Assembly (NCBI GenBank): GCA_021839985.1 | Contig: JAKBZO010000001.1 | Location: 676-64,675, forward strand | Direction of reading: 5' to 3' | Source of the DNA: a bacterium | GTDB taxonomy: Bacteria > Patescibacteriota > Minisyncoccia > Phycocordibacterales > SBAW01 | DNA length: 64,000 nt | Shown here: positions 1 through 64,000 of the stretch, piece after piece | How positions within the stretch are numbered: position 1 is the first letter of the stretch | Layout of the letters: each line of letters begins with the position of its first letter | Position numbers and translations under genes: made by a program | The notes under the pieces: generated by a model | Databases searched by the model: none | Told to the model about the DNA's origin: nothing | What the model saw: the letters and a program-made list of their open reading frames with translations, nothing else

Positions 1-221
1 GGGCGAACTCTCCTTCTTTACCTGACGCCGGAGGATTAGTGAACGTAAAGGTGCAGTTGCCGGTGAGCGTGAGATTGAAGACGTTGCCTTGCGAGAGGTC
101 GACGGTGTAGGCAGTGCCGGAGTTGGCGGTCACCGTGGTGTAGGAGTAGTTCTTGAGCTCGGCGTTCTGGAGCTGCTCAAGACCGATGTCGACGCGGTTC
201 TTGGAGATCTTGATGACCATG
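1..221 (-). CDS. Hypothetical protein; only the N-terminal part lies in the window and the gene continues past coordinate 1
   Basis: A minus-strand ATG at 219-221 opens a frame reading MVIKISKNRVDIGLEQLQNAELKNYSYTTVTANSGTAYTVDLSQGNVFNLTLTGNCTFTFTNPP... up to the window edge. It is absent from the ORF table because it is truncated. No family was recognised. Confidence 0.3.
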
Positions 222-284
222 GTCTTTCTATCTTATCACGCCGCGGAGGTTGCAAAAGAGCAGGAGCTGCAGCTTCTTCAGTTT

Positions 285-2246
285 TCATTGCCCCACGATC
301 TCCATGCCGCGAGAAAAACCGGGGTCGCTCGAGAGAAGCGTCGTGAGCGGGTCAGCGCTCGCGGTCACTTGCGCTTGCGCGAAACGATCTTGGCCCTGGA
401 ACTGGATCGCACCCGTGAGTGCCGGTGCGGAGCCGACCTGCGAGAGCGAGGGCGTTAGCGATACTTGGAATGACGCCTGTCGTGCAGGAGTGCTGTAGCC
501 GACGCCCGCCTCCACGTCGCCAAGGGTCCAGGTGACCGTGCGCGTGCTGTCGTCGTATGACACTTGTTCGCCACCTGCCGTTCCGGCGCCGATGAACGAA
601 ACGTACGGCGGCAGCACCGTGCTCATGGTCGCGCCGCCGAGCGTGTTGGATGAATTCTTGACGGAGAAAACGATCGCATAGGTGGTGGTCTGCCCTACCC
701 GAGGAGGCAGCGAGCCGCTTTCGCTGAACGGACCCGTGAAATGAAGCGCTTGCGCCGAAGCGGACACCGCCGAGGCAAGCTCGATCTTGGTGCTTGCGAC
801 CGTCGTGATGTCCTCCGGCACGCCGGTGCCCTGACGTGTTCCGTGCACGGTAAGGTTGAGCGTCGCTTCAGGATTGGCGAGCGGCGCGCTGCCGGGCGGC
901 AGCGTCGCGAGGGAGAATTGGAATGAACCGCCAGCACCCGGCGCGACCGACGCGAGCTGTGAATTCTGGTCGCCGCTCCAGGTGATCTGCTGTTTATTGG
1001 AATCATAGAAACCGTTGATCGCGCGCACCGAGGATCCGTCGATCGCAGAGCCGGAAAGCGACAGCGTGAAGGTCACGTTCGATACGGTCTCCGTCAGGTT
1101 GTTCTGCCATGCGATGTTGCCCGAGATCGTCCCGCCGAGCGGCTCCGCGATCGTCGCGCCCGTATTGCCGTCCAGCGAGATCGTCGCGCCGATGAACGGC
1201 TTGCGCACGGTGACCGTCTGCGGGGTCGAGAGAAGCGGGACCGCGAGCGATGTTTCGGTCGGATCGCTTTCGGTACCGGCGAGGAAATGGAAAACGCGCT
1301 CGTCGCCATCTTCGCCGGTGAGCACGCCGGAGATATGAATGGTCTGGCTGCCGCCCGGGTTGAGCGTACCCAAATGCCAGAGCGTATTTCCCGGTGCCGC
1401 CGCCGGCGACACCGAATTCACCGCGAAGCCAAATGGATACTGCACTTCGACCGCCACATTCTGAAGCGGCGAGGTGGCGTTGGATGACACCTCCACGTCC
1501 AGCGAGAACGGCTGACCCGAGATCGCTTCCGTGGGCGATGAAATGGACACGGAGATCGGCGAGGAACCGATCGTGAACATGGTATCGACCTGTTTGACGA
1601 AGACCGAATTGGAGCCGGCGAGTTGGTATTCGAGCGTGACCGATACTTTTTCTTGCGAGCCGCTCGCGCCGAAGAACAGCGCCGAGGATGTCTGTTTGAT
1701 CTGCTGCCCTGGGGCTATCGTGCCAAGCGAGATGCGCTCATTGGGCAGCGCCACCGTGGGATCGTTCTGCGAGCGGGTACCGTCCGGATACGTGACGACC
1801 AGATCGGCCGCAAGAAGGGACGTGTTGTTGCGATTTTGAATGATGTACTGAAGCGTCGCGCCCTTTCCGCTGTCGATAAGCGAAGGCGCAACGATCTGAA
1901 CATCGATGTTCTGCGGAGAGATAGTGTTGAGTCCGCCCCACAGCGCCCACCCCGCAACAGCGGCCGCGATGACGAAGAATATGAATGAGCCCCACAGGAA
2001 GTACCATGCTGCGGTGTGTTTTGATGTGCGTTTTTCCATAAGCGTAAGCGGCGCGACCGGCTTTTCTAGCGCTCCCTCTTCTTTCATGCCATCCCACGAG
2101 CGAGGCGCTTCTTTGCGCGATGAAGAAAGCGGCGAGCGCGCGGTCGGTTCGACCGTGGGCGCCTGCGTGCGCGAATATAATTTGCTTTTGAGCCTTTCGA
2201 CTGGCGGTTCCCGATCGGGCATAGCACTATCATACCGCACGAACAC
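285..2246 (-). CDS. Membrane-anchored surface protein with a short cytoplasmic N-terminus, one TM helix and a long Ser/Thr/Gly-rich extracellular region of repeated beta (Ig-like/DUF11-like) modules; hypothetical
   Basis: 653-aa ORF. The TM segment is AAWYFLWGSFIFFVIAAAVAGWALWGG, followed by about 550 aa of repetitive low-complexity beta-rich sequence. There is no catalytic motif. Confidence 0.5.
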   Translation of the reverse strand: MFVRYDSAMPDREPPVERLKSKLYSRTQAPTVEPTARSPLSSSRKEAPRSWDGMKEEGALEKPVAPLTLMEKRTSKHTAAWYFLWGSFIFFVIAAAVAGWALWGGLNTISPQNIDVQIVAPSLIDSGKGATLQYIIQNRNNTSLLAADLVVTYPDGTRSQNDPTVALPNERISLGTIAPGQQIKQTSSALFFGASGSQEKVSVTLEYQLAGSNSVFVKQVDTMFTIGSSPISVSISSPTEAISGQPFSLDVEVSSNATSPLQNVAVEVQYPFGFAVNSVSPAAAPGNTLWHLGTLNPGGSQTIHISGVLTGEDGDERVFHFLAGTESDPTETSLAVPLLSTPQTVTVRKPFIGATISLDGNTGATIAEPLGGTISGNIAWQNNLTETVSNVTFTLSLSGSAIDGSSVRAINGFYDSNKQQITWSGDQNSQLASVAPGAGGSFQFSLATLPPGSAPLANPEATLNLTVHGTRQGTGVPEDITTVASTKIELASAVSASAQALHFTGPFSESGSLPPRVGQTTTYAIVFSVKNSSNTLGGATMSTVLPPYVSFIGAGTAGGEQVSYDDSTRTVTWTLGDVEAGVGYSTPARQASFQVSLTPSLSQVGSAPALTGAIQFQGQDRFAQAQVTASADPLTTLLSSDPGFSRGMEIVGQ

Positions 2247-2333
2247 AAAAGCTGAATATCGAGGTCAGGTATATCTGTCGCGCCGGCTCGATCTCGGTCT
2301 ATCCGCTTCCAGGCTTCCGCCAAGCGCGCTTGA

Positions 2334-2933
2334 TCACAACCCGGTTGCCATGAGTGATTCGTTGATCGATCGAATGAGCGCGCTGCGCGAGACGGCGGCA
2401 GACGCGGCGAGTTCCATCGACAGAGCGCTGTCGCCGATGAATGGCGCGAGCTCCGGCGTCTTTGGAAGATAGCCGAGATGATGGAGTGTGCGGAGTACCA
2501 GTACCGACTCGATGCCGTCGACTTCTTCGCGCGAACGCGCTGTAAGCAGAAGACCGATGCCCTCCACCACCTGATCATAAAGAGCGGGTGATGCTTCTTC
2601 GCCATGAATGAGGCGGGTGAGAAGCTGCAAGATCTTACCGACCGCATGCCGCGCATCGCGCGAACTTTCCGCGAATTGCGCGCGGTCCTTCTCGTGTTGG
2701 TGACCATTTACGATCTTCCACTCATGCTTGCCGCGCACCAGCGAAAAGCGCGCGATCGAAAGCGGCTCAAGAAAATAGCGCAGCTTCGATCGCGAGAGGC
2801 GGCTGCTTTGCGCTTTAGCATACAGAAGGCCGCGATCGCGCGTGAAGAGTACCGCGAGCGTGTTCGCTTCTCCGACGCCGCGCTTGCCAAGCACGATCCC
2901 CGGAGTAGTAAGAATGGTATGACCGAGGCTCAT
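2334..2933 (-). CDS. recO: DNA repair protein RecO
   Basis: The N-terminal OB-fold signature GIVLGKRGVGEANTLAVLFTRDRGLL and the C-terminal ...LRTLHHLGYLPK pattern are typical of RecO. Its length and its position next to a tRNA-synthetase gene are also compatible. Confidence 0.65.
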   Translation of the reverse strand: MSLGHTILTTPGIVLGKRGVGEANTLAVLFTRDRGLLYAKAQSSRLSRSKLRYFLEPLSIARFSLVRGKHEWKIVNGHQHEKDRAQFAESSRDARHAVGKILQLLTRLIHGEEASPALYDQVVEGIGLLLTARSREEVDGIESVLVLRTLHHLGYLPKTPELAPFIGDSALSMELAASAAVSRSALIRSINESLMATGL

Positions 2934-5900
2934 TGGGTGAGGATGAATCGAACGGGCATATTGAGTGATGGATGGATGGAGAGGTCTGCGGCGCGCATGA
3001 TCTCAAGCGCGCCAAGACCGGTCTGTGCGATGAGGTCATGCTTGTGCGACTCGAAGAACGCTTCCCATTCTTCGTCCACATCGACGCGCAGTGTCGGCCG
3101 GTCATTCACTAAGAGGCCTTCCTTTTTGCGCAGATCTTGGATCATCCGCGCGACGTCGCGCACCAGACCTTCTTCGCGCAGCTCATCCGTGATCGCGATG
3201 TCGAGCCACACGTCCTCTTCCATGTCAGTGTCGGTCTCGATGACCTTCACGTTCACTTCATCGGCGATGATGGCGCGCAGCACTTGATCATCCGGCAGTT
3301 CGCGCACTTTAAGAAGCGCGAGCGGCTGGCGCACCTTTATGCCGGAGGCGTCGCGGCGCTCAAGCGCGCGCGATGCGACGGTACGAATGATCGCCATGTC
3401 CGCGAGGATCTTTTCATCGACCGCGATATTCTCCGGCCAGTTCTCCAAGTGGACGCTCTCCTTTTCTCCACCCGCGCCCCGGTACACGCTCTCTGCAATG
3501 AACGGCATGAGCGGCGCCACGAGTTTTGCGAGCGCGAGCAAGACCTCGCGCTGTGTGGCAAGAGCAAATTGTTTGTCAGTAGCGTCCGCGCCCGTTCGCA
3601 CGCGATCGCGTGAGCGGCGCACATACCAGGTCGAATAATCTTCGATGAACGGGCGTAGTGCTCGCACGGAGCGCGGCATGTCGTAGGACTCCATCGCGTC
3701 GGTCATCTCGCGCACGAGCTCTCCCAAGCGCGAACGGACCCAATGATCAAGCGGATGCGGACTGTTCTCGCTTTCGGTCGCTCCGTCGTATTCCTCTTTA
3801 TAAAGCTCGAAGAATTTGTATGAGTTCCATAAAATGCCGATGACGCGGTTGTGCACCTCGCGCACGTCTTCATCGCGAAACGCGAAGTCCTCCGCCTGCA
3901 TCACCACGCTCCCCATCATATAGAGGCGCAGCGCGTCGGCGCCGTACTTATCGAGCAGCGCGAGCGGATCAGTGTAGTTGCCCTTGCTCTTGCTCATCTT
4001 GGAGCCGTCGGCGGCAAGCACGTTGCCGGTCACAACCGCGGCGCGGAACGACAGGCGATCAAAGAGCGCGACCGCCATCGCATGCATATAGTAAAACCAT
4101 GCGCGCGTCTGCCCGACATACTCGGCCACAAAATCGCCCGGCGCGCGCTTCTCGAATGCTTCGGCGTTCTCGAACGGATAGTGATATTCGGCGAACGGCA
4201 TGACGCCCGACTCCGCCCAACAGTCGATGACTTCCGGTATGCGGGTGTACTCTGCGCCATCGTCTCCGAGGAGCGTGATCGAATCGATATAGGGACGATG
4301 CAGGTCGAGATCGAATTTCGCGTTGAGCGGCAGCGGCTTGAACGGAAGTTCCATCACCTCGCCCGGCGCTGCCGCGAGATTCACTTCGCTCAGGAGATCG
4401 TCGCCGCGCGTGCCATCGAGCACTTCAACGAGCGACTTGAAGCCGACCGCGTGCGACACCATGACCACCGTCTTGTCCGCATACGTCTCCTCGTAGCCGT
4501 AGATCGCTTTGCCGAAACGGATCTTCGCTTCTTCAAAACTTTCGCCGTGATCGGGATGTACGGTGTACCAGTCGGGTCGTGCCAGCGCCTGTATCCACTC
4601 CGATTTCGGTCGGCCGTCATATTCGCCGAAGTTGAATTCTGCGAGCCGCTCATCGACGACGATCGAAGATCCATCAAGACCAAGCTCGCGCGCCATGATC
4701 GTGGCGGTCTCGCGCGCGCGGCGCACCGGCGAGGTCAGAAGCACCAGCGATTTCTCAGGCGTCTGTGCCAAGCTCGCGCGGATGGTGTGCGCCGCGCGCG
4801 CGGCCTGCTCCCGGCCCTTCTGCGTCAGCGGGTAGACGCTCTCTGGGTCGGCGGTGTAAATGCCCTTGCTCATATATTCCGACTCGCCGTGGCGCACGAT
4901 GAAGTATCGATTGCCCGCGGTCTTCGCGCGCTGCTTGAGCTCCTCCAAAGAGCCGACCACCATGTACCGGCCATCTTGTGCTTTCCAGATCGGCAGGGGC
5001 GACGCCCAGAAACGATTGCGCGAAATGGTCCAGTCGGGCGCATTGTCGACGATGTGTTTGAAACGACCATGCTTAAGATGCTCCGGCACCCACGTTATCT
5101 TTTCATTCTCTTCAAGAAGACGCGTCTTGATCTTCTGAATATTGATGAACCACGACGAGACCGCGTTGTAGACGAGCGCCGTCGAACAACGATAGCAGTG
5201 CGGATACGAGTGCGTGTGCTCCGCTTTCGCAAAAAGCAGACCGCGCTTCTCAAGATCTTCGATGATACGCTTGCCGCCCTTTTTGTAATACATGCCGACG
5301 ATGAACTCCGGCGCCATCGAGTTGTAGGAGCCGCTCGCGTCGAGCAGCTGGATCATCGGCAATCCTTCGCGCGCGCCGAGCGCGAAGTCGTCTTCGCCGT
5401 ACATGGGGGCAATGTGCACGATGCCGGTGCCGTCTTCGGTCGTGACGAAGTCGCCGGCATACACGCGATGCGCCACGCCCGACTTCTCCTCGCCTGCGAA
5501 TTCGTAGAGCGGTTCATATTCGAGACCGACCAAGTCTTTGCCCGATCGTTCCCAATCGAGCACATAGAGTATCTGCTTTTGTGCGAAAAAGTTATTCGTG
5601 TCCTGCGAAAGAATATAAAGTTCAGGGCTGTCTGGTTTTTTAGCGAGTTGGTATTTGATATTTTCACCCACCGCCAGCGCCATGTTTCCCGGCAGCGTCC
5701 ACGGCGTGGTAGTCCACGCGAGCAAATACACATCACCCGAAAGTCCGAGAGCGTTCGGGTCTTTGACCTTGAACTTCACCGTCACCGCCGTATCCGTCAC
5801 ATCCTTATAGGTGTTATCCATCGCGATCTCCGCTTTTGCCAGCGGCGTCTCGCAGTGCGGGCAGTACATGAGCACCTTGCGGCCTTCGTAGAGGAGCTCC

Positions 5901-6418
5901 TTCTCATGCAAGCGCTTGAGCGACCACCATACGCTCTCGATGTACGAGTTGTCCATCGTCTTGTACGAATGTTTGAAGTCGACCCATCGTCCGATGCGCT
6001 CGACATATTTCTCCCACTCGCGCTCGAATTCAAGCACGCTGGAGCGCGCCGCTTCGTTGAACGCCGCGATACCTACCTGCTCGATATCTTTTTTTGTCTT
6101 AAGACCGAGCCGTTTCTCAATGAGGCTCTCGATCGGAAGACCGTGGCAATCCCACCCCCACCGGCGGCGCACGCTATACCCGCGCATCGTCTTGTAGCGC
6201 GGCACGACATCCTTCACGATCGACGAGAGCAGCGAACCATAGTGCGGAAGGCCGGTCGCAAATGGCGGGCCATCATAAAATATGAACTCGCCATGTGGCG
6301 CATCTTTCCCTACCGACTTTTCAAAAATTTCGCGCTCTTTCCAAAAAGCGAGCACGCCCTCCTCGCGTTGCGCTATCTCCGTCTTTTCTTGCGTCTTCGC
6401 TTTCTGTTCCTCAGCCAT
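2930..6418 (-). CDS. ileS: Isoleucyl-tRNA synthetase of the type-2 (eukaryote/archaeal-like) class, carrying an inserted histidine-phosphatase domain
   Basis: The HIGH-region is FYDGPPFATGLPHYGS, followed by the CP1 editing domain, the WTISRNRFWASPLPIW motif, DLHRPYID and GSKMSKSKGN (KMSKS). Between the PIW and HRPY motifs sits an extra ~190 aa with a RHGESE...SHAVG histidine-phosphatase signature. Confidence 0.85.
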   Translation of the reverse strand: MAEEQKAKTQEKTEIAQREEGVLAFWKEREIFEKSVGKDAPHGEFIFYDGPPFATGLPHYGSLLSSIVKDVVPRYKTMRGYSVRRRWGWDCHGLPIESLIEKRLGLKTKKDIEQVGIAAFNEAARSSVLEFEREWEKYVERIGRWVDFKHSYKTMDNSYIESVWWSLKRLHEKELLYEGRKVLMYCPHCETPLAKAEIAMDNTYKDVTDTAVTVKFKVKDPNALGLSGDVYLLAWTTTPWTLPGNMALAVGENIKYQLAKKPDSPELYILSQDTNNFFAQKQILYVLDWERSGKDLVGLEYEPLYEFAGEEKSGVAHRVYAGDFVTTEDGTGIVHIAPMYGEDDFALGAREGLPMIQLLDASGSYNSMAPEFIVGMYYKKGGKRIIEDLEKRGLLFAKAEHTHSYPHCYRCSTALVYNAVSSWFINIQKIKTRLLEENEKITWVPEHLKHGRFKHIVDNAPDWTISRNRFWASPLPIWKAQDGRYMVVGSLEELKQRAKTAGNRYFIVRHGESEYMSKGIYTADPESVYPLTQKGREQAARAAHTIRASLAQTPEKSLVLLTSPVRRARETATIMARELGLDGSSIVVDERLAEFNFGEYDGRPKSEWIQALARPDWYTVHPDHGESFEEAKIRFGKAIYGYEETYADKTVVMVSHAVGFKSLVEVLDGTRGDDLLSEVNLAAAPGEVMELPFKPLPLNAKFDLDLHRPYIDSITLLGDDGAEYTRIPEVIDCWAESGVMPFAEYHYPFENAEAFEKRAPGDFVAEYVGQTRAWFYYMHAMAVALFDRLSFRAAVVTGNVLAADGSKMSKSKGNYTDPLALLDKYGADALRLYMMGSVVMQAEDFAFRDEDVREVHNRVIGILWNSYKFFELYKEEYDGATESENSPHPLDHWVRSRLGELVREMTDAMESYDMPRSVRALRPFIEDYSTWYVRRSRDRVRTGADATDKQFALATQREVLLALAKLVAPLMPFIAESVYRGAGGEKESVHLENWPENIAVDEKILADMAIIRTVASRALERRDASGIKVRQPLALLKVRELPDDQVLRAIIADEVNVKVIETDTDMEEDVWLDIAITDELREEGLVRDVARMIQDLRKKEGLLVNDRPTLRVDVDEEWEAFFESHKHDLIAQTGLGALEIMRAADLSIHPSLNMPVRFILTQ
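4350..4900 (-). other. Histidine-phosphatase (PGAM-like) domain inserted in frame within the ileS catalytic core
   Basis: The codons for RHGESEYM lie at 4861-4884 on the minus strand. The second catalytic His sits in VVMVSHAVGF. In Thermus-type IleRS the same motif boundaries are separated by only about 40 aa. Confidence 0.55.
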
Positions 6419-6446
6419 ACATAAGAATATATAGGTATATCACCCA

Positions 6447-6480
6447 AATTAAAAGGCGGTACGTTTCTCAACGTTCCGCC
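6447..6480 (-). terminator. Intrinsic terminator hairpin with U-tract, about 30 nt upstream of the ileS start; the end of a putative regulatory leader
   Basis: The minus strand reads ggcggaacgttgagaaacgtaccgccttttaattt. It lies about 400 nt downstream of the argS stop and directly before the ileS RBS, which suggests an attenuator or T-box-like leader. Confidence 0.5.
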
Positions 6481-6710
6481 TTCTCGATCAGATCGGTCAT
6501 TTTTCGACCTTGAACCTACCAGACATGCCTGCCGTACGAGGTTCCTAAGAGTTCTGACACGGGGTGCCGAATCCCTACCCTTGTGCCGGATGGTATGTCC
6601 GGCCGCTACTTCGCTTTCTGAAGAACATGGCGTCTCCCTGGCCTGATGATCGTGGCGATCACTGAAACTACTGGTAAAAGTAGAGCATGATTGCTGCGAA
6701 AAGTCAAGCT
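6481..6710 (-). promoter_or_regulatory. Putative ileS leader RNA, a possible T-box-like attenuator, with a candidate promoter (TTGACT near 6702-6707)
   Basis: A sigma70-like -35 TTGACT with a weak -10 would give a ~250-nt leader containing AUC(A) triplets, several stems and a terminal terminator. No clean T-box consensus was found. Confidence 0.25.
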
Positions 6711-6852
6711 TTTATTTACAGCGCGAATCCGCTCAAAATCGATGAGATGCGAGGCGTGGGCGAGGAGCGAAGTGAGCCTTACTTGAGCCGTAAGGCGAGT
6801 GAGTACCGAAGTCCACAACGACGCAGGTCGCGGTTTTGAGCGGATCCGAACA

Positions 6853-8532
6853 TTACATTTCCTCGGGTGCTGAAATACCCAAAAGCCACAAGCCGTTTTT
6901 GAGCGTTTGGCGCACGGCACTGACGAGCGCGAGTTTGTCCGCGGCATCTGGCGTGCCAAGGATCCGCTCCTGCGCATACCAGGAGTTGAAGGCGCTTGAA
7001 AGTTCAATGAGATACTGCGCGACGAAGTGAGGTTCGTACTGCACCGCAGCGCGCTCCACCACCTCCGGAAAGCGCGGCAGAAGTCGCTCGATGTCGGGCG
7101 CGATGCCGCCGCGAACATGCGCGGACAACGCGACACTCTCCTCTTCTGCCCTCTTGAGCACGGACACGCAGCGCGTGTGCGCGTACTGGATATACGGACC
7201 GGACTCGCCTTCAAGTGAAAGGGATTTCTCCGGATCGAAAATAATGTTCTTACCCGCGCCCTGCTTGAGCACGGAAAACTTTATCGCGGCAACAGCGATC
7301 TGCCGTGCGACCTCCTCGGGGTTCGCCACACCGCGCTCCCCCATTTTTTCTTTCGCCGCCGTGATCATATCGCCGATGAGCGACTCGCCGGTGATGACGT
7401 TGCCTTTGCGCGACGACATCTTGCCGCTCTGGAGTTGCATCATGCCGTGATGGATGTGCTCGAAGACGCCTTTCCACTCTGGATAGATAAGCTCAAGTGC
7501 TGTGAACACGACGTTGAAGTACGCTTCTTGCTCAAGCGCGGTCACGGTGATCGAGCGATCGAACGCGCAGCGCTCGCGCTTCATCTGCGCAAGGCCGATC
7601 TCTTTCGCTTCGTAGGTCGGCAGTCCTTGCTTGTTGACGAAGACGCGGGTATGGAGCTTCGGGTCATGCTCTTCCCCATGGAACACGATCGCGCCGTCGC
7701 TCTCAACGAATAGCTCCGGATGAGCGTGCACGACCTCAAGGCCTCGCGGTCCGGTCTCGCTTTCGAAGAAGTATTCATCAAAAGATGTTCCAAGAAGCGC
7801 GTAGATATCTTCAAAATGCTTCAGGGTCTCCTCGCGTCCCCAAGCATAGAGCGCGTTGATCTTTTCATCGCTCTTCTCATATACTTTCTTGTTGATCTCT
7901 TCGATCTCACGCTTCGCGTCTGTATTTTCTTCGTAAGCGGCGGCGCCGCGCACATATGCTGCACTGATCTGTGCGACCGTCGACTGTGCGAGACCTTCCT
8001 GCAGGAGCCCCCAGATCGCTTTGGCGACATGCGGGCCGACATCGCCTTGATAGTTGGCGCGGATGACATCGGCGCCCGAGTGCTCAAAGAGCCGCGCCAC
8101 GCTCTCGCCGATAGCATTGCTCATGAGGTGACCGATGTGAAATTCTTTGAACGGATTCGGGTCGGTGTATTCGACCATGATCGTCTTGCCTGACCAAGCG
8201 TCATTGCTTCCCCACCGGTCGCCTTCTTCGCGCGCAGCGACGATCGCCGTGGCGCGCGACTCGCTGGAGAGGAAGATGTTGAGAAAACCCGGACCGGCGA
8301 TCTCGATCTTCTCGACGCCCGAGATATGCGCCTCTTCAAGCGCGGCGTGCATGGCGACGGCGACATCGCGCGGTTTCTGGCCAAGCTGCTTTCCTGCGAC
8401 CAGCGCCGCATTGCAGGCGTAGTCCGCACCGGTCTCCGCCGGCGGATATTCAACGACGAAAGCGGCGTCGGGAGCACCCAACCGCGCGAGAGCGCCGCGC
8501 ACCGCCGCTTCTATCTTTTCTTTCATATTCAC
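6853..8532 (-). CDS. argS: Arginyl-tRNA synthetase
   Basis: 559 aa. The HIGH-class motif is ...FHIGHLMSNAIGESVARL..., and KMSSRKGNVITGESLI is the KMSK-like motif. The N-terminal Arg_tRNA_synt_N-like region and the C-terminal DALR-like helix region are present. Confidence 0.85.
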   Translation of the reverse strand: MNMKEKIEAAVRGALARLGAPDAAFVVEYPPAETGADYACNAALVAGKQLGQKPRDVAVAMHAALEEAHISGVEKIEIAGPGFLNIFLSSESRATAIVAAREEGDRWGSNDAWSGKTIMVEYTDPNPFKEFHIGHLMSNAIGESVARLFEHSGADVIRANYQGDVGPHVAKAIWGLLQEGLAQSTVAQISAAYVRGAAAYEENTDAKREIEEINKKVYEKSDEKINALYAWGREETLKHFEDIYALLGTSFDEYFFESETGPRGLEVVHAHPELFVESDGAIVFHGEEHDPKLHTRVFVNKQGLPTYEAKEIGLAQMKRERCAFDRSITVTALEQEAYFNVVFTALELIYPEWKGVFEHIHHGMMQLQSGKMSSRKGNVITGESLIGDMITAAKEKMGERGVANPEEVARQIAVAAIKFSVLKQGAGKNIIFDPEKSLSLEGESGPYIQYAHTRCVSVLKRAEEESVALSAHVRGGIAPDIERLLPRFPEVVERAAVQYEPHFVAQYLIELSSAFNSWYAQERILGTPDAADKLALVSAVRQTLKNGLWLLGISAPEEM

Positions 8533-8619
8533 AAAGTAGCAGGATTCCGCTCAAATCGCTAGACTCATGCACGCCCTTGAGCTCTATGATACATCATAGA
8601 GAATACCGATCTCTGGAAA

Positions 8620-9723
8620 CTACAGCGTCGTCGATGAAAGCATCGGCGATGTCGTGCTTGGTATGACATCGAATGAGACACGGCCGATGAGCGCGCCGCT
8701 TTCCGTCTCAACGTCGCAGCGCCACTGCCCCGGCGTGATGTTCTGCTTCATGCTGTATCCGCGATAGCCTTCTTCGCGGCCGCCGGAGATCGGAAATTCA
8801 ACGACCGCGACCGTACTCCACACGTTCGCGGTCGCGTCGTAATGTTCCCATCGATGTCGGATCGGGGTGCCGAGTCCGGTCGGCGCGAAGACCGACGACC
8901 AGCAGTAGGCATCGCTCCCCGCCGGGGCGGTGAAGATATCGGAGGTGGTGTGCCAGAATTGCCACGCGGGTGCCGCTTCATATTGCGCGCCATAGGAACC
9001 ATCCGCGTTGTGCACGATGAGATGATAGATGCCGTCATCGCGCAGCGCGAGTGGAACCGGCGGAATGACGTTCGTGAAGTACAAAAGGTTGAACAGCGCG
9101 AGCACGCTCGCGATCATGAGGAGCGCATGCGTGAGATGTCGGCGGCCTTCGCGTCCGCCAAAGATCCGCGTCGCGCCGTGGAGCACGATGATGAAGACAA
9201 GCGCTGCGACCAAGCTGACCGCATTGCTTTCAATGAACGCCGCTTGGCCTATGTCGTGCACGATCCACGTCGGCACCGCAATGACGCAGTAGGTCAGAAG
9301 GAGCACATACCACACGCTCATGTTGAAACGAAGCTGGTCGTATTTGGTCTTGAGAAATTCATTGCCGATGAGCATTGCCGCGAGGACGCCCAAAAAGAGC
9401 AGGCTGCCCGCCGGCGTGCCGCTCTTGCCGTAGAGGATGAGCAGGTTGCTCGCAAGACCGCCGAAGGCGAACTTCATCGAGAGGATCGGCGCGAGTGTGG
9501 TCGCGGGATCTTTTGCCGCGCGCCGCACCGGCCGTGCAAGATACACGATCACGCCGGCGGAGACGAGCAGGTACGAGAGGAGCAGCACATTCACAAAGAC
9601 GCTGTCGGGGCGCTTCGCGATGATGAGATCGAAACAAAAGCCGCCGACCATCGTCGCGACCGACACCGCGCGTTCATAGCGGTTAAGTACTGCAAGTAAG
9701 TGATCGGTTCGTGATCGAGACAT
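8620..9723 (-). CDS. Polytopic integral membrane protein with a C-terminal extracytoplasmic beta domain; hypothetical
   Basis: 367 aa with at least eight hydrophobic helices, followed by a non-membrane tail ...DAYCWSSVFAPTGLGTPIRHRWEHYDATANVW... No catalytic motifs. Confidence 0.45.
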   Translation of the reverse strand: MSRSRTDHLLAVLNRYERAVSVATMVGGFCFDLIIAKRPDSVFVNVLLLSYLLVSAGVIVYLARPVRRAAKDPATTLAPILSMKFAFGGLASNLLILYGKSGTPAGSLLFLGVLAAMLIGNEFLKTKYDQLRFNMSVWYVLLLTYCVIAVPTWIVHDIGQAAFIESNAVSLVAALVFIIVLHGATRIFGGREGRRHLTHALLMIASVLALFNLLYFTNVIPPVPLALRDDGIYHLIVHNADGSYGAQYEAAPAWQFWHTTSDIFTAPAGSDAYCWSSVFAPTGLGTPIRHRWEHYDATANVWSTVAVVEFPISGGREEGYRGYSMKQNITPGQWRCDVETESGALIGRVSFDVIPSTTSPMLSSTTL

Positions 9724-9738
9724 AGAGATCGCGTGGGG

Positions 9739-10608
9739 TCATCCTCTCGTGAGGAAATGACGGTTCGAGAAAACAGCGGAGAGGCCGAATGCAAAGACCA
9801 TGAGCAGACCGCCGAAGACCTTGATCGCGGTCGTCGGTTCAAAAAAGACCGCCCATGCCACCACGCCGCCGACAAGCGGTTCGACCACGCCGTCGTACAG
9901 AGCCGCGATCATTTCATCGGCATACTTGCTTGCCCACTGAATGACCGCGTACGGGAGTGTTGCAAATGCGAATGTCATCCAGGCAAGCGCGAAGAGATCG
10001 TGTGACGGAACGGCGAAGCTCGCTCCGATGAGCAGGCCACTGAGCAAGCTCGCTATCGATATGACGAAGAACTGCTGAACGCACAAAGTGAGAATGTGCG
10101 CGTTGTTCTCTCCATCGAACCGCTCCAGATAGAGAAAATAGAACGCCATGAAGAGTGCCGAGAGAAGCAGGTTGAACTCGCCGAACCCGAAGCCGGACAG
10201 GCCGCCCACGAACAGATACATGCCAGCGATCGCAATGATGAGGGCTGCGTTGTCTTCCCTCGCCACCCGATGCTTGAATATGATCCAGCCTAAATATGGA
10301 ATGAGAAGCATGCCGAGATTCGAGAGGAATGCCGTGCCGGCCGCAGTGCTGAATTTCAGACCGACCGTCTGAAAGATCTCGATACCAGAAAGGAAGACGC
10401 CGAGGATGATACCCTCGCGAAGACGATACAGAATGTTTTGTCTGCGCCAGAGTGCTGCTACCAAGAAGATCAATGCAGAGATCAAGAAATTCCAAAAAGT
10501 GAAATTGATGGCGCCGATCTCCTCGACCAACGGCTTTTGAAAAGCGTAACTTGCACCCCATAAGAGCGCGACGCTGAAATAGCCGAACTTTGACCAATTC
10601 CTTTCCAT
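9739..10608 (-). CDS. EamA/DMT-superfamily transporter
   Basis: 289 aa with ten predicted TM helices in the duplicated EamA-like pattern (WGASYAFQK... repeated halves). Confidence 0.55.
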   Translation of the reverse strand: MERNWSKFGYFSVALLWGASYAFQKPLVEEIGAINFTFWNFLISALIFLVAALWRRQNILYRLREGIILGVFLSGIEIFQTVGLKFSTAAGTAFLSNLGMLLIPYLGWIIFKHRVAREDNAALIIAIAGMYLFVGGLSGFGFGEFNLLLSALFMAFYFLYLERFDGENNAHILTLCVQQFFVISIASLLSGLLIGASFAVPSHDLFALAWMTFAFATLPYAVIQWASKYADEMIAALYDGVVEPLVGGVVAWAVFFEPTTAIKVFGGLLMVFAFGLSAVFSNRHFLTRG

Positions 10609-10802
10609 TGCCTTCAGTATAACGTAAGCGCCGCCATAAAAAGTTTAGGCCGGCTGCATAGGTGTGCGGCCGGCCTCTTGCAGAGCACTGCCTGATAAGA
10701 CAGCGCTATGCAAGTGAAGACACCGCCTGGTTGGGCGATATCTTCGAAAGCGTGCAGCCAATACAGCTGATAACGCTTTGATCTTCTGAGACCACGGTAT
10801 CA

Positions 10803-12068
10803 TTAAATGAACGTCTCGGGAACCGGAAATTTGTTGCACAAAGTTTTTATCTCGACCCTGATCGCGGCGAGTTTCGCCGGCTCGCTGCGGCCTTGCAGCG
10901 CAGCGATCATGAGCTCTGCAACGCGCGCACATTCGGCCTCCTTGAAACCGCGAGTGGTGATCGCCGGCGTTCCGAAGCGGATGCCGGATGGGTCCATCGG
11001 CTTGCGTGGGTCATCGGCGATCATATTCTTATTGAGCGTGATACCAACGGAGTCGAGCACGGTCTCTGCTTCCTGCCCCGAGACGCCGAGCGAGCCCCAC
11101 ACGTCAGCAAGGAGAAGATGATTGTCGGTGCCGCCACCGATGAGCCGCACGCCCGCATCTTTGAATACCGCCTCCATCGCTTTCGCGTTCTTGATGATCT
11201 GCACCGCGTACGTTTTGAATGACGGGTTGAGCGCTTCACCGAAAGCGACCGCCTTCGCCGCGATGTTGTTCATGTGCGGGCCGCCTTGAAGGCCGGGGAA
11301 TACCGTCTTGTCGATCTTCTTCGCGATCTCTTCCGACTCGCACACGAGGATCATGCCGCCGCGCGGTCCGCGCAGTGTTTTGTGCGTCGTTGTGGTCATG
11401 ATGTCGAAACCGTAGTCGAACGGATTTTTTGCCGCACCTCCGGCGATGAGCCCGGCGATATGCGCGATGTCCATCACCGCAAGCGCGCCAACATCGCGCG
11501 CGATCGACACGAATTTCGCGTAATCGAGTTCGCGCGGATACGCCGAGAAGCCGGCAAGGATGATCTTCGGCTTCGTCTCGCGCGCGACGCGCAGCATGTC
11601 GTCGTAATCGATCTCGCCCGTCTCGACGTCCTTCATCTTGTAGCGCACGAAGTTGAAGATCTTGGTGATGTAGGTGACCGGGTGTCCGTGCGTGAGGTGA
11701 CCGCCATGGCTGAGATCCATACCGAGCACGGTGTCGCCCGGCTCAAGGAGAGCGAAGTACATCGCGATGTTGGCATTGGCGCCGCCGAGCGGCTGCACGT
11801 TGGCGAATTTCGCGCCGAAGAGTTTTTTGGCGCGCTCGATAGCGACGCTCTCCACGACATCGGTGAACTGCTGTCCGCCGTAGTAGCGCTTGCCCGGATA
11901 TCCTTCCGAATATTTATTGGTGAGGATCGAACCGTTCGCTTCTCGCACCGCGCGCGACACGTAGTTCTCCGACGGAATGAGCTCAAGCCCCTCCGCCTCT
12001 CTCCCCTCCTCGCCCATGAGCGCGCTGTATATTTCTTCGTCCTGCTGCTGAATAAAAGGGTAGTGCAT
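10803..12068 (-). CDS. glyA: Serine hydroxymethyltransferase
   Basis: 421 aa with LIPSENYVSRAV, YSEGYPGKRYYGG and the PLP-lysine region TTTTHKTLRGPRGG. It is full length. Confidence 0.9.
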   Translation of the reverse strand: MHYPFIQQQDEEIYSALMGEEGREAEGLELIPSENYVSRAVREANGSILTNKYSEGYPGKRYYGGQQFTDVVESVAIERAKKLFGAKFANVQPLGGANANIAMYFALLEPGDTVLGMDLSHGGHLTHGHPVTYITKIFNFVRYKMKDVETGEIDYDDMLRVARETKPKIILAGFSAYPRELDYAKFVSIARDVGALAVMDIAHIAGLIAGGAAKNPFDYGFDIMTTTTHKTLRGPRGGMILVCESEEIAKKIDKTVFPGLQGGPHMNNIAAKAVAFGEALNPSFKTYAVQIIKNAKAMEAVFKDAGVRLIGGGTDNHLLLADVWGSLGVSGQEAETVLDSVGITLNKNMIADDPRKPMDPSGIRFGTPAITTRGFKEAECARVAELMIAALQGRSEPAKLAAIRVEIKTLCNKFPVPETFI

Positions 12069-12123
12069 GATATTAACGTAAAAATCGTAATTCCTATATC
12101 ATACATCAACACCACGACACGAG

Positions 12124-12414
12124 TCATGGACCCTTTTGTTCGACCCTCAACCACAACTTTTCCGCATTGCCATGCCGCATGAGCCCCAGATACGACCGCA
12201 CCACCGCGCCGTCCTCTTCACTCCCCGTAATGTTGCGAAACATGCGCCGCTTCGCCACGGTTCGCAACACACGATGGTCGGGGAAATGCACCCAGCCGAG
12301 GAAGTCGATGCCTGCTGCAACTGTACCAATCGACACCTTGTGTGGATGCAGCGTGAGCCGCAGTTCATCCCATAGAAAATCAGGCTTAAAGAAAAAACCG
12401 CCGCGTGCAAGCAC
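12124..12414 (-). pseudogene. Reverse-transcriptase C-terminal fragment (motif 6/7 plus thumb) with no catalytic N-terminus; a probable DGR-type or group-II-type RT remnant
   Basis: ...LRLTLHPHKVSIGTVAAGIDFLGWVHFPDHRVLRTVAKRRMFRN matches the RT hPxKT...G.DFLG motif and the basic thumb. The frame is closed by a TGA 27 nt upstream, and no YxDD region is present. Confidence 0.35.
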
Positions 12415-12468
12415 GCGGCGAAAAGAAGAGCCCGAGTGTCAAAGTGACACAGGGCAATAGCCCAGGTC

Positions 12469-13083
12469 CTAAGCGGCCGAGATCTGTTGCGCGCCCAGGA
12501 AACCCCAACGGCCGTCCCAGCCGCCCCCCCACCTGTAGAGGCAGAGGTCGCGCTCCGAGCCGTCACCGTCGAGACAGACCACGAACCGGCCGCCGCGCAC
12601 CCGAGCGAAGGAACCGAGCAGAGCAATCGGACGCTTGAGTTGTTCCCTCGGGTACTTGCGAGCGAAGGCGATCCCCGCTTCATGTCGAGCGGGCGGGAAT
12701 CCGTCAGCAATCATCATGTCGCGAACGGCTTCAGCGGATATGGATTTTTTCGGCTCACATAATTTGAAGTGATACGAGCCGACCGCCTTCGGGTTGATCG
12801 GGAAGTTCGAGGCGATGTCCGGATTCACCCGGTTGAATCTAGCACTTGCGATCAATTGCTCGATCGTGACGCCGCTTTCGAGCACCGCCTGAAATTCCTG
12901 CAACGAGAGGCCGAGGAACTTCTGCAGATCGTCGAGCGTTGGCGCGATGCCGTTCTTGACGCTCCGTGCGAGTGCAGAGACGAGAGGGTGCAACGTTTCG
13001 ATTTCGCTGGTCATCAGATCTTGCTCAGTGATGATTTTCAGCAAGTGTGCTGCCTGCGGCAGCGTTCCGAGATCTTTACTCAT
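12469..13083 (-). CDS. Hypothetical protein with an alpha-helical N-domain and a C-type-lectin/FGE-sulfatase-like C-terminal domain; a candidate DGR variable protein
   Basis: The C-terminus is ...LGSFARVRGGRFVVCLDGDGSERDLCLYRWGGGWDGRWGFLGAQQ*. This resembles the RVLRGGSW...IGFR ends of DGR target proteins. It is in the same frame as, and 54 nt upstream of, the RT fragment. Confidence 0.5.
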   Translation of the reverse strand: MSKDLGTLPQAAHLLKIITEQDLMTSEIETLHPLVSALARSVKNGIAPTLDDLQKFLGLSLQEFQAVLESGVTIEQLIASARFNRVNPDIASNFPINPKAVGSYHFKLCEPKKSISAEAVRDMMIADGFPPARHEAGIAFARKYPREQLKRPIALLGSFARVRGGRFVVCLDGDGSERDLCLYRWGGGWDGRWGFLGAQQISAA

Positions 13084-13228
13084 GGAATGTCTCCATCAAG
13101 CACTACCCCTTGCGGGTAGCATTGCTAGAGGGCAACAGGATTGTCGCCATAGCTCGAAAGTGCTGACTTTCCAGCCGCTTCGAGCTATGGCGAACATTGA
13201 TCTCAAAGAGCGGTTTGCAACTTTCTAC

Positions 13229-13256
13229 ATAATACACGAACTTGTACTTCTGTCAA
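13229..13256 (-). promoter_or_regulatory. Near-consensus sigma70 promoter (TTGACA, 16-nt spacer, TATTAT) directing transcription into the 12469-13083 gene
   Basis: The minus strand reads ttgaca-gaagtacaagttcgtg-tattat. It is followed by a ~145-nt 5'UTR holding a 14-bp-stem hairpin (13136-13190). Confidence 0.4.
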
Positions 13257-13283
13257 GACCCCCGCAATGCTCCGACACGAATG

Positions 13284-14246
13284 TTATCCGTGTATCTTTT
13301 TATTGTATCCGCCGGCGACCGTGAGTTCCGCTTTGATGGTCGCGTGCGGATCATAATCATTCAACCGCACGAACTCCGGTTTGAAAGTATCGAGTGAATC
13401 GAGCGACTCCGTGAACGAGATCGTCGGGAACGGCCTTGGTTCACGCGCAAGCTGCTCAAGCGCCTGCTCTTTGTGATTCTCATAGATATGCACGTCGCCG
13501 AACGTGTGCACGAACTCGCCAGGGCTCCGTCCCAAGATCTTGGCGAGCACGATCGTGAGCAGCGCATAGCTTGCGATATTGAACGGCACGCCAAGGAAAA
13601 TGTCGGCGCTGCGCTGGTAGAGCTGGAGGCATACGCGGCCGTGCTTGATGTTGACCTGGTAGAGGTTGTGGCAGATCGGGAATCGCGCCGCTTTGCCCGG
13701 CGCCGCCATGGCATAGAGATATTCCGGATTCCACGAGCTCACGAGGGTGTTGTGAGCGTCCTTGTCATGCCGCAATTCGTCGACCACCCAGCCGAGCTGA
13801 TCGACCTCTCGCCCATCGTGCGCCTGCCACCTGCGCCACATTTCGCCATAGATATGCGGCAGCTCGCCATGAGCCTCTGCAAAGTCATCGTCGGCTTTTA
13901 TGCGCTCGACAAATTCTTCTTTGGTGAGCTCCGGCACCTCGCCGCGTTCCATCTTCTCTTTATAGATCTTGTAGGGATAGTCGTCCCAAATGTGCACTTC
14001 CTGATCGACGAGATACTTGATGTTGCTCTGGCCGGAGAGGAACCAGTAGAGCTCGTGCAAGACGCCCTTCCAGTAGACGCGCTTGGTGGTGAGAAGCGGA
14101 AATCCTTGCGAGAGGTCGAAACGGATCTGACGGCCGAAGAGGCTGTACGTCTTCACACCCGTGCCTGCGTCCACCTGCTCCTCCCCGCTCTCGAGGATCT
14201 CGCGCATAAGATCAAGGTATTGGTACTCAGGATGTCGCTTCTCCAT
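13284..14246 (-). CDS. thyA: Thymidylate synthase (ThyA type, long form)
   Basis: Contains PLLTTKRV, ...CHNLYQVNIK..., LQLYQRSADIFLGVPFNIASYALLT and the catalytic Cys region. Confidence 0.9.
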   Translation of the reverse strand: MEKRHPEYQYLDLMREILESGEEQVDAGTGVKTYSLFGRQIRFDLSQGFPLLTTKRVYWKGVLHELYWFLSGQSNIKYLVDQEVHIWDDYPYKIYKEKMERGEVPELTKEEFVERIKADDDFAEAHGELPHIYGEMWRRWQAHDGREVDQLGWVVDELRHDKDAHNTLVSSWNPEYLYAMAAPGKAARFPICHNLYQVNIKHGRVCLQLYQRSADIFLGVPFNIASYALLTIVLAKILGRSPGEFVHTFGDVHIYENHKEQALEQLAREPRPFPTISFTESLDSLDTFKPEFVRLNDYDPHATIKAELTVAGGYNKKIHG

Positions 14247-14258
14247 GATGGTCGTTTG

Positions 14259-14921
14259 TTATTTTTTCTTCGCGGTCTTCTTTGAAACTTTTTTGGCGGC
14301 CTTCTTCACGGTCGGTTTGGTCTTTGCTGCCTTCTGCTTACTGCCAACCGCCTTCTGATCTCTTGCGGGGACGAAATGGTTCCAGTTGTCCTTCGCGTAG
14401 CGGCCGACATGGCGATAGTTCTGACGCGTCGGCGACGAAAGCTTTGAGAACGTGAGCTGAGCGATCGCCATGCCCGGGCGCAGAATGATCGGCACGTTGG
14501 AGAGATTGCAGAGCTCGAAGGTGATGTTGAGGAAATGGCCCGGATTGATGAGGCCGGCGGTGTTGTGGATCATGAGGCCGACACGTGCAAGCGATGACTT
14601 GCCGCCCACCTGAATGAGGTAGTTGTCGGAGCCAAAATATTCTTTGGAAATGCCGAGTACTGACACGCCGGGATGCAAAATGAATTCGCCATCATCGACG
14701 ACGTTGATCTGACGTGTCTTGGCATAGATCTTTCGAGCCGGATCAACGAAGTTCGTCTGCTCGGGTTCGTTCACCACGAACTGATTGCCGAGAATGATGT
14801 CGTAGCTTGCCGGACTAAGCCGCGACTCGACGAACGGTTCGAGTGTGATCTCGCCGCTTTCAACTCCCTTGATGATATCGATGTCTGAGAGAAACATGAT
14901 GGTTGAATTAGCTCTGCTCAA
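14259..14921 (-). CDS. dcd: dCTP deaminase with a lysine-rich histone-H1-like C-terminal tail
   Basis: The Dcd/dUTPase-fold core ends ...GRYAKDNW. It is followed by AVGSKQKAAKTKPTVKKAAKKVSKKTAKKK. Confidence 0.8.
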   Translation of the reverse strand: MSRANSTIMFLSDIDIIKGVESGEITLEPFVESRLSPASYDIILGNQFVVNEPEQTNFVDPARKIYAKTRQINVVDDGEFILHPGVSVLGISKEYFGSDNYLIQVGGKSSLARVGLMIHNTAGLINPGHFLNITFELCNLSNVPIILRPGMAIAQLTFSKLSSPTRQNYRHVGRYAKDNWNHFVPARDQKAVGSKQKAAKTKPTVKKAAKKVSKKTAKKK

Positions 14922-15059
14922 TAAATATATCGCTGGTAGATCTTTTTAAAAAGCTCTCAGATGCAAGGCGCGGGCGGTGAGTGACGGAGCAATACTGGGT
15001 TGGTATTGCGACGAGCGAACGGGTGCCCGCAACGCGGCAGATGAGGTTTTTGGAAAGAT

Positions 15060-15737
15060 CTACTGGATGGTGAATACCTTGTCAGTCCCATAATACTCCT
15101 CCCAATGTTCATTATAATACTTGAACATGCGCTCAAGCCGGTCCTGCGGCAACTCATCGACGCCGCACTCTTCCATGACCGCGTAGATCTCCGTGCGCGC
15201 CTTCGCGACATCAGCTTCATCGCTCACCATCTTTTCGAACTCGGCGAGCCAGCCGTAGCCCGCGTTGTGATCAAGGCAGACCGTGATGTCGCGGAAAGCA
15301 TACTCCTCGCGCTCGCGCGACCACTTCGCTTGGTAGCGGAAACCGGAACCGAGAATGAGCGCGTCGAGCGCCGCGAGTGGTATCGCAACCTTTTCATCAA
15401 GCTCAATGCGCGCGATGCCGTTCTCGCTCGTCGTGTCATCCACCGACGCTTTAATAACGAGATACACGCCGGTATCTTTCTCGCGCGTACGCACGGAGAA
15501 GGTCTTTGCGCGTTTCGCGAGATCGTCGAACGTGATGCACTTCTCTTCCGAGAGGCATTGGTGCGCGACCGACTGAGCGAGAGCGTCGAGATTGCCGCCC
15601 TCGAAGTAGTGGTTGAGCTGCGCGCTCTTGCCGATCAGGTGCGTGTTCGGATCGAGCTCGGTAAGTTTTGTACGCAGTGCATCTGCTTTTTCTTTCGTTC
15701 CAAGCAGCGACTTCACTTCGACTTCATACGAATGCAT
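15060..15737 (-). CDS. CYTH-domain protein (class IV adenylate cyclase / triphosphatase fold)
   Basis: The N-terminal YEVEVK signature (ExExK) of CYTH domains is present. The likely start is MHSYEVEV at 15737; the ORF table extends it to 15788. Confidence 0.65.
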   Translation of the reverse strand: MHSYEVEVKSLLGTKEKADALRTKLTELDPNTHLIGKSAQLNHYFEGGNLDALAQSVAHQCLSEEKCITFDDLAKRAKTFSVRTREKDTGVYLVIKASVDDTTSENGIARIELDEKVAIPLAALDALILGSGFRYQAKWSREREEYAFRDITVCLDHNAGYGWLAEFEKMVSDEADVAKARTEIYAVMEECGVDELPQDRLERMFKYYNEHWEEYYGTDKVFTIQ

Positions 15738-15811
15738 GAGTGTTATTGTACGTCCTGCGCTGGGGGCACACCATACTGGATTGATCACAGATATGTGGCA
15801 TAGTAGGGTTC

Positions 15812-16312
15812 ATGATCCACATCATCGCCGCCATCGGAAAGAACCGCGAACTCGGCAAAGATAATGCGCTGCTGTGGCAGATCCCGGAGGACCTCCGGCA
15901 CTTCAAAGAGCTCACGCTTGGACATCCGGTCATCATGGGGCGCAAGACATTCGATTCGATCGTTGCTGCACTCGGAGGACCCTTGCCCAGGCGCACCAGT
16001 ATTGTTGTCACGCACACCCACAGAGGGGAACCCTCTGGGACAGAGGGTTCCCCTCTGTGGGTGTGCTCGTTTGAAGACGCGTTAGCGCGAGCACAAAAAA
16101 TTGACCAGGATGTCTTTGTGATCGGTGGGGCGCAGATATACGAACAAGCGCTGCCACACGCTGACGTGCTTCACCTCACACTCATCGATGACTCGCGCGG
16201 TGCTGATTCATTCTTCCCGCCGTATGATCAGCTTTTCAAAGAAGTGGGCGTAAGCGAGTGGCATGAGCATGGCGACACTCGTTACCGCTTCGCGGAATAT
16301 AAAAGGCTTTAG
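15812..16312 (+). CDS. folA: Dihydrofolate reductase
   Basis: IIAAIGKNRELGKDNALLWQIPEDLRHFKELTLGHPVIMGRKTFDSI...VIGGAQIYEQALP matches DHFR throughout. A loop carries an in-frame palindromic insertion. Confidence 0.85.
   Translation: MIHIIAAIGKNRELGKDNALLWQIPEDLRHFKELTLGHPVIMGRKTFDSIVAALGGPLPRRTSIVVTHTHRGEPSGTEGSPLWVCSFEDALARAQKIDQDVFVIGGAQIYEQALPHADVLHLTLIDDSRGADSFFPPYDQLFKEVGVSEWHEHGDTRYRFAEYKRL
16017..16065. repeat. Palindromic MITE-like element cacacccacagaggggaaccctctg-gga-cagagggttcccctctgtgggtgtg inserted in frame in the folA loop (encodes HRGEPSGTEGSPLWV)
   Basis: 25-nt inverted arms with a 3-5-nt centre. The related palindrome ccccagagggttcccctctgggg recurs at 23936-23958. Confidence 0.6.
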
Positions 16313-16346
16313 GAACTAGGCTCTAGGCATTAGGCTCCAGGAACAC

Positions 16347-16396
16347 AAAAAGCGTGAGCTCCGCCAGTTGGCGGAGCTCACGCTTTTTGTGTTTTG
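16347..16396. terminator. Bidirectional intrinsic terminator between the convergent genes folA and rplK
   Basis: aaaaagcgtgagctccgcc-agtt-ggcggagctcacgctttttgtgtttt is flanked by A- and T-runs and by short taggc-type repeats. Confidence 0.6.
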
Positions 16397-16431
16397 AATT
16401 TTCCTAGTGCCTAAGGCCTATCGCCTAGTGC

Positions 16432-16854
16432 CTACTTCACATCCACCCCCATCGAACGCGCGGTGCCGGCGATGACCTTCATCGCTGCTTCCACGTCGTT
16501 GGCATTGAGATCCGGCATCTTCGCCTCAGCAATCTCGCGCAATTGCGTCGAGGAGAGCACGCCGACCTTCGACACGTTCGGCTTCTTCGAGCCGCTGTCC
16601 TTGCCGATCTTCTTGAGGATCATCTTCGATGCCGGCGGCGTCTTGAGGACGAAATCGTACGAACGATCTTCGTACACCGTGATGTTCACTGGAATGATGT
16701 CGCCCATCTTGTCGGCGGTCGCCGCGTTGAATTTCGTGACGAAATCACCGATGTTGATACCGGCCTGACCGAGCGCCGGACCCAGTGGAGGCGCAGGGGT
16801 AGCCTTACCCGCCGGCGCCATGACCTTTATTTTTTTGATGACTTTCTTCGCCAT
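16432..16854 (-). CDS. rplK: 50S ribosomal protein L11
   Basis: [43 protein letters not shown]... is canonical L11. Confidence 0.9.
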
Positions 16855-16881
16855 AATTTTAGAGTGTGGTCAGATACTACC

Positions 16882-17427
16882 TTATATTCGCTTAACCTGC
16901 AAGAAATCGAGCTCGACCGGCGTTTCGCGGCCGAACATCGAGACCAGCACCTTCACCTTGCCGCGCGCCTGATCGACTTCGCCGACCTTACCGTCAAGTT
17001 CCTTGAACGGACCGTCGGTGATGACGACTGTGTCGCCCTTCTGCAGGTCGATCGCGTGTTTGACGCCGGTGTCCTTCATGCGCGAGAGCAGCGCGTCGAC
17101 TTCGGCATCGGCAAGCGGAACCGCTTTAACGCCGGAGCCGACGAAGCCGGTCACGCGCGGCGTGTTGCGCACGACGTTCCATGATTCATCGTCCACGATC
17201 ATGTCGACGAGCACATAGCCCGGATAGATCTTCTCTTCTTCTTCGACGCGCTTGCCGCCCTTGACCTTTACCGTGTGCTCGGTCGGCACGACCACGCTGA
17301 AGATCTTGTCCTGAAGACCGAGTGATTCGATGCGCTGGGTCAGATTGCGCGCAACCGCGTTCTCATAGCCAGCGTAGGTATGGACTGCATACCAATGACG
17401 ACCGGCACTGACATCTTGTTTAGCCAT
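16882..17427 (-). CDS. nusG: Transcription termination/antitermination factor NusG
   Basis: A WYAVHTYAGYENAV NGN domain and a C-terminal KOW domain (KGDTVVITDGPFKELDGKVGEVD). Confidence 0.9.
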   Translation of the reverse strand: MAKQDVSAGRHWYAVHTYAGYENAVARNLTQRIESLGLQDKIFSVVVPTEHTVKVKGGKRVEEEEKIYPGYVLVDMIVDDESWNVVRNTPRVTGFVGSGVKAVPLADAEVDALLSRMKDTGVKHAIDLQKGDTVVITDGPFKELDGKVGEVDQARGKVKVLVSMFGRETPVELDFLQVKRI

Positions 17428-17489
17428 AGATGATGATCGAAAGAAAAGGGTAATAAAAATTCTCGACTCGTTTACAGAACCGGTGGAAC

Positions 17490-17657
17490 TTAAATGATAC
17501 GCTGAATGACCTGAGAGAATCCGTAATCAAGAATGCCAAGATATGCCGCGATGCCGAATGAAACGACAATGACCACAGCGGTGTAGGTGATCGTTTTATT
17601 GCGCGACGGCCACGACACATGTTTCATTTCCGCGCGGACGTTCTGAAGATAGTTCAT
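17490..17657 (-). CDS. secE: Preprotein translocase subunit SecE (55 aa, below the ORF-table cutoff)
   Basis: A hand translation of the minus strand gives MNYLQNVRAEMKHVSWPSRNKTITYTAVVIVVSFGIAAYLGILDYGFSQVIQRII, with one TM helix. The gene order secE-nusG-rplK is conserved. Confidence 0.7.
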   Translation of the reverse strand: MNYLQNVRAEMKHVSWPSRNKTITYTAVVIVVSFGIAAYLGILDYGFSQVIQRII

Positions 17658-17914
17658 AAGGCTTGGTCTAAGTGAATAAGGTATTTTTAAAAGCCCTCGC
17701 GGGCTCTCGTGGCTCTACTGTACCAGTTTATCAGGAAAACGCAAGCAACGCTCAGAGGAGGGAAATGCCCCACGTGGCGGGGCATTGATCGGTCTGGCCG
17801 CCGAAGAGCGAACTATTCTTCAGCGACTATAGTCTCTCAACGGTGCGAACACAAGAGAGCGCGGCTCCGCCGTCTGGCACCGCCGCGCTCTCTTGGTAAA
17901 CCTTCACAAAACGG

Positions 17915-18736
17915 TCACTTGATCTCGTACGTCACCGAGACATCAGACGTCACCTTATTCTGCCCGACGGAGATCTGCGGCGCCGCTGCCTTGGCCGACA
18001 TCACGCCCGCCGCTTCAAAGCCGTACACCGGCTGCGGACCATTGTTCTCAGAGAACGCCACGATGCGCACGAGGGACACGCCGAGCGACTTCGCAAGCTC
18101 TTCTGCCTTGGTCTTAGCATCCATGATCGCCTTGTCGCGCGCCGTCGCCTCCACCGCATTCGGATCTTCGACCGTGAACGAAAGCCCGGACACTTCGGTC
18201 GCGCCGCGGGTCCCGATACCGGCAAGCAGATCGCCCGCCTTCGTCGTATCGCGCACTTTCACCTGCGTACTCTGGCGCACTTCGTATCCCTTGAGCACCT
18301 GCTTGCTGGGCGGACAATAGACCACGCCCGAGGAACCATTCGCCGGCGCCACCTGCGGACACACGGCATTCTGGTAGTCATACTGCGGCGCGATCGAGTA
18401 GTCGGTCGTCTTGATATCTTTCTCATCGACACCGGCCTGCGTCAGGTAACCAGTGATATCATTGGCGACCTTGGTCGCATCAGCCTGCGCTTCTGCCACC
18501 GTCGCCTTGTCCGACACGACCGAGAACGAAAACTCCGCGATGTCCGGCGTAGCATACGCGTCGCCTTCTCCCGACACCGTGATCGTATTGGTTGGTGCAA
18601 TACCCGCGCCGATGTAGCGCAAACCCATGAATGCCTGCACCGCTTCAAGGATCAAGAACAACGCGAGTGCTACCAGCACTGCGAACACCGCACCGCGAAC
18701 CTTCGCACCGCATGTCCCCTCAAAAAGTGAGTCCAT
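17915..18736 (-). CDS. SIMPL-domain (DUF541) periplasmic or membrane-anchored protein
   Basis: An N-terminal TM is followed by ITVSGEGDAYATPDIAEFSFSV... and ...VTYEIK, typical of SIMPL/YggE-like proteins. Confidence 0.6.
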   Translation of the reverse strand: MDSLFEGTCGAKVRGAVFAVLVALALFLILEAVQAFMGLRYIGAGIAPTNTITVSGEGDAYATPDIAEFSFSVVSDKATVAEAQADATKVANDITGYLTQAGVDEKDIKTTDYSIAPQYDYQNAVCPQVAPANGSSGVVYCPPSKQVLKGYEVRQSTQVKVRDTTKAGDLLAGIGTRGATEVSGLSFTVEDPNAVEATARDKAIMDAKTKAEELAKSLGVSLVRIVAFSENNGPQPVYGFEAAGVMSAKAAAPQISVGQNKVTSDVSVTYEIK

Positions 18737-18779
18737 ATATTCGTATGATCAGTGATTGGTTAGTGGATTAATGAGAGAC

Positions 18780-19511
18780 CTACTTCTGCTTTGCAAGAAC
18801 CGACTTCACGATCGACTCGACCTGCGCAAGCGGCAGTGCGCCGGAGAACGACGTGCGCGTGCCATCTTTCCCGACAACCACGATGAACGGCGTGCCGTTG
18901 CCGCCCGCACTTACGCCCTCCGCCTCATCGCTGCTGATATGGCTATCGAATTTCTTGGACGAGGTGCAGTCAGCGAATGCTTTCGGGTCAGCGCCGAGCT
19001 GTGCGGCGATCGTCGTGTAGAGCTGCGCGTTCATATCTTTTTGATCGCCGAAGATCGCGTCGGCGAATTTCCAGAACGCATCGTTGCCGAGCTCGCTTGC
19101 GAGACACTCTGCCGCCTCAGCGGCCGGACGCGCTTCCGGGTGAATAGAGTCGAGCGGAAATTCGCGGTAGACCCACGCCACTTGTCCTTGCATATCGGCG
19201 ACCGCCTGCTTGAGCGTCGGATACACCAAGGAGCAATACGGACATTCGAAATCGGAGTACTCGATGATCGTCACCTTCGCATCAAGCGAGCCGACGATGT
19301 GATCTTGTGCGTCCGGTGCGCGCACGCCGGAGAGCGACGCGCCGCCAGCTGCGGCATCAGCCGCTTGTTGCGTCGGCGCTTGCGTAGTGCCGCCGTGGGT
19401 GAGCAGTATGGCGCACGCGATCAACAGAGAGCCGAACATGATGGCGACCGGAAGGGTCAAAATATTCTTCTTTTCCGATTCGATCGGATGTGTGTGGGTA
19501 GACATATGCAC
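18780..19511 (-). CDS. DsbA-like thiol:disulfide oxidoreductase (thioredoxin fold)
   Basis: A signal/TM segment precedes the ...EYSDFECPYCSLVYP... CxxC active site within a DsbA-type fold. Confidence 0.7.
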   Translation of the reverse strand: MHMSTHTHPIESEKKNILTLPVAIMFGSLLIACAILLTHGGTTQAPTQQAADAAAGGASLSGVRAPDAQDHIVGSLDAKVTIIEYSDFECPYCSLVYPTLKQAVADMQGQVAWVYREFPLDSIHPEARPAAEAAECLASELGNDAFWKFADAIFGDQKDMNAQLYTTIAAQLGADPKAFADCTSSKKFDSHISSDEAEGVSAGGNGTPFIVVVGKDGTRTSFSGALPLAQVESIVKSVLAKQK

Positions 19512-19565
19512 CCATGGTATATCCCGCCAAGCCCTCGCACAAGTCTGCTCGACTTTCTGCAGGAT

Positions 19566-21482
19566 CTACAGCTTTCGGTTCCGCAACAATACCGCATTCA
19601 GCGCGACCGCCACGGTGCTGGCGGACATGAAGACCGCTGCCAGAGCCGGCTGCAAAACGATCCCCCGATACGCGAGCACACCGGCCGCAAGCGGGATCGC
19701 GATCACGTTGTATCCGGTCGCCCACGCGAGATTCTGGATCATTTTGCGATACGTGAGCTGCGAGAGTGTGACGACTTTCGCCACGTCTCGAGGGTCGTTG
19801 CGAACCAGGATGATCCCCGCAGATTCGATAGCGACCGTCGTGCCCGCACCGATCGCGATGCCAACATCCGCCTGCGTGAGTGCGGGCGCATCATTGACAC
19901 CATCACCGACCATCGCCACCTTCTTTCCCTGCGTCTGCAGAAGTTTTATCTTCTGTGCTTTTTCCTCCGGTTGCACTCGAGCGAAATAGTCGGTGATGCC
20001 GAGCTGCTTCGCGACGCTCGCGGCGACCTCGTGCGAATCTCCCGTGATCATCACCACGCCGATCCCGCGCCGCTTCAGAGAGTCGATCGCTTCTTTGGCT
20101 TCCGCGCGGACCCGATCGGCCACGGTGATGCTTCCGATGGCACGGCCATCTGCTTCGACCACCACATCATCGCCGCCGCGTTGGCCGACGAAGATCATCT
20201 TTCCTCCGACCGTCGCCTGCGCGCCGACGCCTCCGACGCGCTCGAAGTCTCGAGCTTCCAGAATAGTGGGGCCGCGTTTCTCTGCCTCCGCGATGATCGC
20301 TTTTGCGATCGGGTGTTCGGAGTGAGTCTCAACAGCAGCCGCAAGCATGAGCGCTTCATCCGAACTCGAAGTCGTGACGGCAAACTCTCCTTCGGTGAGC
20401 GTCCCTGTTTTATCAAAGACGACCGTATCGATCGTGCGCGCCTGCTCAAGCGCCCGACGCTCACGGATAAGAAAACCTTCCTGGGCGGCCATTGCAGTGG
20501 AGATCGCGACCACCAGCGGGATCGCGAGGCCGAGCGCGTGCGGACAGGTGATGACAAGCACCGACACCAAGCGTTCGGTTGCGGCACCGACCCCAGCAGC
20601 CAACGTCCAGGCAACAAACGTTATGACCCCCACCCCGATGGCAATAAGTGTCAGATAAAACGCTGCCTTGTCGGAAAGCATTTGCAGCCGCGACTTCGAC
20701 GCCTGCGCATCAGCGACCAGTCGCATGACGCCGGCAAGAAATGTTCCTTCGCCGACGTCGGTGACCCGCACAGTCAAACTTCCATTGCCATTGAGAGAGC
20801 CTGCAATAACCTTCATGCCTGCCGACTTGGGAACCGGCCGTGACTCGCCGGTAATGATCGATTCGTTCAACTCCGAGGAGCCTTCGATGATCGCACTGTC
20901 GGCCGGGACCTGTGCGCCCGGCCTCACCAGGACGATGTCTCCGACCTTAAGGTCGCCACGTGAGATGGTCTGCGCCACTCCATTCTTGATCACCTCAGCC
21001 CGGTCCGGCAGAAGTTTGGCCAGTTCCCGGAGCGCGCCTTGTGCGCCTTCAACCGAGCGCATTTCGATCCAGTGCCCGAGCAGCATAATGGCGATAAGCG
21101 AGGCGAGTTCAAACAAAAGATCATGCCCCGTTCCGAGGATGACCGAGACGAAACTGTAGGTATAGGCCGCCGTGATCGCGAGCGCGATGAGCGTCATCAT
21201 GCCCGGCTGCCGGTCTCGGAGCTCGGTGTACGCACCTCTCAGAAATATTGAGCCGCAATAGAAAAATGCCGCCGAGCCTAAGATGAGATCAAGGCAGTAT
21301 GACCCGGTGAATTGAGGTCCTTGAATGCCGAAGACGGACCGCGCCATTTCGGAGTAGAAAAATATCGGCACGCACAGAGCGACTGCGATCCAGAATTTTC
21401 TCAAGAGAGCCTCCGTATGATGACCTGCACGCTTGGCATGATTGCCATGGTCCATGTCCATATCCAAAGTATATCCCCACAT
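19566..21482 (-). CDS. Heavy-metal-translocating P1B-type ATPase
   Basis: A His-rich N-terminus ([17 protein letters not shown]), the CPH(A) motif in TM6 ([12 protein letters not shown]), DKTGTLT and [12 protein letters not shown]. Confidence 0.85.
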
Positions 21483-21539
21483 TTCGACGCAAGACTACCG
21501 AGAATCGGTCACGAGTTTCTAAGCATCCACCTCGCTCCA

Positions 21540-22253
21540 CTTGGCTAGCAACCTAAATTCTTTAAATCAGATACAATTAAAATATGTTTAAGAAAATATT
21601 CCTTTGGGCTTTTGATCTATACAAAAAACACAACATGGAACAGTACTACCTCCAAGGCAAAGCTTGGGGGCGTAAGGACCATAACGAGGATATTGTTCGG
21701 GCAATGGACCTGGTCTCTGACCGGCATTACAGACGATGTCTGGATGTAGGCGCCGGGTTGGGACACTACAGCGAGTATGCAGCAAAAATATGCGATGAGG
21801 TGGTTGCGACGGATATTTCAAGCGTAGCGATAGGATGGGCACAAAACCGTCTCCGCCACTTTAAAAACATACGATTTGAAGTAAAAAATCTTAGAGACGC
21901 TAGTGCTTCATGGGGGGGGTTCGATCTTATAATTTTAGCTGAAGTTCTCTATTATCTCGGCGACGAGCGATTCCCGGTTGACTTCAAGAAATTGCTTCGA
22001 CGGATAACCGATCTGGTACAAGAGAAAGGCCGCATTTTGCTCGTCAATTACGTATCGCCGGGACGGAATGAAGAACAACTCCGATCGTACGTAAATGATT
22101 TTGTCAAAATGGGCCTTTCTCTTGAAAAGAACGAGACGATCAAGGTTGGCCAAAAAACATTTCTTGCCGCAGTGTTGCGGAAATAATGTTATTCGCCGAC
22201 CTCGAACAGATTATATTAATGATCACTTTGGGGCGACTACAGGGATCGGTCAC
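21540..22253. mobile_element. AT-rich islet carrying the methyltransferase gene, bounded by atcggtcac repeats and ending at a degenerate copy of the tRNA-His 3' end
   Basis: atcggtcac occurs at 21505-21513 and 22245-22253. The sequence tggggcgactacaggga at 22229-22245 copies the tRNA-His 3' end at 22438-22455 (16 of 17 nt). Confidence 0.35.
21584..22186 (+). CDS. Class I SAM-dependent methyltransferase, located in an AT-rich islet
   Basis: The motif I LDVGAGLGHYS sits within a Rossmann fold. Local composition is markedly AT-richer than the flanking sequence. Confidence 0.6.
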   Translation: MFKKIFLWAFDLYKKHNMEQYYLQGKAWGRKDHNEDIVRAMDLVSDRHYRRCLDVGAGLGHYSEYAAKICDEVVATDISSVAIGWAQNRLRHFKNIRFEVKNLRDASASWGGFDLIILAEVLYYLGDERFPVDFKKLLRRITDLVQEKGRILLVNYVSPGRNEEQLRSYVNDFVKMGLSLEKNETIKVGQKTFLAAVLRK

Positions 22254-22437
22254 TCTCGTGGGTTTTTGCTTTGCTCTGCGAGCTCACAAAAACCTCACTC
22301 GCTCGACCCCCACCCGCCGCCTCCGCTCATTCGCTTCGCTCATGAACGGGCTTCGCGGCGGCTTGGTTCGATTCCCTGTAGTCGGCCCAGGAATATATCC
22401 TCGGCGCTCCGCACCTACGTCTTATTCTGGGCGACTA

Positions 22438-22512
22438 CAGGGAATCGAACCCTGATTGCGAGTTCCACAAACTCGAGTGTTAACCGTTACACCATAGTCG
22501 CCATACTACACA
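22438..22512 (-). tRNA. tRNA-His (anticodon GTG) with G-1
   Basis: The reverse complement folds as a cloverleaf with the anticodon loop tt-GTG-ga and the T-loop ggttcgattcc. The 3' end is ...tagtcgccca. Confidence 0.8.
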
Positions 22513-22518
22513 GGAAGC

Positions 22519-22555
22519 CGGAAGCCTCGTGCTTCCGGCTTCCTGTGTCTTGTGC
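22519..22555. terminator. Hairpin between tRNA-Leu and tRNA-His
   Basis: acaggaagccggaagcctcgtgcttccggcttcctgt is a perfect 15-bp stem. Confidence 0.45.
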
Positions 22556-22563
22556 CCAGGAGA

Positions 22564-22647
22564 GGATTCGAACCTCCATAGGATTGCTCCCGCTACCACC
22601 TCAAGGTAGTGCGTCTAGCCAATTTCGCCACCTGGGCAACTGTTGTT
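22564..22647 (-). tRNA. tRNA-Leu (anticodon GAG), long variable arm
   Basis: The reverse complement reads gcccaggtggcgaaattggctagacgcactacc-ttGAGgt-ggtagcgggagcaatcctatggaggttcgaatcctctcctgggca. Confidence 0.8.
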
Positions 22648-23367
22648 CAAACCTGCCATCCTCAAGACACGGTCGACCTTCATTCGCTTACGTGACAGGC
22701 AGATAGCACTATTACCATAATATATTGAGGGCAATAACTCAAGGGATTCATGCTTCGCGTATTTCAACTGAAAGACCGTCCTATTTGCATTTTGTGTAAT
22801 ATGGCCATTAATGCCTAGTCGGCGCTTGATCTCCGTTCTTAGCCAGGAGATATGCTTTTTACTTGCGGAGGCAAAAACTGTATAGAACATAAAACTAGCT
22901 TCCCATCGCGAATCCATGTATGAGTAAAAACTGCCATCCCCGTCGAATGACCCTCGCAAGAAATCAAAGAAATATCTGTTGGGAATCTTTACTGCGCCAA
23001 TGGTCTTCGACTTTGCACCAGATATGCCGATTGAACATAAAAAATTATGGAACAAGGTATCGCTGAACTGAACGTGTCCGCACAGGTCGCCATTCCCATT
23101 GCTTTTGGTGCTTAACTTTACTTGTATATTCAGGCAGCGGCAAAAATTATCAAGCTGTTCTTCATCTTTTGAAGTCAATGTTACATGCCGGCCATCGACA
23201 GACACATAACCGTCTGTTGCCAACAACCCAAGAGCGTAGGCAAAATTAGCAGACCACTTGATCTCCACTTTTCCTTTCGGTTTCGGACCACGCTTCCCTA
23301 TAAACAAATAGTAGCACGGCTCAAGGTAATAGCGTCTACCAATTTGTGGTATTAAAAAGACCGGCAT
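22615..23367 (-). CDS. LAGLIDADG homing endonuclease (double-motif, free-standing) in an AT-rich islet
   Basis: Two LAGLIDADG motifs are present: FAYALGLLATDGYV and FLRGSFDGDGSF. The ORF's last ~33 nt overlap the 5' part of tRNA-Leu. Low GC. Confidence 0.75.
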   Translation of the reverse strand: MPVFLIPQIGRRYYLEPCYYLFIGKRGPKPKGKVEIKWSANFAYALGLLATDGYVSVDGRHVTLTSKDEEQLDNFCRCLNIQVKLSTKSNGNGDLCGHVQFSDTLFHNFLCSIGISGAKSKTIGAVKIPNRYFFDFLRGSFDGDGSFYSYMDSRWEASFMFYTVFASASKKHISWLRTEIKRRLGINGHITQNANRTVFQLKYAKHESLELLPSIYYGNSAICLSRKRMKVDRVLRMAGLNNSCPGGEIG

Positions 23368-23381
23368 GTGCCGGTCTTTTT
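23355..23381. terminator. Intrinsic terminator downstream of rplS
   Basis: aaaagaccggcatgtgccggtcttttt is a hairpin with flanking A/T runs. Confidence 0.6.
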
Positions 23382-23400
23382 GTTGTAGTTGTGTTTGAAA

Positions 23401-23850
23401 TTATTCCTGCGCTGCCGTTTCTGCGACCGCCTCCGGTGCGGATACTTCCGCGACCTCTGCCGCTTCTTCGCTTGCGGTTGCCGAAGGAGAGAAAGCGCGT
23501 GCGCGGCGCATCTGGCGCTTCACGTCGCGCGCTGCTTTGGTGCGGATGAAATAGAGCTTCGCGCGGCGAACACGAGCGCGCTTGAGGATCTCGACCGAGT
23601 CGATGACCGGCGAGTAGAGCGGGAAGACCTTCTCGACGCCAACGCCGCTTGCCACCTTGCGCACCGTGAAGGTAGCGCCGGCTTCAGTGCCATGCTTGAC
23701 CGCGAGCACCAAACCTTCGAACGCCTGCTTGCGCGTCTTGCCTTTTTCGACGATCTTCTGCCACACGCGGACCGTATCGCCAGCGGCAATGCCGAGCGCC
23801 TGGCGCTCTTTCATGTCGACCGGTGAGATCTTTATTGCACTTTTTTGCAT
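23401..23850 (-). CDS. rplS: 50S ribosomal protein L19 with an Ala/Glu-rich C-terminal tail
   Basis: MQKSAIKISPVDMKERQALGIAAGDTVRVWQKIVEKGKTRKQAFEGLVLAVKHG... The start is at the internal Met (23850), and the ORF table's upstream extension is not coding. Confidence 0.85.
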   Translation of the reverse strand: MQKSAIKISPVDMKERQALGIAAGDTVRVWQKIVEKGKTRKQAFEGLVLAVKHGTEAGATFTVRKVASGVGVEKVFPLYSPVIDSVEILKRARVRRAKLYFIRTKAARDVKRQMRRARAFSPSATASEEAAEVAEVSAPEAVAETAAQE

Positions 23851-23935
23851 GATCGTGAGTATAGCACGGAAGCCTCGATTTGCAAATTGTTGCTTACGGG
23901 TGTCCGTCCAACCACCGTTCCCTAACGGCCAACTC

Positions 23936-23958
23936 ACCCCAGAGGGTTCCCCTCTGGG
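23936..23958. repeat. Palindrome ccccagagggttcccctctgggg, related to the folA insertion
   Basis: It shares the core agagggttcccctctg with 16017-16065. It sits just upstream of rplS. Confidence 0.55.
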
Positions 23959-24054
23959 GGCTACTATAACAAAAGGGTCCTTTTCCACTCCGCAAAAATT
24001 CTTGCAAAGTTTCAAAGGACCCAAGGTTCAAAATCGAACCAAAGTGTTGAAGGA

Positions 24055-24672
24055 TCAGCGAGAAACCACCTGGTCGTCGGCATCCCACCTGTCCGGGAGC
24101 GTCACCGAGTCGGCTTCGACGTACCAGCCGCTGTCGTCGGCGCCCCAGTACGCGTGCACGGCCCAGACGGTTCCCTTTGCATCGGCGATGTAGAAGATGA
24201 ACCACTTGGAGTGGTAGGCGGTCTTCAAGAATTCGAAGACATGCGCGAAGTACACGCGGGCTCTTTTCACCTTCGGGAAGTCCTTGTCGCCGAGCGCCAC
24301 GAGGATGTTCTCGTCCGACGATGAGTTAAGCAGTTTGCGCTGCTTCACTGTCATGGCGGGGACATTCTCTTCGATGAGGTCGCCGAAGTTTGCCATAAGG
24401 TTTTCGCCGAGGTTCCAGATCGGCAGCTCGCCGTTCACGTCCACCTTGAGCTTGTCGCGAGCAACGAAGCGTTTGACGGACGAGAATCTGATCGGCTCGC
24501 CTACTTCTTCGAGGAGACCCGCGAGGATCTTCTTGCTCGCCACCGACTCGACTTTCAATGTTTTCTCCCCACGCAAAATCGCGCGGGCTCCTTCTGCGCC
24601 GCCAACCATCTTGATGATGGCGTTAGTTTCGCCGCCCGTAAGGTCGGCCATTGCGAAACGATCATGAGACAT
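24055..24672 (-). CDS. Hypothetical protein
   Basis: A 205-aa ORF with no recognised motifs. Confidence 0.45.
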   Translation of the reverse strand: MSHDRFAMADLTGGETNAIIKMVGGAEGARAILRGEKTLKVESVASKKILAGLLEEVGEPIRFSSVKRFVARDKLKVDVNGELPIWNLGENLMANFGDLIEENVPAMTVKQRKLLNSSSDENILVALGDKDFPKVKRARVYFAHVFEFLKTAYHSKWFIFYIADAKGTVWAVHAYWGADDSGWYVEADSVTLPDRWDADDQVVSR

Positions 24673-24741
24673 AGTGCTCTCCTTTGGGCTTAGTTGCCCT
24701 TCAGATGTTTCCTCTCACCCGAGGCAGGCGCTATCGCGTGT

Positions 24742-24799
24742 CATTCGCCACAGCAGAGAATGGCCTAATGAATAAGCCGTTTTCTGCTGTGGCGAATGC
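24742..24799. promoter_or_regulatory. 15-bp perfect inverted repeat (cattcgccacagcag ... ctgctgtggcgaatg) with a 27-nt loop, between the RluA-family gene and the 24055-24672 gene
   Basis: A perfect inverted repeat with no U-tract after it; an operator-like or RNA stem-loop. Confidence 0.3.
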
Positions 24800-24849
24800 T
24801 GATCCGCTATCAAAGAACGATTAACGCAATTGAAGCATGTTTATATAGT

Positions 24850-25599
24850 TTAGTCAAGTTTTTGTTCTGCGTCATGTATCTGTCGCTCTGCTTCCTGGAA
24901 ATCAGCTGGGAGCTGGGCTTCAAAAGACACCTGCTGACCGGTTGTCGGGTGAATAAAGGTGAGCGAGAGTGCGTGGAGCGCCAGGCGGTCGAAACCGAAA
25001 AGTGATTGTTTGCCGCGGCCGTAGAGCGGATCGCAGACGATCGGATGCTGGATGGCAGAGAGATGCACGCGGATCTGATGCGTGCGGCCGGTCGTCGGAA
25101 AGACCTCAAGATAGCTGGCGCCATCATTGCCCTTCCCCCATCGCGCCATCGTGCGGAATGTCGTCTGCGCTTCGCGAAGCGCGCCGTGGGTATCACGCAC
25201 GCCGCGGTGCGAGCCTGAACCGCGCGTGCGGCCGATCGGTTTGTTGATGATGCCGCGATCGTCCGCGATCACACCGTAGACGAACGCGCGATAAATTTTA
25301 CGTACTTCGTGTTCTGAAAACTGTCCGCGCAAACTCTCAAATGCTTCATGCGTCAGTGCCGCGACCATGATGCCGGAGGTGTCGCGGTCCAATCGATGCA
25401 CAATGCCGGGGCGGATCACTTCCGTGCCATCACCCTGCACTTCTTTCTCCCCCACCTCAGCGATCTGCGGAAACTTCTGCACGAGCCACGCCGCGAGCGT
25501 TCCTTCGTGCGGCACATGAGCCGCCGCATGCACCGGCATGCCAGTCGGTTTGTTGATGACGATGATCTGGTCGTCTTGGTAGAGAATAGTTGGTTCCAT
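24850..25599 (-). CDS. RluA-family 23S rRNA/tRNA pseudouridine synthase
   Basis: The catalytic motif HRLDRDTSGIMV and the RluA-family core are present. The likely start is MEPTILYQDD at 25599. Confidence 0.8.
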   Translation of the reverse strand: MEPTILYQDDQIIVINKPTGMPVHAAAHVPHEGTLAAWLVQKFPQIAEVGEKEVQGDGTEVIRPGIVHRLDRDTSGIMVAALTHEAFESLRGQFSEHEVRKIYRAFVYGVIADDRGIINKPIGRTRGSGSHRGVRDTHGALREAQTTFRTMARWGKGNDGASYLEVFPTTGRTHQIRVHLSAIQHPIVCDPLYGRGKQSLFGFDRLALHALSLTFIHPTTGQQVSFEAQLPADFQEAERQIHDAEQKLD

Positions 25600-25760
25600 G
25601 GTGCCATTGTCGCTAAAGAAACGAATTGCGCAAGCCCTCGCAAGATCTTGGATGCAGCACGAGGCGCGCAAGCAAGGCGGCGCGAGGCGTACTTGCTTGG
25701 TACGGTGAGTGCCGTTTTGCGAAGCGCAACGCAGTGATGCGCCAAGATCTTGCGAGAGCC

Positions 25761-27599
25761 TTACACGGTAATGATCTGATGCTCAACGAGGCGGCGGTAT
25801 GGTTCGCAGGTTTCCACGAGCTCTGCGTGCTTGCCCACGCCGACCATGCGGCCGCCATCCATCACGATGATCCGGTCCGCGTCACGCACGGTCGAAAGGC
25901 GGTGCGCGATGATAATGCCGGTGCGACCCTTGAGCGCTTCTCCCATCGCTTCGTGGATGATCGCTTCATTCTCGGCGTCAAGGTTGGAAGTGGCTTCGTC
26001 GAAGATGAGAATGTCGGGCTCCTGCAGAAGCGCTCGCGCGATGCCGACACGCTGGCGTTCGCCGCCGGAAAGCTTTACGCCGTTCTCGCCGATCAGCACG
26101 TCGAATCTTTTCTCACCGAGGCGATCATAGAATTGGTCGACGCGCGCCTTGCGCGAAACGTCATCAAGCTGCGCATCGGTGATCGTCTCAGGGTGCGCCG
26201 CAGCGAAGGTCATATTGTAGCGCAGCGCATTGTCGAACAGCTCGACTTGCTGCGGCACATAACCGACACGGCGCAGGAAACTCTGCTGGCTCACGTCGCG
26301 CAGATCATGCCCATCAACGAGAACACTGCCCTGATCCGGATCATACCCGCGCAACAGCAGGTGGACGATCGTGGTCTTGCCCGCACCGGAGTGCCCAACG
26401 ATCGCGGCGGTCTCCCCCGCCTCGATCGTGAACGACACATCGCGCAGGATCTCTTTGGACACGTCATCCTCTTCATTCCCCTCGCCAGCCGTTTCATCGT
26501 CGTCAGACGATACTTCTGGCGTGGCTTCGGCAGGCGCGATCGGATACGCGAACGAGACGTTGCGAAATTCGATGCGGCCGCTGATGCTTCCGAGCTCTAC
26601 CGCGCCAGCCTTGTCCTTCACCGCCGGCTCGCGATCAAGCGCATCGTGATAGATCTGAATATCAGAAAACTGCGTGATCATCTGCCGCTGCGCCCAGCCA
26701 AGATTGCCGACATTACCGAACACGCTCCCCATCCAGCCGATGAGCATCACGATCGAGCCGGGCGACTGCGCGCCGATCGAGACCAGATACACGCCGACCA
26801 TGAGCGCGAACACCTGTCCGAAGTAGATGAGCGTCGTGCGCCAGTAGTACGATGACAGATAATCGAACCAGATCGCCCGAGACGTTTGCGCCTTATCTTC
26901 GTACAACGTGTCATATTCGCGAACGATGGCGTCTTCTTTTGCCGAGAGTTTGATGACTTTTACATTGCGTAGCGCCTCGTTGAAATATTTCGACTGATCG
27001 TTCCATCGTTTGCGATTTTCTTTCATGGTCGGTAAGAACGTCGTGTTGTAGCGATACTGTGCCGCTACGTATATCAATGAGAAGAAGAGCACAACGCCGC
27101 CGAGTAAAGGACTTACGAATGTGATCGCAGCTGTCGCCAGAATGATCTGGAGCAAGAATGGCAGGAGCGAGTACACGCTCGTGTTGATGAATGCTATGAG
27201 CGCGTCACTGCCCTTATTCACCACCGAGAGGCGGAGGCCCGAATGTTCATTGATGTGTTGCCCAAGAGAAAAACGAAACACACGCTCCAGCGTGTGCGTC
27301 GCTATGAATTGCGGCATGCCGTAATCAAGATGCGCTTGCTCATATCGTTCGCGTAGGTAGTTGAGAATGTTGGCAACGAGATAGACGCCAAGGATGATGC
27401 CGCCGAGCATGAACGAATGTGAAAGCGGCGCGTGCGTGGCGAGATCGTCAATGATCTTACCCTGCAGATATGGAAGGAACAGAAAGAGCACTTGACCGCC
27501 GACCAGGAGCACGAACAAGATCGTGAGTATGCCGAAAAACGGCCGGTACAGCGTACGCAGCATGGCGAGCGGTTTGGTTTTTGGTGTTGTTTCAGTCAT
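25761..27599 (-). CDS. ABC transporter of the fused permease + ATPase (exporter type, MsbA/ABCB-like) kind
   Basis: A six-TM domain followed by Walker A GHSGAGKTT, the signature LSGGERQRVGIARAL and Walker B ILIFDEATSNLD. An acidic insert EATPEVSSDDDETAGEGNEEDD is present. Confidence 0.85.
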   Translation of the reverse strand: MTETTPKTKPLAMLRTLYRPFFGILTILFVLLVGGQVLFLFLPYLQGKIIDDLATHAPLSHSFMLGGIILGVYLVANILNYLRERYEQAHLDYGMPQFIATHTLERVFRFSLGQHINEHSGLRLSVVNKGSDALIAFINTSVYSLLPFLLQIILATAAITFVSPLLGGVVLFFSLIYVAAQYRYNTTFLPTMKENRKRWNDQSKYFNEALRNVKVIKLSAKEDAIVREYDTLYEDKAQTSRAIWFDYLSSYYWRTTLIYFGQVFALMVGVYLVSIGAQSPGSIVMLIGWMGSVFGNVGNLGWAQRQMITQFSDIQIYHDALDREPAVKDKAGAVELGSISGRIEFRNVSFAYPIAPAEATPEVSSDDDETAGEGNEEDDVSKEILRDVSFTIEAGETAAIVGHSGAGKTTIVHLLLRGYDPDQGSVLVDGHDLRDVSQQSFLRRVGYVPQQVELFDNALRYNMTFAAAHPETITDAQLDDVSRKARVDQFYDRLGEKRFDVLIGENGVKLSGGERQRVGIARALLQEPDILIFDEATSNLDAENEAIIHEAMGEALKGRTGIIIAHRLSTVRDADRIIVMDGGRMVGVGKHAELVETCEPYRRLVEHQIITV

Positions 27600-27637
27600 A
27601 AATCATGAGTGGGGGTGCACGCTGTAGGACTCGGCCA

Positions 27638-27726
27638 AGCGCTCGCTCGTCGCCGTCGCTCCTCGCTCCGCTCGGCCCTGCTCGCGCGACCCAGTCTGCT
27701 GACTGGGTGCCCGCGCTCGCTTTCGA
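27638..27726. repeat. Copy 1 of a ~90-nt structured repeat (CGCTC-rich arm plus a hairpin with covarying stem)
   Basis: aagcgctcgctcgtcgccgtcgctcctcgctccgctcggccctgctcgcgcgaccc-agtctgctgactgg-gtgcccgcgctcgctttcg. The second copy at 32739-32837 differs mainly by compensatory changes in the inner stem. Confidence 0.6.
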
Positions 27727-27800
27727 GCCCCTCAGGGTGCACAAAATTAAGCTCCGATACGCTCACGCGTATCGGAGCTTAATTTTGTGCACCCTGAGGG
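27724..27800. repeat. Long palindrome (~37-bp arms) made of the tRNA-Val 3' end plus a trailer and their inverted copy
   Basis: gagcccctcagggtgcacaaaattaagctccgatacg-ctcacg-cgtatcggagcttaattttgtgcaccctgaggggctc. Confidence 0.6.
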
Positions 27801-27860
27801 GCTCGAACCCCCGACCTTCTCAGTGTAAATGAGTTGCTCTACCAACTGAGCTAAGGGTGC
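27788..27860 (-). tRNA. tRNA-Val (anticodon TAC)
   Basis: The reverse complement reads gcacccttagctcagttggtagagcaactca-ttTACac-tgagaaggtcgggggttcgagcccctcagggtgca. Confidence 0.8.
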
Positions 27861-28065
27861 AAAAACATACCGCGAACACCGCTAAATTTACAATAAAAAC
27901 TTGTGTTGAGCAATGTTTTTCGTTCGTTTGTGCCCTCGGGAGGGATGATCCCGCAGTTACTAACTCGCTTGTTCGTGCTGCGCACTCCAAGCCCGTAAGT
28001 ACTGCTGGACGCGGCTCGCTATTTTGCTCGCCGAGGGCGCTCGCAAAATATGCTCCGCCGGTTCG

Positions 28066-28092
28066 ATTCCTCCCGCACGCAAAGCAGTTTGC
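28066..28092. repeat. Hairpin gcacgcaaa-gcagt-tttgcgtgc; the same stem with an inverted loop recurs at 33604-33631
   Basis: Both copies are followed by ctccg(g/a)g. Both lie about 40-70 nt 3' of a minus-strand tRNA-Arg gene. Confidence 0.5.
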
Positions 28093-28127
28093 GTGCTCCG
28101 GGGGCACACACTCACTACGTTCGTTTG

Positions 28128-28199
28128 TGCCCCCACGAGGAATCGAACCTCGATCAGCGGCTTAGAAGTCCGCAGTTTTATCCATTAAACTACAGGGGC
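28128..28199 (-). tRNA. tRNA-Arg (anticodon TCT)
   Basis: The reverse complement reads gcccctgtagtttaatggataaaactgcgga-ctTCTaa-gccgctgatcgaggttcgattcctcgtgggggca, with one A-G mismatch at the base of the anticodon stem. Confidence 0.7.
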
Positions 28200-28503
28200 T
28201 TTTAGTCTTTCCAAAACATCCTAATTGTATATAGGTCTTTCTTCTGTGACAATTTGCGCACCTTACCTCACATTTTTCCGTCTCCGCCAAAACGGATCCC
28301 CAGGAATAATGTCCTGACAGCATTTGTGATGCTTTCTTAAATTTTACGGAGGGGACCACGTGGTCAAAGTCTAACACGATAGGATCACTCTCCCCACAAT
28401 CAACACATTTTTTTGTAGAAAGCAGGGCCAACAACTTTTCTCTGACACGTATGCGGTGTCTTTTTTGAGCGGCGTATAAATCCTCTTTCTTTTTATAGGG
28501 CAC
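28162..28503 (-). CDS. Small HNH endonuclease in an AT-rich islet; its 3' end overlaps the tRNA-Arg(TCT) 5' half
   Basis: The HNH motif is CVDCGESDPIVLDFDHVVP...CANCHRRKT. The segment 28200-28500 is low in GC. Confidence 0.7.
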   Translation of the reverse strand: MPYKKKEDLYAAQKRHRIRVREKLLALLSTKKCVDCGESDPIVLDFDHVVPSVKFKKASQMLSGHYSWGSVLAETEKCEVRCANCHRRKTYIQLGCFGKTKSPCSLMDKTADF

Positions 28504-28545
28504 CTAGGGATCATAGCAAATGATTCTAACCCTGCCAAGCACCAC

Positions 28546-28875
28546 CTATCTCGACGGATCAGGAACGGAAACTGTCGATGTTGCCAGGAGCTGCACATGC
28601 TCTGCACTCAGGCCGCTGGCATGGGAGAGTGCCTCGTCGAGCTGCGCCACACTCGGGCCGCGCAGGTTCGCAACCGCCGTCCCGTCTGTTGTAGGATTTT
28701 CAATGATCGATACATACATCCACAGATCGAAGACCCCGAATAAAAAGAGTATCGACAATGACGCCACCGCGATGATAAGCCAGTCGCGATGCGGATGAGC
28801 AAGCGAGCCGCAGCAGCGCTGTGCATCTGCGTGCTTTGGAGTCAGTATGGCGATGAGTGATCGAAGTGTCGGCAT
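28546..28875 (-). CDS. Small single-TM membrane protein at the distal end of the pilMNO operon; hypothetical
   Basis: The TM segment is WLIIAVASLSILFLFGVFDLWMY. The likely start is MPTLRSL (28875), and the ORF-table start overlaps pilO. Confidence 0.4.
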   Translation of the reverse strand: MPTLRSLIAILTPKHADAQRCCGSLAHPHRDWLIIAVASLSILFLFGVFDLWMYVSIIENPTTDGTAVANLRGPSVAQLDEALSHASGLSAEHVQLLATSTVSVPDPSR

Positions 28876-28888
28876 AGTGTTGTAATCG

Positions 28889-29590
28889 TTATGGCGTCTC
28901 GAACGAAACAGCAGAGAGGTTGAACGAGCCGCTCCACGTGCCGGCACCTGTCCCCGTCGCTCCAGCTGCACCGACGGCGCCTGTTTCCAGACCTAGGTTA
29001 AGCGATGACAGCACGATCCCCTGAGAGAGGGTCTCAACGAGGCGGATGAATCGCTCGCATGAAGAAAAGCTTCCGGAGATCCGCACGGTCATAGTGAATG
29101 ATCCTGGAGCGTTTCCGTGCGGCGGAACGACCCCGACATTGGAGACTGTCGTGTCCACGCCGGCCGTTTTCCCGAGACCCTCGATCCCGCCAATGAAATC
29201 TGCACCGCCTCCTTGAGGAATGGGGAGCGTCTGCAACTCAGCGCGTTCTTTCTTGGTCAAGTCCAGCAGCCGCATCGCGGAAGAAAGCATCTGTTGCTCC
29301 TGCATTTTATCTCCCAGCGTCTGTGCTGCCGTTTGTGCTCCGTTGCTCGCCGTGTAGACGCCATACCATATGGCACCAAAGAGCGTCGCGGAAAGCGCGA
29401 AGAGTACGCCCGCTGTCGCAAGATGCACGACCGAGGCTACCCTCTCGCCTCCCTGGCTAGAGGGGAGCGCCGGGCTGAGACTCCTCGCGTCAGAAAAATG
29501 ATCGATGTTTTGCTCTCCACCAGCACCACGCGCGCTCGCGAGAGTGCCACTATTGACGCGCTGAGTATGTGTACGAAAAGGCCAGGTCAT
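28889..29590 (-). CDS. pilO: PilO-like type IV pilus assembly protein
   Basis: A TM helix, a coiled-coil and a C-terminal PilO-type domain. Its position follows pilM-pilN. The start was taken at MTWPF (29590). Confidence 0.5.
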   Translation of the reverse strand: MTWPFRTHTQRVNSGTLASARGAGGEQNIDHFSDARSLSPALPSSQGGERVASVVHLATAGVLFALSATLFGAIWYGVYTASNGAQTAAQTLGDKMQEQQMLSSAMRLLDLTKKERAELQTLPIPQGGGADFIGGIEGLGKTAGVDTTVSNVGVVPPHGNAPGSFTMTVRISGSFSSCERFIRLVETLSQGIVLSSLNLGLETGAVGAAGATGTGAGTWSGSFNLSAVSFETP

Positions 29591-29603
29591 AGGTATAACA
29601 ACA

Positions 29604-30149
29604 TTACGACTGCGGAAGCGTGTACGTGACCGTAATGACGAAAGGTGTCTGATCCGCAACCGCCAACGCCTCCGGCGGTAAGACCACGCCGCTTACATTC
29701 GGCACCTGCATGAGACGCTGCTTGAATGCGAGCATGTCATCGCGCGTGTCGGCGACGCCAGAAAGATCCACGGTCGCAGAAGAAGCGGTGGCGGTGAGAT
29801 CGATCCTTTGGATCTTTATCGTCGTATCCCGCACCCCAAGCAAAGAATCTATGACCGTCGATGGTCGCGGGATCGCGGCGCTGTCATGAAGCGCTTTGTA
29901 GATCGCGAGCGCTGACGAACCGTTCTTTGAAGCAGCGACGAGGTTTGGTTGAGAGATGGATAGGTCGGTGACCGACGCTTGTAGGAGCAGGCTATTTTGC
30001 GCCACGCCAGCGCGGAAGTATGCCGGCGCGAGCAAGCCCCCGGCAATGACCAGTACCGCCGCTCCAGCAAGAAGCGAGACCGCGGCAAAACGCATGCGGT
30101 AGTCCGCTCGCAGGCGCTCTCTAGTATCATGTGGCAGAAGATTGATCAT
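29604..30149 (-). CDS. pilN: Type IV pilus assembly protein PilN
   Basis: The MINLLPHDTRERL start is typical of PilN. A single TM segment is followed by a periplasmic domain. Confidence 0.65.
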   Translation of the reverse strand: MINLLPHDTRERLRADYRMRFAAVSLLAGAAVLVIAGGLLAPAYFRAGVAQNSLLLQASVTDLSISQPNLVAASKNGSSALAIYKALHDSAAIPRPSTVIDSLLGVRDTTIKIQRIDLTATASSATVDLSGVADTRDDMLAFKQRLMQVPNVSGVVLPPEALAVADQTPFVITVTYTLPQS

Positions 30150-31252
30150 AGTGAATTGTGTGCTGCGGCACGCAGGGCAAGACCGATGACCGTCGCATAG
30201 CGCAGGGAATCATTCTTGTGGATCGGCGGTATGATCCCTCCTCCGCCGAGCGCCGGATGGAGGTCGGCGACGCGGCACGGCACATGCATCGAACGCGCCA
30301 CATGTTCAACAAAACCGCGCATGAGTGCGTTGCCGCCATAGAGCACGATCGATGAGATCGGCAGGAGCGGATCCCCGTGCGCGATGCGTAATTGCCAATA
30401 CACCGACACGCGATCAAGCACCGCGGTCACACCCTTCGCATACCCGAGGCATGGGTGCACGATAGAGCTGTCTTCTGCGAGTCCTTCTTCGTATTTGAGA
30501 CGCGACAGCTCGGCGCTTATCCATGCAGCATCTCCCCTACCCTCTTCTTTGCCTTTGAGAGAATCAAACAAAGCATTGTCGAGCGTTTCACTTCCAGCGA
30601 TCGACGTGGTAAAGCGCACTGCATCATTTTGAACGACGGAGAGCGTCGTCGCGGAAAGTCCCAGATCGACGATGATGCATGCGCCGCGCATGGTCCGAGG
30701 AAGGATCGCTCGCAGCGCTGCCTGCGGTTCAAGTTCGAATGACAACGGAGAGAAGCCTGCACCGCGCAGCGCATCCGTATACTGCTGTGCGATAGTCTCC
30801 GGGAAAGCGGTGACCACGACGGAGCGCGTCGTGGCACCAGACTCAGCGGAGACGACTTCGCAATCAAACACGACTTCAGCGGGCGCCAGCGGCACCTGTT
30901 CGGAAAGCGCCACCTCGACCGAGCGCGAAAGAGGCACTGACGGGTCCACCGTGGAGACCGTGTCAAACAAATATCCCTTTTGTTCGGGAAGCGACGCGTA
31001 GGTAAAAGTGAACCCGCAGCGCTCGCGCACTTGCGAAAGCGCGCGCACCAGCGCTTCTTTATTGCGAATATCGCCGTCGACGACCGCACCCGAGGGCAGC
31101 GGCACTTCACCGAAGCGGGCCACTTCACGCCGCTTCGTAAGCACATCGAATGAAAAGTATTTGATCGTGTGTTCGGAGATGTCTATCCCGCCGCCGTCCA
31201 TGGCGAGCAAACGCGGAACCGGAAAGAGGCGCGGCAAAAGGTGCGAGGACAT
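30146..31252 (-). CDS. pilM: Type IV pilus assembly protein PilM (actin-like ATPase fold)
   Basis: 368 aa. The N-terminal ...GIDISEHTIKYFSFDV..., the central ...IVDLGLSATTLSVV... and the C-terminal ...LYGGNALMRGFVEHVA... regions are arranged as in PilM/FtsA-like proteins. Confidence 0.75.
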   Translation of the reverse strand: MSSHLLPRLFPVPRLLAMDGGGIDISEHTIKYFSFDVLTKRREVARFGEVPLPSGAVVDGDIRNKEALVRALSQVRERCGFTFTYASLPEQKGYLFDTVSTVDPSVPLSRSVEVALSEQVPLAPAEVVFDCEVVSAESGATTRSVVVTAFPETIAQQYTDALRGAGFSPLSFELEPQAALRAILPRTMRGACIIVDLGLSATTLSVVQNDAVRFTTSIAGSETLDNALFDSLKGKEEGRGDAAWISAELSRLKYEEGLAEDSSIVHPCLGYAKGVTAVLDRVSVYWQLRIAHGDPLLPISSIVLYGGNALMRGFVEHVARSMHVPCRVADLHPALGGGGIIPPIHKNDSLRYATVIGLALRAAAHNSL

Positions 31253-31285
31253 ATCATATTCATTATAGCAGGTATCGATCGCCCG

Positions 31286-31879
31286 CTATCTCATGATCAC
31301 TCTCAATACCGCCCAAACGATCACGAGACCGATGACCAGTGCGAATGCTCCGAAGTAGCGGCGCATGCCTTCAAAGGTTTTCTCCCCGAAGTGCTCCACG
31401 ACGTACGCGACGAGGAAGACGCGACCGATGCGACCGGCGCCGAAGCCGACAATGAAGGGAAGAAATGGTATGTGCAGAAAACCGGAGAGGATCACGAATA
31501 CTTTGTCCGGCACCGGCGCGAACATGAGGAACATCATGACGAGTAAGATATTCCCCGCCAAAAAAGCGTGCGCGGTGCGGAATGAACGGTGAAGATCGAA
31601 GTAGCGGACCGCGGGCGCGCCGAACCAATGGAACAGCGCCACACCGATGAGGTAGCCTACGATAGCGCCCGCGATCGACGCGGCGGCAGTGATAGCGGCA
31701 TAGCGTTTCCAGCGAGAACGGTCGGCAAGCGTAAAGGCCACCATGACACTCTCCGGCCACAGCGGCAGAAAGATCGGTTCAAGGAATGCGAATAGCGCCA
31801 ACCACCACGAACTGTGCGGTGAGCGCAGATGATCGACGAACCACTGCCATCGATGCGGCTGTTGCGATCCGGTATTCAT
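31286..31879 (-). CDS. DedA/YqaA-family membrane protein
   Basis: 197 aa with four or five TM helices. WWLALFAFLEPIFLPLWPESVMVAFTLA resembles the DedA-family re-entrant motif. Confidence 0.5.
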   Translation of the reverse strand: MNTGSQQPHRWQWFVDHLRSPHSSWWLALFAFLEPIFLPLWPESVMVAFTLADRSRWKRYAAITAAASIAGAIVGYLIGVALFHWFGAPAVRYFDLHRSFRTAHAFLAGNILLVMMFLMFAPVPDKVFVILSGFLHIPFLPFIVGFGAGRIGRVFLVAYVVEHFGEKTFEGMRRYFGAFALVIGLVIVWAVLRVIMR

Positions 31880-31903
31880 ATATTAGAAGCAGTTTCTTGG
31901 GTA

Positions 31904-32269
31904 TCAACCAACCCGGGCTCCTGCAGGCGCTGCTGGCGCTTCAAGGAGAGCAAAGGCTCCCTCCTCATTGCTTGCTGCCAAGATCATGCCCTGGCTCTCA
32001 AGACCCATGAGCGTGCGCGGCTTGAGGTTGTACACGAACGCGACGCGCTTACCGACAAGCACCGCATGGTCGGGAAAATAACGCGCGATGCCGGAGAGGA
32101 TCTGCCGCACTTCTCCAGCGCCGAAGGACACCATGAGCCGTAGCAGTTTGTCCGAGCCTTCGATAGGTTCGACCGAAATGATCTCGCCAATGCGAATATC
32201 GGTACGATGGAATTCATCGATCGAGATCGATGCAACTTCTTCGTTGATAGTGAAGTCATTCATGTTCAT
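31904..32269 (-). CDS. tRNA-binding domain protein (CsaA/Trbp111/EMAP-like, OB fold)
   Basis: DIRIGEIISVEPIEGSDKLLRLMVSFGAGEVRQILSGIARYFP...VAFVYNLKPRTLMGLESQGMILAA matches the Myf/tRNA-binding domain. Confidence 0.75.
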   Translation of the reverse strand: MNMNDFTINEEVASISIDEFHRTDIRIGEIISVEPIEGSDKLLRLMVSFGAGEVRQILSGIARYFPDHAVLVGKRVAFVYNLKPRTLMGLESQGMILAASNEEGAFALLEAPAAPAGARVG

Positions 32270-32706
32270 TCGTGCGCTCCGGTCGAGTTCATTCTATCAA
32301 GGAAGCTCTGCAATATCACGGCTGCGGCTGACGCGTCGAGTTTTTCTTGAGCGGATGCTCCCTGCTTGCGAGCGTTGCGCGGATGTTCTCCTCGCCCGAC
32401 ACGCGAAGCCTGCGCGCTTGTCATGAACTCTGGCTCGAAGATGATCGGGGTGCCTGCCGCTCGGCCAAGTGCGTCAGCGAACGAGCGGACCCGCGCCATG
32501 ACCGGATTGTCGCGGCCGGAGAGATCTTTCGATTCGCCGATCACGAACGCTTTCGCCTCTCGCTCGCGCGCGAGCGCCGATGCACGTGCAAGCGCATCTT
32601 TCTCACTGGCCACTTCAAGCGGAAATGCGACGCGGTCTCCCTCGTCGGACACGGCGAGTCCTACACGCTTGGTTCCATAATCGATACCGATATACATATG
32701 ATTCAT
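32266..32706 (-). CDS. ruvX: Holliday-junction resolvase-like protein RuvX/YqgF
   Basis: YIGIDYGTKRVGLAVSD is the YqgF N-terminal signature. The true start is probably MYIGID (32697). Confidence 0.85.
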   Translation of the reverse strand: MNHMYIGIDYGTKRVGLAVSDEGDRVAFPLEVASEKDALARASALAREREAKAFVIGESKDLSGRDNPVMARVRSFADALGRAAGTPIIFEPEFMTSAQASRVGRGEHPRNARKQGASAQEKLDASAAAVILQSFLDRMNSTGAHE

Positions 32707-32738
32707 TCCCAGAAATGCGGATGGGGTGAGATTCGGCT

Positions 32739-32837
32739 AAGCGCTCGCTCGTCGCCGTCGCTCCTCGCTCCGCTCAGCCCTACTCGCGCGACCCGCCGTG
32801 CTCGGCGGGTGCCCGCGCTCGCCTTCGGATCTCACCC
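32739..32837. repeat. Copy 2 of the ~90-nt structured repeat, preceded at 32716-32736 by a 20-nt direct copy of the tRNA-Ser 3' end
   Basis: Identical to copy 1 over aagcgctcgctcgtcgccgtcgctcctcgctccgctc and ctcgcgcgaccc...gtgcccgcgctcgc. The inner stem is gccgtgctcggcgg here versus agtctgctgactgg in copy 1. The sequence tgcggatggggtgagattcg is repeated at 32716 and 32892. Confidence 0.6.
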
Positions 32838-32891
32838 AATCGCGCAATGGCAATCTTCAAATAGTCGCGGGGACTGTTTGAACGAGCCACC

Positions 32892-32979
32892 TGCGGATGG
32901 GGTGAGATTCGAACTCACGACACCTTGCGGTGTGGCGGTTTTCAAGACCGCTGCCTTAGACCACTCGGCCACCCATCCA
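32892..32979 (-). tRNA. tRNA-Ser (anticodon TGA), long variable arm
   Basis: The reverse complement reads ggatgggtggccgagtggtctaaggcagcggt-ctTGAaa-accgccacaccgcaaggtgtcgtgagttcgaatctcaccccatccgca. Confidence 0.8.
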
Positions 32980-33102
32980 GTACCATACAACTTACAACAA
33001 AAGTGGCCTTGTTGGAAGCGACACGCATCTTCCCATGAAGAAGGTGCGACATTCTTCGTGCTCGATCACACTGCTTAAGATTTTGTTTGATATACTTAAC
33101 GC

Positions 33103-33597
33103 ATGGATCCTGTTCTTAATGAGCACGCCGACCAGGTGCAGGCTATTCATTGGCGCACACCGACGCACGTTCACACCGCGCGCTCCGTCGACTGGTTCTG
33201 GGCGCTCGGCATCATAGCGATCTGCGGTGCCATCATCGCGGCTTGGCTCGGCGACGCACTCTTCGGCGTCATCATCGTGGTCGCCGCCGCGGTCATCGGC
33301 ATGATCTCAGCGCGGGAGCCGCGCGAACACGATGTCACCCTTCAAGAAACGGGCGTCGTGGTCGATCACGAGCTATATCCTTTTCATGCTATTCGTTCAT
33401 TCTGGATAGAATACGAAGGAATGCCTCTGCCTAAAATGTATCTTTCTACGAACGCGCTTATCCATCCGCATGTGATCGTCTTGCTTCCGTCTGAAGATTA
33501 TGTCGACGAAGTGCGCGACTTTCTTGAAATGTACGATGTGAAAGAAGAAGCTCAGCACTCTGCGGGGACCATGCTCGCGCGCATCTTCGGGTGGTGA
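33103..33597 (+). CDS. Hypothetical two-TM membrane protein
   Basis: 164-aa ORF. The TM helices are WFWALGIIAICGAIIAAWLG and VIIVVAAAVIGMI, followed by a soluble C-terminal domain. Confidence 0.45.
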   Translation: MDPVLNEHADQVQAIHWRTPTHVHTARSVDWFWALGIIAICGAIIAAWLGDALFGVIIVVAAAVIGMISAREPREHDVTLQETGVVVDHELYPFHAIRSFWIEYEGMPLPKMYLSTNALIHPHVIVLLPSEDYVDEVRDFLEMYDVKEEAQHSAGTMLARIFGW

Positions 33598-33677
33598 TCT
33601 GGAGCGCACGCAAACTGCTTTGCGTGCTCCGAGAGGGTAAGCGAAAAAAGCGCTCGTTGCGCTCTTTTTCGTACTTG

Positions 33678-33749
33678 TCCTCTCGGTAGGAATCGAACCT
33701 ACATTACAAGCTCCGCAAGCTTGCGTTCTATCCATTGAACTACGAGAGG
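33678..33749 (-). tRNA. tRNA-Arg (anticodon GCG)
   Basis: The reverse complement reads cctctcgtagttcaatggatagaacgcaagc-ttGCGga-gcttgtaatgtaggttcgattcctaccgagagg. It is followed on the minus strand by the hairpin terminator agcgaaaaaagcgctcgttgcgctctttttcg (33640-33672). Confidence 0.8.
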
Positions 33750-33901
33750 ATGTGTCCTCACACTACACCATAATGACAAAAATTCAAATGGACCTTATGG
33801 AGTGCCATTCTTAGCCTCTTGGTGCTATACTTTTCCCAGAAAGTTCTCGATCTGCTTGTAACGAGCAGATCTTCACGATCGACTCACCATAGGGAGGCAT
33901 C

Positions 33902-35068
33902 ATGAGCATTAGGAGCCAACAAGCAGTCTGCCTCCGCATCTCTGGCGGGCGCGAGCTTGGAAAGCTGATCGAGCACGTATCCACTTCAAGCCGCACAATA
34001 GTCGGCGCTGATCGGGTCACCTTCTGGATGTTGGGAAAGGATCAGAGAACACTGGTCTCGCTTCCAAGCAGCGAAGGAGGGCGTATCTTTCGGCTTCCAT
34101 TCGGAAGAGGGTTGGTGGGCGCCTGCGCACAGATGAAGCAAGTCATTATCACCGCCGATGCCTACCGTGATCCGCTCTTCGACCAGCGAGACGACAAGCG
34201 GCGCAGCTATCATACCGTATCGGAATTATGTCTGCCGATATTGCACGATAATGAGCTCATTGGCGTCGTGCAAGCGAGCAATCGCTTGCGATCGGATGGA
34301 GTAAGCGTCCGCATTCCGCTCAGAAAAGGCACGATCGTGGTCGGCGAATTTGCCGGTGATGATGTTGCCCGCCTGCGAGAAGTCGCCAACCTTGCATGCG
34401 CCGCGTTTGAAAATGCTCGGCACTTGCAAGCACACCGCCTCCTCATCGACGAGCTGAGCTTCACTTTGGCGGACGCCATCAGCGTGCGCGATACAACGAC
34501 CGGCAAGCATATCAAGCTGGTCACCGTGATCGCCGTTGGGGTGGCGCGAGAGATGGGGTTGTCGGAAGATGCGGTGCAAGAGATCAAGATAGCGGCCGCA
34601 CTGCACGACATCGGCAAGATCGGCATACGGGATCACATCTTGCTCAAGCCGGTGAAGTTCACGCAGAAGGACTACCGCGCCATGAAGACCCATGCGCACA
34701 AGGGGCGGCGGATCCTGCGCAAGATCGACTGGCCGAAAGGGCTCGAAGCGGTGCCCTACCTGGTTGGTTCGCATCACGAGCTATGTGACGGCAGCGGCTA
34801 CCCCGCCGGCCTCACGAAGGACGAGATCTCCCTGTCGGCGCGCATCATCACCGCTTCAGATATCTTTGCCGCTATCGCGCAGAAGCGTCCGTATAAAAAA
34901 GCGTACGGACCGCACTACGCCTTGAAGCTCTGCCGACATGAAGCACGGAATGGCAAACTTGATCCGAAGGTGGTGCGGGCGCTCGCGCGAGTCATCGAAC
35001 ACTACGGCTTCGAGGCACTCGAGCGTCGATCGTCAAAAAGCCGCGCCGGTTCGTTCTTAAGCAGTTAG
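33902..35068 (+). CDS. GAF-domain / HD-GYP-domain signalling protein (probable c-di-GMP phosphodiesterase)
   Basis: An N-terminal GAF-like region is followed by the HD domain HDIGKIGIRDHIL... and the HHELCDGSGYP motif diagnostic of HD-GYP. Confidence 0.8.
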   Translation: MSIRSQQAVCLRISGGRELGKLIEHVSTSSRTIVGADRVTFWMLGKDQRTLVSLPSSEGGRIFRLPFGRGLVGACAQMKQVIITADAYRDPLFDQRDDKRRSYHTVSELCLPILHDNELIGVVQASNRLRSDGVSVRIPLRKGTIVVGEFAGDDVARLREVANLACAAFENARHLQAHRLLIDELSFTLADAISVRDTTTGKHIKLVTVIAVGVAREMGLSEDAVQEIKIAAALHDIGKIGIRDHILLKPVKFTQKDYRAMKTHAHKGRRILRKIDWPKGLEAVPYLVGSHHELCDGSGYPAGLTKDEISLSARIITASDIFAAIAQKRPYKKAYGPHYALKLCRHEARNGKLDPKVVRALARVIEHYGFEALERRSSKSRAGSFLSS

Positions 35069-35225
35069 GAGTCATGCAACAGCGCAGACACCCCCGAGGT
35101 GCGCCAGCATTATTGGCACGCCTCGGGGTTTATTTTTGCCTCACAGGGTTTCATATCTATATGGACCTGGGACAAGAGTGGGCGTAAACTTGCACCGGCG
35201 TCAAGAAACCGTACAGTGAACAGAC

Positions 35226-35298
35226 GTCCTCGTAGTTCAATGGATAGAATATCTCCCTCCGAAGGAGGTGATGTGAGTTCGATTCTCGCCGAGGACAC
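35226..35298 (+). tRNA. tRNA-Arg (anticodon CCG)
   Basis: gtcctcgtagttcaatggatagaatatctcc-ctCCGaa-ggaggtgatgtgagttcgattctcgccgaggaca. It is followed by the terminator hairpin aaagaaagggcgccgcttcgcggcgccctttcttt (35322-35357). Confidence 0.8.
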
Positions 35299-35383
35299 AA
35301 AACGAACGCAGTATCACACAAAGAAAGGGCGCCGCTTCGCGGCGCCCTTTCTTTGTGTTCTGCTTTGTGTTCTGTATAAAAAA

Positions 35384-35641
35384 TCACTTGGTCTTTGCTG
35401 CCATACGCGCAACCTGAGACTTCTTGCGAGCGGCGGTATTCTTTTTGATGATGCCGCGCTTTGCCGCTTTGTCGATCGCCTTATAGGCTGCCGCGACCGC
35501 CTCGACGCCCGCCTTGCCATCCTTTGCTCCGGTGCGAACATCCTTCACAGAGTCGCGCATATCGCGCAGGCGCGACACGTTCATGACGCGGCGGCGCTTG
35601 GTCTGGCGCAAAGCTTTTTTCGCTGATTTCGTGATTGCCAT
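35384..35641 (-). CDS. rpsT: 30S ribosomal protein S20
   Basis: MAITKSAKKALRQTKRRRVMNVSRLRDMRDSVKDVR... is canonical S20. Confidence 0.9.
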   Translation of the reverse strand: MAITKSAKKALRQTKRRRVMNVSRLRDMRDSVKDVRTGAKDGKAGVEAVAAAYKAIDKAAKRGIIKKNTAARKKSQVARMAAKTK

Positions 35642-35724
35642 GCGAGCATCGTACTACATAAGTGTGCTTTGTGCAACAAAAGAAAAGGGGCGCCGCAAGG
35701 GGCGCCCATTCAGGAAGAACTGCT

Positions 35725-36354
35725 TCAGCTGATGATGTTGTCCAACTTCGTGACCGCATCCAGCCATACCCGGCGCAGAGCGCGCGCTTCAAAAGGAGTC
35801 TCGCCGCCCTTGAACACCTTTACCAGCTCGGTCGTCCGACGAAACGCTTCGAGTTTCTCCCCATCGAGCGATGGAAAGAATCGCTCTGCCTCATGACCGC
35901 GTTGCAAGTATGCGTCATCGTTGCCGACGATGTCGGCAACGAGCCCGTAAAGGAAGTAGACCTGCGCCTTCCGAGACACCCCCCATATCTCACCGTAGTC
36001 ACGCCTCGGGTCAGCGATCCATGCCATCATGCGCGCACGCGCGCATGCGTCGACGGTCCTATCACGCCACGCTTGTTTTTGCTGCAACGGTATCTCGACG
36101 ATCGGTCCAAGCAACCGGCCGACGCCATTCACGCCAAGCGTCTCGATGATCACGTTGACTGACATATCGTCAGAAGACGCCGCGCCGCCGCACGCATCGA
36201 TCAGACGATCGAACAGATAGGCAATGACGACCGGCTGCGTCGCCAACAATTTCCCGACGCCAGCTAACGAAGCATTCTCGTATTCCAGAGTGTTCCACAA
36301 GACGCTGCGAAAGCCGGCCGTGAAATAAACATTTCCAACCTTGTTCGTATGCAT
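35725..36354 (-). CDS. Hypothetical protein
   Basis: The ORF-table entry is 277 aa, but its hydrophobic N-terminal part overlaps the ruvA promoter region. The start was taken at MHTNKVGNVYF (36354). No motifs were recognised. Confidence 0.4.
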   Translation of the reverse strand: MHTNKVGNVYFTAGFRSVLWNTLEYENASLAGVGKLLATQPVVIAYLFDRLIDACGGAASSDDMSVNVIIETLGVNGVGRLLGPIVEIPLQQKQAWRDRTVDACARARMMAWIADPRRDYGEIWGVSRKAQVYFLYGLVADIVGNDDAYLQRGHEAERFFPSLDGEKLEAFRRTTELVKVFKGGETPFEARALRRVWLDAVTKLDNIIS

Positions 36355-36466
36355 GACGATTCCTTTCGTCAAAGAATTTCGAAAAACTACCTGAAGTAAC
36401 GATACCATATAAAATATAAAAAGCAAGAGAGCGGACAAAAGCCGCCAGAGGATATAAGCTGTAAGA

Positions 36467-37057
36467 ATGATCGGAAAACTTACGGGAACGTTTGGCGGCA
36501 GCACAGACGAGAACTCCATACTCATAGATGTACGTGGTGTCGGGTACGTCGTGCACACACCATTGCAAGAAATGCTGCCGCCCGAAGGCGAGCCGCTTGA
36601 ACTCTACATCCATACGGCCGTGCGCGAAGACGCGATCGACCTCTACGGCTTCCCCACGAAGAGTGCTTTGTCGTTCTTCAAACTGCTCATGAGCGTCTCC
36701 GGCGTCGGCCCCAAGACCGCGCTCTCTATTATGTCGGGTGCTGATATTCCGTCGCTGCGAAATGCGATCGCGCGCGGCGATCTCGCCATGCTTACCAAGA
36801 TGTATGGCATCGGCAAGAAGAGCGCCGAGCGGTTGGTGGTGGAGCTTAAAGATAAGATCACTAAGCAGGATCTCTCCGAAGGACGCACCGCGACCCCGCG
36901 CGACCATTCAAGCGACACCGACCTGCTTGAAGCGCTTGAGGCGCTCGGGTACAGCACGGCAGAGTCGCGGCGCGCGCTCCAGAGCACACCAGACACCGGA
37001 GGCGACATGCGGCAGCGGCTTGCGGCGATACTCAAACAACTCGGCACGCCTCGATAA
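36467..37057 (+). CDS. ruvA: Holliday junction branch-migration protein RuvA
   Basis: MIGKLTGTF...ILIDVRGVGYVVH... is followed by two HhH motifs (VSGVGPKTALSI and MYGIGKKSAERLV) and the C-terminal domain III. Confidence 0.9.
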   Translation: MIGKLTGTFGGSTDENSILIDVRGVGYVVHTPLQEMLPPEGEPLELYIHTAVREDAIDLYGFPTKSALSFFKLLMSVSGVGPKTALSIMSGADIPSLRNAIARGDLAMLTKMYGIGKKSAERLVVELKDKITKQDLSEGRTATPRDHSSDTDLLEALEALGYSTAESRRALQSTPDTGGDMRQRLAAILKQLGTPR

Positions 37058-37060
37058 TAT

Positions 37061-38335
37061 ATGAAGGAACACATAAAAAAGATCCTGCGCGTACTCCTTC
37101 CTCGTTCGCTCTATAAAAAACTCCTCGGCGCATACCACCTCGCGCTCGCCTATCTCGGCGCGCTTATCTATCGCTTCCCTTCCCGCAAGCTCACCGTGAT
37201 CGCGGTGACCGGCACCAAAGGCAAGTCGTCGACCGCGGAGCTCATCTACGCGATACTCATGGAGGCCGGGCACAAAACCGCGCTCGCTGGAACGATCCGT
37301 TTTTGCGTCGGAGATGACTGCCAGCCGAACCTCTACAAAATGACGATGGTCGGGCGCTTCTTCTTGCAGCGTTTTTTGCGCAGAGCCGTGAATGCTGGTT
37401 GCACGCACGCCGTGGTCGAGATGACCTCTGAAGGCGCGCTGCAGTACCGACACAAGGGCGTCGACCTTGATGCGCTCGTCTTCACCAATATCGCTCCAGA
37501 GCATCTTGAGCGCCACGGCGGTATGGAGCAGTACGTTGCCGCAAAACTCTCGCTTGCAGATCACCTCTCACGCTCGCCGAAGCGCCCGCGTATCATGGTC
37601 GCGAATGCCGACGATGACTACGGCGAGCGATTTCTCGCCACCACGGCCGACATCCGCGTGCCATTCTTTTTGCGCGACGCAGAGCCCTACACGGCGAACG
37701 ATCGCGGCATCGACTTTATGTGGCGCGGCGAGCACTTCCACTCCCCACTTCCAGGCGAGTTCAATCTCAAGAATATTCTCGCGGCGCTCACGCTCTGCGA
37801 CGCGCTCGGCCTTCCCCGCGACGCGCTCGCGCGCGCGGTCGCGAAACTCTCGTCGATCGCCGGCCGCGGAGAACGCGTCGAATGCGGACAAGATTTTTCG
37901 GTCATCATCGATTATGCGCACACGCCTGACTCTCTGAAAGAGCTTTACGATGCTTTCGATATGGTCGCGGGCAAACGCATCTGCGTGCTCGGTTCAACCG
38001 GCGGCGGGCGCGACACCTGGAAGCGTCCGGCGATGGGCAAGGTCGCCGACCAGCACTGCGATATCGCGATCCTCACCGACGAAGATCCGTATGACGAGAG
38101 CCCGCAGCAGATCGTGAATGCGATCGCACAAGGATTCACGCGCACCCGACCGCAGGTCATTCTTGCCCGCCGCGACGCGATCCGTGCCGCGCTCTCGCAA
38201 GCGCGCGAGGGCGATGCCGTACTCATTTCCGGCAAAGGCACCGACCCTTACATCATGCGAGCGCGCGGCGCGCGCGAACCATGGAGCGATAAAAAAGTCG
38301 CCGAAGAAGAGCTGTGCAAGATCGTCGGCAAGTAG
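37061..38335 (+). CDS. Mur-ligase-family protein with an N-terminal membrane anchor (MurT/CapB-like amide ligase)
   Basis: A Mur-ligase P-loop VTGTKGKSSTAELIY and the central and C-terminal Mur-ligase domains. The N-terminal hydrophobic helix is LLGAYHLALAYLGALIY. Confidence 0.6.
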   Translation: MKEHIKKILRVLLPRSLYKKLLGAYHLALAYLGALIYRFPSRKLTVIAVTGTKGKSSTAELIYAILMEAGHKTALAGTIRFCVGDDCQPNLYKMTMVGRFFLQRFLRRAVNAGCTHAVVEMTSEGALQYRHKGVDLDALVFTNIAPEHLERHGGMEQYVAAKLSLADHLSRSPKRPRIMVANADDDYGERFLATTADIRVPFFLRDAEPYTANDRGIDFMWRGEHFHSPLPGEFNLKNILAALTLCDALGLPRDALARAVAKLSSIAGRGERVECGQDFSVIIDYAHTPDSLKELYDAFDMVAGKRICVLGSTGGGRDTWKRPAMGKVADQHCDIAILTDEDPYDESPQQIVNAIAQGFTRTRPQVILARRDAIRAALSQAREGDAVLISGKGTDPYIMRARGAREPWSDKKVAEEELCKIVGK

Positions 38336-38389
38336 CGGGGCGGTCCACCACTACTTACTAGCTTCTTTTAACTGGTCTATACTATCTTC

Positions 38390-39316
38390 ATGGCAGAAGA
38401 AAAAAAGAAGGAAGGGGGTGGAGGCAGCGCAGGAGGAGACATGATCGTCTTTCTCGGCCTTATTGGTCTTCTGGTGCTTTTCTGGTTCGCCAACGGCGGG
38501 AAGGTCTCGATCAAGAACATGGCGGGGCAGCATTTCACGGTGCAGTCACCGCTCTCAAGCACTACACCGCGCAATTGGCTTCCCTTCCTTACCCCGACAT
38601 CGCAAGGAGGAAGGGGGGTCGGGTCTGCAGGCGCCGGTTCGTCACAAACTACAGGTAACACGAGCGGAGAACTCATAAGCATCTCTGCCGACGGCGTGCA
38701 CGCAAGTGATCCATCGCAAGAATACATCACACTCTATGCCAGCGGAACCAACATCAGTCCGATCATGATCAGCGGCATGCAGCTCCATAGCGCACGGACC
38801 GGCAATTCGGTGACGATCGGCGAGGGCACGACCTACGCACAGACCGGCCAAGCAGCGAGCCAAGGTCCGATCTCTCTTGCCCCCGGACAAAGCGCGATCA
38901 TTACGACCGGACGCTCGCCGATCGGCGTCTCGTTCCGAGAAAATAAATGCTCGGCGTATCTTGCGCAGTTCCAAACATTCACTCCGTCGCTCTCGCAGAA
39001 TTGTCCACTGCCGCAGCAAGAGCTCGCATCACAGCCATCGCTTGCGGGAAACTCTCAGTGTTCGTATGCCGTCTCTCAGATCGCGCCATGCCAAAGCGTT
39101 ATATCAGTACCGAACGCTCCTGCCGGCTGTTCGCAGTTCATCACACAGCGCTTCACCTACAACGGCTGCGTTTCCGCACACCAGTCCGACTCCAACTTCC
39201 TCAGCTCGCAGTGGCGCGTTTATCTCGGCCTGTCGCAGGAACTTTGGAACAACGCCGGAGACTCGATCATTCTCACCGACTCTTCAGGCAAAGTGATCAC
39301 GGGAGTGAATTATTAG
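38390..39316 (+). CDS. Secreted or membrane-anchored protein with a lamin-tail-like (LTD) domain; hypothetical
   Basis: An N-terminal TM (MIVFLGLIGLLVLFWF), then EYITLYASGTNISPIMISGMQLHSARTGNSVTIGEG, which resembles the LTD signature, and a Cys-containing C-terminus. Confidence 0.45.
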   Translation: MAEEKKKEGGGGSAGGDMIVFLGLIGLLVLFWFANGGKVSIKNMAGQHFTVQSPLSSTTPRNWLPFLTPTSQGGRGVGSAGAGSSQTTGNTSGELISISADGVHASDPSQEYITLYASGTNISPIMISGMQLHSARTGNSVTIGEGTTYAQTGQAASQGPISLAPGQSAIITTGRSPIGVSFRENKCSAYLAQFQTFTPSLSQNCPLPQQELASQPSLAGNSQCSYAVSQIAPCQSVISVPNAPAGCSQFITQRFTYNGCVSAHQSDSNFLSSQWRVYLGLSQELWNNAGDSIILTDSSGKVITGVNY

Positions 39317-39334
39317 ATAGATCAACAAAACACC

Positions 39335-39736
39335 ATGCATCCACTGGCTGACCTTCCTCAATTGTTCTCGTATACATTCTTTGTGCCGACGCTTCTGCGC
39401 GTGGCAGCCGCATTCGTGTTCGGAGGCATCGCAAAAACTCAGTGGCGCGCTCGCGCGGAGAATCATGCCTTGCTTGCGCCACTTCTCGGTACGCTCTCGC
39501 GCTCAGCACTGACGCTGCTTGTTACCGTTGAATATGCTGTTGCGATCGCCCTGCTGGTCGGCTGGCACACGCAGATCGCCGCGATCGTTGGCGCGATCCT
39601 CGTGCTGAAATACCTTTTCGTGCGACCGCACTCCCTCTCGCCGCTTAGCTCAACCGCCAAATGGCTCTTGCTCGTGATCTGCCTCTCGCTCATTGCCCTT
39701 GGTGGAGGTGCCCTTGCGCTTGATATTCATTTATAG
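39335..39736 (+). CDS. DoxX-family membrane protein
   Basis: 133 aa with three or four TM helices, in the size and pattern of DoxX proteins. Confidence 0.65.
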   Translation: MHPLADLPQLFSYTFFVPTLLRVAAAFVFGGIAKTQWRARAENHALLAPLLGTLSRSALTLLVTVEYAVAIALLVGWHTQIAAIVGAILVLKYLFVRPHSLSPLSSTAKWLLLVICLSLIALGGGALALDIHL

Positions 39737-39739
39737 AAT

Positions 39740-39779
39740 AAAAGTTCGAAGCGGGGCGCTTCGAACTTCTTTGTTTTTG
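39740..39779. terminator. Bidirectional terminator between doxX and tRNA-Lys
   Basis: aaagttcgaagcggggcgcttcgaacttctttgtttttgt. Confidence 0.6.
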
Positions 39780-39852
39780 TCCGCCCAGTAGGATTCGAAC
39801 CTACGACCGTCTCCTTAAAAGGGAGCTGCTCTACCGACTGAGCTATGGGCGG
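39780..39852 (-). tRNA. tRNA-Lys (anticodon TTT)
   Basis: The reverse complement reads ccgcccatagctcagtcggtagagcagctcc-ctTTTaa-ggagacggtcgtaggttcgaatcctactgggcgga. Confidence 0.8.
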
Positions 39853-39911
39853 AAACTAAAACTTACACTTTCAGACAATACCAGATGAAAGTTTGAGTGT
39901 CGAGATGACAC

Positions 39912-40604
39912 TCACATCCCCAGTGCAAATTTTTCAAGAAGAAGTGCGAGATCACCGGCGCCGCGGTGGGAGTCGTGATACATGGTCACGAGCGAAAGCG
40001 AGAGGGCATGGTAGCGCGCACGCTCGGTGGGCGTGCGCGCCCCCGCGAGCATCGTGCGCGCTTTCCACGCCAAGATGCCGGCGATATTCTCCGGCGCGAT
40101 CCCTTGCGCAAGCGCTTGCATAAGGAGCAGCCACATCTTTTTCTTGTCGGCTTGCGCCATGACATCGGCGAGCGCGAACACATTGAACGCTTCTTTCTTC
40201 TCTGCTTTTTCAAATGAGGCGACGTTCGCTCCAGCCTTCGTCAGTTTCGCTATCTTGCTCGCGAGCATCTTCTCTTCTTCAACAATGAATATGTGCGGCG
40301 ACTCGACCAGCCCTTGCGCGACATCAAGAAGATCGGTGCTTTCTTCTTGATCTTTGATCTTTGATCCTTGATCCTCCTCCCTCTCCTCCTCTTCACCACC
40401 AGAAGAGACTTTCGACGAACCAAATACGCCACGCAACAGATACGCCTGCGCACCGCCCCAGAGAGCCGGCGTGCCCGCAAGCGCGGCGAGCTCGCCCACA
40501 CTGGCGCGATCAGCCTCAAGTTCTTCGAGCGCGACCTTGCCCGCCACCTTGTGGCGCGCCGTGAGTCGTTCGTCTGATGTTCCGCCGATGATGACCGTAA
40601 GCAT
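39912..40604 (-). CDS. holA: DNA polymerase III delta subunit (HolA-like, short) with an acidic low-complexity insert
   Basis: The MLTVIIGGTSDERL start is typical of delta, and a C-terminal helical domain is present. The insert GGEEEEREEDQGSKIKDQEES is encoded by gatcttt/gatcctt tandem repeats (about 40340-40390). Confidence 0.55.
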   Translation of the reverse strand: MLTVIIGGTSDERLTARHKVAGKVALEELEADRASVGELAALAGTPALWGGAQAYLLRGVFGSSKVSSGGEEEEREEDQGSKIKDQEESTDLLDVAQGLVESPHIFIVEEEKMLASKIAKLTKAGANVASFEKAEKKEAFNVFALADVMAQADKKKMWLLLMQALAQGIAPENIAGILAWKARTMLAGARTPTERARYHALSLSLVTMYHDSHRGAGDLALLLEKFALGM

Positions 40605-40624
40605 TGGTTCCTACTTTATGAACT

Positions 40625-43021
40625 TTATAAACTTTCCAACTCGCTCATTTCGCCCCAGTTCTTGCCCACCTTCCCATTCGCCACGATCGGCACGCCGCGC
40701 CGCCTTTCCTCCGGCACGACACCTTCCATGATCGCGAGGATCTTGGGCGCCAGCGTATGCACCATACCTTCATGGATCTCGAAGAGAAGTTCGTCGTGAA
40801 CTTGCAGCAGCATGTACGCACTTTCGCGCACGCCTTCGATCTCGAAAAGTTCGTCGATGCGGATCATCGCGAGCTTGATGATGTCTGCCTGCGTTCCTTG
40901 AAGCGGCGCGTTGACCGCCATGCGCTCCGCCGCCGCGCGCACATATTGGATCGGCGAGCGAATGCCTTCGAAGTAGCGGCGACGGCCGAACATGGTCGTC
41001 GTGTAGCCGACGCGCGCCGCATCCGCCTTCGTCTCTTCTATATACTGCGCCAGCCGCGGGAACGCATTGAAGTAATGATCATAGAATTCCTGCGCTTCTT
41101 TGCGCGACGTGCCGAGTCCTTCACGCAGTGCGTTGATGCCCATGCCGTAGAGAATGCCGAAGTTGATGACCTTCGCGCGGCGGCGCTGTTCATGCGTCAC
41201 CTCCGACGGGTCGACGCCGAAGATGCGCGACGCCACCGCCGCATGCACGTCGCCGCCCTCTTTGAAGATACCGCTAAGCGTCTCATCGCCGGAGAGTATC
41301 GCCGCGAGGCGCAGCTCGATCTGCGAGTAGTCGAACGACACGAGCGTGAAGCCCTCCGTGGCGGTGAACGCGCCGCGGATCACGCGGCCGAGATCGCTCT
41401 TGATCGGAATGTTCTGGAGATTCGGTTCCTGCGACGCGAGACGTCCGGTCGTCGTGCCGGCCTGCACGAAGGTCGTGTGCAAACGATCGTGTTCATCAAG
41501 CAGCGTCGGAATGTTGTCGATGTAGGTCGAGAGAAGTTTTTGAAGCTCCCGATACGCGAGCACTTCCAGAATGATCGGGTGGAGGTCGCGCATCTTTTCC
41601 AATTCCGACTCGCGGGTGGAGCGGGCGCCGCCGGTCGTCTTCTTGAGATTCTTTGCGGTGAGACCGAGCGCATCGAACAAAACTTCGCCAAGCTGGCGCG
41701 GCGAATTGATATTGAACTCCGAGCCCGCATATCCGTAAATGCGCCTTGCGATGCCATCAAGTCTTTTGTGATAGTCGGCGCTGAGCTTCGCCAAGAACGC
41801 GCGATCGACCAGCATGCCGCGTTCCTCCATGCGCCGCAGCACAGGCATGACCGGCAGCTCGATATGCTCGTACACGAATAACAGATCGTTCTGCGCGATC
41901 TTTGCGAGAAGGTTCTTCTTTGCGACGGCAAAATTCTTCGAACCGCCGGCGCGATAGATATCGTCGAGCGTCGGCTGCGTGACGCTCGAATCAAGGACCC
42001 ACACCGCAAGCGCGGCCTTGTGCCGATCTTCATCGGAGATCGCTTCGGCCTCCTGTTCTTCTTCTTTGAGTTCCGCCGCCGCTGTCTCTTCGCCGCCGAA
42101 CACCGCTTTGATGCGCGGTATGAGTGAGCGAAAATCCAGCTCACCGGCAAGCGCCACCATGCGATCCCTGTTCGCGGCGGTCTTCCAGCCCTCCTTCGGA
42201 AGAGCGAAGTCGATCGGCACATCGCGGCGGATGTCCGCGAGCATCTTCGAGAAGCGCGCTTCTTCTTCCTGCTCCTTTAATTTTTCGATCATGCCCGCTT
42301 TGATACCGACATCGAGCAGTTTCTGCTGATCTTTCTTCAGAACCTTATACAAATTATCGATCGTGCCGAACTCTGCAATGAGCGCGGTTGCCGTCTTCTC
42401 GCCCACACCCGCGACGCCCGGAATGTTGTCGGACGGATCGCCGCGCAAACCCTTGTAGTCGGCGATGAGCTCGGGCGCAAAACCGTAGCGCTCCTTGACC
42501 GCCTTCTCGTCGTAGAGGATCGTGTCGTTGATTCCCTTCTTGAGCGTGTAGACCTTCACGCGTGCATCGTCGATGAGCTGCATCGTGTCCATGTCGCCGG
42601 AAGCGATGATGATCTCCAGACCTTTCTCTTTCTTGAGTTTTTCGACGATCGTGCCGATGACATCGTCGGCTTCGAAGCCTTCGTGCTGATAGGCCGGGAC
42701 GCCGAATGCCGCGATGACGTCGCGCGAGCGGATGATCTGCGCCACGAGATCGTCCTCAGCTTTTTTGCGCCCGGCTTTGTATCCTTCGAACGCCGCATGA
42801 CGATAGGTCGGCTTCGGAAGATCGAAGGTCGCGACAACATAGTCGGGCTTGAGGTCGCCAAGAATACGCACGAGCATGGAGGTGAGCCCGTAAAGCGCGC
42901 CGGTCGGTTCGCCCTTGCTCGAGGCAAAATCAGGCAGCGCATGGTACGCGCGATGCAGGATCGCATGCGTATCGAGGATCACTAGGCGCTTTTTCTCCTT
43001 TGCTGCCATTCGTCTCATCAT
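40625..43021 (-). CDS. polA: DNA polymerase I (5'-3' exonuclease plus polymerase domains, reduced 3'-5' exonuclease region)
   Basis: An N-terminal FEN-like domain, then the polymerase motifs DYSQIELR, ...KVINFGILYG... and QVHDELLFE. 798 aa. Confidence 0.9.
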   Translation of the reverse strand: MMRRMAAKEKKRLVILDTHAILHRAYHALPDFASSKGEPTGALYGLTSMLVRILGDLKPDYVVATFDLPKPTYRHAAFEGYKAGRKKAEDDLVAQIIRSRDVIAAFGVPAYQHEGFEADDVIGTIVEKLKKEKGLEIIIASGDMDTMQLIDDARVKVYTLKKGINDTILYDEKAVKERYGFAPELIADYKGLRGDPSDNIPGVAGVGEKTATALIAEFGTIDNLYKVLKKDQQKLLDVGIKAGMIEKLKEQEEEARFSKMLADIRRDVPIDFALPKEGWKTAANRDRMVALAGELDFRSLIPRIKAVFGGEETAAAELKEEEQEAEAISDEDRHKAALAVWVLDSSVTQPTLDDIYRAGGSKNFAVAKKNLLAKIAQNDLLFVYEHIELPVMPVLRRMEERGMLVDRAFLAKLSADYHKRLDGIARRIYGYAGSEFNINSPRQLGEVLFDALGLTAKNLKKTTGGARSTRESELEKMRDLHPIILEVLAYRELQKLLSTYIDNIPTLLDEHDRLHTTFVQAGTTTGRLASQEPNLQNIPIKSDLGRVIRGAFTATEGFTLVSFDYSQIELRLAAILSGDETLSGIFKEGGDVHAAVASRIFGVDPSEVTHEQRRRAKVINFGILYGMGINALREGLGTSRKEAQEFYDHYFNAFPRLAQYIEETKADAARVGYTTTMFGRRRYFEGIRSPIQYVRAAAERMAVNAPLQGTQADIIKLAMIRIDELFEIEGVRESAYMLLQVHDELLFEIHEGMVHTLAPKILAIMEGVVPEERRRGVPIVANGKVGKNWGEMSELESL

Positions 43022-43115
43022 ATCATGTTCGTTCGTTGAAGCTTGACTGGGCGGCTCGCTGTGTGGTATATCTCAACTTAGAATCGTCCCTAACACCCAC
43101 AAAGGAGGGAGCCTC

Positions 43116-43526
43116 ATGGCTGATCACAAAGTCTCTGCACGCGTCAAAAAGGATATTGCTGCTTGCACCGATCCGGCTGTCGCCTATCGGAAGTTCAACG
43201 AAGTCCCGAGCGGCCACGAAGAGGAGGAGCGGCTCCGATACGTCCGTTGGATCGAGTTGATGGACATCGACGCAAGGACGAATGCCGCTTCTTGCACCGA
43301 CGTCGCGATCGCTCGCCAAAAGTACAAGGAGTCGCTGAGTGGGTCCGAAGCGGAACGGATCTGGTACGCGCGCTGGGTCGAACTGGCGGACGCTGACGCG
43401 AAAGCGAACGCCGCTTCTTGCACCGACGTTGCGGTCACTCGCCAGAAATGCCGCGAGGCACCGAAGGATGGCATAGCCAAGCCGACCTGGGAATTGCGGT
43501 GGGCCGAACTCATCTATTCGGCATGA
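43116..43526 (+). CDS. Small protein built of three tandem ~42-aa repeats; hypothetical
   Basis: The repeats are AACTDPAVAYRKFNEV...RLRYVRWIELMDIDARTNA, then ASCTDVAIARQKYKES...RIWYARWVELADADAKANA, then ASCTDVAVTRQKCREA...TWELRWAELIYSA. A hairpin terminator cccactgcatattgcggtggg follows. Confidence 0.5.
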   Translation: MADHKVSARVKKDIAACTDPAVAYRKFNEVPSGHEEEERLRYVRWIELMDIDARTNAASCTDVAIARQKYKESLSGSEAERIWYARWVELADADAKANAASCTDVAVTRQKCREAPKDGIAKPTWELRWAELIYSA

Positions 43527-43697
43527 TCGTTGTTCGACCCTAGACCATAGCCCACTGCATATTGCGGTGGGCTAATTCTTTGCCAGCGCACCTGTAAGCA
43601 CTGCGCCCGCGCTGAACAGCTTGACGCAGCAGCTTTGATGTGCTAGTCTGCATCCAGCGAAAGTCCTTCGGGCGCAAGCCCATAACTTTATAGTGAG

Positions 43698-44150
43698 GTG
43701 CAGACTATGTTTCCTACCACAACCAATCCCGGCGATGCTTTCATCATGATCGGCGGCGGAATCATACTCACGATCGGTGTCATGATGTTCTCCTCCCAAA
43801 TGGCGCTTTGGCAGAGACTCCTGAAGAGTGCCGTGGCGATCGCGGGGAGCTGCTTACTGTTCCTGCCGACCTTAACCGCCGCGACAAAAACGGTGAGCGC
43901 CGCAACCAATACCGTTCAGACACTGGTTTCGGTTTCCACGCTGGAACAAGGCGTCCCCTACGAGACGGTCTGCTCGGCAACTTGGAACGGCGTCGTCTAC
44001 ACGGTCGCCGATCCTGGCAGGATCGGCCTTCCGGTCGTCATGACCACGTCCTTGAGTAAGCAACCTCCGCCGTTCTTCATGCTCGACAACAAGAACCAGG
44101 TGGTGCCTCTCGCTCTCTCGTTACCTGTCGGCCCCGAGTCGGGTCGGTGA
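43698..44150 (+). CDS. Hypothetical membrane-anchored protein
   Basis: 150 aa with the TM segment FIMIGGGIILTIGVMMF. A TTGACG-17-TAGTCT promoter-like sequence lies at about 43640-43670. Confidence 0.4.
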   Translation: MQTMFPTTTNPGDAFIMIGGGIILTIGVMMFSSQMALWQRLLKSAVAIAGSCLLFLPTLTAATKTVSAATNTVQTLVSVSTLEQGVPYETVCSATWNGVVYTVADPGRIGLPVVMTTSLSKQPPPFFMLDNKNQVVPLALSLPVGPESGR

Positions 44151-44196
44151 CAGCACAGCAGATGTGCGAAACCGCAGGCATGCCTGCGGTTTTTTC

Positions 44197-44628
44197 TTAT
44201 TCAAAAATAACTTCGCGCTCATTCTCCTTTTCACCGTGCGCGAAGGTAAGCGCGATGTCGGGTTTGGGCAGCGCCCCTTCCACCCGCTCCGGCCACTCAA
44301 CACACACGATCACCCCCGGGTCCTGCAAAAATTCCTCCGGATGAAGCGCCGCGAACTGCGCCGCGCCGTCGAGACGATACGCGTCGATATGCACGAAGCT
44401 CATGAACTCGCCGAATTCGATCGGATATTTTTTCATCAGCGTGAACGTTGGACTTTTGATCGGCACTCCCGCGCCAAGCTCGCGCGCGAGCGCCTGCACG
44501 AAGGTCGTCTTCCCCGCGCCAAGCTCGCCGCGGAGCGTGACGAGAAACGCCATGCCGTCTTTTTTCACGGCGATGCGCGACGCGACATCGTGCGCAAAAC
44601 TCTGCAATTGGTCGAGTGCAATCTTCAT
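44197..44628 (-). CDS. tsaE: tRNA t6A biosynthesis ATPase TsaE (YjeE)
   Basis: Walker A GELGAGKTTF. The size and conserved residues are typical of TsaE. Confidence 0.8.
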   Translation of the reverse strand: MKIALDQLQSFAHDVASRIAVKKDGMAFLVTLRGELGAGKTTFVQALARELGAGVPIKSPTFTLMKKYPIEFGEFMSFVHIDAYRLDGAAQFAALHPEEFLQDPGVIVCVEWPERVEGALPKPDIALTFAHGEKENEREVIFE

Positions 44629-44700
44629 ACGCTTACTATAGCAGCGAGTTGTTCCGGTTTAAAGCTAGAAGCTGCAAGCCAAAAGCGGTAAGCTGTAGAT

Positions 44701-46383
44701 ATGCCGCAATTCGCCGATAGCGAAGAACTCAAGCGCCTGCAAGTACTACGCGACCGCGAGGCTGAAGAGCTCGCGCTCATTCTCTCGCAGAAGTATGGCG
44801 TCGACTACATCGATCTCTCGCTCGTGCCAACCAACACCGATGCACTGCGCCTCATTCCGGAGGAAGAAGCGCGCGACGCGAAGATCGCCGCATATGGCCG
44901 CGTCGGCAAACGCATCTCGGTCGCCGCGCATGAGCCGGAGAGCGCCAAGACGAAACTCGCGGTGCAAAAACTGCAAGACGCCGGCTACACCGTCACTCTC
45001 TTTATATGTTCTGAAGCCAGCCTCAAGCGCGCGTGGGATCATTATGCCGATCTCTCCTATGCGGTCGAGAGTCATGCCGGCATCTTCGATATCACCGGTG
45101 GCGACTTCGAACTGCTGCTCACGCAAGCAACCAGCACCGCGCGTATCGCAAGTCTCATGTCGGAAGCGATCTCGCTCAACCGCGCCTATCGCGTGACACG
45201 CCTTCTGCAGATCATGCTCGCCGGCGCGCTCACGATCAACGCATCCGACATCCACCTTGAGCCGGAGGAGAAAGCGGTGCGCCTGCGCTACCGCCTCGAC
45301 GGCGTCCTCGTCGACATTCTGCAGATCGATCCTGAAACATTCCATCTCATGCTTTCGCGTCTCAAGCTTCTCTCCGGTCTCAAGCTCAACGTCACGAACG
45401 CCGCGCAGGACGGCCGCTTCAGCATCAAAGTAAGCGACGAAGAGATCGAGATCCGCTCATCCGTGCTGCCCGGTTCCTACGGCGAGACCATGGTGATGCG
45501 CTTGCTCAATCCTAAGTCGATCAAAGTACCGCTTGAAAGCCTCGGCATGGAAGAAAAGTATCGCCTGCGCATCGAACACGAGATCGCAAAACCAAACGGC
45601 ATGATCCTCACGACCGGCCCGACAGGATCAGGCAAAACGACGACGCTCTATGCATTCTTGCGCAAGGTCAATAATCCCGAGTCGAAGATCATCACGATCG
45701 AAGACCCGATCGAATACCACCTCGAAGGCATCGTGCAGACGCAGGTCGAGACGGAGAAAGGCTACACTTTCGCGGCAGGTCTGCGCTCGGCACTGCGCCA
45801 AGACCCCGACATCATCATGGTCGGTGAAATTCGCGACGATGAAGTGGCAACGACCGCGATCAACGCCGCGCTCACGGGACACCTCGTCTTCTCGACACTT
45901 CACACCAACGATGCCGCCGGCGCGTTCCCTCGCCTCATCGATCTTGGTGTCAGTGAAAAGGTCTTGTCGTCATCAATAAACGTCGCGATGGCGCAGCGTC
46001 TCGTGCGCAAACTCTGCCCCGAGTGCCGCGTGCAGCGCCCCGCCACGGTGGATGAGCAGCGGCTGATCGATCGCACGCTCGCTGGCATCGTCGACCGCGC
46101 GCTCATCCCGCAGAATAAAACGCTCGTCTCCGACGCGCGCGAAGGCGGCTGCGAGAAATGCAACGGCCGCGGCTATAAAGGACGCCTCGGCATCTTCGAA
46201 GCGATCTTTATGGACCGCGCGATCGAAGACGTTCTCATCACCAAACCATCAGCGCGCGAGCTCTTCGACGCGGCGCGCCCGCAGGGCATGCCGTCCATGA
46301 CCGAAGACGGCATCCTCAAAGTTCTGCGCGGCATCACCTCGCTCGCCGAGCTCGGCCGCGTGGTCGACCTGCAAGCGCAGTAA
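44701..46383 (+). CDS. pilB: Type IV pilus assembly ATPase PilB / GspE-family secretion ATPase
   Basis: An N-terminal T2SSE_N domain, Walker A GPTGSGKTTT, Asp and His boxes, and the tetracysteine Zn motif CPECR...CEKCNGRGYKGRLGIFE. Confidence 0.85.
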   Translation: MPQFADSEELKRLQVLRDREAEELALILSQKYGVDYIDLSLVPTNTDALRLIPEEEARDAKIAAYGRVGKRISVAAHEPESAKTKLAVQKLQDAGYTVTLFICSEASLKRAWDHYADLSYAVESHAGIFDITGGDFELLLTQATSTARIASLMSEAISLNRAYRVTRLLQIMLAGALTINASDIHLEPEEKAVRLRYRLDGVLVDILQIDPETFHLMLSRLKLLSGLKLNVTNAAQDGRFSIKVSDEEIEIRSSVLPGSYGETMVMRLLNPKSIKVPLESLGMEEKYRLRIEHEIAKPNGMILTTGPTGSGKTTTLYAFLRKVNNPESKIITIEDPIEYHLEGIVQTQVETEKGYTFAAGLRSALRQDPDIIMVGEIRDDEVATTAINAALTGHLVFSTLHTNDAAGAFPRLIDLGVSEKVLSSSINVAMAQRLVRKLCPECRVQRPATVDEQRLIDRTLAGIVDRALIPQNKTLVSDAREGGCEKCNGRGYKGRLGIFEAIFMDRAIEDVLITKPSARELFDAARPQGMPSMTEDGILKVLRGITSLAELGRVVDLQAQ

Positions 46384-46522
46384 GTTCTAGGGTCACCTCA
46401 TGGAGCTCCGCACGCCTCCGCTCCGTTGACTCTCTCTCTTCTTTCCTCTACTGTATGCCGCAGATGTCTCGGTGGCTTCTTTTTTATGAAGCCGAGTTCT
46501 TCACAAACCAAGAGGAAAGATC

Positions 46523-47515
46523 ATGCTCACACTTTGCGGCGAGAAATACGGTTCGGCGTTCTGCGCCACCGGCGCGCGGGGCTTCTATGGCGAAGGATAC
46601 CCATTCCATCGCTATTGGAAACATCTCGGCATGGACTGGCACGGCACCAGCTTTTCGGGCAAGACGCTCACGCTCTTGCCGCGCCGCGGCCAAGAGTTCA
46701 AAGAAGAAGGTAACATGCCTCTTCGGGACGATGGCACCACGCCTAAGGAATTCGCGCCTAAGTGTATCTGGGTCGACTTCATGCGCGGCGAGATGGCGAA
46801 TGCCGTCGGCTTGTCCAACTTCGGAGCGGCGTTCTATCTCCAAAGCGGCGCGTACCACCGTATCACCCGGCCGTTCTTCATATCGTTCATGGCGGTAGCC
46901 GGCGACGTAAGCGGTCGCGAAGCAGAGCTGCGTGATTTTTGCAAGCTGCTCCGGCGGTATTTGCCTTTCCGTGCGTCGGTTGCGCTTCAGATGAACTACG
47001 GCTGTCCCAACAGCGGTCACGATCTCGGTGAATTCAAAGACGAGATCTGCACGCAGACGGAAACCGCCAAGTCGATGCTCGGCATACCGGTCGTCATCAA
47101 CTGCAATGCACTGATGCCGACTTCGATTCTCGTTGAGGTGTCGCGTGTTGCCGACGGCCTATGGGTGGGTAACACAATTCCGTTCTTCGGCACCGACCAG
47201 ATCGATTGGTCGCCGTACGGGAAAGTGTCGCCGATCAGACGACGCGGCATCGCGGCAGATGGAGGTCTTTCGAGCCCGACATGTCTTCCATTGACGATCT
47301 TGAAGGTGTGGGAGCTGCGCGAAAGCGGCGTTTCCATTCCGATCGTTGCCGGCAATGGCATTCGTACCGAAGCAGACATCGACGCATTATCGCTCGCGGA
47401 TGCTGTATTCATCGGTTCGCTTGCTGTGGTGCGACCGCATCACATGCAACGCGTCATCGATCACGCCAATCACATTCACCTGAGGAGCATGCGCAATGGA
47501 TACGACCTGTATTAA
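46523..47515 (+). CDS. Dihydroorotate dehydrogenase-family TIM-barrel flavoprotein (DHOD/DHPD-like)
   Basis: NYGCPN matches N-x-S-CPN, and ...[26 protein letters not shown] is the FMN-binding C-terminus. Adjacent to pyrC. Confidence 0.6.
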
Positions 47516-48569
47516 CCGCATCACCATCACCCGCCCGGACGACTGGCATCTGCATCTGCGCGACGGAGCTGCAATGAAAGATGTTGTGGCCCACAGCGCG
47601 GAGCGGTTCGGCAGGGCGCTGGTCATGCCGAATCTCAAGCCGCCAGTCGTGAGCGTCGGCCAAGCGTGGTCGTATCGAGAGCGGATCCTTGCGGCATTGC
47701 CGGATGATCCGCGCTTCGATCCGTACATGGCACTCTATCTCACCGACACTACGCCGGTGGACGAGATCAGGCGGGCAGCCATGGGGCCGCACATTCTCTC
47801 GTTCAAGCTTTACCCGGCAGGCGCAACCACCAACTCGGACGCTGGCGTGACCAACATCAACAAGATGCACGACCGGTTCGAGGCAATGGAGCGGTGGGAA
47901 GTGCCGCTGTGCGTGCACGGCGAAGTGACCGACCCATCAGTCGATATCTTCGATCGTGAGCTGGTGTTCATCGAGCGTGTCTTGGTGCCGCTCCGCAAGG
48001 AGCACCCGGCACTCAAGATCGTGCTTGAACACGTCACCACCAAGGATGGCGTCAATTTCGTCATCGACGAAGAGCGCCATCGCCATCCGACCGCAGCGAC
48101 GATCACAGCGCATAATCTGCTTCTCAATCGCAATGCGATCTTCCAGGGCGGCGTTCGCCCGCATCACTACTGCCTGCCAGTCCTCAAGCGCGAAGCTCAT
48201 CGTCAAGCGCTCCTGTGGGCAGCGACCCATGGCGGACCGCGGTTCTTCCTCGGCACCGACTCGGCGCCGCATGCGAAGAGTGCCAAGGAAGCGGCGTGCG
48301 GCTGCGCCGGATGTTTTACGGCGCACGCTGGCATCGAACTCTATGCGGAAGCATTCGCGCAAGTGAATGCGCTCGACAAGCTTGAAGCCTTCGCCTCCTT
48401 TCATGGCGCTGACTTCTATGGCCTTTCGCGCAATACGGGAACCATGACGCTTGTCCGAAAGCCATGGCTTGTGCCACCGTCCCATGAGTACGGAGAGAGT
48501 GAGGTGGTCGTCCCGCTCCGCGCCGGCGAATACATCTCTTGGTCGCTCGAAAGTCGCATGCATCCCTGA
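47496..48569 (+). CDS. pyrC: Dihydroorotase (type II, E. coli PyrC-like)
   Basis: [14 protein letters not shown] matches the PyrC N-terminal metal-binding motif. 357 aa. Confidence 0.85.
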
Positions 48570-48662
48570 TCCGCACGCAACAACTCGCGCTTCGCCCATA
48601 CGGCGGACCGCGAGTTTTTCTTTGCTAACCTGACTTGGTATTTTCGAGTTACAATTTGCGAT

Positions 48663-49154
48663 ATGACTTTTTCCGCTCATGCTGTAGCCGGTGGCGCACT
48701 TGCGCTCGCCATGCCGCATCATCCCGCGCTCGCTTTCGTGGCGGGAGCTGCTAGTCATTTTGCGCTTGATGCAACGCCGCATTGGAACTACCATCCACGC
48801 TCAGCTTCGATCGATCCCGAAGGAGCGGGTGTTGGGAAACCGGTCGTTTACGATCGCGACCTTGCGATAGACCTCTCGGTCATCGCGTTTGATGGAGTCC
48901 TCGGCCTCGTGCTCGCTTTTATCTTTTTTGCGACGCCTGCGACCTGGTTCGCGGTGATGTGCGGCGCTGTCGGCGGTATCGCGCCCGATGCATTACACCT
49001 TCTCTACTCCCGATGGCCGCATGAACCGATCGCGTTGATCAACAAATTGCATTGCCGCATGCAGTGGGACATCTTCGAACACAATACGATCGCCGGTATT
49101 TTTTCTCAGATCGCCATCATTACACTCGTCTTCGTCATCGCAAAGATGATCTGA
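48663..49154 (+). CDS. Hypothetical membrane protein
   Basis: 163 aa with two or three TM helices and a His-rich N-terminus. A terminator aaaagccgcgtaatgcggctttt follows at 49164-49186. Confidence 0.4.
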   Translation: MTFSAHAVAGGALALAMPHHPALAFVAGAASHFALDATPHWNYHPRSASIDPEGAGVGKPVVYDRDLAIDLSVIAFDGVLGLVLAFIFFATPATWFAVMCGAVGGIAPDALHLLYSRWPHEPIALINKLHCRMQWDIFEHNTIAGIFSQIAIITLVFVIAKMI

Positions 49155-49299
49155 TGGCAAAACAAAAGCCGCGTAATGCGGCTTTTGTTAGAACATGGCT
49201 CTAAGTTGGGTCAATATTGAATCACGAAGCCAAAAGAGTACAGTTATGGAAGTTATGTTTTCTTGCATGTTGTTCTTTGCGACTCGTTGATTCGAGACC

Positions 49300-49450
49300 G
49301 CATACCTCTAAGCAATACTCATTTCGATAAATCGAAAGTGGAAGACGGTTCTGAGGATAGCCCCCGCGGGAACAGTATAAAAACTGCTGCCGAAGCGTCC
49401 TTAAATCGGTCCCAAAACCAGGGTTGGCCGTATTGCTTAGAGATATGCTC
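49300..49450. ncRNA. Candidate structured ncRNA in an AT-rich intergenic region (13-bp closing helix ctctaagcaatac / gtattgcttagag around several internal hairpins)
   Basis: Internal hairpins are ttcgat-aa-atcgaa and cagt-ataaaa-actg, and GC-rich stems are present. No convincing ORF. About 80-220 nt upstream of ruvB. No match to RNase P, tmRNA or SRP cores was recognised. Confidence 0.2.
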
Positions 49451-49524
49451 CCTCGAACATTGAGTGCGATCTCCGTGAGTGAGTGTCGTAAGAACTGCTT
49501 AAAGGTTAGCATACTAAACAATCT

Positions 49525-50583
49525 ATGTCAAGCTCTTCACAAGACGGATTCGATGATGCGGAAAATATCGTTGTGCCACAAGGAGAAGCGGCGACTCCCT
49601 CCCCATCGCTCGACGCCACGCTGCGCCCTGCGGCATGGGACGAATACATCGGGCAAGAAAGCATCAAAAACAATTTGCATGTGCTCATCACCGCCGCGCG
49701 CGAGCGCCAGGTTCCGCCCGAACACGTCCTTTTTTATGGCCCGCCCGGCCTCGGCAAGACCACGCTCGCTCACCTCATCGCACACGAGCTCGACGGCAAC
49801 CTTCGCACCACCTCCGGACCTGCAATAGAGCGCGTCGGCGACTTGGCCGCGCTTCTCACCAACCTCTCGCCGCGCGATATTCTTTTCATCGACGAGATCC
49901 ATCGTCTGCCCCGAACGATAGAAGAGGTGCTCTACCCCGCGATGGAGTCGGGAGTGCTCAATATCATCATCGGAAAAGGGCCGAGCGCGCGTACGATCGA
50001 GCTGCCGCTGCCGCCGTTCACACTCATCGCCGCGACCACGCGCGTCGCCGACCTCTCCGCACCGCTTCGTTCTCGATTCTCCGGCGGCAGTTTCCGTTTG
50101 GAGTTCTATAGCGAAGACGACATCGCCGCGATCGTGCGGCGATCGGCGGCGATCCTTGGTGTTGAAATTGAAGAGGAGGCCGTCCGCGAGATCGCGCGGC
50201 GCGCGCGCTTCACCCCGCGTACCGCAAACTACTTGCTCAAGCGCGCGCGCGATTTCGCCCAGCTTAAACGCTCGCCGATCACGAAGCGGGTCGCCGCCGA
50301 GGCGCTCGGCATGCTTGAGGTGGATGAGCTCGGCCTCACTCCCACCGATCGCCGGCTTCTGGAAGTACTCATCGAGCGATTCGGCGGCGGCCCTGCGGGC
50401 GTTAGCGCGGTCGCCGCGGCGCTTGCTGAAGAGCCGAACACGCTTTCCGATGTCCACGAACCGTACCTGCTGCAGCTCGGTCTCATTGAGCGCACGCCAC
50501 GCGGGCGCGTCGCCACACAAAAAGCCTATGCCCATCTCGGCTTCGACACACCTGACGATCTCCAGGACAAACTGATCGGCTAG
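49525..50583 (+). CDS. ruvB: Holliday junction helicase RuvB
   Basis: An AAA+ domain with Walker A GPPGLGKTTLAHLIAHEL, sensor motifs, and a C-terminal winged helix. Confidence 0.9.
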   Translation: MSSSSQDGFDDAENIVVPQGEAATPSPSLDATLRPAAWDEYIGQESIKNNLHVLITAARERQVPPEHVLFYGPPGLGKTTLAHLIAHELDGNLRTTSGPAIERVGDLAALLTNLSPRDILFIDEIHRLPRTIEEVLYPAMESGVLNIIIGKGPSARTIELPLPPFTLIAATTRVADLSAPLRSRFSGGSFRLEFYSEDDIAAIVRRSAAILGVEIEEEAVREIARRARFTPRTANYLLKRARDFAQLKRSPITKRVAAEALGMLEVDELGLTPTDRRLLEVLIERFGGGPAGVSAVAAALAEEPNTLSDVHEPYLLQLGLIERTPRGRVATQKAYAHLGFDTPDDLQDKLIG

Positions 50584-50640
50584 AAGACAAAAAGAAAAAG
50601 CGCGGGTCTCTCCGCGCTTTTTGTCAGCTTTGCTGGCGGT

Positions 50641-50934
50641 CTAGTTGAATCTGCACTTTTTGCGAAGCGTGACCTCATTGACCATTCCCGCGACACGATC
50701 TTCAGCCTTCGGCGTGATCTCAACGACGATGTAGGGATACTCATGCTGAGCTTCCTCGTCCGCCACTTCGACCTCTTGTCCGACGGCGTTGATCAAGCCG
50801 CTTTTCAGCCAATCATCATCGCTAAGAACACAATGGAACGCCCTGCCTGTCTCATCCTGGAACGTCACGAGTGTTTGCATCTCTGCTCCCGTGGTTATGG
50901 TCTGCCCTGAATGAAATAGCAAAATGACACCCAT
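50641..50934 (-). CDS. Hypothetical small protein
   Basis: 97-aa ORF with no motifs recognised. Confidence 0.35.
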   Translation of the reverse strand: MGVILLFHSGQTITTGAEMQTLVTFQDETGRAFHCVLSDDDWLKSGLINAVGQEVEVADEEAQHEYPYIVVEITPKAEDRVAGMVNEVTLRKKCRFN

Positions 50935-51024
50935 GTCAAATGCATAGAAAAAAGTTTCGCGCTACAATGGATTTATCATATTTGGTTTCCTACCCCCTAC
51001 CAGCTAATACCTACCACCTAATTT

Positions 51025-51555
51025 ATGGCCGGTCATTCCAAGTGGGCAAAGCTCAAACATCAAAAAGCGATCACCGATGTTCGCAAGGCGAAGATCTTTT
51101 CTAAACTCTTGCGTGTGATATCGGTCGAAGCGAAGAAGGCGAAAGGTGACCGCACCGCGCCAAGTCTTCGCGCCGCCATCGACAAGGCGCGCGCTGCCAA
51201 CGTCCCCTCTGACAACATCGATCGCGCTGTCGATAAGGCGTCGGCAGCAGGCGGCGCGGAGCTCGAGCCCGTGCTCTACGAAGCGTACGGTCCTGCCGGC
51301 GTTGCGATCATCATCGAAGGCTACACCGACAACCGCAATCGCACGGTACAAGAACTCAAACATCTGCTTTCAAAGAATAATGGCGCACTTGCCAACCCGG
51401 GCGCCGCGATCTGGGCATTCACCAAGACCGATGAGGGGTATGAGGCAACCACGACCGTTGAACTCTCCGATGAGGATGGGGAGAAGCTTTCAAATTTGGT
51501 CGACGCGCTGGACGATCATGATGATGTCAGTGAGGTGTATACCAATGCGGCATAA
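51025..51555 (+). CDS. YebC/PmpR-family transcriptional regulator (short form)
   Basis: MAGHSKWAKLKHQKA is the family start motif. At 176 aa it is shorter than typical YebC proteins. Confidence 0.7.
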   Translation: MAGHSKWAKLKHQKAITDVRKAKIFSKLLRVISVEAKKAKGDRTAPSLRAAIDKARAANVPSDNIDRAVDKASAAGGAELEPVLYEAYGPAGVAIIIEGYTDNRNRTVQELKHLLSKNNGALANPGAAIWAFTKTDEGYEATTTVELSDEDGEKLSNLVDALDDHDDVSEVYTNAA

Positions 51556-51614
51556 TAATGTTGAACCACGCACATGCCGCATCTTTTCGAGATCTAAACA
51601 TTTTGTGGTGACCT

Positions 51615-52085
51615 ATGAAGATCCTTGCTTTCGATCCTGGCTTTGAGCGACTCGGTATTGCAGTGGTGGAGCGCGTAGGCGGTAAGGACGTGCTCATTCA
51701 TTCAGCATGCGTACAGACGCCGAAAGATATTCCCTTCCATGAGCGTCTGCGCATGCTCGGCACTGAGGTTGAGGCGGCTATCGCGCGATTCTCTCCGGAT
51801 GCGGTAGCGCTTGAGAATGTCTACTTCGAAAAGAATGCGAAGACTGCGATCAACGTTGCAGCGGTGCGAGGCGTCCTTGCCTACATAGCAGCCGTACACG
51901 ATCTGCCGCTCTATGAGTACACGCCGCTGCAGGTAAAGGTAGCGGTCACCGGTTATGGTAAGAGCGACAAGGCAGCGGTCGCCGCGATGGTGCCGCGGCT
52001 CGTGGCGCTCCCTGCGCGCAAGCGGCTTGACGACGAGTTCGACGCGATCGCGGTGGGGCTCACCTGCCTGGCGTCCGTTCGCTGA
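51615..52085 (+). CDS. ruvC: Holliday junction resolvase RuvC
   Basis: MKILAFDPGFERLGIAVV is followed by the catalytic acidic residues of the RNase H fold. Confidence 0.9.
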   Translation: MKILAFDPGFERLGIAVVERVGGKDVLIHSACVQTPKDIPFHERLRMLGTEVEAAIARFSPDAVALENVYFEKNAKTAINVAAVRGVLAYIAAVHDLPLYEYTPLQVKVAVTGYGKSDKAAVAAMVPRLVALPARKRLDDEFDAIAVGLTCLASVR

Positions 52086-52198
52086 ATTGCGCCGCCCGTG
52101 CATATCCACAGCCGGCGTTTCTGCGAGAGTTGCAAACTTTTTTTGGTTTGGTACAACAGTTGATGTACGTAAATTAAAAAGTTAATTGTTGTAGCGTT

Positions 52199-52366
52199 TA
52201 TGCGTGACGAGTTGGAAGAGGAACTTGAAGAGGGTGAATTCCCCAAGCATGGGCTTGCCGATGATGGCGACGATGCCGACTGGGACGATGGCGAGCTTGA
52301 TGACGAAAGCGAAGACCCGGTCCCCGGGGGCGAGGCGGAAGAGGAAGACGCGGACGAATTCATATA
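52199..52366 (+). CDS. Highly acidic 55-aa peptide (MRDELEEELEEGEFPKHGLADDGDDADWDDGELDDESEDPVPGGEAEEEDADEFI); hypothetical
   Basis: A hand-translated ORF followed immediately by the terminator hairpin aaaccgccggcgatatgccggcggtttt (52369-52396). It may be a real small protein or may be non-coding. Confidence 0.25.
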
Positions 52367-52454
52367 AGAAACCGCCGGCGATATGCCGGCGGTTTTGTTT
52401 TGGCAAAAGAAACGCCGCCGGGATCGCCGGCGGCGTTTGGTGCACACATCCGTT

Positions 52455-53273
52455 TCAGTCGCGCAGCAGTTCGTTGATGCCGGTCTTGCTGCGAGTCCGC
52501 TCGTCGACCGTCTTCACGATCACGGCGCAGGAGAGGCCGTGCGATCCATCCTTGGCGGGCAGACTGCCGGGGACGACCACCGAATAGGCCGGCACGCGGC
52601 CGTAGGTGATCTCACCTGTGGCACGATTGAGGATCTTGGTACTCTGGCTCAAGAAGACGCCCATGCTGAGGACCGCGCCCTTCTCGACGATGACGCCTTC
52701 CACGACTTCGCAGCGAGCGCTGATGAAGCAGCCGTCTTCGATGATGGTCGGATTGGCTTGGACCGGCTCGAGAACGCCACCGATGCCGACACCGCCGGCG
52801 AGGTGCACGTTCTTGCCGATCTGCGCACAAGAACCGACCGTCGCCCAGGTATCGACCATCGTGCCCTCGTCGACGTAGGCGCCGATGTTGACGTAGCTCG
52901 GCATCAGGATGACGTTCTTGCCGATGAAAGCGCCGTGGCGTGCAACGGCCGGCGGCACCACACGGAAGCCACCCTTCTGGAAGCTGTGCGTGTCGTACTT
53001 GGCGAACTTGGTTTGCACCTTGTCGAAATAGCGCATCGAGCCGCCGTCCATGAGGCAGTTGTCCTCGAGCCGGAACGACAGCAGTACGGCCTTCTTGATC
53101 CATTGGTGGGTGACCCATTCGCCGGCCATCTTATCCGCGACGCGCAGCGCGCCGGCGTCGAGGAGGTTGAGGGCCTCGTTTACCGCTTGCGTGAGTTGCG
53201 CCGGCGCGTGGCCGGGCTTGAGCTCCGCACGGATTTCCCAGGCTTCGTCAATGATGTGTTGCAGTTCTTGCAT
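52455..53273 (-). CDS. dapD: 2,3,4,5-tetrahydropyridine-2,6-dicarboxylate N-succinyltransferase
   Basis: Left-handed beta-helix hexapeptide repeats and a DapD N-terminal domain; [19 protein letters not shown] lies in the hexapeptide-repeat region. The terminator aaacgccgccgggatcgccggcggcgttt lies downstream. Confidence 0.85.
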
Positions 53274-53285
53274 GCTGTTCTCCTT

Positions 53286-53702
53286 TCAGGAGATTGTGGC
53301 CGCCGTGTTGGCCGGCTTGAGGATGAGGAGTACTGCGACATGTTTGCCCGAAAGCAGCGAGCGCACTGTCGTGTGTTTCGTTTCAGCCTTCTCGGCGTCA
53401 TTGCAGATGGTATCGCCGAAGTACATGCGGGTGATTCCCCGCATCTTGTCGGTCACAGGGAACGGCGCGCGCTTGTTCTGTGTGTCGCAACCGTGCACGG
53501 CGTACGCCAGATACTGTAACAGGAGAGCGGACTTGTATTTACCCTCTCCTACATCGGTGCTACAAACGGCGCCGTCGGTCGAGATCGTGAAGCGGGCAAC
53601 CGGAACATCGGACTCGCGCGCGAGGCCGAAATACTCGACCAACTTCGCCGCATTCCCGGCAAGATCGTTCGCAACGAACACGCATGCCTTTTCTTCGTGC
53701 AT
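53286..53702 (-). CDS. Hypothetical protein (about 138 aa)
   Basis: The start was taken at MHEEKACVFVANDLAG. No confident family assignment. Confidence 0.4.
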   Translation of the reverse strand: MHEEKACVFVANDLAGNAAKLVEYFGLARESDVPVARFTISTDGAVCSTDVGEGKYKSALLLQYLAYAVHGCDTQNKRAPFPVTDKMRGITRMYFGDTICNDAEKAETKHTTVRSLLSGKHVAVLLILKPANTAATIS

Positions 53703-53828
53703 CAACTTCTCCTTCCTTGATGAGATGGGTGGTTTTGAAACGGATTGTGGTGAACAGATCCACACACACCATACGCCAAACCGCCTGCTGGCGCAAGCGA
53801 TTTCGTATCAGAAACCCATAGCTCGAGT

Positions 53829-55025
53829 TTATTTCACCACCACGTTGAGGAAGCGGTGTTTGCCGATGCGGATGGTTGCGGACTGCGTGATCGTGTCGTC
53901 GATCGTTTCGAAGGTACGGCCGCCAACCTCAGAGACAGCGCGCGCGTCGACAAGGCGGCGCAGTTCGCTCATGGAGCCCGCGACATCTTTGAGCACGTCG
54001 CGCAGAGTGGCGCCGCTTGCAACCTCAACGGTCGGCGCGCCCTCCGGCACGCCGCCTTCGCTGAAGGTCGTCGCCCATGACTCCTCCGCACTCTGCGCCT
54101 CGGCTGCGCCATGGTAGATGGTGACGATCTCGCGCGCGAGGCGCATCTTGGCATCTTTGGGGTGGAGCGCGCCGCCCTCAAGCGTCTGTTCGATCTCGTG
54201 AACGTCGGTCATGGGGACGCGCGTGCAAAGTTCAAAGTAGCGCACGATGAATTCGTCGCGCATGCTCATGATCTTGCCGTACATGTCCGAAGGCGTCATG
54301 GCGAAGGTGATCGTGTTGCCCCAGCTTGAACTCATCTTGCGACCGTCAGTGCCTTCAAGCAGCGGCCCCATCACGATGTTCTGCGGGGCCTGGCCATACT
54401 TCTCCTGGAGGGCGCGGCCGGCAAGTAAATTGAATTTCTGATCGGTACCGCCGAGCTCGACGTCGGAGCGCACGGCCACACTATCGTAACCTTGCATGAG
54501 AGGATAGAGCACTTCGCGCAGCGAAACGCGCTTCCCCGCCTCAAGCCGTCGTGCGATATTGTCGCGCGCAATGAAGTCGGCGACAGAAAACGCGTCCGCT
54601 TGCTCGCCTATTTCGGCATATGTGAGCGCACCGAGCCACTCGCTGTTATGGTGAAATTCCGCCGCCGAGAGCTCGATGAGCTTGCCCGCCTGTTCCTTGT
54701 ATGTCGCCTCATTGTGCGCGACCGCTTCGCGCGTTAGCATCGGGCGCTCGGCCTCCTTGTCCGACGTGTCGCCTATGACCGCGGTGAAATCGCCGACGAT
54801 GAACACGGCTTGGTGCCCCAACTCTTGGAGGTCGCGCATTTTAAGAAGCGCTACGGCGCGCCCAAGGTGTAGGTCGGGCGATGTCGGGTCGATGCCAAGC
54901 TTGATGCGCAAGCGCTCGCCAGAGAGCAGCTTCTTGCGCAGATCGTCTTTCACGATGACCTCGGTCACGCCGCGCGAGAGTACTTCGTCGATCTTCTGTT
55001 CATCGGTCGAAACAGGCCTGTTCAT
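53829..55025 (-). CDS. tyrS: Tyrosyl-tRNA synthetase
   Basis: The HIGH-region is ...DPTSPDLHLGRAV, and KMSSSWGN is a KMSKS variant. A C-terminal S4-like domain is present. The start was taken at MNRPVSTDEQ (55025). Confidence 0.85.
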   Translation of the reverse strand: MNRPVSTDEQKIDEVLSRGVTEVIVKDDLRKKLLSGERLRIKLGIDPTSPDLHLGRAVALLKMRDLQELGHQAVFIVGDFTAVIGDTSDKEAERPMLTREAVAHNEATYKEQAGKLIELSAAEFHHNSEWLGALTYAEIGEQADAFSVADFIARDNIARRLEAGKRVSLREVLYPLMQGYDSVAVRSDVELGGTDQKFNLLAGRALQEKYGQAPQNIVMGPLLEGTDGRKMSSSWGNTITFAMTPSDMYGKIMSMRDEFIVRYFELCTRVPMTDVHEIEQTLEGGALHPKDAKMRLAREIVTIYHGAAEAQSAEESWATTFSEGGVPEGAPTVEVASGATLRDVLKDVAGSMSELRRLVDARAVSEVGGRTFETIDDTITQSATIRIGKHRFLNVVVK

Positions 55026-55082
55026 GGAAACACTATACCACGCAAGGGCGCAGGGCGCAGGACGCATGGTATAATCCATGCA

Positions 55083-57302
55083 ATGACAGCTCCTCACCGC
55101 AGGTTTTCGTTCATTCGCCGACATTGGCGCGCCTTGATCATGTGGGTCCTCGGCGCTTTCTTTGCGATAAGCGGCGCCTTACTTGTTTGGACCGCCACGC
55201 TCAAGATCCCCGACCTATCGTCGATCGAGAACCGCAAGATCGAGCAGTCGCTGAAGATCTATGATCGCACCGGTACCGTGCTTCTCTACGACGTCAACAA
55301 GAACATCGATCGCACGATCGTCCCTCTCTCAAGCGTTTCGCCGGACATTCAGCATGCGACGATCGCGATGGAGGATCCGACCTTCTACTCCAATATCGGC
55401 ATTGAGCCTTTGGCGATCCTTCGTGCCGGCCTCGTTGATATTCTGACACTCAACAAATCTCAAGGCGGCTCGACGCTCACGCAACAGGTGGTGCGACAAA
55501 CCATTCTCTCGACCGACAAGACCTTCACACGCAAACTCAAAGAACTCGTGCTGTCGCTTAAACTCACGCGCGTACTGCCGAAGGATCAGATCCTTGAGAT
55601 CTATCTCAACCAGGCGCCTTACGGCGGCGCCATCTACGGCGTGCAGGAAGCGAGCGAACAATTCTTCGGTGTCCCCGCAAGCGATGTGACGTTGCCGGAA
55701 GCCGCCTATCTTGCTGCGATTCTCCCCGCCCCCACCTACTACTCGCCGTATGGCAATCATAAAGATACGCTCGACGCGCTCAAGAATGTCGTGCTCGATA
55801 AGATGTTCGAGCAAGGATACATAACCGCCGCACAGCGTGATGACGCCAAGGCGGCGGTCGTCCATTTCCAGCCGCAAAAAGCAACGGCGATCCAAGCACC
55901 GCACTTCGTCTTTTATGTCGAACAATATCTTGAGCAGAAATACGGCGCGGATGCGCTTGACCAGAACGGCTGGACGGTCATCTCGACGCTCGACGCCGAC
56001 CTGCAGGCGCACGCCGAAGCGATCGTGCAAAAAGACATGCCGGCCATCGAGAAGAATTACAACGCGTCCAACACCGGCTTCATTGCACTCGACCCCACCA
56101 ATGGCCAGATCTTGGTGATGGTGGGATCACGCAACTACTTCGACACACAGATCGACGGCAACTTCAATGTCACCGTCTCGAAAAACCGCCAACCAGGTTC
56201 GACCTTTAAGCCATTCGCGTATTCGGTCGCATTCCAAAAAGGCTACACGCCGGACACCGTTCTCTTCGATGTGCCGACCCAGTTCTCGACCAATTGCAAA
56301 CCGGACGACCTCACTATGGGCGGAGTGAACAAGTGCTACTCGCCAGGCGACTTCGATGGGAAGTGGCGCGGACCGATGTCGCTGCGTGATGCGCTTGCGC
56401 AATCGATCAACGTGCCATCGGTCGAGGTGCTCTACCTTGCCGGCATCAACGATACGTTCGAACTAGCGCGCGCGATGGGGATTTCATCGCTCGGCGATCC
56501 TAATCAGTACGGTCTTACGCTGGTGCTCGGCGGCGGTGAAGTGTCGCTCCTTGAAATGACGAGCGCCTACGGCACGTTCGCAACGAACGGTACGCACTTC
56601 GCTCCGGTCAGTGTATTACAGATCAAAGACGCCAATGGGAACATCGTTGAGGACAACACGCAGCCGGTCGGGACGCAGATACTCACGCCGCAAGTGACCG
56701 GCGAGATCAATGACGTTCTTTCTGATAATGTGGCGCGCATGCCAGAGTTCGGCGCAGATTCCGCGCTCTACTTCCCCGGTCATGACGTAGCGGTGAAGAC
56801 CGGTACGACCAACGACTACCGCGATGCGTGGGTCATCGGCTACACGCCGAATGTCGTCGTGGGTTCGTGGGCTGGTAATAATGACAACACACCGATGACG
56901 AAGAATATCGCTGGTTTCATTTTGGCGCCCATGTGGCATGAAGTGATGGATTATGTCATTTCCAAAGAACCGAACTCGACATTCCAGCGCAGCGAGGTGC
57001 CGCTTATCTCTGGCAAGCCGGTCTTACAGGGTGTGTGGCAGGGTGGCGACGCCACGATCGTGGGCGGCATCGAGCAGGTGCCGTGCAACGTGCACAACAT
57101 CCTGTACTGGATAAATAAAGATGACCCGACTGGCGCCGCTCCGCGCGATCAAAGCCAGGACCCACAGTATCCATATTGGGAGGCGGCGGTGCAGCGCTGG
57201 ATCTCCACCTCAGGACAGTCATGCACGCCCGGCTCAACGATCACCGTCGGGCCCGCGCCACTCATCACACCGCTCTCAACGAGCACCCCTGCAGCGCTGT
57301 AG
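55083..57302 (+). CDS. Bifunctional class A penicillin-binding protein (glycosyltransferase GT51 plus transpeptidase)
   Basis: An N-terminal TM, the GT51 motifs (EDPTFYSNIGIEP, RQTILS) and a transpeptidase domain with STFKPF (SxxK) and KTGT. Confidence 0.85.
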   Translation: MTAPHRRFSFIRRHWRALIMWVLGAFFAISGALLVWTATLKIPDLSSIENRKIEQSLKIYDRTGTVLLYDVNKNIDRTIVPLSSVSPDIQHATIAMEDPTFYSNIGIEPLAILRAGLVDILTLNKSQGGSTLTQQVVRQTILSTDKTFTRKLKELVLSLKLTRVLPKDQILEIYLNQAPYGGAIYGVQEASEQFFGVPASDVTLPEAAYLAAILPAPTYYSPYGNHKDTLDALKNVVLDKMFEQGYITAAQRDDAKAAVVHFQPQKATAIQAPHFVFYVEQYLEQKYGADALDQNGWTVISTLDADLQAHAEAIVQKDMPAIEKNYNASNTGFIALDPTNGQILVMVGSRNYFDTQIDGNFNVTVSKNRQPGSTFKPFAYSVAFQKGYTPDTVLFDVPTQFSTNCKPDDLTMGGVNKCYSPGDFDGKWRGPMSLRDALAQSINVPSVEVLYLAGINDTFELARAMGISSLGDPNQYGLTLVLGGGEVSLLEMTSAYGTFATNGTHFAPVSVLQIKDANGNIVEDNTQPVGTQILTPQVTGEINDVLSDNVARMPEFGADSALYFPGHDVAVKTGTTNDYRDAWVIGYTPNVVVGSWAGNNDNTPMTKNIAGFILAPMWHEVMDYVISKEPNSTFQRSEVPLISGKPVLQGVWQGGDATIVGGIEQVPCNVHNILYWINKDDPTGAAPRDQSQDPQYPYWEAAVQRWISTSGQSCTPGSTITVGPAPLITPLSTSTPAAL

Positions 57303-57309
57303 GGGCCCG

Positions 57310-57564
57310 TCACTGTATATCCTTGAACCCGTCGCCAACCACGGCGCGGACCGCGGAGACGATCTCCTGCTTATGAAGAAGTATTTCTGTTTTCTGTGCG
57401 CCACCCTGTGCTATATGCGCGATGCCGTGCAAATAGCGGATGCTGCGCTCCGGCACGTCGATGCTGAATTTTTCTTTCAAGATCCCCCGCACCGCTCGCA
57501 CCACCGCCAAAGACGGCGGGGTGAAGTCCTTAAAACGAGAGAGTAATGATGAGATGGTTTTCAT
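57310..57564 (-). CDS. Small hypothetical protein downstream of dnaN (possibly DUF721/DciA-like)
   Basis: 84 aa. The position after dnaN is suggestive only. Confidence 0.35.
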   Translation of the reverse strand: MKTISSLLSRFKDFTPPSLAVVRAVRGILKEKFSIDVPERSIRYLHGIAHIAQGGAQKTEILLHKQEIVSAVRAVVGDGFKDIQ

Positions 57565-57568
57565 CTAA

Positions 57569-57635
57569 AAGCTTTTAGCTTTTAGCTTTTAGCTTTTCGG
57601 GTCAGACCTAACGCCTACAAGCTACAAGCTACCAG
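57569..57635. repeat. Tandem heptamer repeats (agctttt x4, then acaagct x3) in the dnaN-proximal intergenic spacer
   Basis: aaaagcttttagcttttagcttttagcttttcggg...ctacaagctacaagctaccagctt. Confidence 0.5.
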
Positions 57636-57640
57636 CTTCA

Positions 57641-58738
57641 TTATCTATTCATCGGCATTGCGAGATAGAAAAACGAATCATCAGCCACATCTTGGATGAG
57701 CGCTGGTCTTCCGGCGCCATTGAGACGAATACGAACACTCTCCCCCGCAAGCGGCGTCAGACCATCAGCAAGATACTTGCTATTGAACGTCATCGTGATC
57801 TGCTCGCCGGAAACCGCCGCCTTCAGCACGCACTCTTCTTCTCCAACATCAGCATTACGAGATGAAAGATGCACGGTCTTTTCTTTTGGCTGAACCACGA
57901 ACACCACCTGCAAGAATTTATCATTGAACACGGAGAGCCCTTTGAGTGCTTGAGAGAGATCCTCACGCAGCAACACCACCTCGGTGTTGAAGGTCTTCGG
58001 CACGATCTGCGTGTAGTTCGGATAGGTTCCATCGAGGAGGCGGCTCGTGTAGTACACTCCTTCTAGTTGTATCGAAAATTGATTGTCGTTGTAGTACACC
58101 TCAACATCACCCTTCACTCCTTCAAGGATACGCACCAACTCGCCCACATTACGCGCTGGCATAAGAAGGTTCGGTACCGACCCTGGGCTTTTAAGCGCTG
58201 CTTGTTTTTCTGCGAGACGGAACGAGTCGGTCGCAACAAAATACAATTTCCCCACATCGCCGTACACTAGTACGCTCTGGAGTTCTGGTTTTACGTTCGA
58301 CACCGAGGCGCAGTTGAGTACCGATCTGATACCTTTAGCGAGATCTTGTGCTTTTACCACAAAGGAATGCTCTGCCGGTATGCGCGGAAGGATCGGGAAA
58401 TCATCATGGGGAATGGTTTTTATAGTTGCTGATGTTCTCTCGGTTTTTAACTTCATAACTCCACCATCGACCGTACATTCGATCGAATGCCCGTGACTAT
58501 TTGAAAGGAAACCTATCAAAGTCGCGCTGGAAATAGCTGTCGCACCCGAGGAAAGAACTCGCGCCGGCACCACCACCTCAACGCCATATTCAAGATTGGT
58601 TGCTCGAAGCACTACCGAGTCGCCGTTCGTCTCAAGATAGATCGAATTTAAAGTCGGCATGGTCCCGCCGCGCTGTACGAACCGCGCCGCGATCGATGCT
58701 GCCTCAACCAAGTTTTCCACCGTACATTCGAATTTCAT
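57641..58738 (-). CDS. dnaN: DNA polymerase III beta sliding clamp
   Basis: 365 aa in a three-domain clamp. It is adjacent to dnaA, and the N-terminal MKFECTVENLVEAASIA is typical. Confidence 0.9.
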   Translation of the reverse strand: MKFECTVENLVEAASIAARFVQRGGTMPTLNSIYLETNGDSVVLRATNLEYGVEVVVPARVLSSGATAISSATLIGFLSNSHGHSIECTVDGGVMKLKTERTSATIKTIPHDDFPILPRIPAEHSFVVKAQDLAKGIRSVLNCASVSNVKPELQSVLVYGDVGKLYFVATDSFRLAEKQAALKSPGSVPNLLMPARNVGELVRILEGVKGDVEVYYNDNQFSIQLEGVYYTSRLLDGTYPNYTQIVPKTFNTEVVLLREDLSQALKGLSVFNDKFLQVVFVVQPKEKTVHLSSRNADVGEEECVLKAAVSGEQITMTFNSKYLADGLTPLAGESVRIRLNGAGRPALIQDVADDSFFYLAMPMNR

Positions 58739-58970
58739 AGTATTTGTTTTTAAATTAAATAAATCTCAAAATGAAGTAAGAAGGGGGTGTGGATAGTGGA
58801 TAGTAAAGAAGAGTGGTGTGGAATAAGTATTTTTTGTTTAGTTGGGAGTCTTGTTAGTTGTGGATTGTTCGGTGGGGTTGTGGATGGCTGCTGCGGTTCC
58901 CTTATTGCTCAGTTTTTACGAACGTCCTGTCCGTATCTTATCCACATCATCTCAACATGTTCCGTATCTG
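58739..58970. other. Candidate oriC segment: the AT-rich dnaA-dnaN spacer with clustered DnaA-box-like 9-mers
   Basis: tgtggatag and gtggatagt at about 58788-58805, tgtggaata at about 58815, tgtggattg at about 58862, tgtggatgg at about 58884, and a perfect ttatccaca at 58957-58965. Confidence 0.55.
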
Positions 58971-60281
58971 CTGAAGTTCTTGTAATAATTCACTATTGGT
59001 CTGGGTGTCCTTTTTGACTTTCTCGCACGAGTGAATGACAGTTGTGTGGTCGCGACCACCGAGCTTCTCGCCGATCGTTGGGAATGAGATCTTGAAATCC
59101 TCGCGCAGGATATACATAACGACCTGGCGCGGGTGGACCACCTCTTTTCGGCGCGTCTTTTCGTAAATATCGTTCTCTTCGATGTTATAGAATTCAGCGA
59201 TAATTTTAACGATCTCAGGGATGGAGATCGACTTCTTCGGCGCCGCGGCAGCGCGCAGGAGCTCTTTTACATCAATCAGCGAGAGTGGGCCATCGCGCAT
59301 TTCCAGCGAGAGAAGAAGAGTGTTGATCGCGCCTTCAAGCTCGCGCACGTTGCCGTTCACGGTCGATGCGACATAGTCGGAGATCTCGTCCGGCAGTACG
59401 CTGCCGCGCGAGGCGGCTTTTGCACGCACGATCGCCACGCGGCTCTCATGATCGGGCGGCGTGATCGACACCACCATGCCTTGGCTGAAGCGCGACTTAA
59501 GGCGATCAACGAGTTTTTGGATCAGATTAGGGTGCTGGTCTGACGAGAACACGAGCTGACGGTTCTTGTCGAAGAGCGCGTTGAATAGGTGGAAGAGCTC
59601 TTCCTGCGTACCGCTTTTTCCGGAGAGGAATTGGATGTCATCCATGACAAGCAGGTCGTACTCGCGGTACTTTTCTTTGAACGCAGGGATGCGGCTCGAT
59701 TGCATCGCGGCGACGTACTCCAGATAGAACTTCTCTGACGTGATGTAGTAGATCTTCCGCTCCGGCGCTTGTGCGCGGAAACTATTCCCTATCGCTTGAA
59801 TAAGATGCGTCTTACCAAGACCCGGTTCGCCGTACACAAAGAGCGGGTTGTAGGCAATGCCCGGCTTCTTGGAGACCGCCTGAGCGGCGGCGTGTGCGAG
59901 TTCATTGAATGGACCCACGATGAACGAGTTGAAGGTGTAGCGCGGATTGAGGTTGGTCTGAGAATGGACATTCTCAAGCGGCAGCTCGCCAAGCGACGTC
60001 GCAGGGCGAACCTCCTCCGCGCTTTTTTTCGGATGTTTCGAGATGATGTATTCGACCGAACGAACATTCTCCGAAAGACGGCGCAGAGAAGCGAGAATGA
60101 GTTTGTGATATTTGGTCGCGAACCAGTCGCGGATGAATTGGCTCGGAACGCCGACGAATACGACGCCGTCGTCGACGCGGACGATGTGGGTGTCGCGGAA
60201 CCAGGTATTAAAGGCGGCTTTCGGGATGGTGAGTTCGAGATCGGTAAGGGCGTTCTCCCAGAGTTCGCGCGTGGTGGTCAT
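58947..60281 (-). CDS. dnaA: Chromosomal replication initiator DnaA
   Basis: An AAA+ domain with Walker A GEPGLGKTHL, a DnaA box-binding C-terminal domain, and a perfect DnaA box tgtggataa upstream at 60347-60355. Confidence 0.9.
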   Translation of the reverse strand: MTTTRELWENALTDLELTIPKAAFNTWFRDTHIVRVDDGVVFVGVPSQFIRDWFATKYHKLILASLRRLSENVRSVEYIISKHPKKSAEEVRPATSLGELPLENVHSQTNLNPRYTFNSFIVGPFNELAHAAAQAVSKKPGIAYNPLFVYGEPGLGKTHLIQAIGNSFRAQAPERKIYYITSEKFYLEYVAAMQSSRIPAFKEKYREYDLLVMDDIQFLSGKSGTQEELFHLFNALFDKNRQLVFSSDQHPNLIQKLVDRLKSRFSQGMVVSITPPDHESRVAIVRAKAASRGSVLPDEISDYVASTVNGNVRELEGAINTLLLSLEMRDGPLSLIDVKELLRAAAAPKKSISIPEIVKIIAEFYNIEENDIYEKTRRKEVVHPRQVVMYILREDFKISFPTIGEKLGGRDHTTVIHSCEKVKKDTQTNSELLQELQQIRNMLR

Positions 60282-60501
60282 GGGGGCATTATAGCGGCAC
60301 AGCCTCTTTCGCGGAATACCCTCTCTGCCGCACTAAAATCGAACATGTGGATAACCTGGGGAAAACTAGCATGACGAGGAAAGAAAATGTACGAAGTTGT
60401 TGGGGGCACGCTATGCCAACATAAGGCGCCTGCAAACTCATGCGAGCAGACCGCCGGGTAGTTTGTTGATTAAATCTTATACTTGCGGTATAGTGCCTTT
60501 T

Positions 60502-60651
60502 ATGAAACGAACGTATCAGCCGAAAAAGCGCAAGCGCGCTCGAACGCACGGCTTTTTGGCGAAGACCGCCACGGCTGCTGGCCGTAAAGTGCTCGCCCGC
60601 CGCCGACAAAAAGGACGCGCACGCATAGCGATCAACACAACTGTAAAGTAA
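60502..60651 (+). CDS. rpmH: 50S ribosomal protein L34
   Basis: [49 protein letters not shown]. Confidence 0.85.
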
Positions 60652-60692
60652 AACAACCCCGATCCGGGGCTGTTTTAGTTAGTGGTGTTGGT

Positions 60693-61067
60693 ATGACGTG
60701 CTGGGGTATAGTTAGTCTACTCATGCTTCCCTATCCACGACGACTACGGACCGCCGAAGTTTCCGAGGTCATGCGCCGCGGATCTTTTGTGCGCGGCCGC
60801 TTCATGACGGCGCGGGTGCTTCGCGCGGCGGCGGAGAAGTCTGTGGGTGGAGATGATACAATACGAGCAGCGGCGGTCGTTTCCAAGAAAGTCGCCAAGA
60901 CCGCGGTAGTGCGTAATCGCGCGCGTCGGGCATTGTACAGCGCGGTCGCGTCGATCGGAACACCAACGCCGCTGCGTATCGTGTTCGTCGTGAACACGCT
61001 CCCCAACGAAGCATACGAACGCGCATTTGCCGCCGACGCGGCTTCCATTATTTCCGCATTAACATAA
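60693..61067 (+). CDS. rnpA: RNase P protein component
   Basis: Its position after rpmH, its basic composition and the RnpA-like central region (RNRARRALY) support this. The start may be the internal Met at 60723. Confidence 0.7.
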   Translation: MTCWGIVSLLMLPYPRRLRTAEVSEVMRRGSFVRGRFMTARVLRAAAEKSVGGDDTIRAAAVVSKKVAKTAVVRNRARRALYSAVASIGTPTPLRIVFVVNTLPNEAYERAFAADAASIISALT

Positions 61068-61077
61068 TCTCTTTGGC

Positions 61078-61791
61078 ATGTTTACGACCTATTTAGTGCA
61101 GCCGATCTACAACGCCTTTATTTTTACCCTCGGGCTTATGCCGGGCGGTGATGTTGGCATGGCGATCATTGTGATCACTCTGCTCATCCGCTTCATCTTT
61201 TTCCCCATGTTCGCCTCCGCCATCCGCACGCAGATGGCGCTTCAGGTGGTGCAGCCGGAGCTCGCCGACATCAACGAGCGATACAAGGAAGACCCGATGG
61301 AACGCTCCCGCAGAACAGCAGAGCTTTTCGATCGGCACAAGATACGGCCGTTCACCATGCTCTTTTCGACCGTTGTGCAGGTGGCGGTGTTCATCGCCCT
61401 CTCATATGTTTTCTTTCGTCTCGGTCTCGCCAAGATCCATACCGAGCTTTTGTATTCGTTCGTACATGCGCCGGGCGTGATAAGCGAGCGCCTCTTCGGC
61501 ATAGTCGATCTCACCGGAACGCGCAGCATCGTGATCACGGTGCTGGTCGTGGCCGCGCAGTATTACGCGATGCGGCTTACTCTCGCGCGTACCGCAGCTG
61601 CCGCTTCGGCCACGATGAAACCGGCACAGAAGCAGATGCAGGAAATGCAGCGCACCATGATGCTCTACTTTTTCCCCGCTATGATGGCGTTCGTCGGCTA
61701 CACCTTTCCGGCGGCTGTCGGCGTCTATGTGATCACCACGAGCGTTGTTTCCATCGCGCAGGAACTGTACTTTAAACACCGACCGCTCTAG
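61078..61791 (+). CDS. yidC: Membrane protein insertase YidC (short form)
   Basis: 237 aa with five TM helices, in the conserved position rpmH-rnpA-yidC-jag. Confidence 0.8.
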   Translation: MFTTYLVQPIYNAFIFTLGLMPGGDVGMAIIVITLLIRFIFFPMFASAIRTQMALQVVQPELADINERYKEDPMERSRRTAELFDRHKIRPFTMLFSTVVQVAVFIALSYVFFRLGLAKIHTELLYSFVHAPGVISERLFGIVDLTGTRSIVITVLVVAAQYYAMRLTLARTAAAASATMKPAQKQMQEMQRTMMLYFFPAMMAFVGYTFPAAVGVYVITTSVVSIAQELYFKHRPL

Positions 61792-61886
61792 GTAGTCGGC
61801 AGAATGCAGTCGGCAGTTACATTGCAACCTGCGTACTGCGTCCTGCCAACTTGAGTTATAGGGTTCTTTGCGGTAAGGTGTCTGAT

Positions 61887-62336
61887 ATGGATGCCGACGC
61901 ACTCAAGCAACTGGTTGGAGATATGCTCAGCGCGCTTTGCGTGTCGGTCGACACGATCGAGGTCTCAAGCGGGGGGCGGACAGTCGTGGCGGTCTCGACG
62001 CCTGACTCCAGCCTCGTGATCGGCGAGAGAGGAGAAACGCTGCAGGCGCTCAACACACTAGCTCGCCGCATCGCGGAGAAGCGATCGGGAAGAGAAGCAG
62101 CGAGTTTTCTTATCGACGTGAATGGATATCATGAAGGTCGTCTGCAGGAGATGCGCGACAAGGTCAAACTTCTTGCTGAACGCGCGCGAACTTTCAACCA
62201 TGAGGTTGAGCTCGAACCGATGAGTTCCTATGAGCGGCTCGTTGTCCACGAGATGTTCGCAGAAGATCCGAACATCGAGACCGAATCTCGCGGCGAAGGC
62301 AAGATACGGCACATCGTTTTGAAGTGCAAGAAATAG
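61887..62336 (+). CDS. jag: Jag/SpoIIIJ-associated RNA-binding protein (KH + R3H domains)
   Basis: A KH-like motif VIGERGETLQALNTLA and a C-terminal R3H motif ...YERLVVHEMF... The Shine-Dalgarno sequence aaggtg lies before the ATG at 61887. A terminator follows at 62372-62410. Confidence 0.75.
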   Translation: MDADALKQLVGDMLSALCVSVDTIEVSSGGRTVVAVSTPDSSLVIGERGETLQALNTLARRIAEKRSGREAASFLIDVNGYHEGRLQEMRDKVKLLAERARTFNHEVELEPMSSYERLVVHEMFAEDPNIETESRGEGKIRHIVLKCKK

Positions 62337-62448
62337 CCGGCAGCTATCAGCTAAAAGGTTTCAGAATAAACCATGAGCCCCGGAGAAGCGAAGCTTCTCC
62401 GGGGCTCATTCTGTTACCTGACAGCTGATAGTTGACACCTACTACCTG

Positions 62449-63708
62449 TTACCTATTCAGTCTCACGCCCCACAGCGAGCCGTCATCTTTGGCGATGAAG
62501 GAGAGATACTGCCCGCTCTGCGAGAGCGCAAGATCGACCATGTCGGACGGCTCGCCACCATCGCGAGAGCCTGGTGTTGCCAAAGGAAGAGAGAGCCCGG
62601 TGCCGCCGTCGAGCGACACGAGCGCGCTGGGGAAGCTCGCTTCACCGCTGTGCCAGAGGTCGAGATAATTCGCTGGGGCCGATGAAGAGGGGGCGGCACA
62701 ATAGGCGCGGGTGGTGGACGCTGTGCTCCATACGCAGGTCTCCGGTATAGGAGCTTCAAGGGAAGAAGCCGCGGGTGCGGAATAGACGACACCCCCCGTC
62801 TTGAGATCTTCTATAAAAAGAGTTGAACGCGGGCCTGAGTCGATGCGGTGAACAAGTGATGCAAATGATGGGTCGGCGCTCGCGGTAATGCCTGCGCCGG
62901 AGAGGAGGGGTGCGATCGCTCCGGTCGTCGCATCCAGCGAGAAGACGATGCCCCCAACACCAGAGGCGCTGTTGGTGTAGAACATGAGCGTGGTTTTCGA
63001 CGGCCAAGCGAGCTGGATATGCGAAAGAGGTGTGGTGGCGAGCGCTTTGGCGCCGCTGCCGTCCGCCGCGGCGGTATAGAGCGTAAGGCCGGCGTTCCCC
63101 GCCGAGAGTGCGTATGCGATCGAAGTGCCGCTTGGCGCCGCGGCGAGCGCCATGATGTTGTCCGGTAGAAAGCGCACGGTCACACCGGCGGCCGGCGTTG
63201 TTGTGCCGGCGGCGGGCAGCGAAAGATGCGCGCTCTTGATAGTGCCGCCCTGGAGGTATTGAACGATAACGCCGTGCCCCGCTTCGGTGAAGAGCGCATG
63301 GAGCACTCCCGGTATGGTCGTGTTCGATACGGTTCGCGGTGCGGCGCCCGGCACATCAAGCGGCAGGTCGATCACGTGTCCATCAAGACCGGTGATGTAG
63401 CGCGCGCTGGTCGTGGTCGGCGCGCCGCCCTCGATGAGGGTGGCGGCGACGATCGGGCCGCCGGCGATCTTGAAGATCGGCGGTCCGGCATAGGTGCTCG
63501 TTCCGGTCGCGAACGAGGGCAAGGAAACGCCGCCACTTATCCCGCCGGACGTGGCCAGCCCCCCGACTGTCGAGGAGGTGCCGAACCCCCCGCCACCCTG
63601 CGGCGTCGCCGCCGGTTTGCCGAAGAACGAAATGACGAGCAGAACCAGCGCCACGATCGCAATAAGACCGCTGAGCGCTAGCACGATATTTTTCCAATTG
63701 ATCTTCAT
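62449..63708 (-). CDS. Secreted or membrane-anchored protein with Gly/Ser/Thr-rich beta-repeats and a TolB-like beta-propeller-type C-terminus; hypothetical
   Basis: The N-terminal TM is MKINWKNIVLALSGLIAIVALVLLV. The C-terminus reads ...LSQSGQYLSFIAKDDGSLWGVRL. Confidence 0.45.
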   Translation of the reverse strand: MKINWKNIVLALSGLIAIVALVLLVISFFGKPAATPQGGGGFGTSSTVGGLATSGGISGGVSLPSFATGTSTYAGPPIFKIAGGPIVAATLIEGGAPTTTSARYITGLDGHVIDLPLDVPGAAPRTVSNTTIPGVLHALFTEAGHGVIVQYLQGGTIKSAHLSLPAAGTTTPAAGVTVRFLPDNIMALAAAPSGTSIAYALSAGNAGLTLYTAAADGSGAKALATTPLSHIQLAWPSKTTLMFYTNSASGVGGIVFSLDATTGAIAPLLSGAGITASADPSFASLVHRIDSGPRSTLFIEDLKTGGVVYSAPAASSLEAPIPETCVWSTASTTRAYCAAPSSSAPANYLDLWHSGEASFPSALVSLDGGTGLSLPLATPGSRDGGEPSDMVDLALSQSGQYLSFIAKDDGSLWGVRLNR

Positions 63709-63740
63709 GAGAAGGATGTTCGACCGCGGCCACCGCACGA

Positions 63741-63974
63741 TCACGGCTGCTGCCCGTAGCCTTGCGCATCTTGGAGCGGAGCAGCCGATGAAGAGTTATT
63801 TGAAGAATCCGAACCAGAGGAGCCTGACACGACTGAATTGGTGCCGGTCTGCTGGAGATTGAGTCGGCTGCCAAGATTTGAGAGGTCGGCAAAATTCGTA
63901 AGATTCGGATTGATGGTAGTGAGAATGGTGACCGAGCCGAGCAGAAGGATGAGGCCCCAGACAGACTTCTTCAT
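63741..63974 (-). CDS. Small secreted Ser/Gly-rich protein; hypothetical
   Basis: The signal peptide MKKSVWGLILLLGSVTILTT is followed by low-complexity Ser/Asn-rich sequence. Confidence 0.35.
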   Translation of the reverse strand: MKKSVWGLILLLGSVTILTTINPNLTNFADLSNLGSRLNLQQTGTNSVVSGSSGSDSSNNSSSAAPLQDAQGYGQQP

Positions 63975-64000
63975 GCGGGTGGCGGCGCGCGACTTGTCGC

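Follow-up and report, generated by a model that had tools for sequence, protein, structure and literature searches.

Inserted units behind tRNA genes

In the window, by which the whole analysed stretch of 64 kb is meant, the genes for tRNA-His, tRNA-Val, tRNA-Arg(TCT) and tRNA-Ser are each followed on the 3' side by one inserted unit of about 190 nt, and the four units have a common layout of five parts. Counted from the tRNA these are a_prox, which is the tRNA 3' end, a hairpin spacer of about 45 nt, a', which is an inverted copy of tRNA positions 54-73, a conserved and folded core rich in GC and purines, and, beyond the core, a_dist, a direct copy of the tRNA 3' end. The tRNA-Arg(GCG) gene carries a shortened version, and the genes for tRNA-Leu, tRNA-Lys and tRNA-Arg(CCG) are without the arrangement. 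About half of the tRNA genes in the window have a unit and the other half have none. The features are as follows.

22429-22501, minus strand: tRNA-His(GTG) (ARAGORN; Rfam tRNA, 62.5 bits); its last ~20 nt are a_prox of the His unit
22390-22428, minus strand: His spacer, S1-like (GCGGAGC...CGAGGATAT motif), by comparison with the spacers of loci L025, L002 and L010
22365-22389, minus strand: His a', inverted copy of tRNA-His positions ~52-73 plus CCA-like bases (inverted repeat, 22/23)
22246-22364, minus strand: His core, type B, two GA-rich hairpins (fold z = -6.9)
22229-22245, minus strand: His a_dist, direct copy of the tRNA-His 3' end, then CCA (15/15)
27787-27860, minus strand: tRNA-Val(TAC) (ARAGORN; Rfam)
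27743-27786, minus strand: Val spacer, perfect terminator-like hairpin with A- and T-rich flanks, at the centre of a 41-nt perfect inverted repeat
27722-27742, minus strand: Val a', exact complement of tRNA-Val positions 54-74 (21/21)
27633-27721, minus strand: Val core, type A, with P2 hairpin (AGCA loop) and P3 hairpin (GACG loop, GA-rich), supported by covariation; covariance model 121.7 bits over 27623-27729
27610-27632, minus strand: Val a_dist, degenerate direct copy of a tRNA-Val 3' end (GAGTCCTACAGCGTGCAC), then CCCCA (15/19)
28127-28199, minus strand: tRNA-Arg(TCT) (ARAGORN; Rfam), with a promoter-like site at 28252-28224
28108-28126, minus strand: Arg(TCT) S2 loop (AAACGAACGTAGTGAGTGT), by alignment with the Val units of L019 and L021
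28060-28107, minus strand: Arg(TCT) a', split into an acceptor part (28096-28107) and a T-stem/T-loop part (28060-28075)
27946-28059, minus strand: Arg(TCT) core, type C (fold z = -5.7), 87% identical to the L019 tRNA-Val core
27920-27945, minus strand: Arg(TCT) a_dist plus 10-nt trailer copy (AAACGAACGA), by alignment
32893-32978, minus strand: tRNA-Ser(TGA) (ARAGORN; Rfam)
32847-32892, minus strand: Ser spacer (sequence, alignment)
32824-32846, minus strand: Ser a', inverted copy of the tRNA-Ser 3' end (16/18)
32737-32823, minus strand: Ser core, type A (covariance model 118.9 bits over 32725-32831)
32716-32736, minus strand: Ser a_dist, exact 20-nt copy of the tRNA-Ser 3' end (19/19); the ruvX start codon lies 10 nt further
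33606-33676, minus strand: shortened Arg(GCG) unit, behind tRNA-Arg(GCG) at 33677-33749

The shortened unit consists of a terminator hairpin, an acceptor fragment of a' (33629-33637) and hairpin h (33606-33627), and has neither core nor a_dist. Hairpin h also occurs in the Arg(TCT) unit, where it divides the two parts of a' (28076-28095); the two hairpins have a 22-nt identity.

The initial annotation had described a downstream direct repeat of the tRNA 3' end for each of the four tRNAs, and all four repeats exist. Its downstream position for His, 22229-22245, is correct, but the copy on the gene side, placed at 22438-22453, actually lies at about 22429-22445, and the gene-side repeat of Arg(TCT) starts at 28119, not at 28114. 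The last 30 nt of each tRNA were compared with the 320 nt downstream and with 300 shuffles. The direct copies of His (15/15 nt) and Ser (19/19) were equalled by none of the shuffles; 12 of the 300 were as good as the Val copy (15/19), and 123 as good as the Arg(TCT) copy in ungapped alignment (13/17). A gapped alignment of the Arg(TCT) repeat adds 10 nt of trailer, AAACGAACG. A stronger signal than the direct copy is an inverted copy of the tRNA 3' end, found 42-69 nt downstream in four of four units with 22/23 (His), 21/21 (Val), 13/13 (Arg(TCT)) and 16/18 (Ser) matches, each reached by 0/300 shuffles. The inward-facing fragment noticed earlier in the His and Arg(TCT) units is not confined to these two. 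The inverted copy of Val is contained in a perfect palindrome with arms of 41 nt (27722-27762 and 27767-27807). The interiors of the Val and Ser units have an exact 35-mer in common, for which the chance expectation is zero.

Units are located within the 3' segment of the tRNA or at it, so that the tRNA gene of a filled site is intact. Units are found within tRNA clusters and directly upstream of start codons, namely those of ruvX (10 nt) and of an ABC transporter, and the Arg(TCT) unit has its promoter-bearing tRNA on one side and tRNA-Val on the other. In 4 of about 24 units CCA stands behind a_dist, but it is never found behind the tRNA gene of a filled site. The tRNA-His gene itself reads C73-CA.

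Structure of the core and decay of the arms

The spacers are of two types (S1 and S2) and the cores of at least four related types (A-D). The type-A core folds to a three-way junction, and RNAalifold independently predicted the same fold. In the core alignment 91% of the cells are paired and 13 pairs have changed on both sides, values reached by 0 of 500 shuffles; slid controls yielded 25-41% paired cells. The core has 37 G·U pairs against 4 A·C mismatches and also contains tandem G·A pairs, which identifies the folded strand as the tRNA-sense strand. The core is under strong selection, and this on the tRNA-sense strand only. Its fold is new, conserved and well supported, and is distinguished by helices with tandem G·A pairs, which are unusual, and by AGCA and GACG loops that are conserved. 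Structure on one strand fits an RNA and a folded single-stranded DNA equally well. At the units of the window the folded strand is the lagging-strand template.

In the arms the ratio of G·U to A·C is only 6 to 5 and 13 to 8, and they behave like DNA that was copied from the local tRNA and decays neutrally. Pairing of a_prox with a' is 93% Watson-Crick, versus 85% for a' with a_dist. The stem formed by a' and a_dist equals the acceptor and T-stem of the adjacent tRNA, but with the core in place of the T-loop. In L010, L013, L024 and L052 a_dist, and hence this tRNA-like stem, has decayed and the core is intact. Types C and D alternate between stretches of conserved scaffold and stretches specific to the tRNA, and in them hairpin h takes the place where the D and anticodon arms would be.

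Searches for known RNA families gave no counterpart. With Rfam 15 only the tRNAs of the window passed the gathering score, and a permissive search (E <= 10) of 27550-28250 returned nothing relevant, only chance matches of the hairpin type. A hammerhead or other small ribozyme was rejected, as the junction strands differ from the hammerhead core and nothing was found in Rfam. An origin from a tandem pseudo-tRNA was dismissed as well, since a' carries the T-loop in reverse-complemented form (AATCGAA for TTCGATT, ACTTGCA for TGCAAGT) and not as a sense copy. Reverse transcription from a mature tRNA does not agree with an a' that copies the gene trailer instead of CCA, nor with an a_dist that begins at about position 56 instead of 59. 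The CCA behind a_dist was discarded as a sign of a mature tRNA because CCA is likewise encoded by 3 of about 30 CPR tRNA genes that have no unit. It is simpler to regard a_dist as the resident end after its displacement.

Occurrence in CPR bacteria

A 20-mer of the type-A core was found at 18 genome loci and 31 metagenome loci, and all matches with CPR context lie +120-124 nt from a co-oriented tRNA. In these CPR genomes and metagenomes the type-A core stands behind more than 18 tRNA species, among them Tyr, four Ser species, Gln, Asp, Arg, two Lys, Gly, His, three Leu, Glu, Met and Val, and behind one tmRNA gene. All complete copies are located 3' of a tRNA or tmRNA gene in the same orientation. 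The arms change from copy to copy, in each case matching the adjacent tRNA, and a' reproduces even non-canonical T-loops such as TGCAAGT in L048. The family occurs in several CPR classes, in independent assemblies from many studies. The type-A 20-mer also has a chance match in an acidobacterial coding gene. Behind tRNA-Ser genes of Halorubrum a related GA-rich hairpin module was observed, and the unit family may thus extend to archaea.

Empty sites and turnover

The comparison of orthologous loci suggested by the initial annotation revealed both empty and filled sites. In L019, which has 88% nucleotide identity to the window, tRNA-Ser abuts the ATG of ruvX with a distance of 3 nt versus 195 nt in the window, and the whole stretch 32698-32892 is absent. 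Further empty sites are Arg(TCT) and Val in L022 and Ser in L021. The Val site is occupied by type A in the window, by type C in L019, by type D in L021, and by nothing in L022. Both the presence of a unit and its core type thus vary at the same tRNA among relatives which are 84-93% identical. Four other contigs of the same species contained identical units, with no strain-level polymorphism.

The relatedness of the cores cuts across tRNA identity and genomes. The His core of the window is 97-98% identical to the core behind tRNA-Arg(TCT) of L019, where the flanking genes are 88% identical, the Ser core is 96% identical to the Tyr core of L001, and the Arg core of L010 and the Lys core of L015, both from one genome assembly, are 93% identical. 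The T-stem of the Val a_dist resembles the tRNA-Val allele of L021, and the Arg(TCT) a_dist is a better match to the tRNA-Arg(TCT) allele of L019 than to the window's own gene. In tandem arrays the proximal units are better preserved, the freshest one lying beside the tRNA. One locus, L028, has a larger, unrelated insertion at the same junction.

Search for an associated enzyme

An integrase was sought in the window and in about 30 loci, and none turned up apart from the Xer-like gene described below. Pfam scans of the window detected no integrase, reverse transcriptase, HUH enzyme or transposase, Phage_integrase was absent from the window and from ±10 kb, and no reverse transcriptase was present in any examined locus. 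Neither the units nor their surroundings yielded an integrase fragment, and the sole integrase near units is a syntenic Xer-like gene beside rpsO, 4-6 kb off, in three loci. All-against-all clustering of the open reading frames of 24 loci yielded only syntenic housekeeping genes and spurious frames across the cores, and in about 24 loci there was no recurrent neighbour gene. The unit alignments contained no GTTRRRY or dif-like box, and no IntI was nearby. In IMG/VR neither the type-A 20-mer nor a type-D 20-mer had a match, and of the 120 loci matched there by a 15-mer none was confirmed by the covariance model. BLAST against plasmid and phage collections returned nothing, and a full-text search of the published literature gave no description of the unit family.

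Origin of the units

It appears somewhat more probable than not that the units form a family, not described before, of small (~190-nt) insertion units which are non-autonomous and specifically occupy the 3' ends of tRNA and tmRNA genes. In the mechanism suggested here the unit would bring a_prox as a replacement copy from the T-loop to the discriminator base, and the original tRNA end, pushed downstream by the incoming a_prox, would have become a_dist. The position of the Arg(TCT) unit between the promoter-bearing tRNA and tRNA-Val, together with the units located within a tRNA cluster in L013, suggests that units may be co-transcribed with the tRNA. What a trans-acting enzyme recognises would be the core, folded either as RNA or as single-stranded DNA of that strand, and the a:a' stem would offer the target in duplex form. 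With target repeats on either side, a unit could enter an unoccupied copy of its tRNA gene by homing or recombination, and could be lost again when the two repeats recombine. New arms probably arise when the end of the local tRNA is copied by folding back at the spacer hairpin; the interleaving of scaffold and tRNA-specific segments in types C and D seems awkward for a simple model of this kind. Counted against insertion units are the lack of an enzyme nearby and of polymorphism in the same-species contigs, and a core conserved so strongly from one CPR class to the next would suit an RNA beneficial to the host as well.

Such a host RNA, which would be linked to tRNAs, structured and not mobile, with arms stemming from local duplication, is considered rather unlikely, though less so than the other rival explanations. 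It could be a tRNA-like processing signal which is cut by RNase P and RNase Z and separates the tRNA from a downstream tRNA or mRNA, or it could be a decoy or regulator pairing with the tRNA 3' end. The strong purifying selection and covariation that the core shows on the transcribed-sense strand only, the stem imitating the acceptor and T-stem of the neighbouring tRNA, the hairpin h that types C and D have in place of D and anticodon arms, and the location within tRNA clusters and directly upstream of the start codons of ruvX and the ABC transporter all point in its direction. It is hard to reconcile, however, with presence and core type that differ at the same tRNA in relatives 84-93% identical, with a core relatedness crossing tRNA identity and genomes, and with half of the tRNAs of the window managing without a unit; moreover, a_dist has decayed in four loci despite an intact core, and wobble bias is missing in the arms.

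The initial annotation had taken the repeats for attL/attR scars. Insertion into tRNA 3' ends with a duplicated end is borne out by the empty sites, the intact tRNAs, the polar arrays and the tmRNA target. It is very improbable, however, that the units are what was left when a larger integrase-carrying island or prophage was almost wholly deleted. The direct repeat running from the T-loop to the 3' end on both sides of the insert, with 10 nt of trailer at Arg(TCT), and the larger insertion of L028 at the same junction would suit such remnants, as would the polar arrays and the use of a tmRNA gene, but no single integrase specificity can account for one core of ~95 nt, with compensatory changes, at more than 18 tRNA species, nor does duplication of att yield the inverted target copy that is always there. 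Unit length and the offset of the motif (+120-124 nt) are constant in addition, and integrase fragments are missing. Least credible by far are chance similarity, low-complexity GC-rich sequence, an assembly artefact or a small arginine-rich reading frame through the core. An open frame (...RSEERRRRASAW...) does run through several type-A cores, and the 20-mer matches the acidobacterial gene by chance, but none of the 300 or 500 shuffles reached the observed values, the same unit recurs in independent assemblies from many studies, indels of one and two nucleotides break the frame in L006, L008, L025 and L043, and substitutions in the stems are compensatory and not synonymous. Given the covariation and the context statistics, these explanations are effectively refuted.

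Comparison with known systems

Integrative elements that target tRNA and tmRNA genes by means of tyrosine integrases were reportedly treated by Williams (2002, NAR), with a sublocation class at the T-loop and 3' end. Like the units, these elements insert at the tRNA 3' segment and supply a replacement 3' end, keep the displaced end as a direct repeat from the T-loop, use tmRNA genes, and stack in successive insertions with the newest beside the gene. Each family of them, however, uses one or very few tRNA species, as opposed to more than 18 for the unit core, and the units measure only ~190 nt, lack an integrase, and possess an obligatory inverted target copy and a core under single-strand structural selection.

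Folded single strands serve as recombination sites in integron attC and in the attP(+) hairpin of CTX-phi, which is integrated by the host XerCD. When a hairpin that mimics the target duplex is integrated, it leaves the order site, X, inverted site, Y, site, as in the units, and the folding of one strand, the tolerance of non-canonical pairs, the tandem arrays and the dispensability of an element-encoded recombinase are common features. The units differ in that their target is a tRNA 3' end and not attI or dif, that they have no R-box or dif-like motif, and that their arms differ for each target.

The earlier alternative of a tRNA-targeting miniature element comes much closer than att scars, except that the arms vary between copies and derive from the target. 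MITEs and REPINs are likewise small, non-coding, hairpin-forming, multicopy and dependent on a factor in trans, but they have constant terminal inverted repeats recognised by a transposase, whereas the arms of the units are copies of the local tRNA. Assignment to these groups was rejected as the arms are not conserved among copies and the copies are not dispersed over varied intergenic sites; all were found at tRNA or tmRNA 3' ends in one orientation. An internal segment complementary to the element's own flank is also known from the EBS/IBS pairs of group II introns, the guides of IS200/IS605 and the bridge RNA of IS110, and such mobile introns and guide-bearing elements resemble the units in a folded scaffold interleaved with target-specific segments and in patchy distribution. 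Unlike them, the units have no ribozyme or intron signature in Rfam and no associated protein found, leave the tRNA uninterrupted, and have arms that decay neutrally, so that pairing is not maintained.

Processing elements resembling tRNAs are represented by plant mitochondrial t-elements and mascRNA, and GC-rich palindromes flank mitochondrial tRNA genes of Neurospora. The former have a mimic of the acceptor and T-stem next to genes and the latter are GC-rich structured sequences flanking tRNA genes, as in the units. In the units, though, a two-hairpin core of ~95-130 nt replaces the T-loop, the stem copies the adjacent tRNA exactly, and the insertion is polymorphic. The non-coding RNA of retrons, which has msr/msd hairpins and a closing inverted repeat and lies next to a reverse transcriptase gene, is similar in its three-way-junction shape, but no reverse transcriptase accompanies the units at any locus. 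TIGR-Tas arrays, made of ~36-nt dual spacers beside a Nop-domain protein, were rejected because size and context differ from those of the units, which are ~190 nt long, single or double, and without a Tas gene.

Implications

A more daring proposal, which is put forward only tentatively and seems doubtful at present, is a new class of mobile element, namely a protein-less parasite of tRNA tails of ~190 nt whose core, folded as RNA or single-stranded DNA, would recruit a host enzyme and whose ~20-nt arms would be rewritten from the target at each insertion. The rewriting would work by target-templated or guide-like recognition of the segment from T-loop to acceptor. If true, one element family could colonise any tRNA or tmRNA gene without destroying it.

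As about half of the tRNA genes in 64 kb are occupied and several CPR classes are concerned, the units are a substantial unannotated component of these very small genomes, and they account for odd "tRNA fragments" and spurious reading frames beside CPR tRNA genes. The covariance model obtained here provides a direct means for a census. A constant scaffold with locally matching arms points to a mechanism of targeting or copying which has not been described for MITEs, integrases or introns, and which, if the arms are templated from the target, would be of interest for the biology of mobile elements and for programmable insertion.

Anatomy of the Units

Eight tRNA genes were found in the window with ARAGORN and Rfam; all but one are on the minus strand, and four are followed by a complete unit.

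Unit-bearing tRNA genes of the window
22429-22501, minus strand, tRNA-His, core type B
27787-27860, minus strand, tRNA-Val, core type A
28127-28199, minus strand, tRNA-Arg-TCT, core type C
32893-32978, minus strand, tRNA-Ser-TGA, core type A

Read in tRNA sense, all four have one common 3′ layout. The tRNA's own 3′ end (a_prox) leads into a spacer of 19–48 nt, tRNA positions ~54–73 then recur in inverted orientation (a′), and a core rich in GC and purines (87–119 nt) separates a′ from a second, directly oriented 3′ end of the tRNA (a_dist). At Val, everything from the tRNA end through the spacer to a′ is one perfect palindrome, its arms 41 nt long. A truncated unit at tRNA-Arg-GCG has a 22-nt hairpin in common with the Arg-TCT unit, and comparison of 3′ flanks with shuffles revealed no unit at tRNA-Leu, Lys, and Arg-CCG of the window. 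The initial annotation had described direct repeats of the 3′ end at the four tRNAs and an inverted fragment in two of them. Upon shuffling each 320-nt flank 300 times, the inverted copy proved significant in all four units (0/300 each), while the direct copy held at His and Ser (0/300) and was weak at Val (12/300) and Arg-TCT (123/300, ungapped); in a gapped alignment the Arg-TCT repeat extends 10 nt into the trailer.

Spacers of type S1 are hairpins flanked by A- and T-rich sequence, with GGAG/CGAC as a conserved tandem-GA motif. Units of types C and D have a 17–19-nt loop as spacer (ACGAACG.AGTGAG), and a hairpin h splits their a′ into an acceptor part and a T-stem part, so that conserved scaffold and tRNA-specific segments are interleaved. 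The same loop motif is the immediate 3′ trailer of several tRNAs with and without units (window 35299-35315 and 28108-28126; comparison loci L019 7338-7357 and L008 6772-6791).

Distribution of the Type-A Family

The Val and Ser cores have an exact 35-mer in common. A 20-mer from this stretch was scanned over one genome per prokaryotic species and yielded 18 loci; the candidate phyla radiation (CPR) groups matched were Saccharibacteria, Parcubacteria, Nomurabacteria, Kaiserbacteria, and Minisyncoccia, and all CPR matches with context lie 100–320 nt downstream of a co-oriented tRNA gene. A scan of JGI metagenomes matched 31 loci: 13 have a tRNA 3′ end 120–124 nt upstream of the motif, two carry it behind a tmRNA gene, and the others are chance matches in an acidobacterial gene or truncated contigs. 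Type-A units were found at tRNAs for Tyr, Ser (CGA, GCT, GGA, TGA), Gln, Asp, Arg-TCG, Lys (CTT, TTT), Gly, His, Leu (TAG, GAG, CAA, TAA), Glu, Met, and Val.

A Conserved Fold of One Strand

Aligned with one another, 20 distinct type-A cores fit a three-way junction made up of P1 (a′ with a_dist), a P2 hairpin with an AGCA tetraloop, and a long P3 hairpin with a GACG tetraloop, a fold also given independently by RNAalifold. Paired cells amount to 91%, with both sides changed in 13 of 30 pairs; none of 500 column shuffles reached any of these measures, and pairing falls to 25–41% when the partners are slid. Tandem G·A pairs occur within the helices (GCGAGC opposite GCGAGC); loci L013 and L048 have Watson-Crick pairs in their place. 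In the cores, G·U outnumbers A·C by 37 to 4 cells on the tRNA-sense strand, and that strand of the cores is ~65% purine; the folded molecule is therefore the tRNA-sense strand, in the form of RNA or of single-stranded DNA. A covariance model derived from the alignment also picked up copies that have diverged and units of the related type D (L013 Cys and the first unit of L001), and gave no match in the 100 of 120 viral loci searched with it. Types B (His) and C (Arg-TCT) differ in sequence and are alike in style, with two hairpins and GA-rich internal loops.

The 3′ side of the archaeal tRNA-Ser(GGA) gene in Halorubrum (L003 876-1150, L012 1429-1850, L016 2936-3060) carries hairpins whose loops contain the 22-nt GA-rich GAGCGAGGAGCGACGGCGACGA, the same as in the CPR type-A P3 hairpin, and also units consisting of an antisense T-arm, ~36 nt of GA-rich sequence, and 22 nt that repeat the tRNA 3′ end exactly; ACGAACG.AGTGAG is present inside these units too. 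They may be a cross-domain relative or a convergence. Just upstream of ruvB (window 49291-49457), a 28-nt imperfect inverted repeat around 111 nt, with no Rfam match, may be an unannotated structured RNA.

Arms as Copies of the Local tRNA

In every type-A case a′ reads as the local T-loop, T-stem 3′ strand, acceptor 3′ strand, and discriminator in reverse complement, and a_dist is a sense copy starting at about position 56, which rules out an origin as tandem pseudo-tRNA. Even non-canonical T-loops are copied by a′ (L048 Met, TGCAAGT to ACTTGCA; L018 Gly, TTCGATT to AATCGAA), and a′ remains nearest to the functional tRNA end. The arms look like DNA copies of the target which decay neutrally, because Watson-Crick pairing is 93% for a_prox:a′ and 85% for a′:a_dist, the mismatches have no wobble bias (G·U versus A·C 6 versus 5 and 13 versus 8), and a_dist is mostly decayed beside an intact core in L010, L013, L024, and L052. 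Among all CPR loci, 41 of 55 tRNA genes end in discriminator-C-A, not CCA; CCA is encoded by only three, none with a unit.

Insertion Polymorphism and Turnover

Locus L019, with flanking genes 88% identical to the window, has the ruvX ATG 3 nt after tRNA-Ser, where the window has 195 extra nt. In L022 the sites are empty between tRNA-Arg(TCT) and tRNA-Val (26 nt) and between tRNA-Val and an ABC transporter gene (53 nt). L021, 84–93% identical to L022, has a unit of type D behind Val, and its site behind another Ser tRNA, filled in L022, is empty. The Val site thus holds type A in the window, type C plus a type-B fragment in L019, type D in L021, and nothing in L022. ARAGORN also called a tRNA-Ser with the unusual anticodon ACT in L021 (4514-4598) and L022 (7240-7324).

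Core relatedness is independent of tRNA identity. The window His core is 97–98% identical to the L019 core behind tRNA-Arg(TCT), with homology from the T-loop part of a′ to exactly a_dist; the core nearest to window Ser is that of L001 Tyr (96%), and Arg-TCG and Lys-TTT units of one assembly are 93% identical. The Tyr units of L001 and L026 have the same degenerate a′ but not the same core; cores can therefore be exchanged and the arms stay in place. In arrays (L001, L008, L025, L035) the unit next to the tRNA has better arms than the others and the distal ones are truncated, as expected if insertion into the functional tRNA end was repeated. At Arg(TCT) in the window, a_dist and its 10-nt trailer agree with the L019 tRNA allele, not the window's own, as would fit a_dist being a displaced resident end.

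At 9340-9446 in L028 and 1495-1601 in L034, unit and downstream gene are identical; in L028, unrelated DNA that contains an ORF and looks structured in part takes the place of tRNA-Gln directly upstream of the spacer, which suggests a larger insertion at the same junction.

Genomic Context and Transcription

No integrase, reverse transcriptase, or transposase was found near any unit in the window or the comparison loci. From the position of dnaA and dnaN on the minus strand (57641-60281) the replication origin is probably at ~60.3–60.7 kb; minus-strand tRNAs thus point the way the fork moves, and the strand that folds serves as lagging-strand template. All unit-bearing tRNAs of the window run with this leftward fork. 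A promoter-like site precedes tRNA-Arg(TCT), none was found before tRNA-Val in the window, and L013 has a unit behind each of three consecutive clustered tRNAs; on this arrangement at least some units would have to be transcribed.

Two further observations concern other genes of the window. A free-standing LAGLIDADG homing-endonuclease-like ORF (22615-23367, minus strand), kept in other contigs of the same species, overlaps with its 3′ end the 5′ end of tRNA-Leu(GAG). A class-I aminoacyl-tRNA synthetase of Ile/Val/Leu type (2930-6418, minus strand) has a histidine-phosphatase domain (His_Phos_1) inserted at residues 506–670.

Interpretation

The findings are in keeping with small non-autonomous insertion units of one family, which enter the segment from T-loop to 3′ end of tRNA and tmRNA genes and bring their own replacement end. 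The comparisons establish the anatomy, that the arms are specific for the tRNA, that the core is under selection as a single strand, that insertions are polymorphic and arrays polar, and that no protein is linked to the units. The incoming unit would consist of a, spacer, a′, and core, its a:a′ stem being a duplex copy of the target. Gain would occur by recombination with the tRNA end and loss between the repeats; the folded core may be recognised by a trans-acting enzyme, and new arms could arise from fold-back copying at the spacer hairpin.

The main rival, a tRNA-like RNA of benefit to the host, is weakened because units turn over rapidly, P1 decays, and the arms behave neutrally. Ordinary att scars, one reading in the initial annotation, are contradicted by the occurrence of one core at more than 18 tRNA species. 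The a-X-a′-Y-a layout is the one that remains once a folded single strand has integrated in the manner of CTX-phi, but no recombinase is implicated in the units. They resemble tRNA-integrating islands in target and logic, MITEs in size, attC and CTX attP in strand-specific folding, and guide-bearing elements in their flank-matching segments, yet lack a defining trait of each class. No description of the family was found in Rfam 15 or in searches of the full-text literature. The units are rated as a new form of tRNA-targeted insertion element, and there is a substantial chance that their mechanism is of a new kind.

Follow-up and report, generated by a model that had tools for sequence, protein, structure and literature searches.

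The two endonuclease genes that adjoin tRNA genes in a 64,000-nucleotide stretch of a patescibacterial contig (JAKBZO010000001.1; hereafter, the window) are probably free-standing homing-endonuclease cassettes of Paceibacteria-type Patescibacteria, each specific for one tRNA gene, as judged from comparative sequence analysis. One encodes a LAGLIDADG protein and lies upstream of tRNA-Leu(GAG); the other encodes a small HNH protein and lies upstream of tRNA-Arg(TCT). Both tRNA-tied endonuclease families are apparently undescribed. The new part is the architecture of the LAGLIDADG cassette, while the HNH gene adds a chromosomal member to a kind already known from phages and tRNA arrays.

Both genes and their tRNAs are read from the minus strand, where the order is a hypothetical gene, the HNH ORF, tRNA-Arg(TCT), a 266-nt spacer, and tRNA-Val, followed by an ABC transporter gene, RluA, a hypothetical gene, rplS, the LAGLIDADG ORF, tRNA-Leu(GAG), and tRNA-His. 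The first-pass annotation had correctly placed each ORF on the strand of its adjacent tRNA and had described an overlap of 33–38 nt between them. This overlap stands for the HNH ORF, which shares the first 38 nt (28162-28199) of tRNA-Arg(TCT) (28127..28199, minus strand) and has its stop codon, TAA, in the anticodon loop, its last 12 sense codons and stop being tRNA sequence. For the LAGLIDADG ORF, it is revised from 33 to 23 nt (22615-22637), corresponding to the last seven sense codons and the stop, at the beginning of tRNA-Leu(GAG) (22552..22637, minus strand). Neither ORF (22615-23367 and 28162-28503) contains an internal stop codon or frameshift, in keeping with their initial reading as intact genes. 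Both tRNA genes are themselves intact and uninterrupted, with Rfam tRNA scores of 50.4 and 61.2 bits, and an Rfam scan of positions 21000-41000 at E≤1 returned only tRNAs and noise, with no group I intron or other known RNA. These results are in agreement with the earlier view that the genes stand free at tRNA genes and outside introns; an intron- or intein-encoded endonuclease was rejected on the same grounds.

The lower GC content annotated for both genes was reproduced in 300-nt windows, in which the two islets have values of 0.41–0.45, compared to a window mean of 0.568 (SD 0.047). At third codon positions (GC3), the values are 0.48 for the LAGLIDADG gene and 0.42 for the HNH gene, versus 0.66–0.78 for neighboring host genes. 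To the eye, Lys, Phe, and Tyr seem frequent in both proteins. The endonuclease-bearing tRNAs are also adjoined by a 744-nt methyltransferase indel and by ~197-nt elements that have copies of tRNA 3′ ends as boundaries, which supports the previous description of these tRNA clusters as hot spots for mobile DNA. Two hairpins were located near the LAGLIDADG gene on the minus strand: the rplS terminator (23353..23382), immediately 5′ of the cassette, and a perfect 18-bp hairpin between tRNA-Leu and tRNA-His (22508..22548), which may serve the unit as a signal for processing or termination.

The mechanically called LAGLIDADG ORF (22615..23367, minus strand) has 250 codons for amino acids, but the family-conserved protein begins only at 23301. 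The first ~22 codons, which are outside the family protein, traverse the rplS terminator and a tRNA-derived motif, and the only in-frame ATG (23367) lies in the terminator loop. At the canonical start codon (23301-23299), the window has ATA, compared to ATG in 54 of 63 relatives. The predicted protein matches Pfam LAGLIDADG_3 (PF14528) with an E-value of 7.6e-10 and a score of 39.4 bits, above the 22.5-bit cutoff, and retains all family-invariant residues, including both DG motifs and the acidic residues; an alignment of 31 sequences has 46 invariant columns, with D52/G53 and D142-G145 among them. In a profile search against PDB, the protein matched 2dch (5.5e-8), a structure deposited as a putative homing endonuclease, and no NCBIfam profile matched either the LAGLIDADG or the HNH protein. 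By motif and profile, the gene is thus predicted to encode a two-motif monomeric LAGLIDADG homing endonuclease, as had been proposed from its double motif. An identical protein is present on GCA_027346695.1, and a cluster-mate of the DnaA encoded in the window is named Candidatus Paceibacterota, the group to which the metagenome-assembled source genome is assigned.

Relatives of this protein number >2,200 in the database, at 54–63% identity and typically ~220 aa in length, and a scan of one genome per species identified at least 541 loci; among their taxon-named titles, all are Patescibacteria lineages except for two probable mis-binnings. In 76 of the 80 best loci, the match has a tRNA-Leu(GAG) on its strand that begins at −19 to +49 nt relative to the match end (the remaining four being contig ends or an odd tRNA call), and rplS is immediately upstream in 70 of the 80. 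The true stop codon lies 0–15 nt before tRNA position +1 in 51 of 70 loci and within the tRNA in only 12, so overlap is incidental in this family, in which tight abutment to the tRNA is the rule; the ORF tails are not conserved among relatives. At least one copy, that in locus L078, is a pseudogene. No phage vector for the family was found in IMG/VR or among GenBank phages, in which the only relatives have ≤35% identity.

The LAGLIDADG cassette is distinguished by a degenerate copy of part of a tRNA-Leu(GAG), from the D-loop to the anticodon, termed here the psi-tRNA core. In the window, this core (AATTGGTAGACGCTATTACCTTGAG; 23320..23344, minus strand) is located 8 nt downstream of the rplS terminator and upstream of the LAGLIDADG gene, and it agrees with the family consensus at every one of its last 23 nt. 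Cores of 23–27 nt are present in 63 of 74 LAGLIDADG loci, with at least 90% conservation at most positions; they are more conserved than the adjacent real tRNA-Leu genes and do not vary with the local tRNA. The core was matched 73 times in the ~1 Mb of sequence retrieved, each time at the start of a LAGLIDADG gene and never in an empty rplS-tRNA-Leu site or in a real tRNA.

Past the GAG of the anticodon, the tRNA likeness of the core fades into an extended −10-like element with the family consensus TGnTATAAT, which in the window reads TGcTACTAT (23308..23316, minus strand). The −10-like hexamer is present in 60 of the 63 loci that have a psi-tRNA core, and in 46 of the 63 it is 6–9 nt from the start codon, a gap that leaves no room for a ribosome-binding site, suggesting that the LAGLIDADG mRNA would be leaderless. 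The assignment of a −35 element is weak, with spacers of 17 or 19 nt; a generic promoter scan missed the −10 element in the window because its spacer to the −35-like TAGACG is 19 nt. Overall, the cassette in the window has an intact ORF, an exact core motif, and a spacer with a 2-nt insertion. Given this longer spacer and the ATA at the canonical start, the gene may be poorly expressed, with expression signals that are decaying. In locus L014, the LAGLIDADG gene is preceded by the whole 5′ half of a tRNA-Leu, acceptor strand included, with a TATAAT of its own further upstream, and is followed by a different, complete tRNA-Leu; such a remnant would be expected if the cassette had inserted into a tRNA gene and replaced the tRNA. 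The psi-tRNA core itself is possibly an operator or a homology arm.

The HNH ORF (28162..28503, minus strand) encodes 113 aa, compared to ~103 aa for the typical family protein, and begins with GTG, a start codon also used by 5 of 27 relatives. It contains the motif CxxC...DH...N...CxxCH, and in the family alignment (61% mean column identity) C33/C36, D47/H48, N84, C82/C85, and H86 are invariant. The match to Pfam HNH (PF01844) is below threshold (E 0.006; 17.1 versus 21.4 bits), although PHROG HNH families match at 1.7e-21, 1.1e-19, and 2.9e-13; by motif and profile, the product can be assigned as a putative HNH (His-Me finger) endonuclease, consistent with the small HNH gene annotated initially. 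With regard to the beta-beta-alpha-metal fold of this class, the AlphaFold model of the protein has a pLDDT of 80, and the best Foldseek matches in PDB are HNH effectors (Cap5) at nonsignificant E-values of 0.7–2; a sequence profile search of PDB with the protein had no match.

More than 1,700 relatives of the HNH ORF have 65–78% identity, and a same-strand tRNA-Arg(TCT) follows 24 of 29 close relatives on metagenome contigs. Among 22 close relatives, 20 overlap the tRNA and two do not, and in 15 the overlap is 10 nt, the stop codon being U8-A9-G10 of the tRNA; in the window, the HNH gene enters the tRNA in another frame, so that it extends 38 nt, to the TAA in the anticodon loop. More distant relatives (41–56%) are found ahead of other tRNAs, in high-GC bacteria, in tRNA arrays, and in phages. 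Upstream of the window gene is a promoter-like site, TTGGCA-17-TATGAT with a TG extension (28510..28538, minus strand), the −10 element of which ends 6 nt before the GTG, so the mRNA would be leaderless or nearly so. The motif GGTTAGAA (28524..28531, minus strand), upstream of the −10 box, is kept in 24 of 27 loci; it is followed by TATAAT or TACAAT in 19, with the start codon 6–10 nt further on in 22. No tRNA-Arg-derived repeat of at least 10 nt was found upstream of the HNH cassettes in 25 loci. The HNH cassette in the window looks complete by its sequence. A second promoter-like site, TTGTCA-17-TACAAT (28224..28252, minus strand), is located within the HNH ORF, 24 nt before the tRNA, and could drive tRNA-Arg independently.

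Orthologous tRNA loci without endonucleases, with which the first-pass annotation had proposed comparison, exist for each gene in related genomes. Empty rplS-tRNA-Leu(GAG) sites are those of L093, L094, L102, L105, and L108, with promoter-like hexamers noted by eye 20–40 nt before the tRNA in L105 (TTGAAA-17-TATGAT) and L094 (TTGAAA-17-TATAGT). tRNA-Arg(TCT) occurs without an HNH gene in L008, L019, L028, L031, L037, L083, and L085. The Yonathbacteria tRNA-Arg site is empty in this sense, the 108-aa ORF there being unrelated to the HNH gene. The LAGLIDADG and HNH genes are distributed independently and occur together only in the window and in L095.

The similarity of LAGLIDADG genes is largely decoupled from that of their hosts: pairwise identity across 62 loci (1891 pairs) correlates with that of the adjacent L19 at r=0.09, is ~59% at L19 identities of 30% and 80% alike, and is just 56–61% in hosts with 90–93% identical L19, with a weak vertical signal in a Mantel test (r=0.10, p=0.03). 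The identity of the resident tRNAs is equally weakly related to LAGLIDADG identity (Mantel r 0.13) and to L19 identity (0.11); in this test of tRNA co-transfer, all correlations are ~0.1, whether the tRNA is compared in full or as its 5′ or 3′ half. In a test of immunity by target divergence, no sequence difference was found between the tRNAs of occupied and empty LAGLIDADG sites, and the edit distance from psi-tRNA core to tRNA is 6.5 at occupied versus 5.6 at empty sites, of which there are only five. The empty sites, the decoupling from L19, and the base composition agree better with repeated horizontal replacement at one fixed position than with strictly vertical inheritance. The features by which a mobile element is recognized (a fixed site, empty sites, and similarity decoupled from the host) can be read from these sequences, and the one-tRNA families, empty orthologous sites, and independence of the LAGLIDADG gene from L19 favor the earlier description of the endonucleases as selfish genes parked at tRNAs. 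Endonuclease GC content tracks that of the host (slope 0.69, r=0.83) at 4–13 points below it, with GC3 ~0.2–0.3 under that of host genes. Such tracking indicates long residence with partial amelioration, and much of the inheritance may therefore be vertical. Low GC content as sole proof of recent transfer was discarded, given an offset that the whole family shares and that scales with the GC content of the host, and given the apparent abundance of Lys, Phe, and Tyr in both proteins.

The first-pass annotation also held that the endonuclease genes are likely co-transcribed with the tRNAs and proposed that conservation of the overlaps be examined in relatives. Conservation was confirmed among HNH genes, of which 20 of 22 overlap the tRNA, mostly by 10 nt, and not among LAGLIDADG genes (12 of 70). 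Co-transcription is plausible from the layout, because the ORFs abut or overlap the tRNA and leave no room for a terminator, and because terminators flank the units in relatives; they are located on both sides of the cassette-tRNA unit in L006 and L008, as in the window itself. Within LAGLIDADG ORFs, the last 120 nt are enriched in promoter-like hexamers (84 of 118 sites), suggesting that the tRNAs may be independent of the cassette promoter. The LAGLIDADG copy in the window has no such hexamer within its last 120 nt, and, as read by eye, many of the ORF-3′-end hexamers seem to coincide with the conserved MYYN codons (ATGTATTATAAT), stop codons, and Lys-rich tails.

A regulatory function of the overlap was considered and appears somewhat unlikely. 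In that case, the gene and tRNA would form one transcript, cleavage by RNase P at tRNA position +1 would remove the stop codon, and the resulting non-stop mRNA would be subject to tmRNA tagging, so that endonuclease levels would be low and inversely coupled to tRNA maturation. Such coupling would be consistent with the frequent overlap in close HNH relatives (20 of 22) and with the use of U8-A9-G10 as the stop in 15 of them, with the same 10-nt overlap annotated between an HNH gene and tRNA-Met in mycobacteriophage PegLeg, and with junctions too tight for a separate terminator or promoter. However, the rarity of overlap in the LAGLIDADG family and the unconserved tails of its ORFs point to an incidental origin there, and the overlaps may just mark the ends of gene-conversion tracts. 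Less probable still is domestication, by which both genes would be anciently acquired, vertically inherited nucleases or DNA-binding proteins that have lost homing and serve the host, for example in promoter supply or regulation for a single-copy tRNA. The very strong purifying selection (46 invariant LAGLIDADG columns; 61% mean HNH column identity), a position fixed across hundreds of genomes, the dependence of endonuclease GC on host GC (r=0.83), the weak but significant Mantel correlation with L19, and an ultra-conserved, operator-like upstream motif would all agree with this, but it is difficult to reconcile with presence/absence patterns that are patchy and independent in related genomes, with empty sites that lack the psi-tRNA core, with the plateau of LAGLIDADG identity at ~59% (56–61% in hosts with 90% identical L19), with a GC3 well under that of the host, and with the pseudogene in L078.

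Least probable, and very unlikely overall, is that the cassettes are remnants of tRNA introns or integrase-type elements, with the half-copy as a former 5′ exon or att duplication. The anticodon loop is a known crossover site of tRNA-targeting integrases, and the copy ends in or just past this loop. Bacterial tRNA group I introns also insert there, at positions 33/34 to 36/37 (PMC13011429). Nevertheless, no group I intron model was matched at E≤1, the downstream tRNA is complete, and the psi-tRNA core does not vary with the local tRNA. Moreover, integrase-type elements duplicate the 3′ part of a tRNA, whereas the copy on the LAGLIDADG side is a 5′ part, and a Pfam scan of six of the listed ORFs in 21000-30500 returned no integrase or recombinase family; a tRNA-targeting integrase-type element was rejected for these reasons.

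Under the preferred reading of free-standing homing-endonuclease cassettes, the LAGLIDADG cassette has a fixed layout. On its left is a stretch of 23–27 nt copied from the 5′ half of a tRNA-Leu(GAG), which at its end has turned into a putative −10 box, often TG-extended; a start codon 6–9 nt on opens a two-motif gene of ~220 aa that stops ≤15 nt short of position +1 of an intact tRNA-Leu(GAG) or overlaps it, and all of this is fitted in after the rplS terminator and before the tRNA. The HNH cassette is built alike, from GGTTAGAA, TGnTATAAT, a start codon 6–10 nt on, and a gene of ~103 aa that normally takes its stop codon from U8-A9-G10 of tRNA-Arg(TCT). In a cassette-free genome, the enzyme would cut the cognate tRNA gene, and repair from a cassette-bearing copy would install the cassette together with the donor tRNA, or at least its 5′ part. 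As no sequence other than the tRNA is conserved from host to host at these sites, we infer that the recognition site must be in the tRNA. The psi-tRNA core has about the length of a LAGLIDADG recognition site, and this tRNA-derived left end could act as a homology arm, as an operator for the enzyme at its own promoter, or both, while the tRNA would probably be transcribed through the cassette. It counts against the homing model that an intact resident tRNA retains any target inside the tRNA. As a tentative extension, which we regard as doubtful in its full form, the LAGLIDADG cassette may be a self-contained, intron-free invader of tRNA genes, in which tRNA-derived ends serve as portable arms that work in any species, the left arm doubles as promoter and operator, the promoter or 5′ half of the tRNA is replaced, and the host tRNA is expressed through the selfish gene; for HNH mRNA, the stop codon would be stripped by RNase P.

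Free-standing homing endonucleases of phage tRNA clusters include SegB of T4 and the F-Tfl enzymes of T5, which resemble the genes described here in being small, intron-free, and directly beside tRNA genes on the same strand. The HNH gene fits this class by adjacency to a tRNA and by homologues in phage tRNA clusters, and the LAGLIDADG gene only by adjacency, being without close phage homologues. The PegLeg gene with the 10-nt tRNA-Met overlap, gp102, encodes an HNH homologue with 38% identity over 91% of the query, and among 80 HNH relatives on viral contigs, 29 are followed by a tRNA on their strand, with Arg(TCT) the most frequent. That HNH genes are associated with tRNA arrays of mycobacteriophages and mycobacteria has already been published (PMC5966550). 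In contrast to phage tRNA arrays, the host here is a bacterial chromosome with single-copy tRNAs, and, unlike phage HNH genes, the close family is fixed on tRNA-Arg(TCT) and has a layout of GGTTAGAA, extended −10 element, and predicted leaderless start that is not known to have been described. For the LAGLIDADG cassette, a parallel is found in I-TevI, an endonuclease that represses its own gene by binding an operator that resembles its homing site and overlaps the promoter; similarly, a target-like tRNA-Leu core of 23–27 nt, fused to the −10 element, overlaps the predicted promoter of the LAGLIDADG gene, a likeness that is read from sequence alone and involves a different enzyme family.

The fold family of the LAGLIDADG protein (PF14528) is shared with monomeric two-motif enzymes of archaeal rRNA introns, to which the closest solved structure (2dch) belongs, and with LAGLIDADG genes in rRNA insertions of CPR bacteria (PMC11270868), which are from the same host phylum. 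In contrast to these, the gene described here lies outside any intron or insertion of its presumed target, is upstream of an intact tRNA, and has a tRNA-derived putative promoter region. Patescibacterial tRNA introns (PMC13011429) occur in the same phylum, target the tRNA anticodon loop, and in some cases carry HNH endonucleases, whereas here there is no ribozyme and the tRNA is uninterrupted. The patescibacterial endonucleases covered in these two studies are intron- or insertion-encoded only (PMC13011429, PMC11270868), and no free-standing endonuclease is reported at tRNA-Leu(GAG) or tRNA-Arg(TCT) in the former. A full-text literature search identified no free-standing LAGLIDADG family dedicated to tRNA-Leu(GAG), nor its tRNA-derived promoter motif.

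To our knowledge, free-standing homing endonucleases, although well studied in phages and organelles, have hardly been studied at all in bacterial chromosomes. Two families on the same two single-copy tRNA genes in hundreds of CPR genomes provide a natural system of occupied and empty alleles, usable for questions of intron-free spread, the sparing of an essential tRNA, and expression in minimal genomes. In addition, the ~220-aa LAGLIDADG enzymes would form a set of compact nucleases whose target is conserved and can be predicted, which is relevant to enzyme engineering. For genome annotation, these loci are a pitfall, in that gene callers run the LAGLIDADG and HNH ORFs into the tRNA genes and the tRNA-derived motif. 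Several contigs with relatives also begin or break near the cassette.

Among the LAGLIDADG loci recovered for comparison, the locus on contig L014 has the full 5′ half of a tRNA-Leu(GAG), from the acceptor strand to the anticodon, in front of the endonuclease gene. This copy lies ~100 nt upstream of the start of the match (position 696) and has its own TATAAT upstream, while the intact tRNA downstream differs from it in the D arm and the anticodon stem; the arrangement suggests that a tRNA gene recently received an insertion here. The LAGLIDADG copy on contig L078 (match at 2501-3172) has its conserved core interrupted by an in-frame stop and is without the upstream tRNA-derived motif, indicating that it is a decaying copy. 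In a subfamily of LAGLIDADG loci (L013, L015, L020, L031, L035, L045, L050, L056, and others), CTTGACA is located 7-8 nt before the tRNA-Leu +1, within positions -15 to -1, and it often contains the TGA stop codon.

At a tRNA-Arg(TCT) site that carries no HNH gene (contig L008), an exact 12-nt copy of the tRNA 5′ end is located 79 nt upstream (1233-1244 vs 1311-1322), a possible trace of a cassette that has since been lost. More distant HNH relatives, at 38-56% identity (L121-L171 and L198-L277), are located directly upstream of many other tRNAs, including Gly-CCC, Pro-TGG, Thr-CGT, Asp-GTC, Gln-CTG, Arg-TCG, and Lys-TTT; these loci are in high-GC bacteria, in large tRNA arrays, and on viral contigs. 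Of 80 viral HNH loci, 29 have a same-strand tRNA immediately downstream.

In the window, an AT-rich SAM-methyltransferase gene (21584-22186, plus strand; GC3 0.47) is situated ~200 nt past tRNA-His. It is a 744-nt indel in comparison with a sister assembly of 99% identity (L001 4138-4881 against L002), and is a third variable islet at the tRNA-His cluster. GC-rich elements are found directly 3′ of tRNA-His (22231-22428) and directly 3′ of tRNA-Arg(TCT) (27921-28126); both are ~197 nt long with strong secondary structure (fold z-score -9.8). The edge of the His element is a direct copy of the tRNA-His 3′ end (15/15 nt; start-to-start spacing, 198), and that of the Arg element is a direct copy of the tRNA-Arg(TCT) 3′ end (26 nt at 85%; start-to-start spacing, 197). 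The two elements have this layout and a GGAATCGAACC block in common, and the His element carries an additional inverted copy at 22365-22387 (96% complementary).

The GC minimum of the whole window (0.39, at 58551-59200) is located between dnaN (57641-58738) and dnaA (58947-60281), both on the minus strand, and this segment is probably the replication origin.

Follow-up and report, generated by a model that had tools for sequence, protein, structure and literature searches.

Structured, protein-less units linked to tRNA 3' ends in Patescibacteria: a widespread, apparently undescribed family of probable insertion elements

Patescibacteria have tiny genomes in which very few mobile elements have been recognized. 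Among the described systems closest to the one presented here, integron attC sites and the attP(+) hairpin of CTX phage reportedly act as folded single-stranded recombination sites, and islands and prophages are said to be integrated in tRNA genes at the T-loop sublocation. MITEs carry terminal inverted repeats that are common to their copies, together with a short target duplication of fixed length. In E. coli, the tyrT-linked repeats with their RtT RNA (Rfam RF00391) lie directly behind a tRNA whose final ~19 nt each of them carries, and they give rise to a released RNA (bioRxiv 10.1101/2024.07.17.603846). The nearest paper describes group I introns in Patescibacteria tRNA genes, which occupy the anticodon loop only. 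Our literature search returned no description of structured units linked to tRNA ends, and the family of probable insertion elements described below is widespread and apparently undescribed.

Repeat finding across the window, by which we mean the whole 64-kb stretch of DNA that was analyzed, part of a metagenome-assembled genome of the Patescibacteria (Paceibacterota), returned a single long repeat, a two-copy family of 98 nt (27628-27725 and 32730-32827) with 87% identity. An earlier note on this DNA had reported two similar structured copies, about 85% identical. The covariance model described below puts them at 27631-27726 and 32733-32828; of the two intervals given in the note, the second (32739-32837) is shifted by ~10 nt. 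When the copies are aligned on the minus strand, 8 of the ~13 differences fall inside one hairpin-tip segment, at the tip of helix P1, which reads ACCC-AGTC-AGCA-GACT-GGGT in one copy and ACCC-GCCG-AGCA-CGGC-GGGT in the other. Both sides of all four tip pairs are swapped, the AGCA loop is unchanged, and pairing is retained, in agreement with the claim that the differences concentrate in one covarying hairpin. The placement of each copy between a tRNA gene and the next start codon was also borne out, since both lie 3' of a minus-strand tRNA (Val and Ser) and upstream of a minus-strand start codon.

The ~90-nt repeat forms part of a larger protein-less unit of ~170 to 200 nt that lies behind tRNA genes; it is the core of this unit, conserved in sequence and folded into two hairpins. 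Read along the minus strand, the unit follows the order tRNA, hairpin E1, X', core (helices P1 and P2), and distal X, where X is a direct copy of tRNA positions 56 to 73 (extending to about position 74) and X' is an inverted copy of positions 54 to 72 or 73. X' pairs with the distal X to give a three-way junction (P0/P1/P2) on the tRNA-sense strand, and the closing helix of this junction reproduces the acceptor/T-stem helix of the neighboring tRNA. The tRNA is left intact at each insertion. One option in the earlier note, that the repeat is the structured core of tRNA-associated islets, was essentially correct; the flanking inverted and direct copies of the neighboring tRNA 3' end, and the insertion-like behavior of the units, had been overlooked.

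Units follow five of the eight tRNAs of the window, all on the minus strand. The tRNA-Val(tac) gene (27787-27860; called by ARAGORN and Rfam), with its proximal X (positions 56 to 73) at 27788-27805, is followed by E1 (27742-27787), a 21-bp hairpin with a 4-nt loop, and by X' (27722-27741), an exact reverse complement of tRNA-Val positions 54 to 73. Core A (27634-27721) comes next, and then the distal X (27616-27633), a diverged copy (CGAGTCCTACAGCGTGCA) that pairs with X' and lies 16 nt ahead of the ABC-exporter ATG (27599). Within this core, P1 (27680-27720) combines a conserved stem and a GGC bulge with a tip of 4 bp that varies, and P2 (27633-27677) has the base GGCCGAGCG/CGCTTGGCC, a helix with tandem G.A pairs, and a GACG loop. 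X, E1, and X' together make a perfect 41-bp inverted repeat (27722-27762/27767-27807). A perfect palindrome of this kind resembles a snap-back product, which would be in keeping with an assembly or amplification artifact (a snap-back chimera). However, the Val unit, palindrome included, is identical in three independent assemblies, and it is therefore not an assembly artifact. The earlier note had named neutral duplication as the explanation should no further covarying copies exist, but dozens of diverged, compensatorily changed copies were found in unrelated metagenomes. We consider artifact and neutral recent duplication alike to be practically negligible.

The second core-A unit lies behind tRNA-Ser(tga) (32893-32978; ARAGORN and Rfam), with proximal X at 32894-32911, the E1 hairpin at 32847-32893, X' at 32824-32846 (inverted relative to the tRNA-Ser 3' end, from which it differs by a few mismatches), core A at 32736-32823, and a distal X at 32718-32735 that is identical to tRNA-Ser positions 56 to 73 at 18 of 18 nucleotides. 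In the Val and Ser units alike, E1 measures 46 to 47 nt and the core 88 nt. Start-codon annotation beside the units is ambiguous: the database RuvX (P0001, 143 amino acids) starts at ATG 32697, and the longest open reading frame (ORF) (146 amino acids) starts at 32706, 11 nt past the distal X. Long spurious ORFs also run through tRNA and element on either strand, at 32347-33078 (+) and 27605-27832 (+) in the window and in metagenomic loci L015, L019, L024, L033, L036, and L039. They cluster as a false "protein family" and have probably given rise to hypothetical proteins in annotated CPR genomes that do not exist.

The three remaining units carry other cores. Behind tRNA-His (22429-22501) lies a unit with core B (22232-22429), made up of E1 (22389-22429), X' (22367-22388), core B (22249-22366), and a distal X (22232-22248), its direct repeat showing one mismatch to the tRNA-His 3' end. 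This is the "degenerate relative" of the earlier note, which is real and belongs to a different core type with the same architecture, not to core A. The unit behind tRNA-Arg(tct) (28127-28199) carries core C (27931-28127). Its E1 (28107-28127) is followed by the acceptor part of X' (28096-28106), an internal hairpin (28076-28095), the T-arm part of X' (28062-28075), core C (27949-28061), and the distal X (27931-27948), and this additional 8-bp hairpin of core-C units sits exactly at the boundary between the acceptor and T-arm parts of X'. Behind tRNA-Arg(gcg) (33677-33749), a truncated unit (33607-33677) retains E1 (33638-33677), the acceptor part of X' (33627-33637), and the internal hairpin (33607-33626), and breaks off at the end of the neighboring gene. 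The internal hairpins at 28076-28095 and 33607-33626 are exact reverse complements of each other (CACGCAAA-CTGC-TTTGCGTG versus CACGCAAA-GCAG-TTTGCGTG); both orientations thus occur at the same structural position. Cores A, B, and C are unrelated in sequence and share the same architecture.

Other features of the tRNA islets were noted along the way. The trailer of tRNA-Leu(gag), directly before tRNA-His, contains a perfect 18-bp hairpin (22503-22545, minus strand; ACACAGGAAGCCGGAAGC/GCTTCCGGCTTCCTGTGT) with neither an inverted tRNA copy nor a core. An ORF with a LAGLIDADG_3 domain (22615-23367, minus strand) ends inside the 5' end of the same tRNA-Leu(gag) gene (22552-22637). It is absent from the sister lineage (L008), and two metagenome contigs, unrelated to each other, have homologs immediately 5' of tRNA-Leu(cag) (L010, 5351-6049; L026, 322-972). 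The ORF resembles a free-standing gene of the homing-endonuclease-like type that is associated with tRNA-Leu.

Core A is not confined to the window. A pattern scan of metagenomes (GCGGGCACCC-N(8-16)-GGGTCGCGCGAG) returned 37 loci, of which ~28 were true copies, all with a 12-nt gap. A covariance model (R1) built from 28 unique core-A copies, the kind of search that the earlier note had proposed, gave 38 matches, including copies outside the search pattern in L015 (tRNA-Trp) and L021 (tRNA-Met), and brought scan and model together to ~34 distinct core-A copies. Nearly all of them lie 70 to 110 nt behind a tRNA on the same strand, at least 19 tRNA isoacceptors are represented, and the units are co-oriented with, and directly behind, the tRNA in all cases. 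Tandem units occur in L017, L027, and L025, and in L030 and L021 a second core is nested 7 nt into a distal X. Such tandem, nested, and truncated copies are as expected of decaying selfish DNA. A scan of GTDB representative genomes for core B found it in the sister lineage only. At the gathering score, Rfam reported only the eight tRNAs in the window; at E<=10 over 27560-28220, it added only spurious hairpin (miRNA) matches on the palindrome, with no ribozyme or riboswitch.

The junctions are constant. In all copies, the distal X begins at C56, directly after the ...CTTGGC of the core, and X' ends in ...TCGAA, the complement of T54 to A58. The direct repeat stops 1 to 4 nt past the discriminator. 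In L022 and L026, the encoded CCA is kept in the distal copy, and the tRNA itself now ends in CAA, which derives from E1. Two other origins of X' were considered and rejected. A primer-binding site for mature tRNA does not fit, as the sequence into which X' continues is complementary to the genomic trailer (TTG...), not to CCA, and a degenerate tandem 5' half of a tRNA does not fit either, as the T-loop part is the reverse complement (CTCGAA or AATCGAA) and not TTCGAG.

The direct repeat recalls islands integrated at tRNA T-loops, in that the insert is flanked by a copy of the tRNA 3' end that starts in the T-loop and stops shortly after the discriminator (18/18 for tRNA-Ser, one mismatch for tRNA-His) and the tRNA remains intact. 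The units might then be relics or passengers of tRNA-integrating islands, produced by a tyrosine integrase acting at the T-loop, with core and E1 as attP arms that were mobilized in trans or left behind after deletion. The repeat starts and stops where integrase att sites do (C56 to just past the discriminator), and islands with cargo do occur at such sites. In L013 (620-1536, minus strand), tRNA-Ser and a core-A unit are separated by an island of ~790 nt that contains a NADAR/YbiA-like ORF and another, small ORF and is delimited by part of the tRNA end in a further copy (CCACCGCA); tRNA ends therefore also serve ordinary islands. A toxin-antitoxin insertion in the sister lineage (L006, 130-1430, orthologous to window ~33600-33677) points the same way: ~1.3 kb with a ribbon-helix-helix-like ORF and a PemK toxin gene lie behind tRNA-Arg(gcg), where the window has the truncated element alone. 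However, the units differ from islands in being ~190 nt long without an integrase, in having an extra inverted arm, for which an island offers no role, and in using one core for many tRNAs. No integrase gene or other ORF lies inside the 170- to 200-nt inserts, and none of the copies has an integrase beside it among the neighboring ORFs or by Pfam. More than 30 copies share the same junctions and size, which rules out products of random deletion. A single core type is used at no fewer than 19 different tRNAs, and near-identical cores carry different arms, unlike an element-borne attP. Searches of viral contigs, phages, and plasmids gave no matches to the elements. An origin from islands is thus quite improbable. 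The units do not conform to MITEs either, as their inverted arms differ from tRNA to tRNA and the repeat is 18 to 20 nt of tRNA.

The arms track the local tRNA. Among 54 tRNAs in the fetched loci, ~25 are followed, 40 to 75 nt downstream, by an inverted copy of the 3' end of the same tRNA, compared with ~1.3 expected by chance. Core B occurs behind tRNA-His in the window and behind tRNA-Arg(tct) in L006, with 97% identity over 133 nt, which is above the genome identity (~88%), and at both sites X' and X match the site's own tRNA with 1 to 2 mismatches each. A T-loop variant, TTCAAGT, is mirrored in both arms. In L049, from a more distant lineage, tRNA-Ser has a different acceptor stem, and the arms of its core-A unit match that stem. 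In many metagenomic copies, the direct repeat agrees with the tRNA 3' end over 15 nt without a mismatch. Imperfections are frequently more numerous in X' than in the distal X, especially in the acceptor part, which suggests that X' is partly inherited and not freshly copied. A related observation concerns tRNA-Arg(tct), which is only 85.5% identical between the window (28127-28199) and L006 (6354-6426) and has a remodeled acceptor stem; in the window, the distal X has kept the sequence type seen in the sister lineage, presumably the older one, and X' stands between the two.

The sister lineage, with a RuvX that is 90% identical and orthologous coding DNA that is 87 to 90% identical to the window genome, differs from the window at three tRNAs, and the units behave as insertions. 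Behind its tRNA-Ser, the ruvX ATG follows after 3 nt and there is no unit (two assemblies). The filled and empty sites also differ by a 19-nt versus 3-nt indel beside ruvX, and the right-hand boundary given for the tRNA-Ser unit is for that reason provisional. At tRNA-Arg(tct), the sister lineage has core B where the window has core C, and its tRNA-Val is followed by a C+B composite, in contrast to core A in the window. Another islet indel in the same lineage is a 145-amino-acid ORF (L006, 6713-7150, minus strand) between the Arg(tct) unit and tRNA-Val, which has no counterpart in the window. One further candidate, fold-back over the native trailer, was rejected, since the sequence after the distal X differs from that after the tRNA and the empty site lacks E1.

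The options named in the earlier note included a tRNA-trailer processing or terminator/antiterminator element. A cis-regulatory leader of the downstream gene, whether as terminator/antiterminator, as trailer-processing signal, or as promoter module, would suit the terminator-like E1 and the position of both window core-A copies, whose units end 11 to 20 nt ahead of a start codon. But the downstream contexts are unrelated or absent, and no conserved alternative pairing is tied to a gene. The tRNA-His unit faces a convergent methyltransferase gene, many metagenomic copies have terminator-like hairpins and not genes downstream, and ruvX in the sister lineage does without the element, all of which makes a leader or antiterminator role unlikely. 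We regard this explanation as very improbable and the link to start codons as incidental.

Folding energies were -78.1 kcal/mol (z = -5.0) for the Val unit and -75.3 kcal/mol (z = -4.45) for the Ser unit, and z-scores of the Val, Ser, His, and Arg(tct) units ranged from -4.5 to -8.5. RNAalifold, proposed in the earlier note for predicting the fold, recovered P1 and P2 by itself. In an alignment of 34 distinct core-A members that was fitted to the model, with part of P1 fixed by the search pattern, 90.4% of cells were paired (75.2% in shuffles), double changes occurred in 26 of 35 pairs, and the covariation score was 0.393, compared with 0.146 for shuffled alignments, none of 500 reaching 0.393, and 0.04 to 0.08 for slid-partner controls. 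This covariation and the RNAalifold fold sustain the claim that what is conserved is secondary structure and not a peptide. Unpaired features are conserved as well, namely, the GGC bulge in P1 and a bulged G in P2. P2 consists of G-C pairs that alternate with sheared G.A pairs in tandem (CGAG facing CGAG) beneath the GACG loop, and other family members show C-G to T-A and G-C to A-T exchanges in it. The richness in CGCTC/GAGCG remarked on in the note is present, and that stretch can now be read as this helix. A K-turn was rejected, since the tandem G.A pairs are not beside a 3-nt bulge and Rfam gave no match. In most copies, E1 is a hypervariable GC hairpin set between an A tract and a T tract, and it has a conserved GAG/GGCGAyTA internal loop that contains tandem G.A. 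Its T run pairs with the A tract, and a simple terminator scan flagged no window copy. An origin of E1 from hairpin telomeres or P nucleotides was rejected, loop-less palindromes being found at only 5 of 28 E1 centers. The non-Watson-Crick pairs in the helices are one-sided (58 G.T versus 10 A.C; 84 G.A versus 1 C.T). It follows that the tRNA-sense strand is the one that folds, whether in the form of RNA or of single-stranded DNA; in the window this is the minus strand, which the note had called the transcribed one.

Strong conservation of sequence and structure fits an RNA with a cellular function just as well as a mobile element. In the form that we considered, read-through from the tRNA promoter would yield a transcript in which the X'/X helix mimics the acceptor/T helix, RNase P and RNase Z would release a stable, tRNA-like three-way-junction RNA of ~140 to 160 nt that is useful to the host, and turnover of the DNA would be secondary. 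Covariation and invariant bulges indicate selection on the sense-strand fold, the unit is invariably co-oriented and immediately behind the tRNA, three unrelated cores keep the P0/P1/P2 design, the extra arm of core C at the acceptor/T-stem boundary makes the fold cloverleaf-like, and the distal X terminates at the discriminator plus 1 to 2 nt. The units resemble tmRNA, viral TLS, mascRNA, and YrlA in a closing helix that copies acceptor stem and T stem and ends at the discriminator base. They differ from these in having no T-loop or D-loop mimic and in an acceptor part that is frequently mismatched or decayed; the closing helix is a continuous 17 to 20 bp, and ARAGORN and the Rfam tRNA and tmRNA models called only the upstream tRNAs, with no tRNA-like domain in the units. 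Also against such an RNA, E1 resembles an intrinsic terminator and is placed before X', presence differs between sister lineages, and truncated copies exist. The tyrT repeats share with the units a position behind a tRNA whose 3' end they bear, but they lack an inverted arm, have another fold, and belong to one operon in enterobacteria, and the RF00391 model gave no match to the units at 27560-28220. A host-useful RNA is, on balance, unlikely, though it ranks as the strongest of the alternatives.

The units also resemble folded recombination sites. As in integron attC and CTX attP(+), a target copy, cargo, an inverted copy, a ~90-nt spacer, and a second target copy follow one another, structure is conserved above sequence, one strand is active and has conserved bulged bases, and the stem of a hairpin imitates the double-stranded target. 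Imperfect inverted repeats on one strand with conserved bulges, an attC trait, are present in the X'/X helix, in the GGC bulge of P1, and in the bulged G of P2. However, the boxes RYYYAAC ... GTTRRRY, intI/attI, and a dif context are absent, the arms are tRNA sequence, and no integrase was found among the neighbors. In those systems the stems are borne by the element and the target is fixed; in the units the stem varies with the tRNA, the target is a tRNA gene, and the "cargo" is a mere 20- to 47-nt hairpin.

Like IS200/IS605 PATEs and REP elements, the units are small, protein-less, and strand specific; they contain two hairpins, and terminal inverted repeats of fixed sequence are lacking. 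One of these hairpins, P1 or P2, is found at either end of the core. In almost all copies the core is flanked on its left by TCGAA, a short conserved motif that recalls the left flank of PATEs but is part of the copied T-loop. A further likeness to PATEs lies in the strand used, as the GC skew of the plus strand is negative, so that the sense strand of the units is the lagging-strand template. PATEs and REP elements differ in making neither a target duplication nor an inverted target copy, there is no sequence similarity, and no Y1 (HUH) transposase was seen within the 64-kb window. Retron msr/msd is similar insofar as terminal inverted repeats close a junction with one conserved and one long variable hairpin, but the arms of the units are tRNA derived, and no reverse transcriptase lies beside the window units, next to which are genes for an ABC exporter, RuvX, and a methyltransferase. 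A survey of 95 complete Patescibacteria genomes detected no group II introns, which would be a further source of reverse transcriptase (PMC13011429). Reverse transcription is unlikely. A defining feature was lacking in the comparisons with attC sites, tRNA-integrating islands, MITEs, retrons, tRNA-like genes, and RtT, and we have not filed the family under any of its nearest analogues.

The reading that we prefer, at a probability of roughly 60%, is that the units are non-autonomous mobile DNA aimed at the 3' ends of tRNA genes in Patescibacteria and spread through a folded single-stranded intermediate of the sense strand. The fold on the sense strand only suggests such a single-stranded intermediate. 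An enzyme supplied in trans would recognize the invariant features of the core and join the element in the T-loop, probably between T55 and C56, and the local tRNA would serve as the source from which the arms are made anew, either through target-templated synthesis or because the X-E1-X' quasi-palindrome is corrected. That the arms are produced from the target is suggested by the nearly identical cores that carry different arms, an arrangement that argues against a plain integrase/attP mechanism. Several points weigh against mobile DNA. No transposase, recombinase, or HUH nuclease was identified in the window or in neighboring ORFs: by Pfam, the window neighbors of the units are housekeeping genes only, and no enzyme recurs among the clustered neighboring ORFs of the fetched loci. 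Neither circle junctions nor an excised form were observed. Arms that depend on the tRNA are beyond the reach of simple site-specific recombination, an element-borne hairpin inside the X' of core C is unexpected from plain fold-back copying, and the poorer match of X', in the acceptor part especially, is not what fresh copying predicts.

More tentatively, and as a possibility that we hold with less than even confidence, the family may represent a new kind of gene-less mobile element, a folded single strand whose arms are rewritten from the target (positions 54 to 74) at each insertion or, equivalently, a tRNA-acceptor mimic that is tailored to its neighbor and processed by tRNA maturation. If so, it would represent an undescribed insertion chemistry aimed at the universally conserved T-loop of tRNA. 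Should the arms be re-templated on the target, they would point to an unknown route of DNA insertion at the tRNA T-loop, a sequence more conserved than any other in biology, and this route could be retargetable. Should the family act as RNA, it would constitute a large unannotated class of tRNA-linked structured RNAs. The covariance model is ready for a census, and either way the annotation of tRNA flanks, of overlapping spurious ORFs, and of downstream start regions in CPR genomes is affected.
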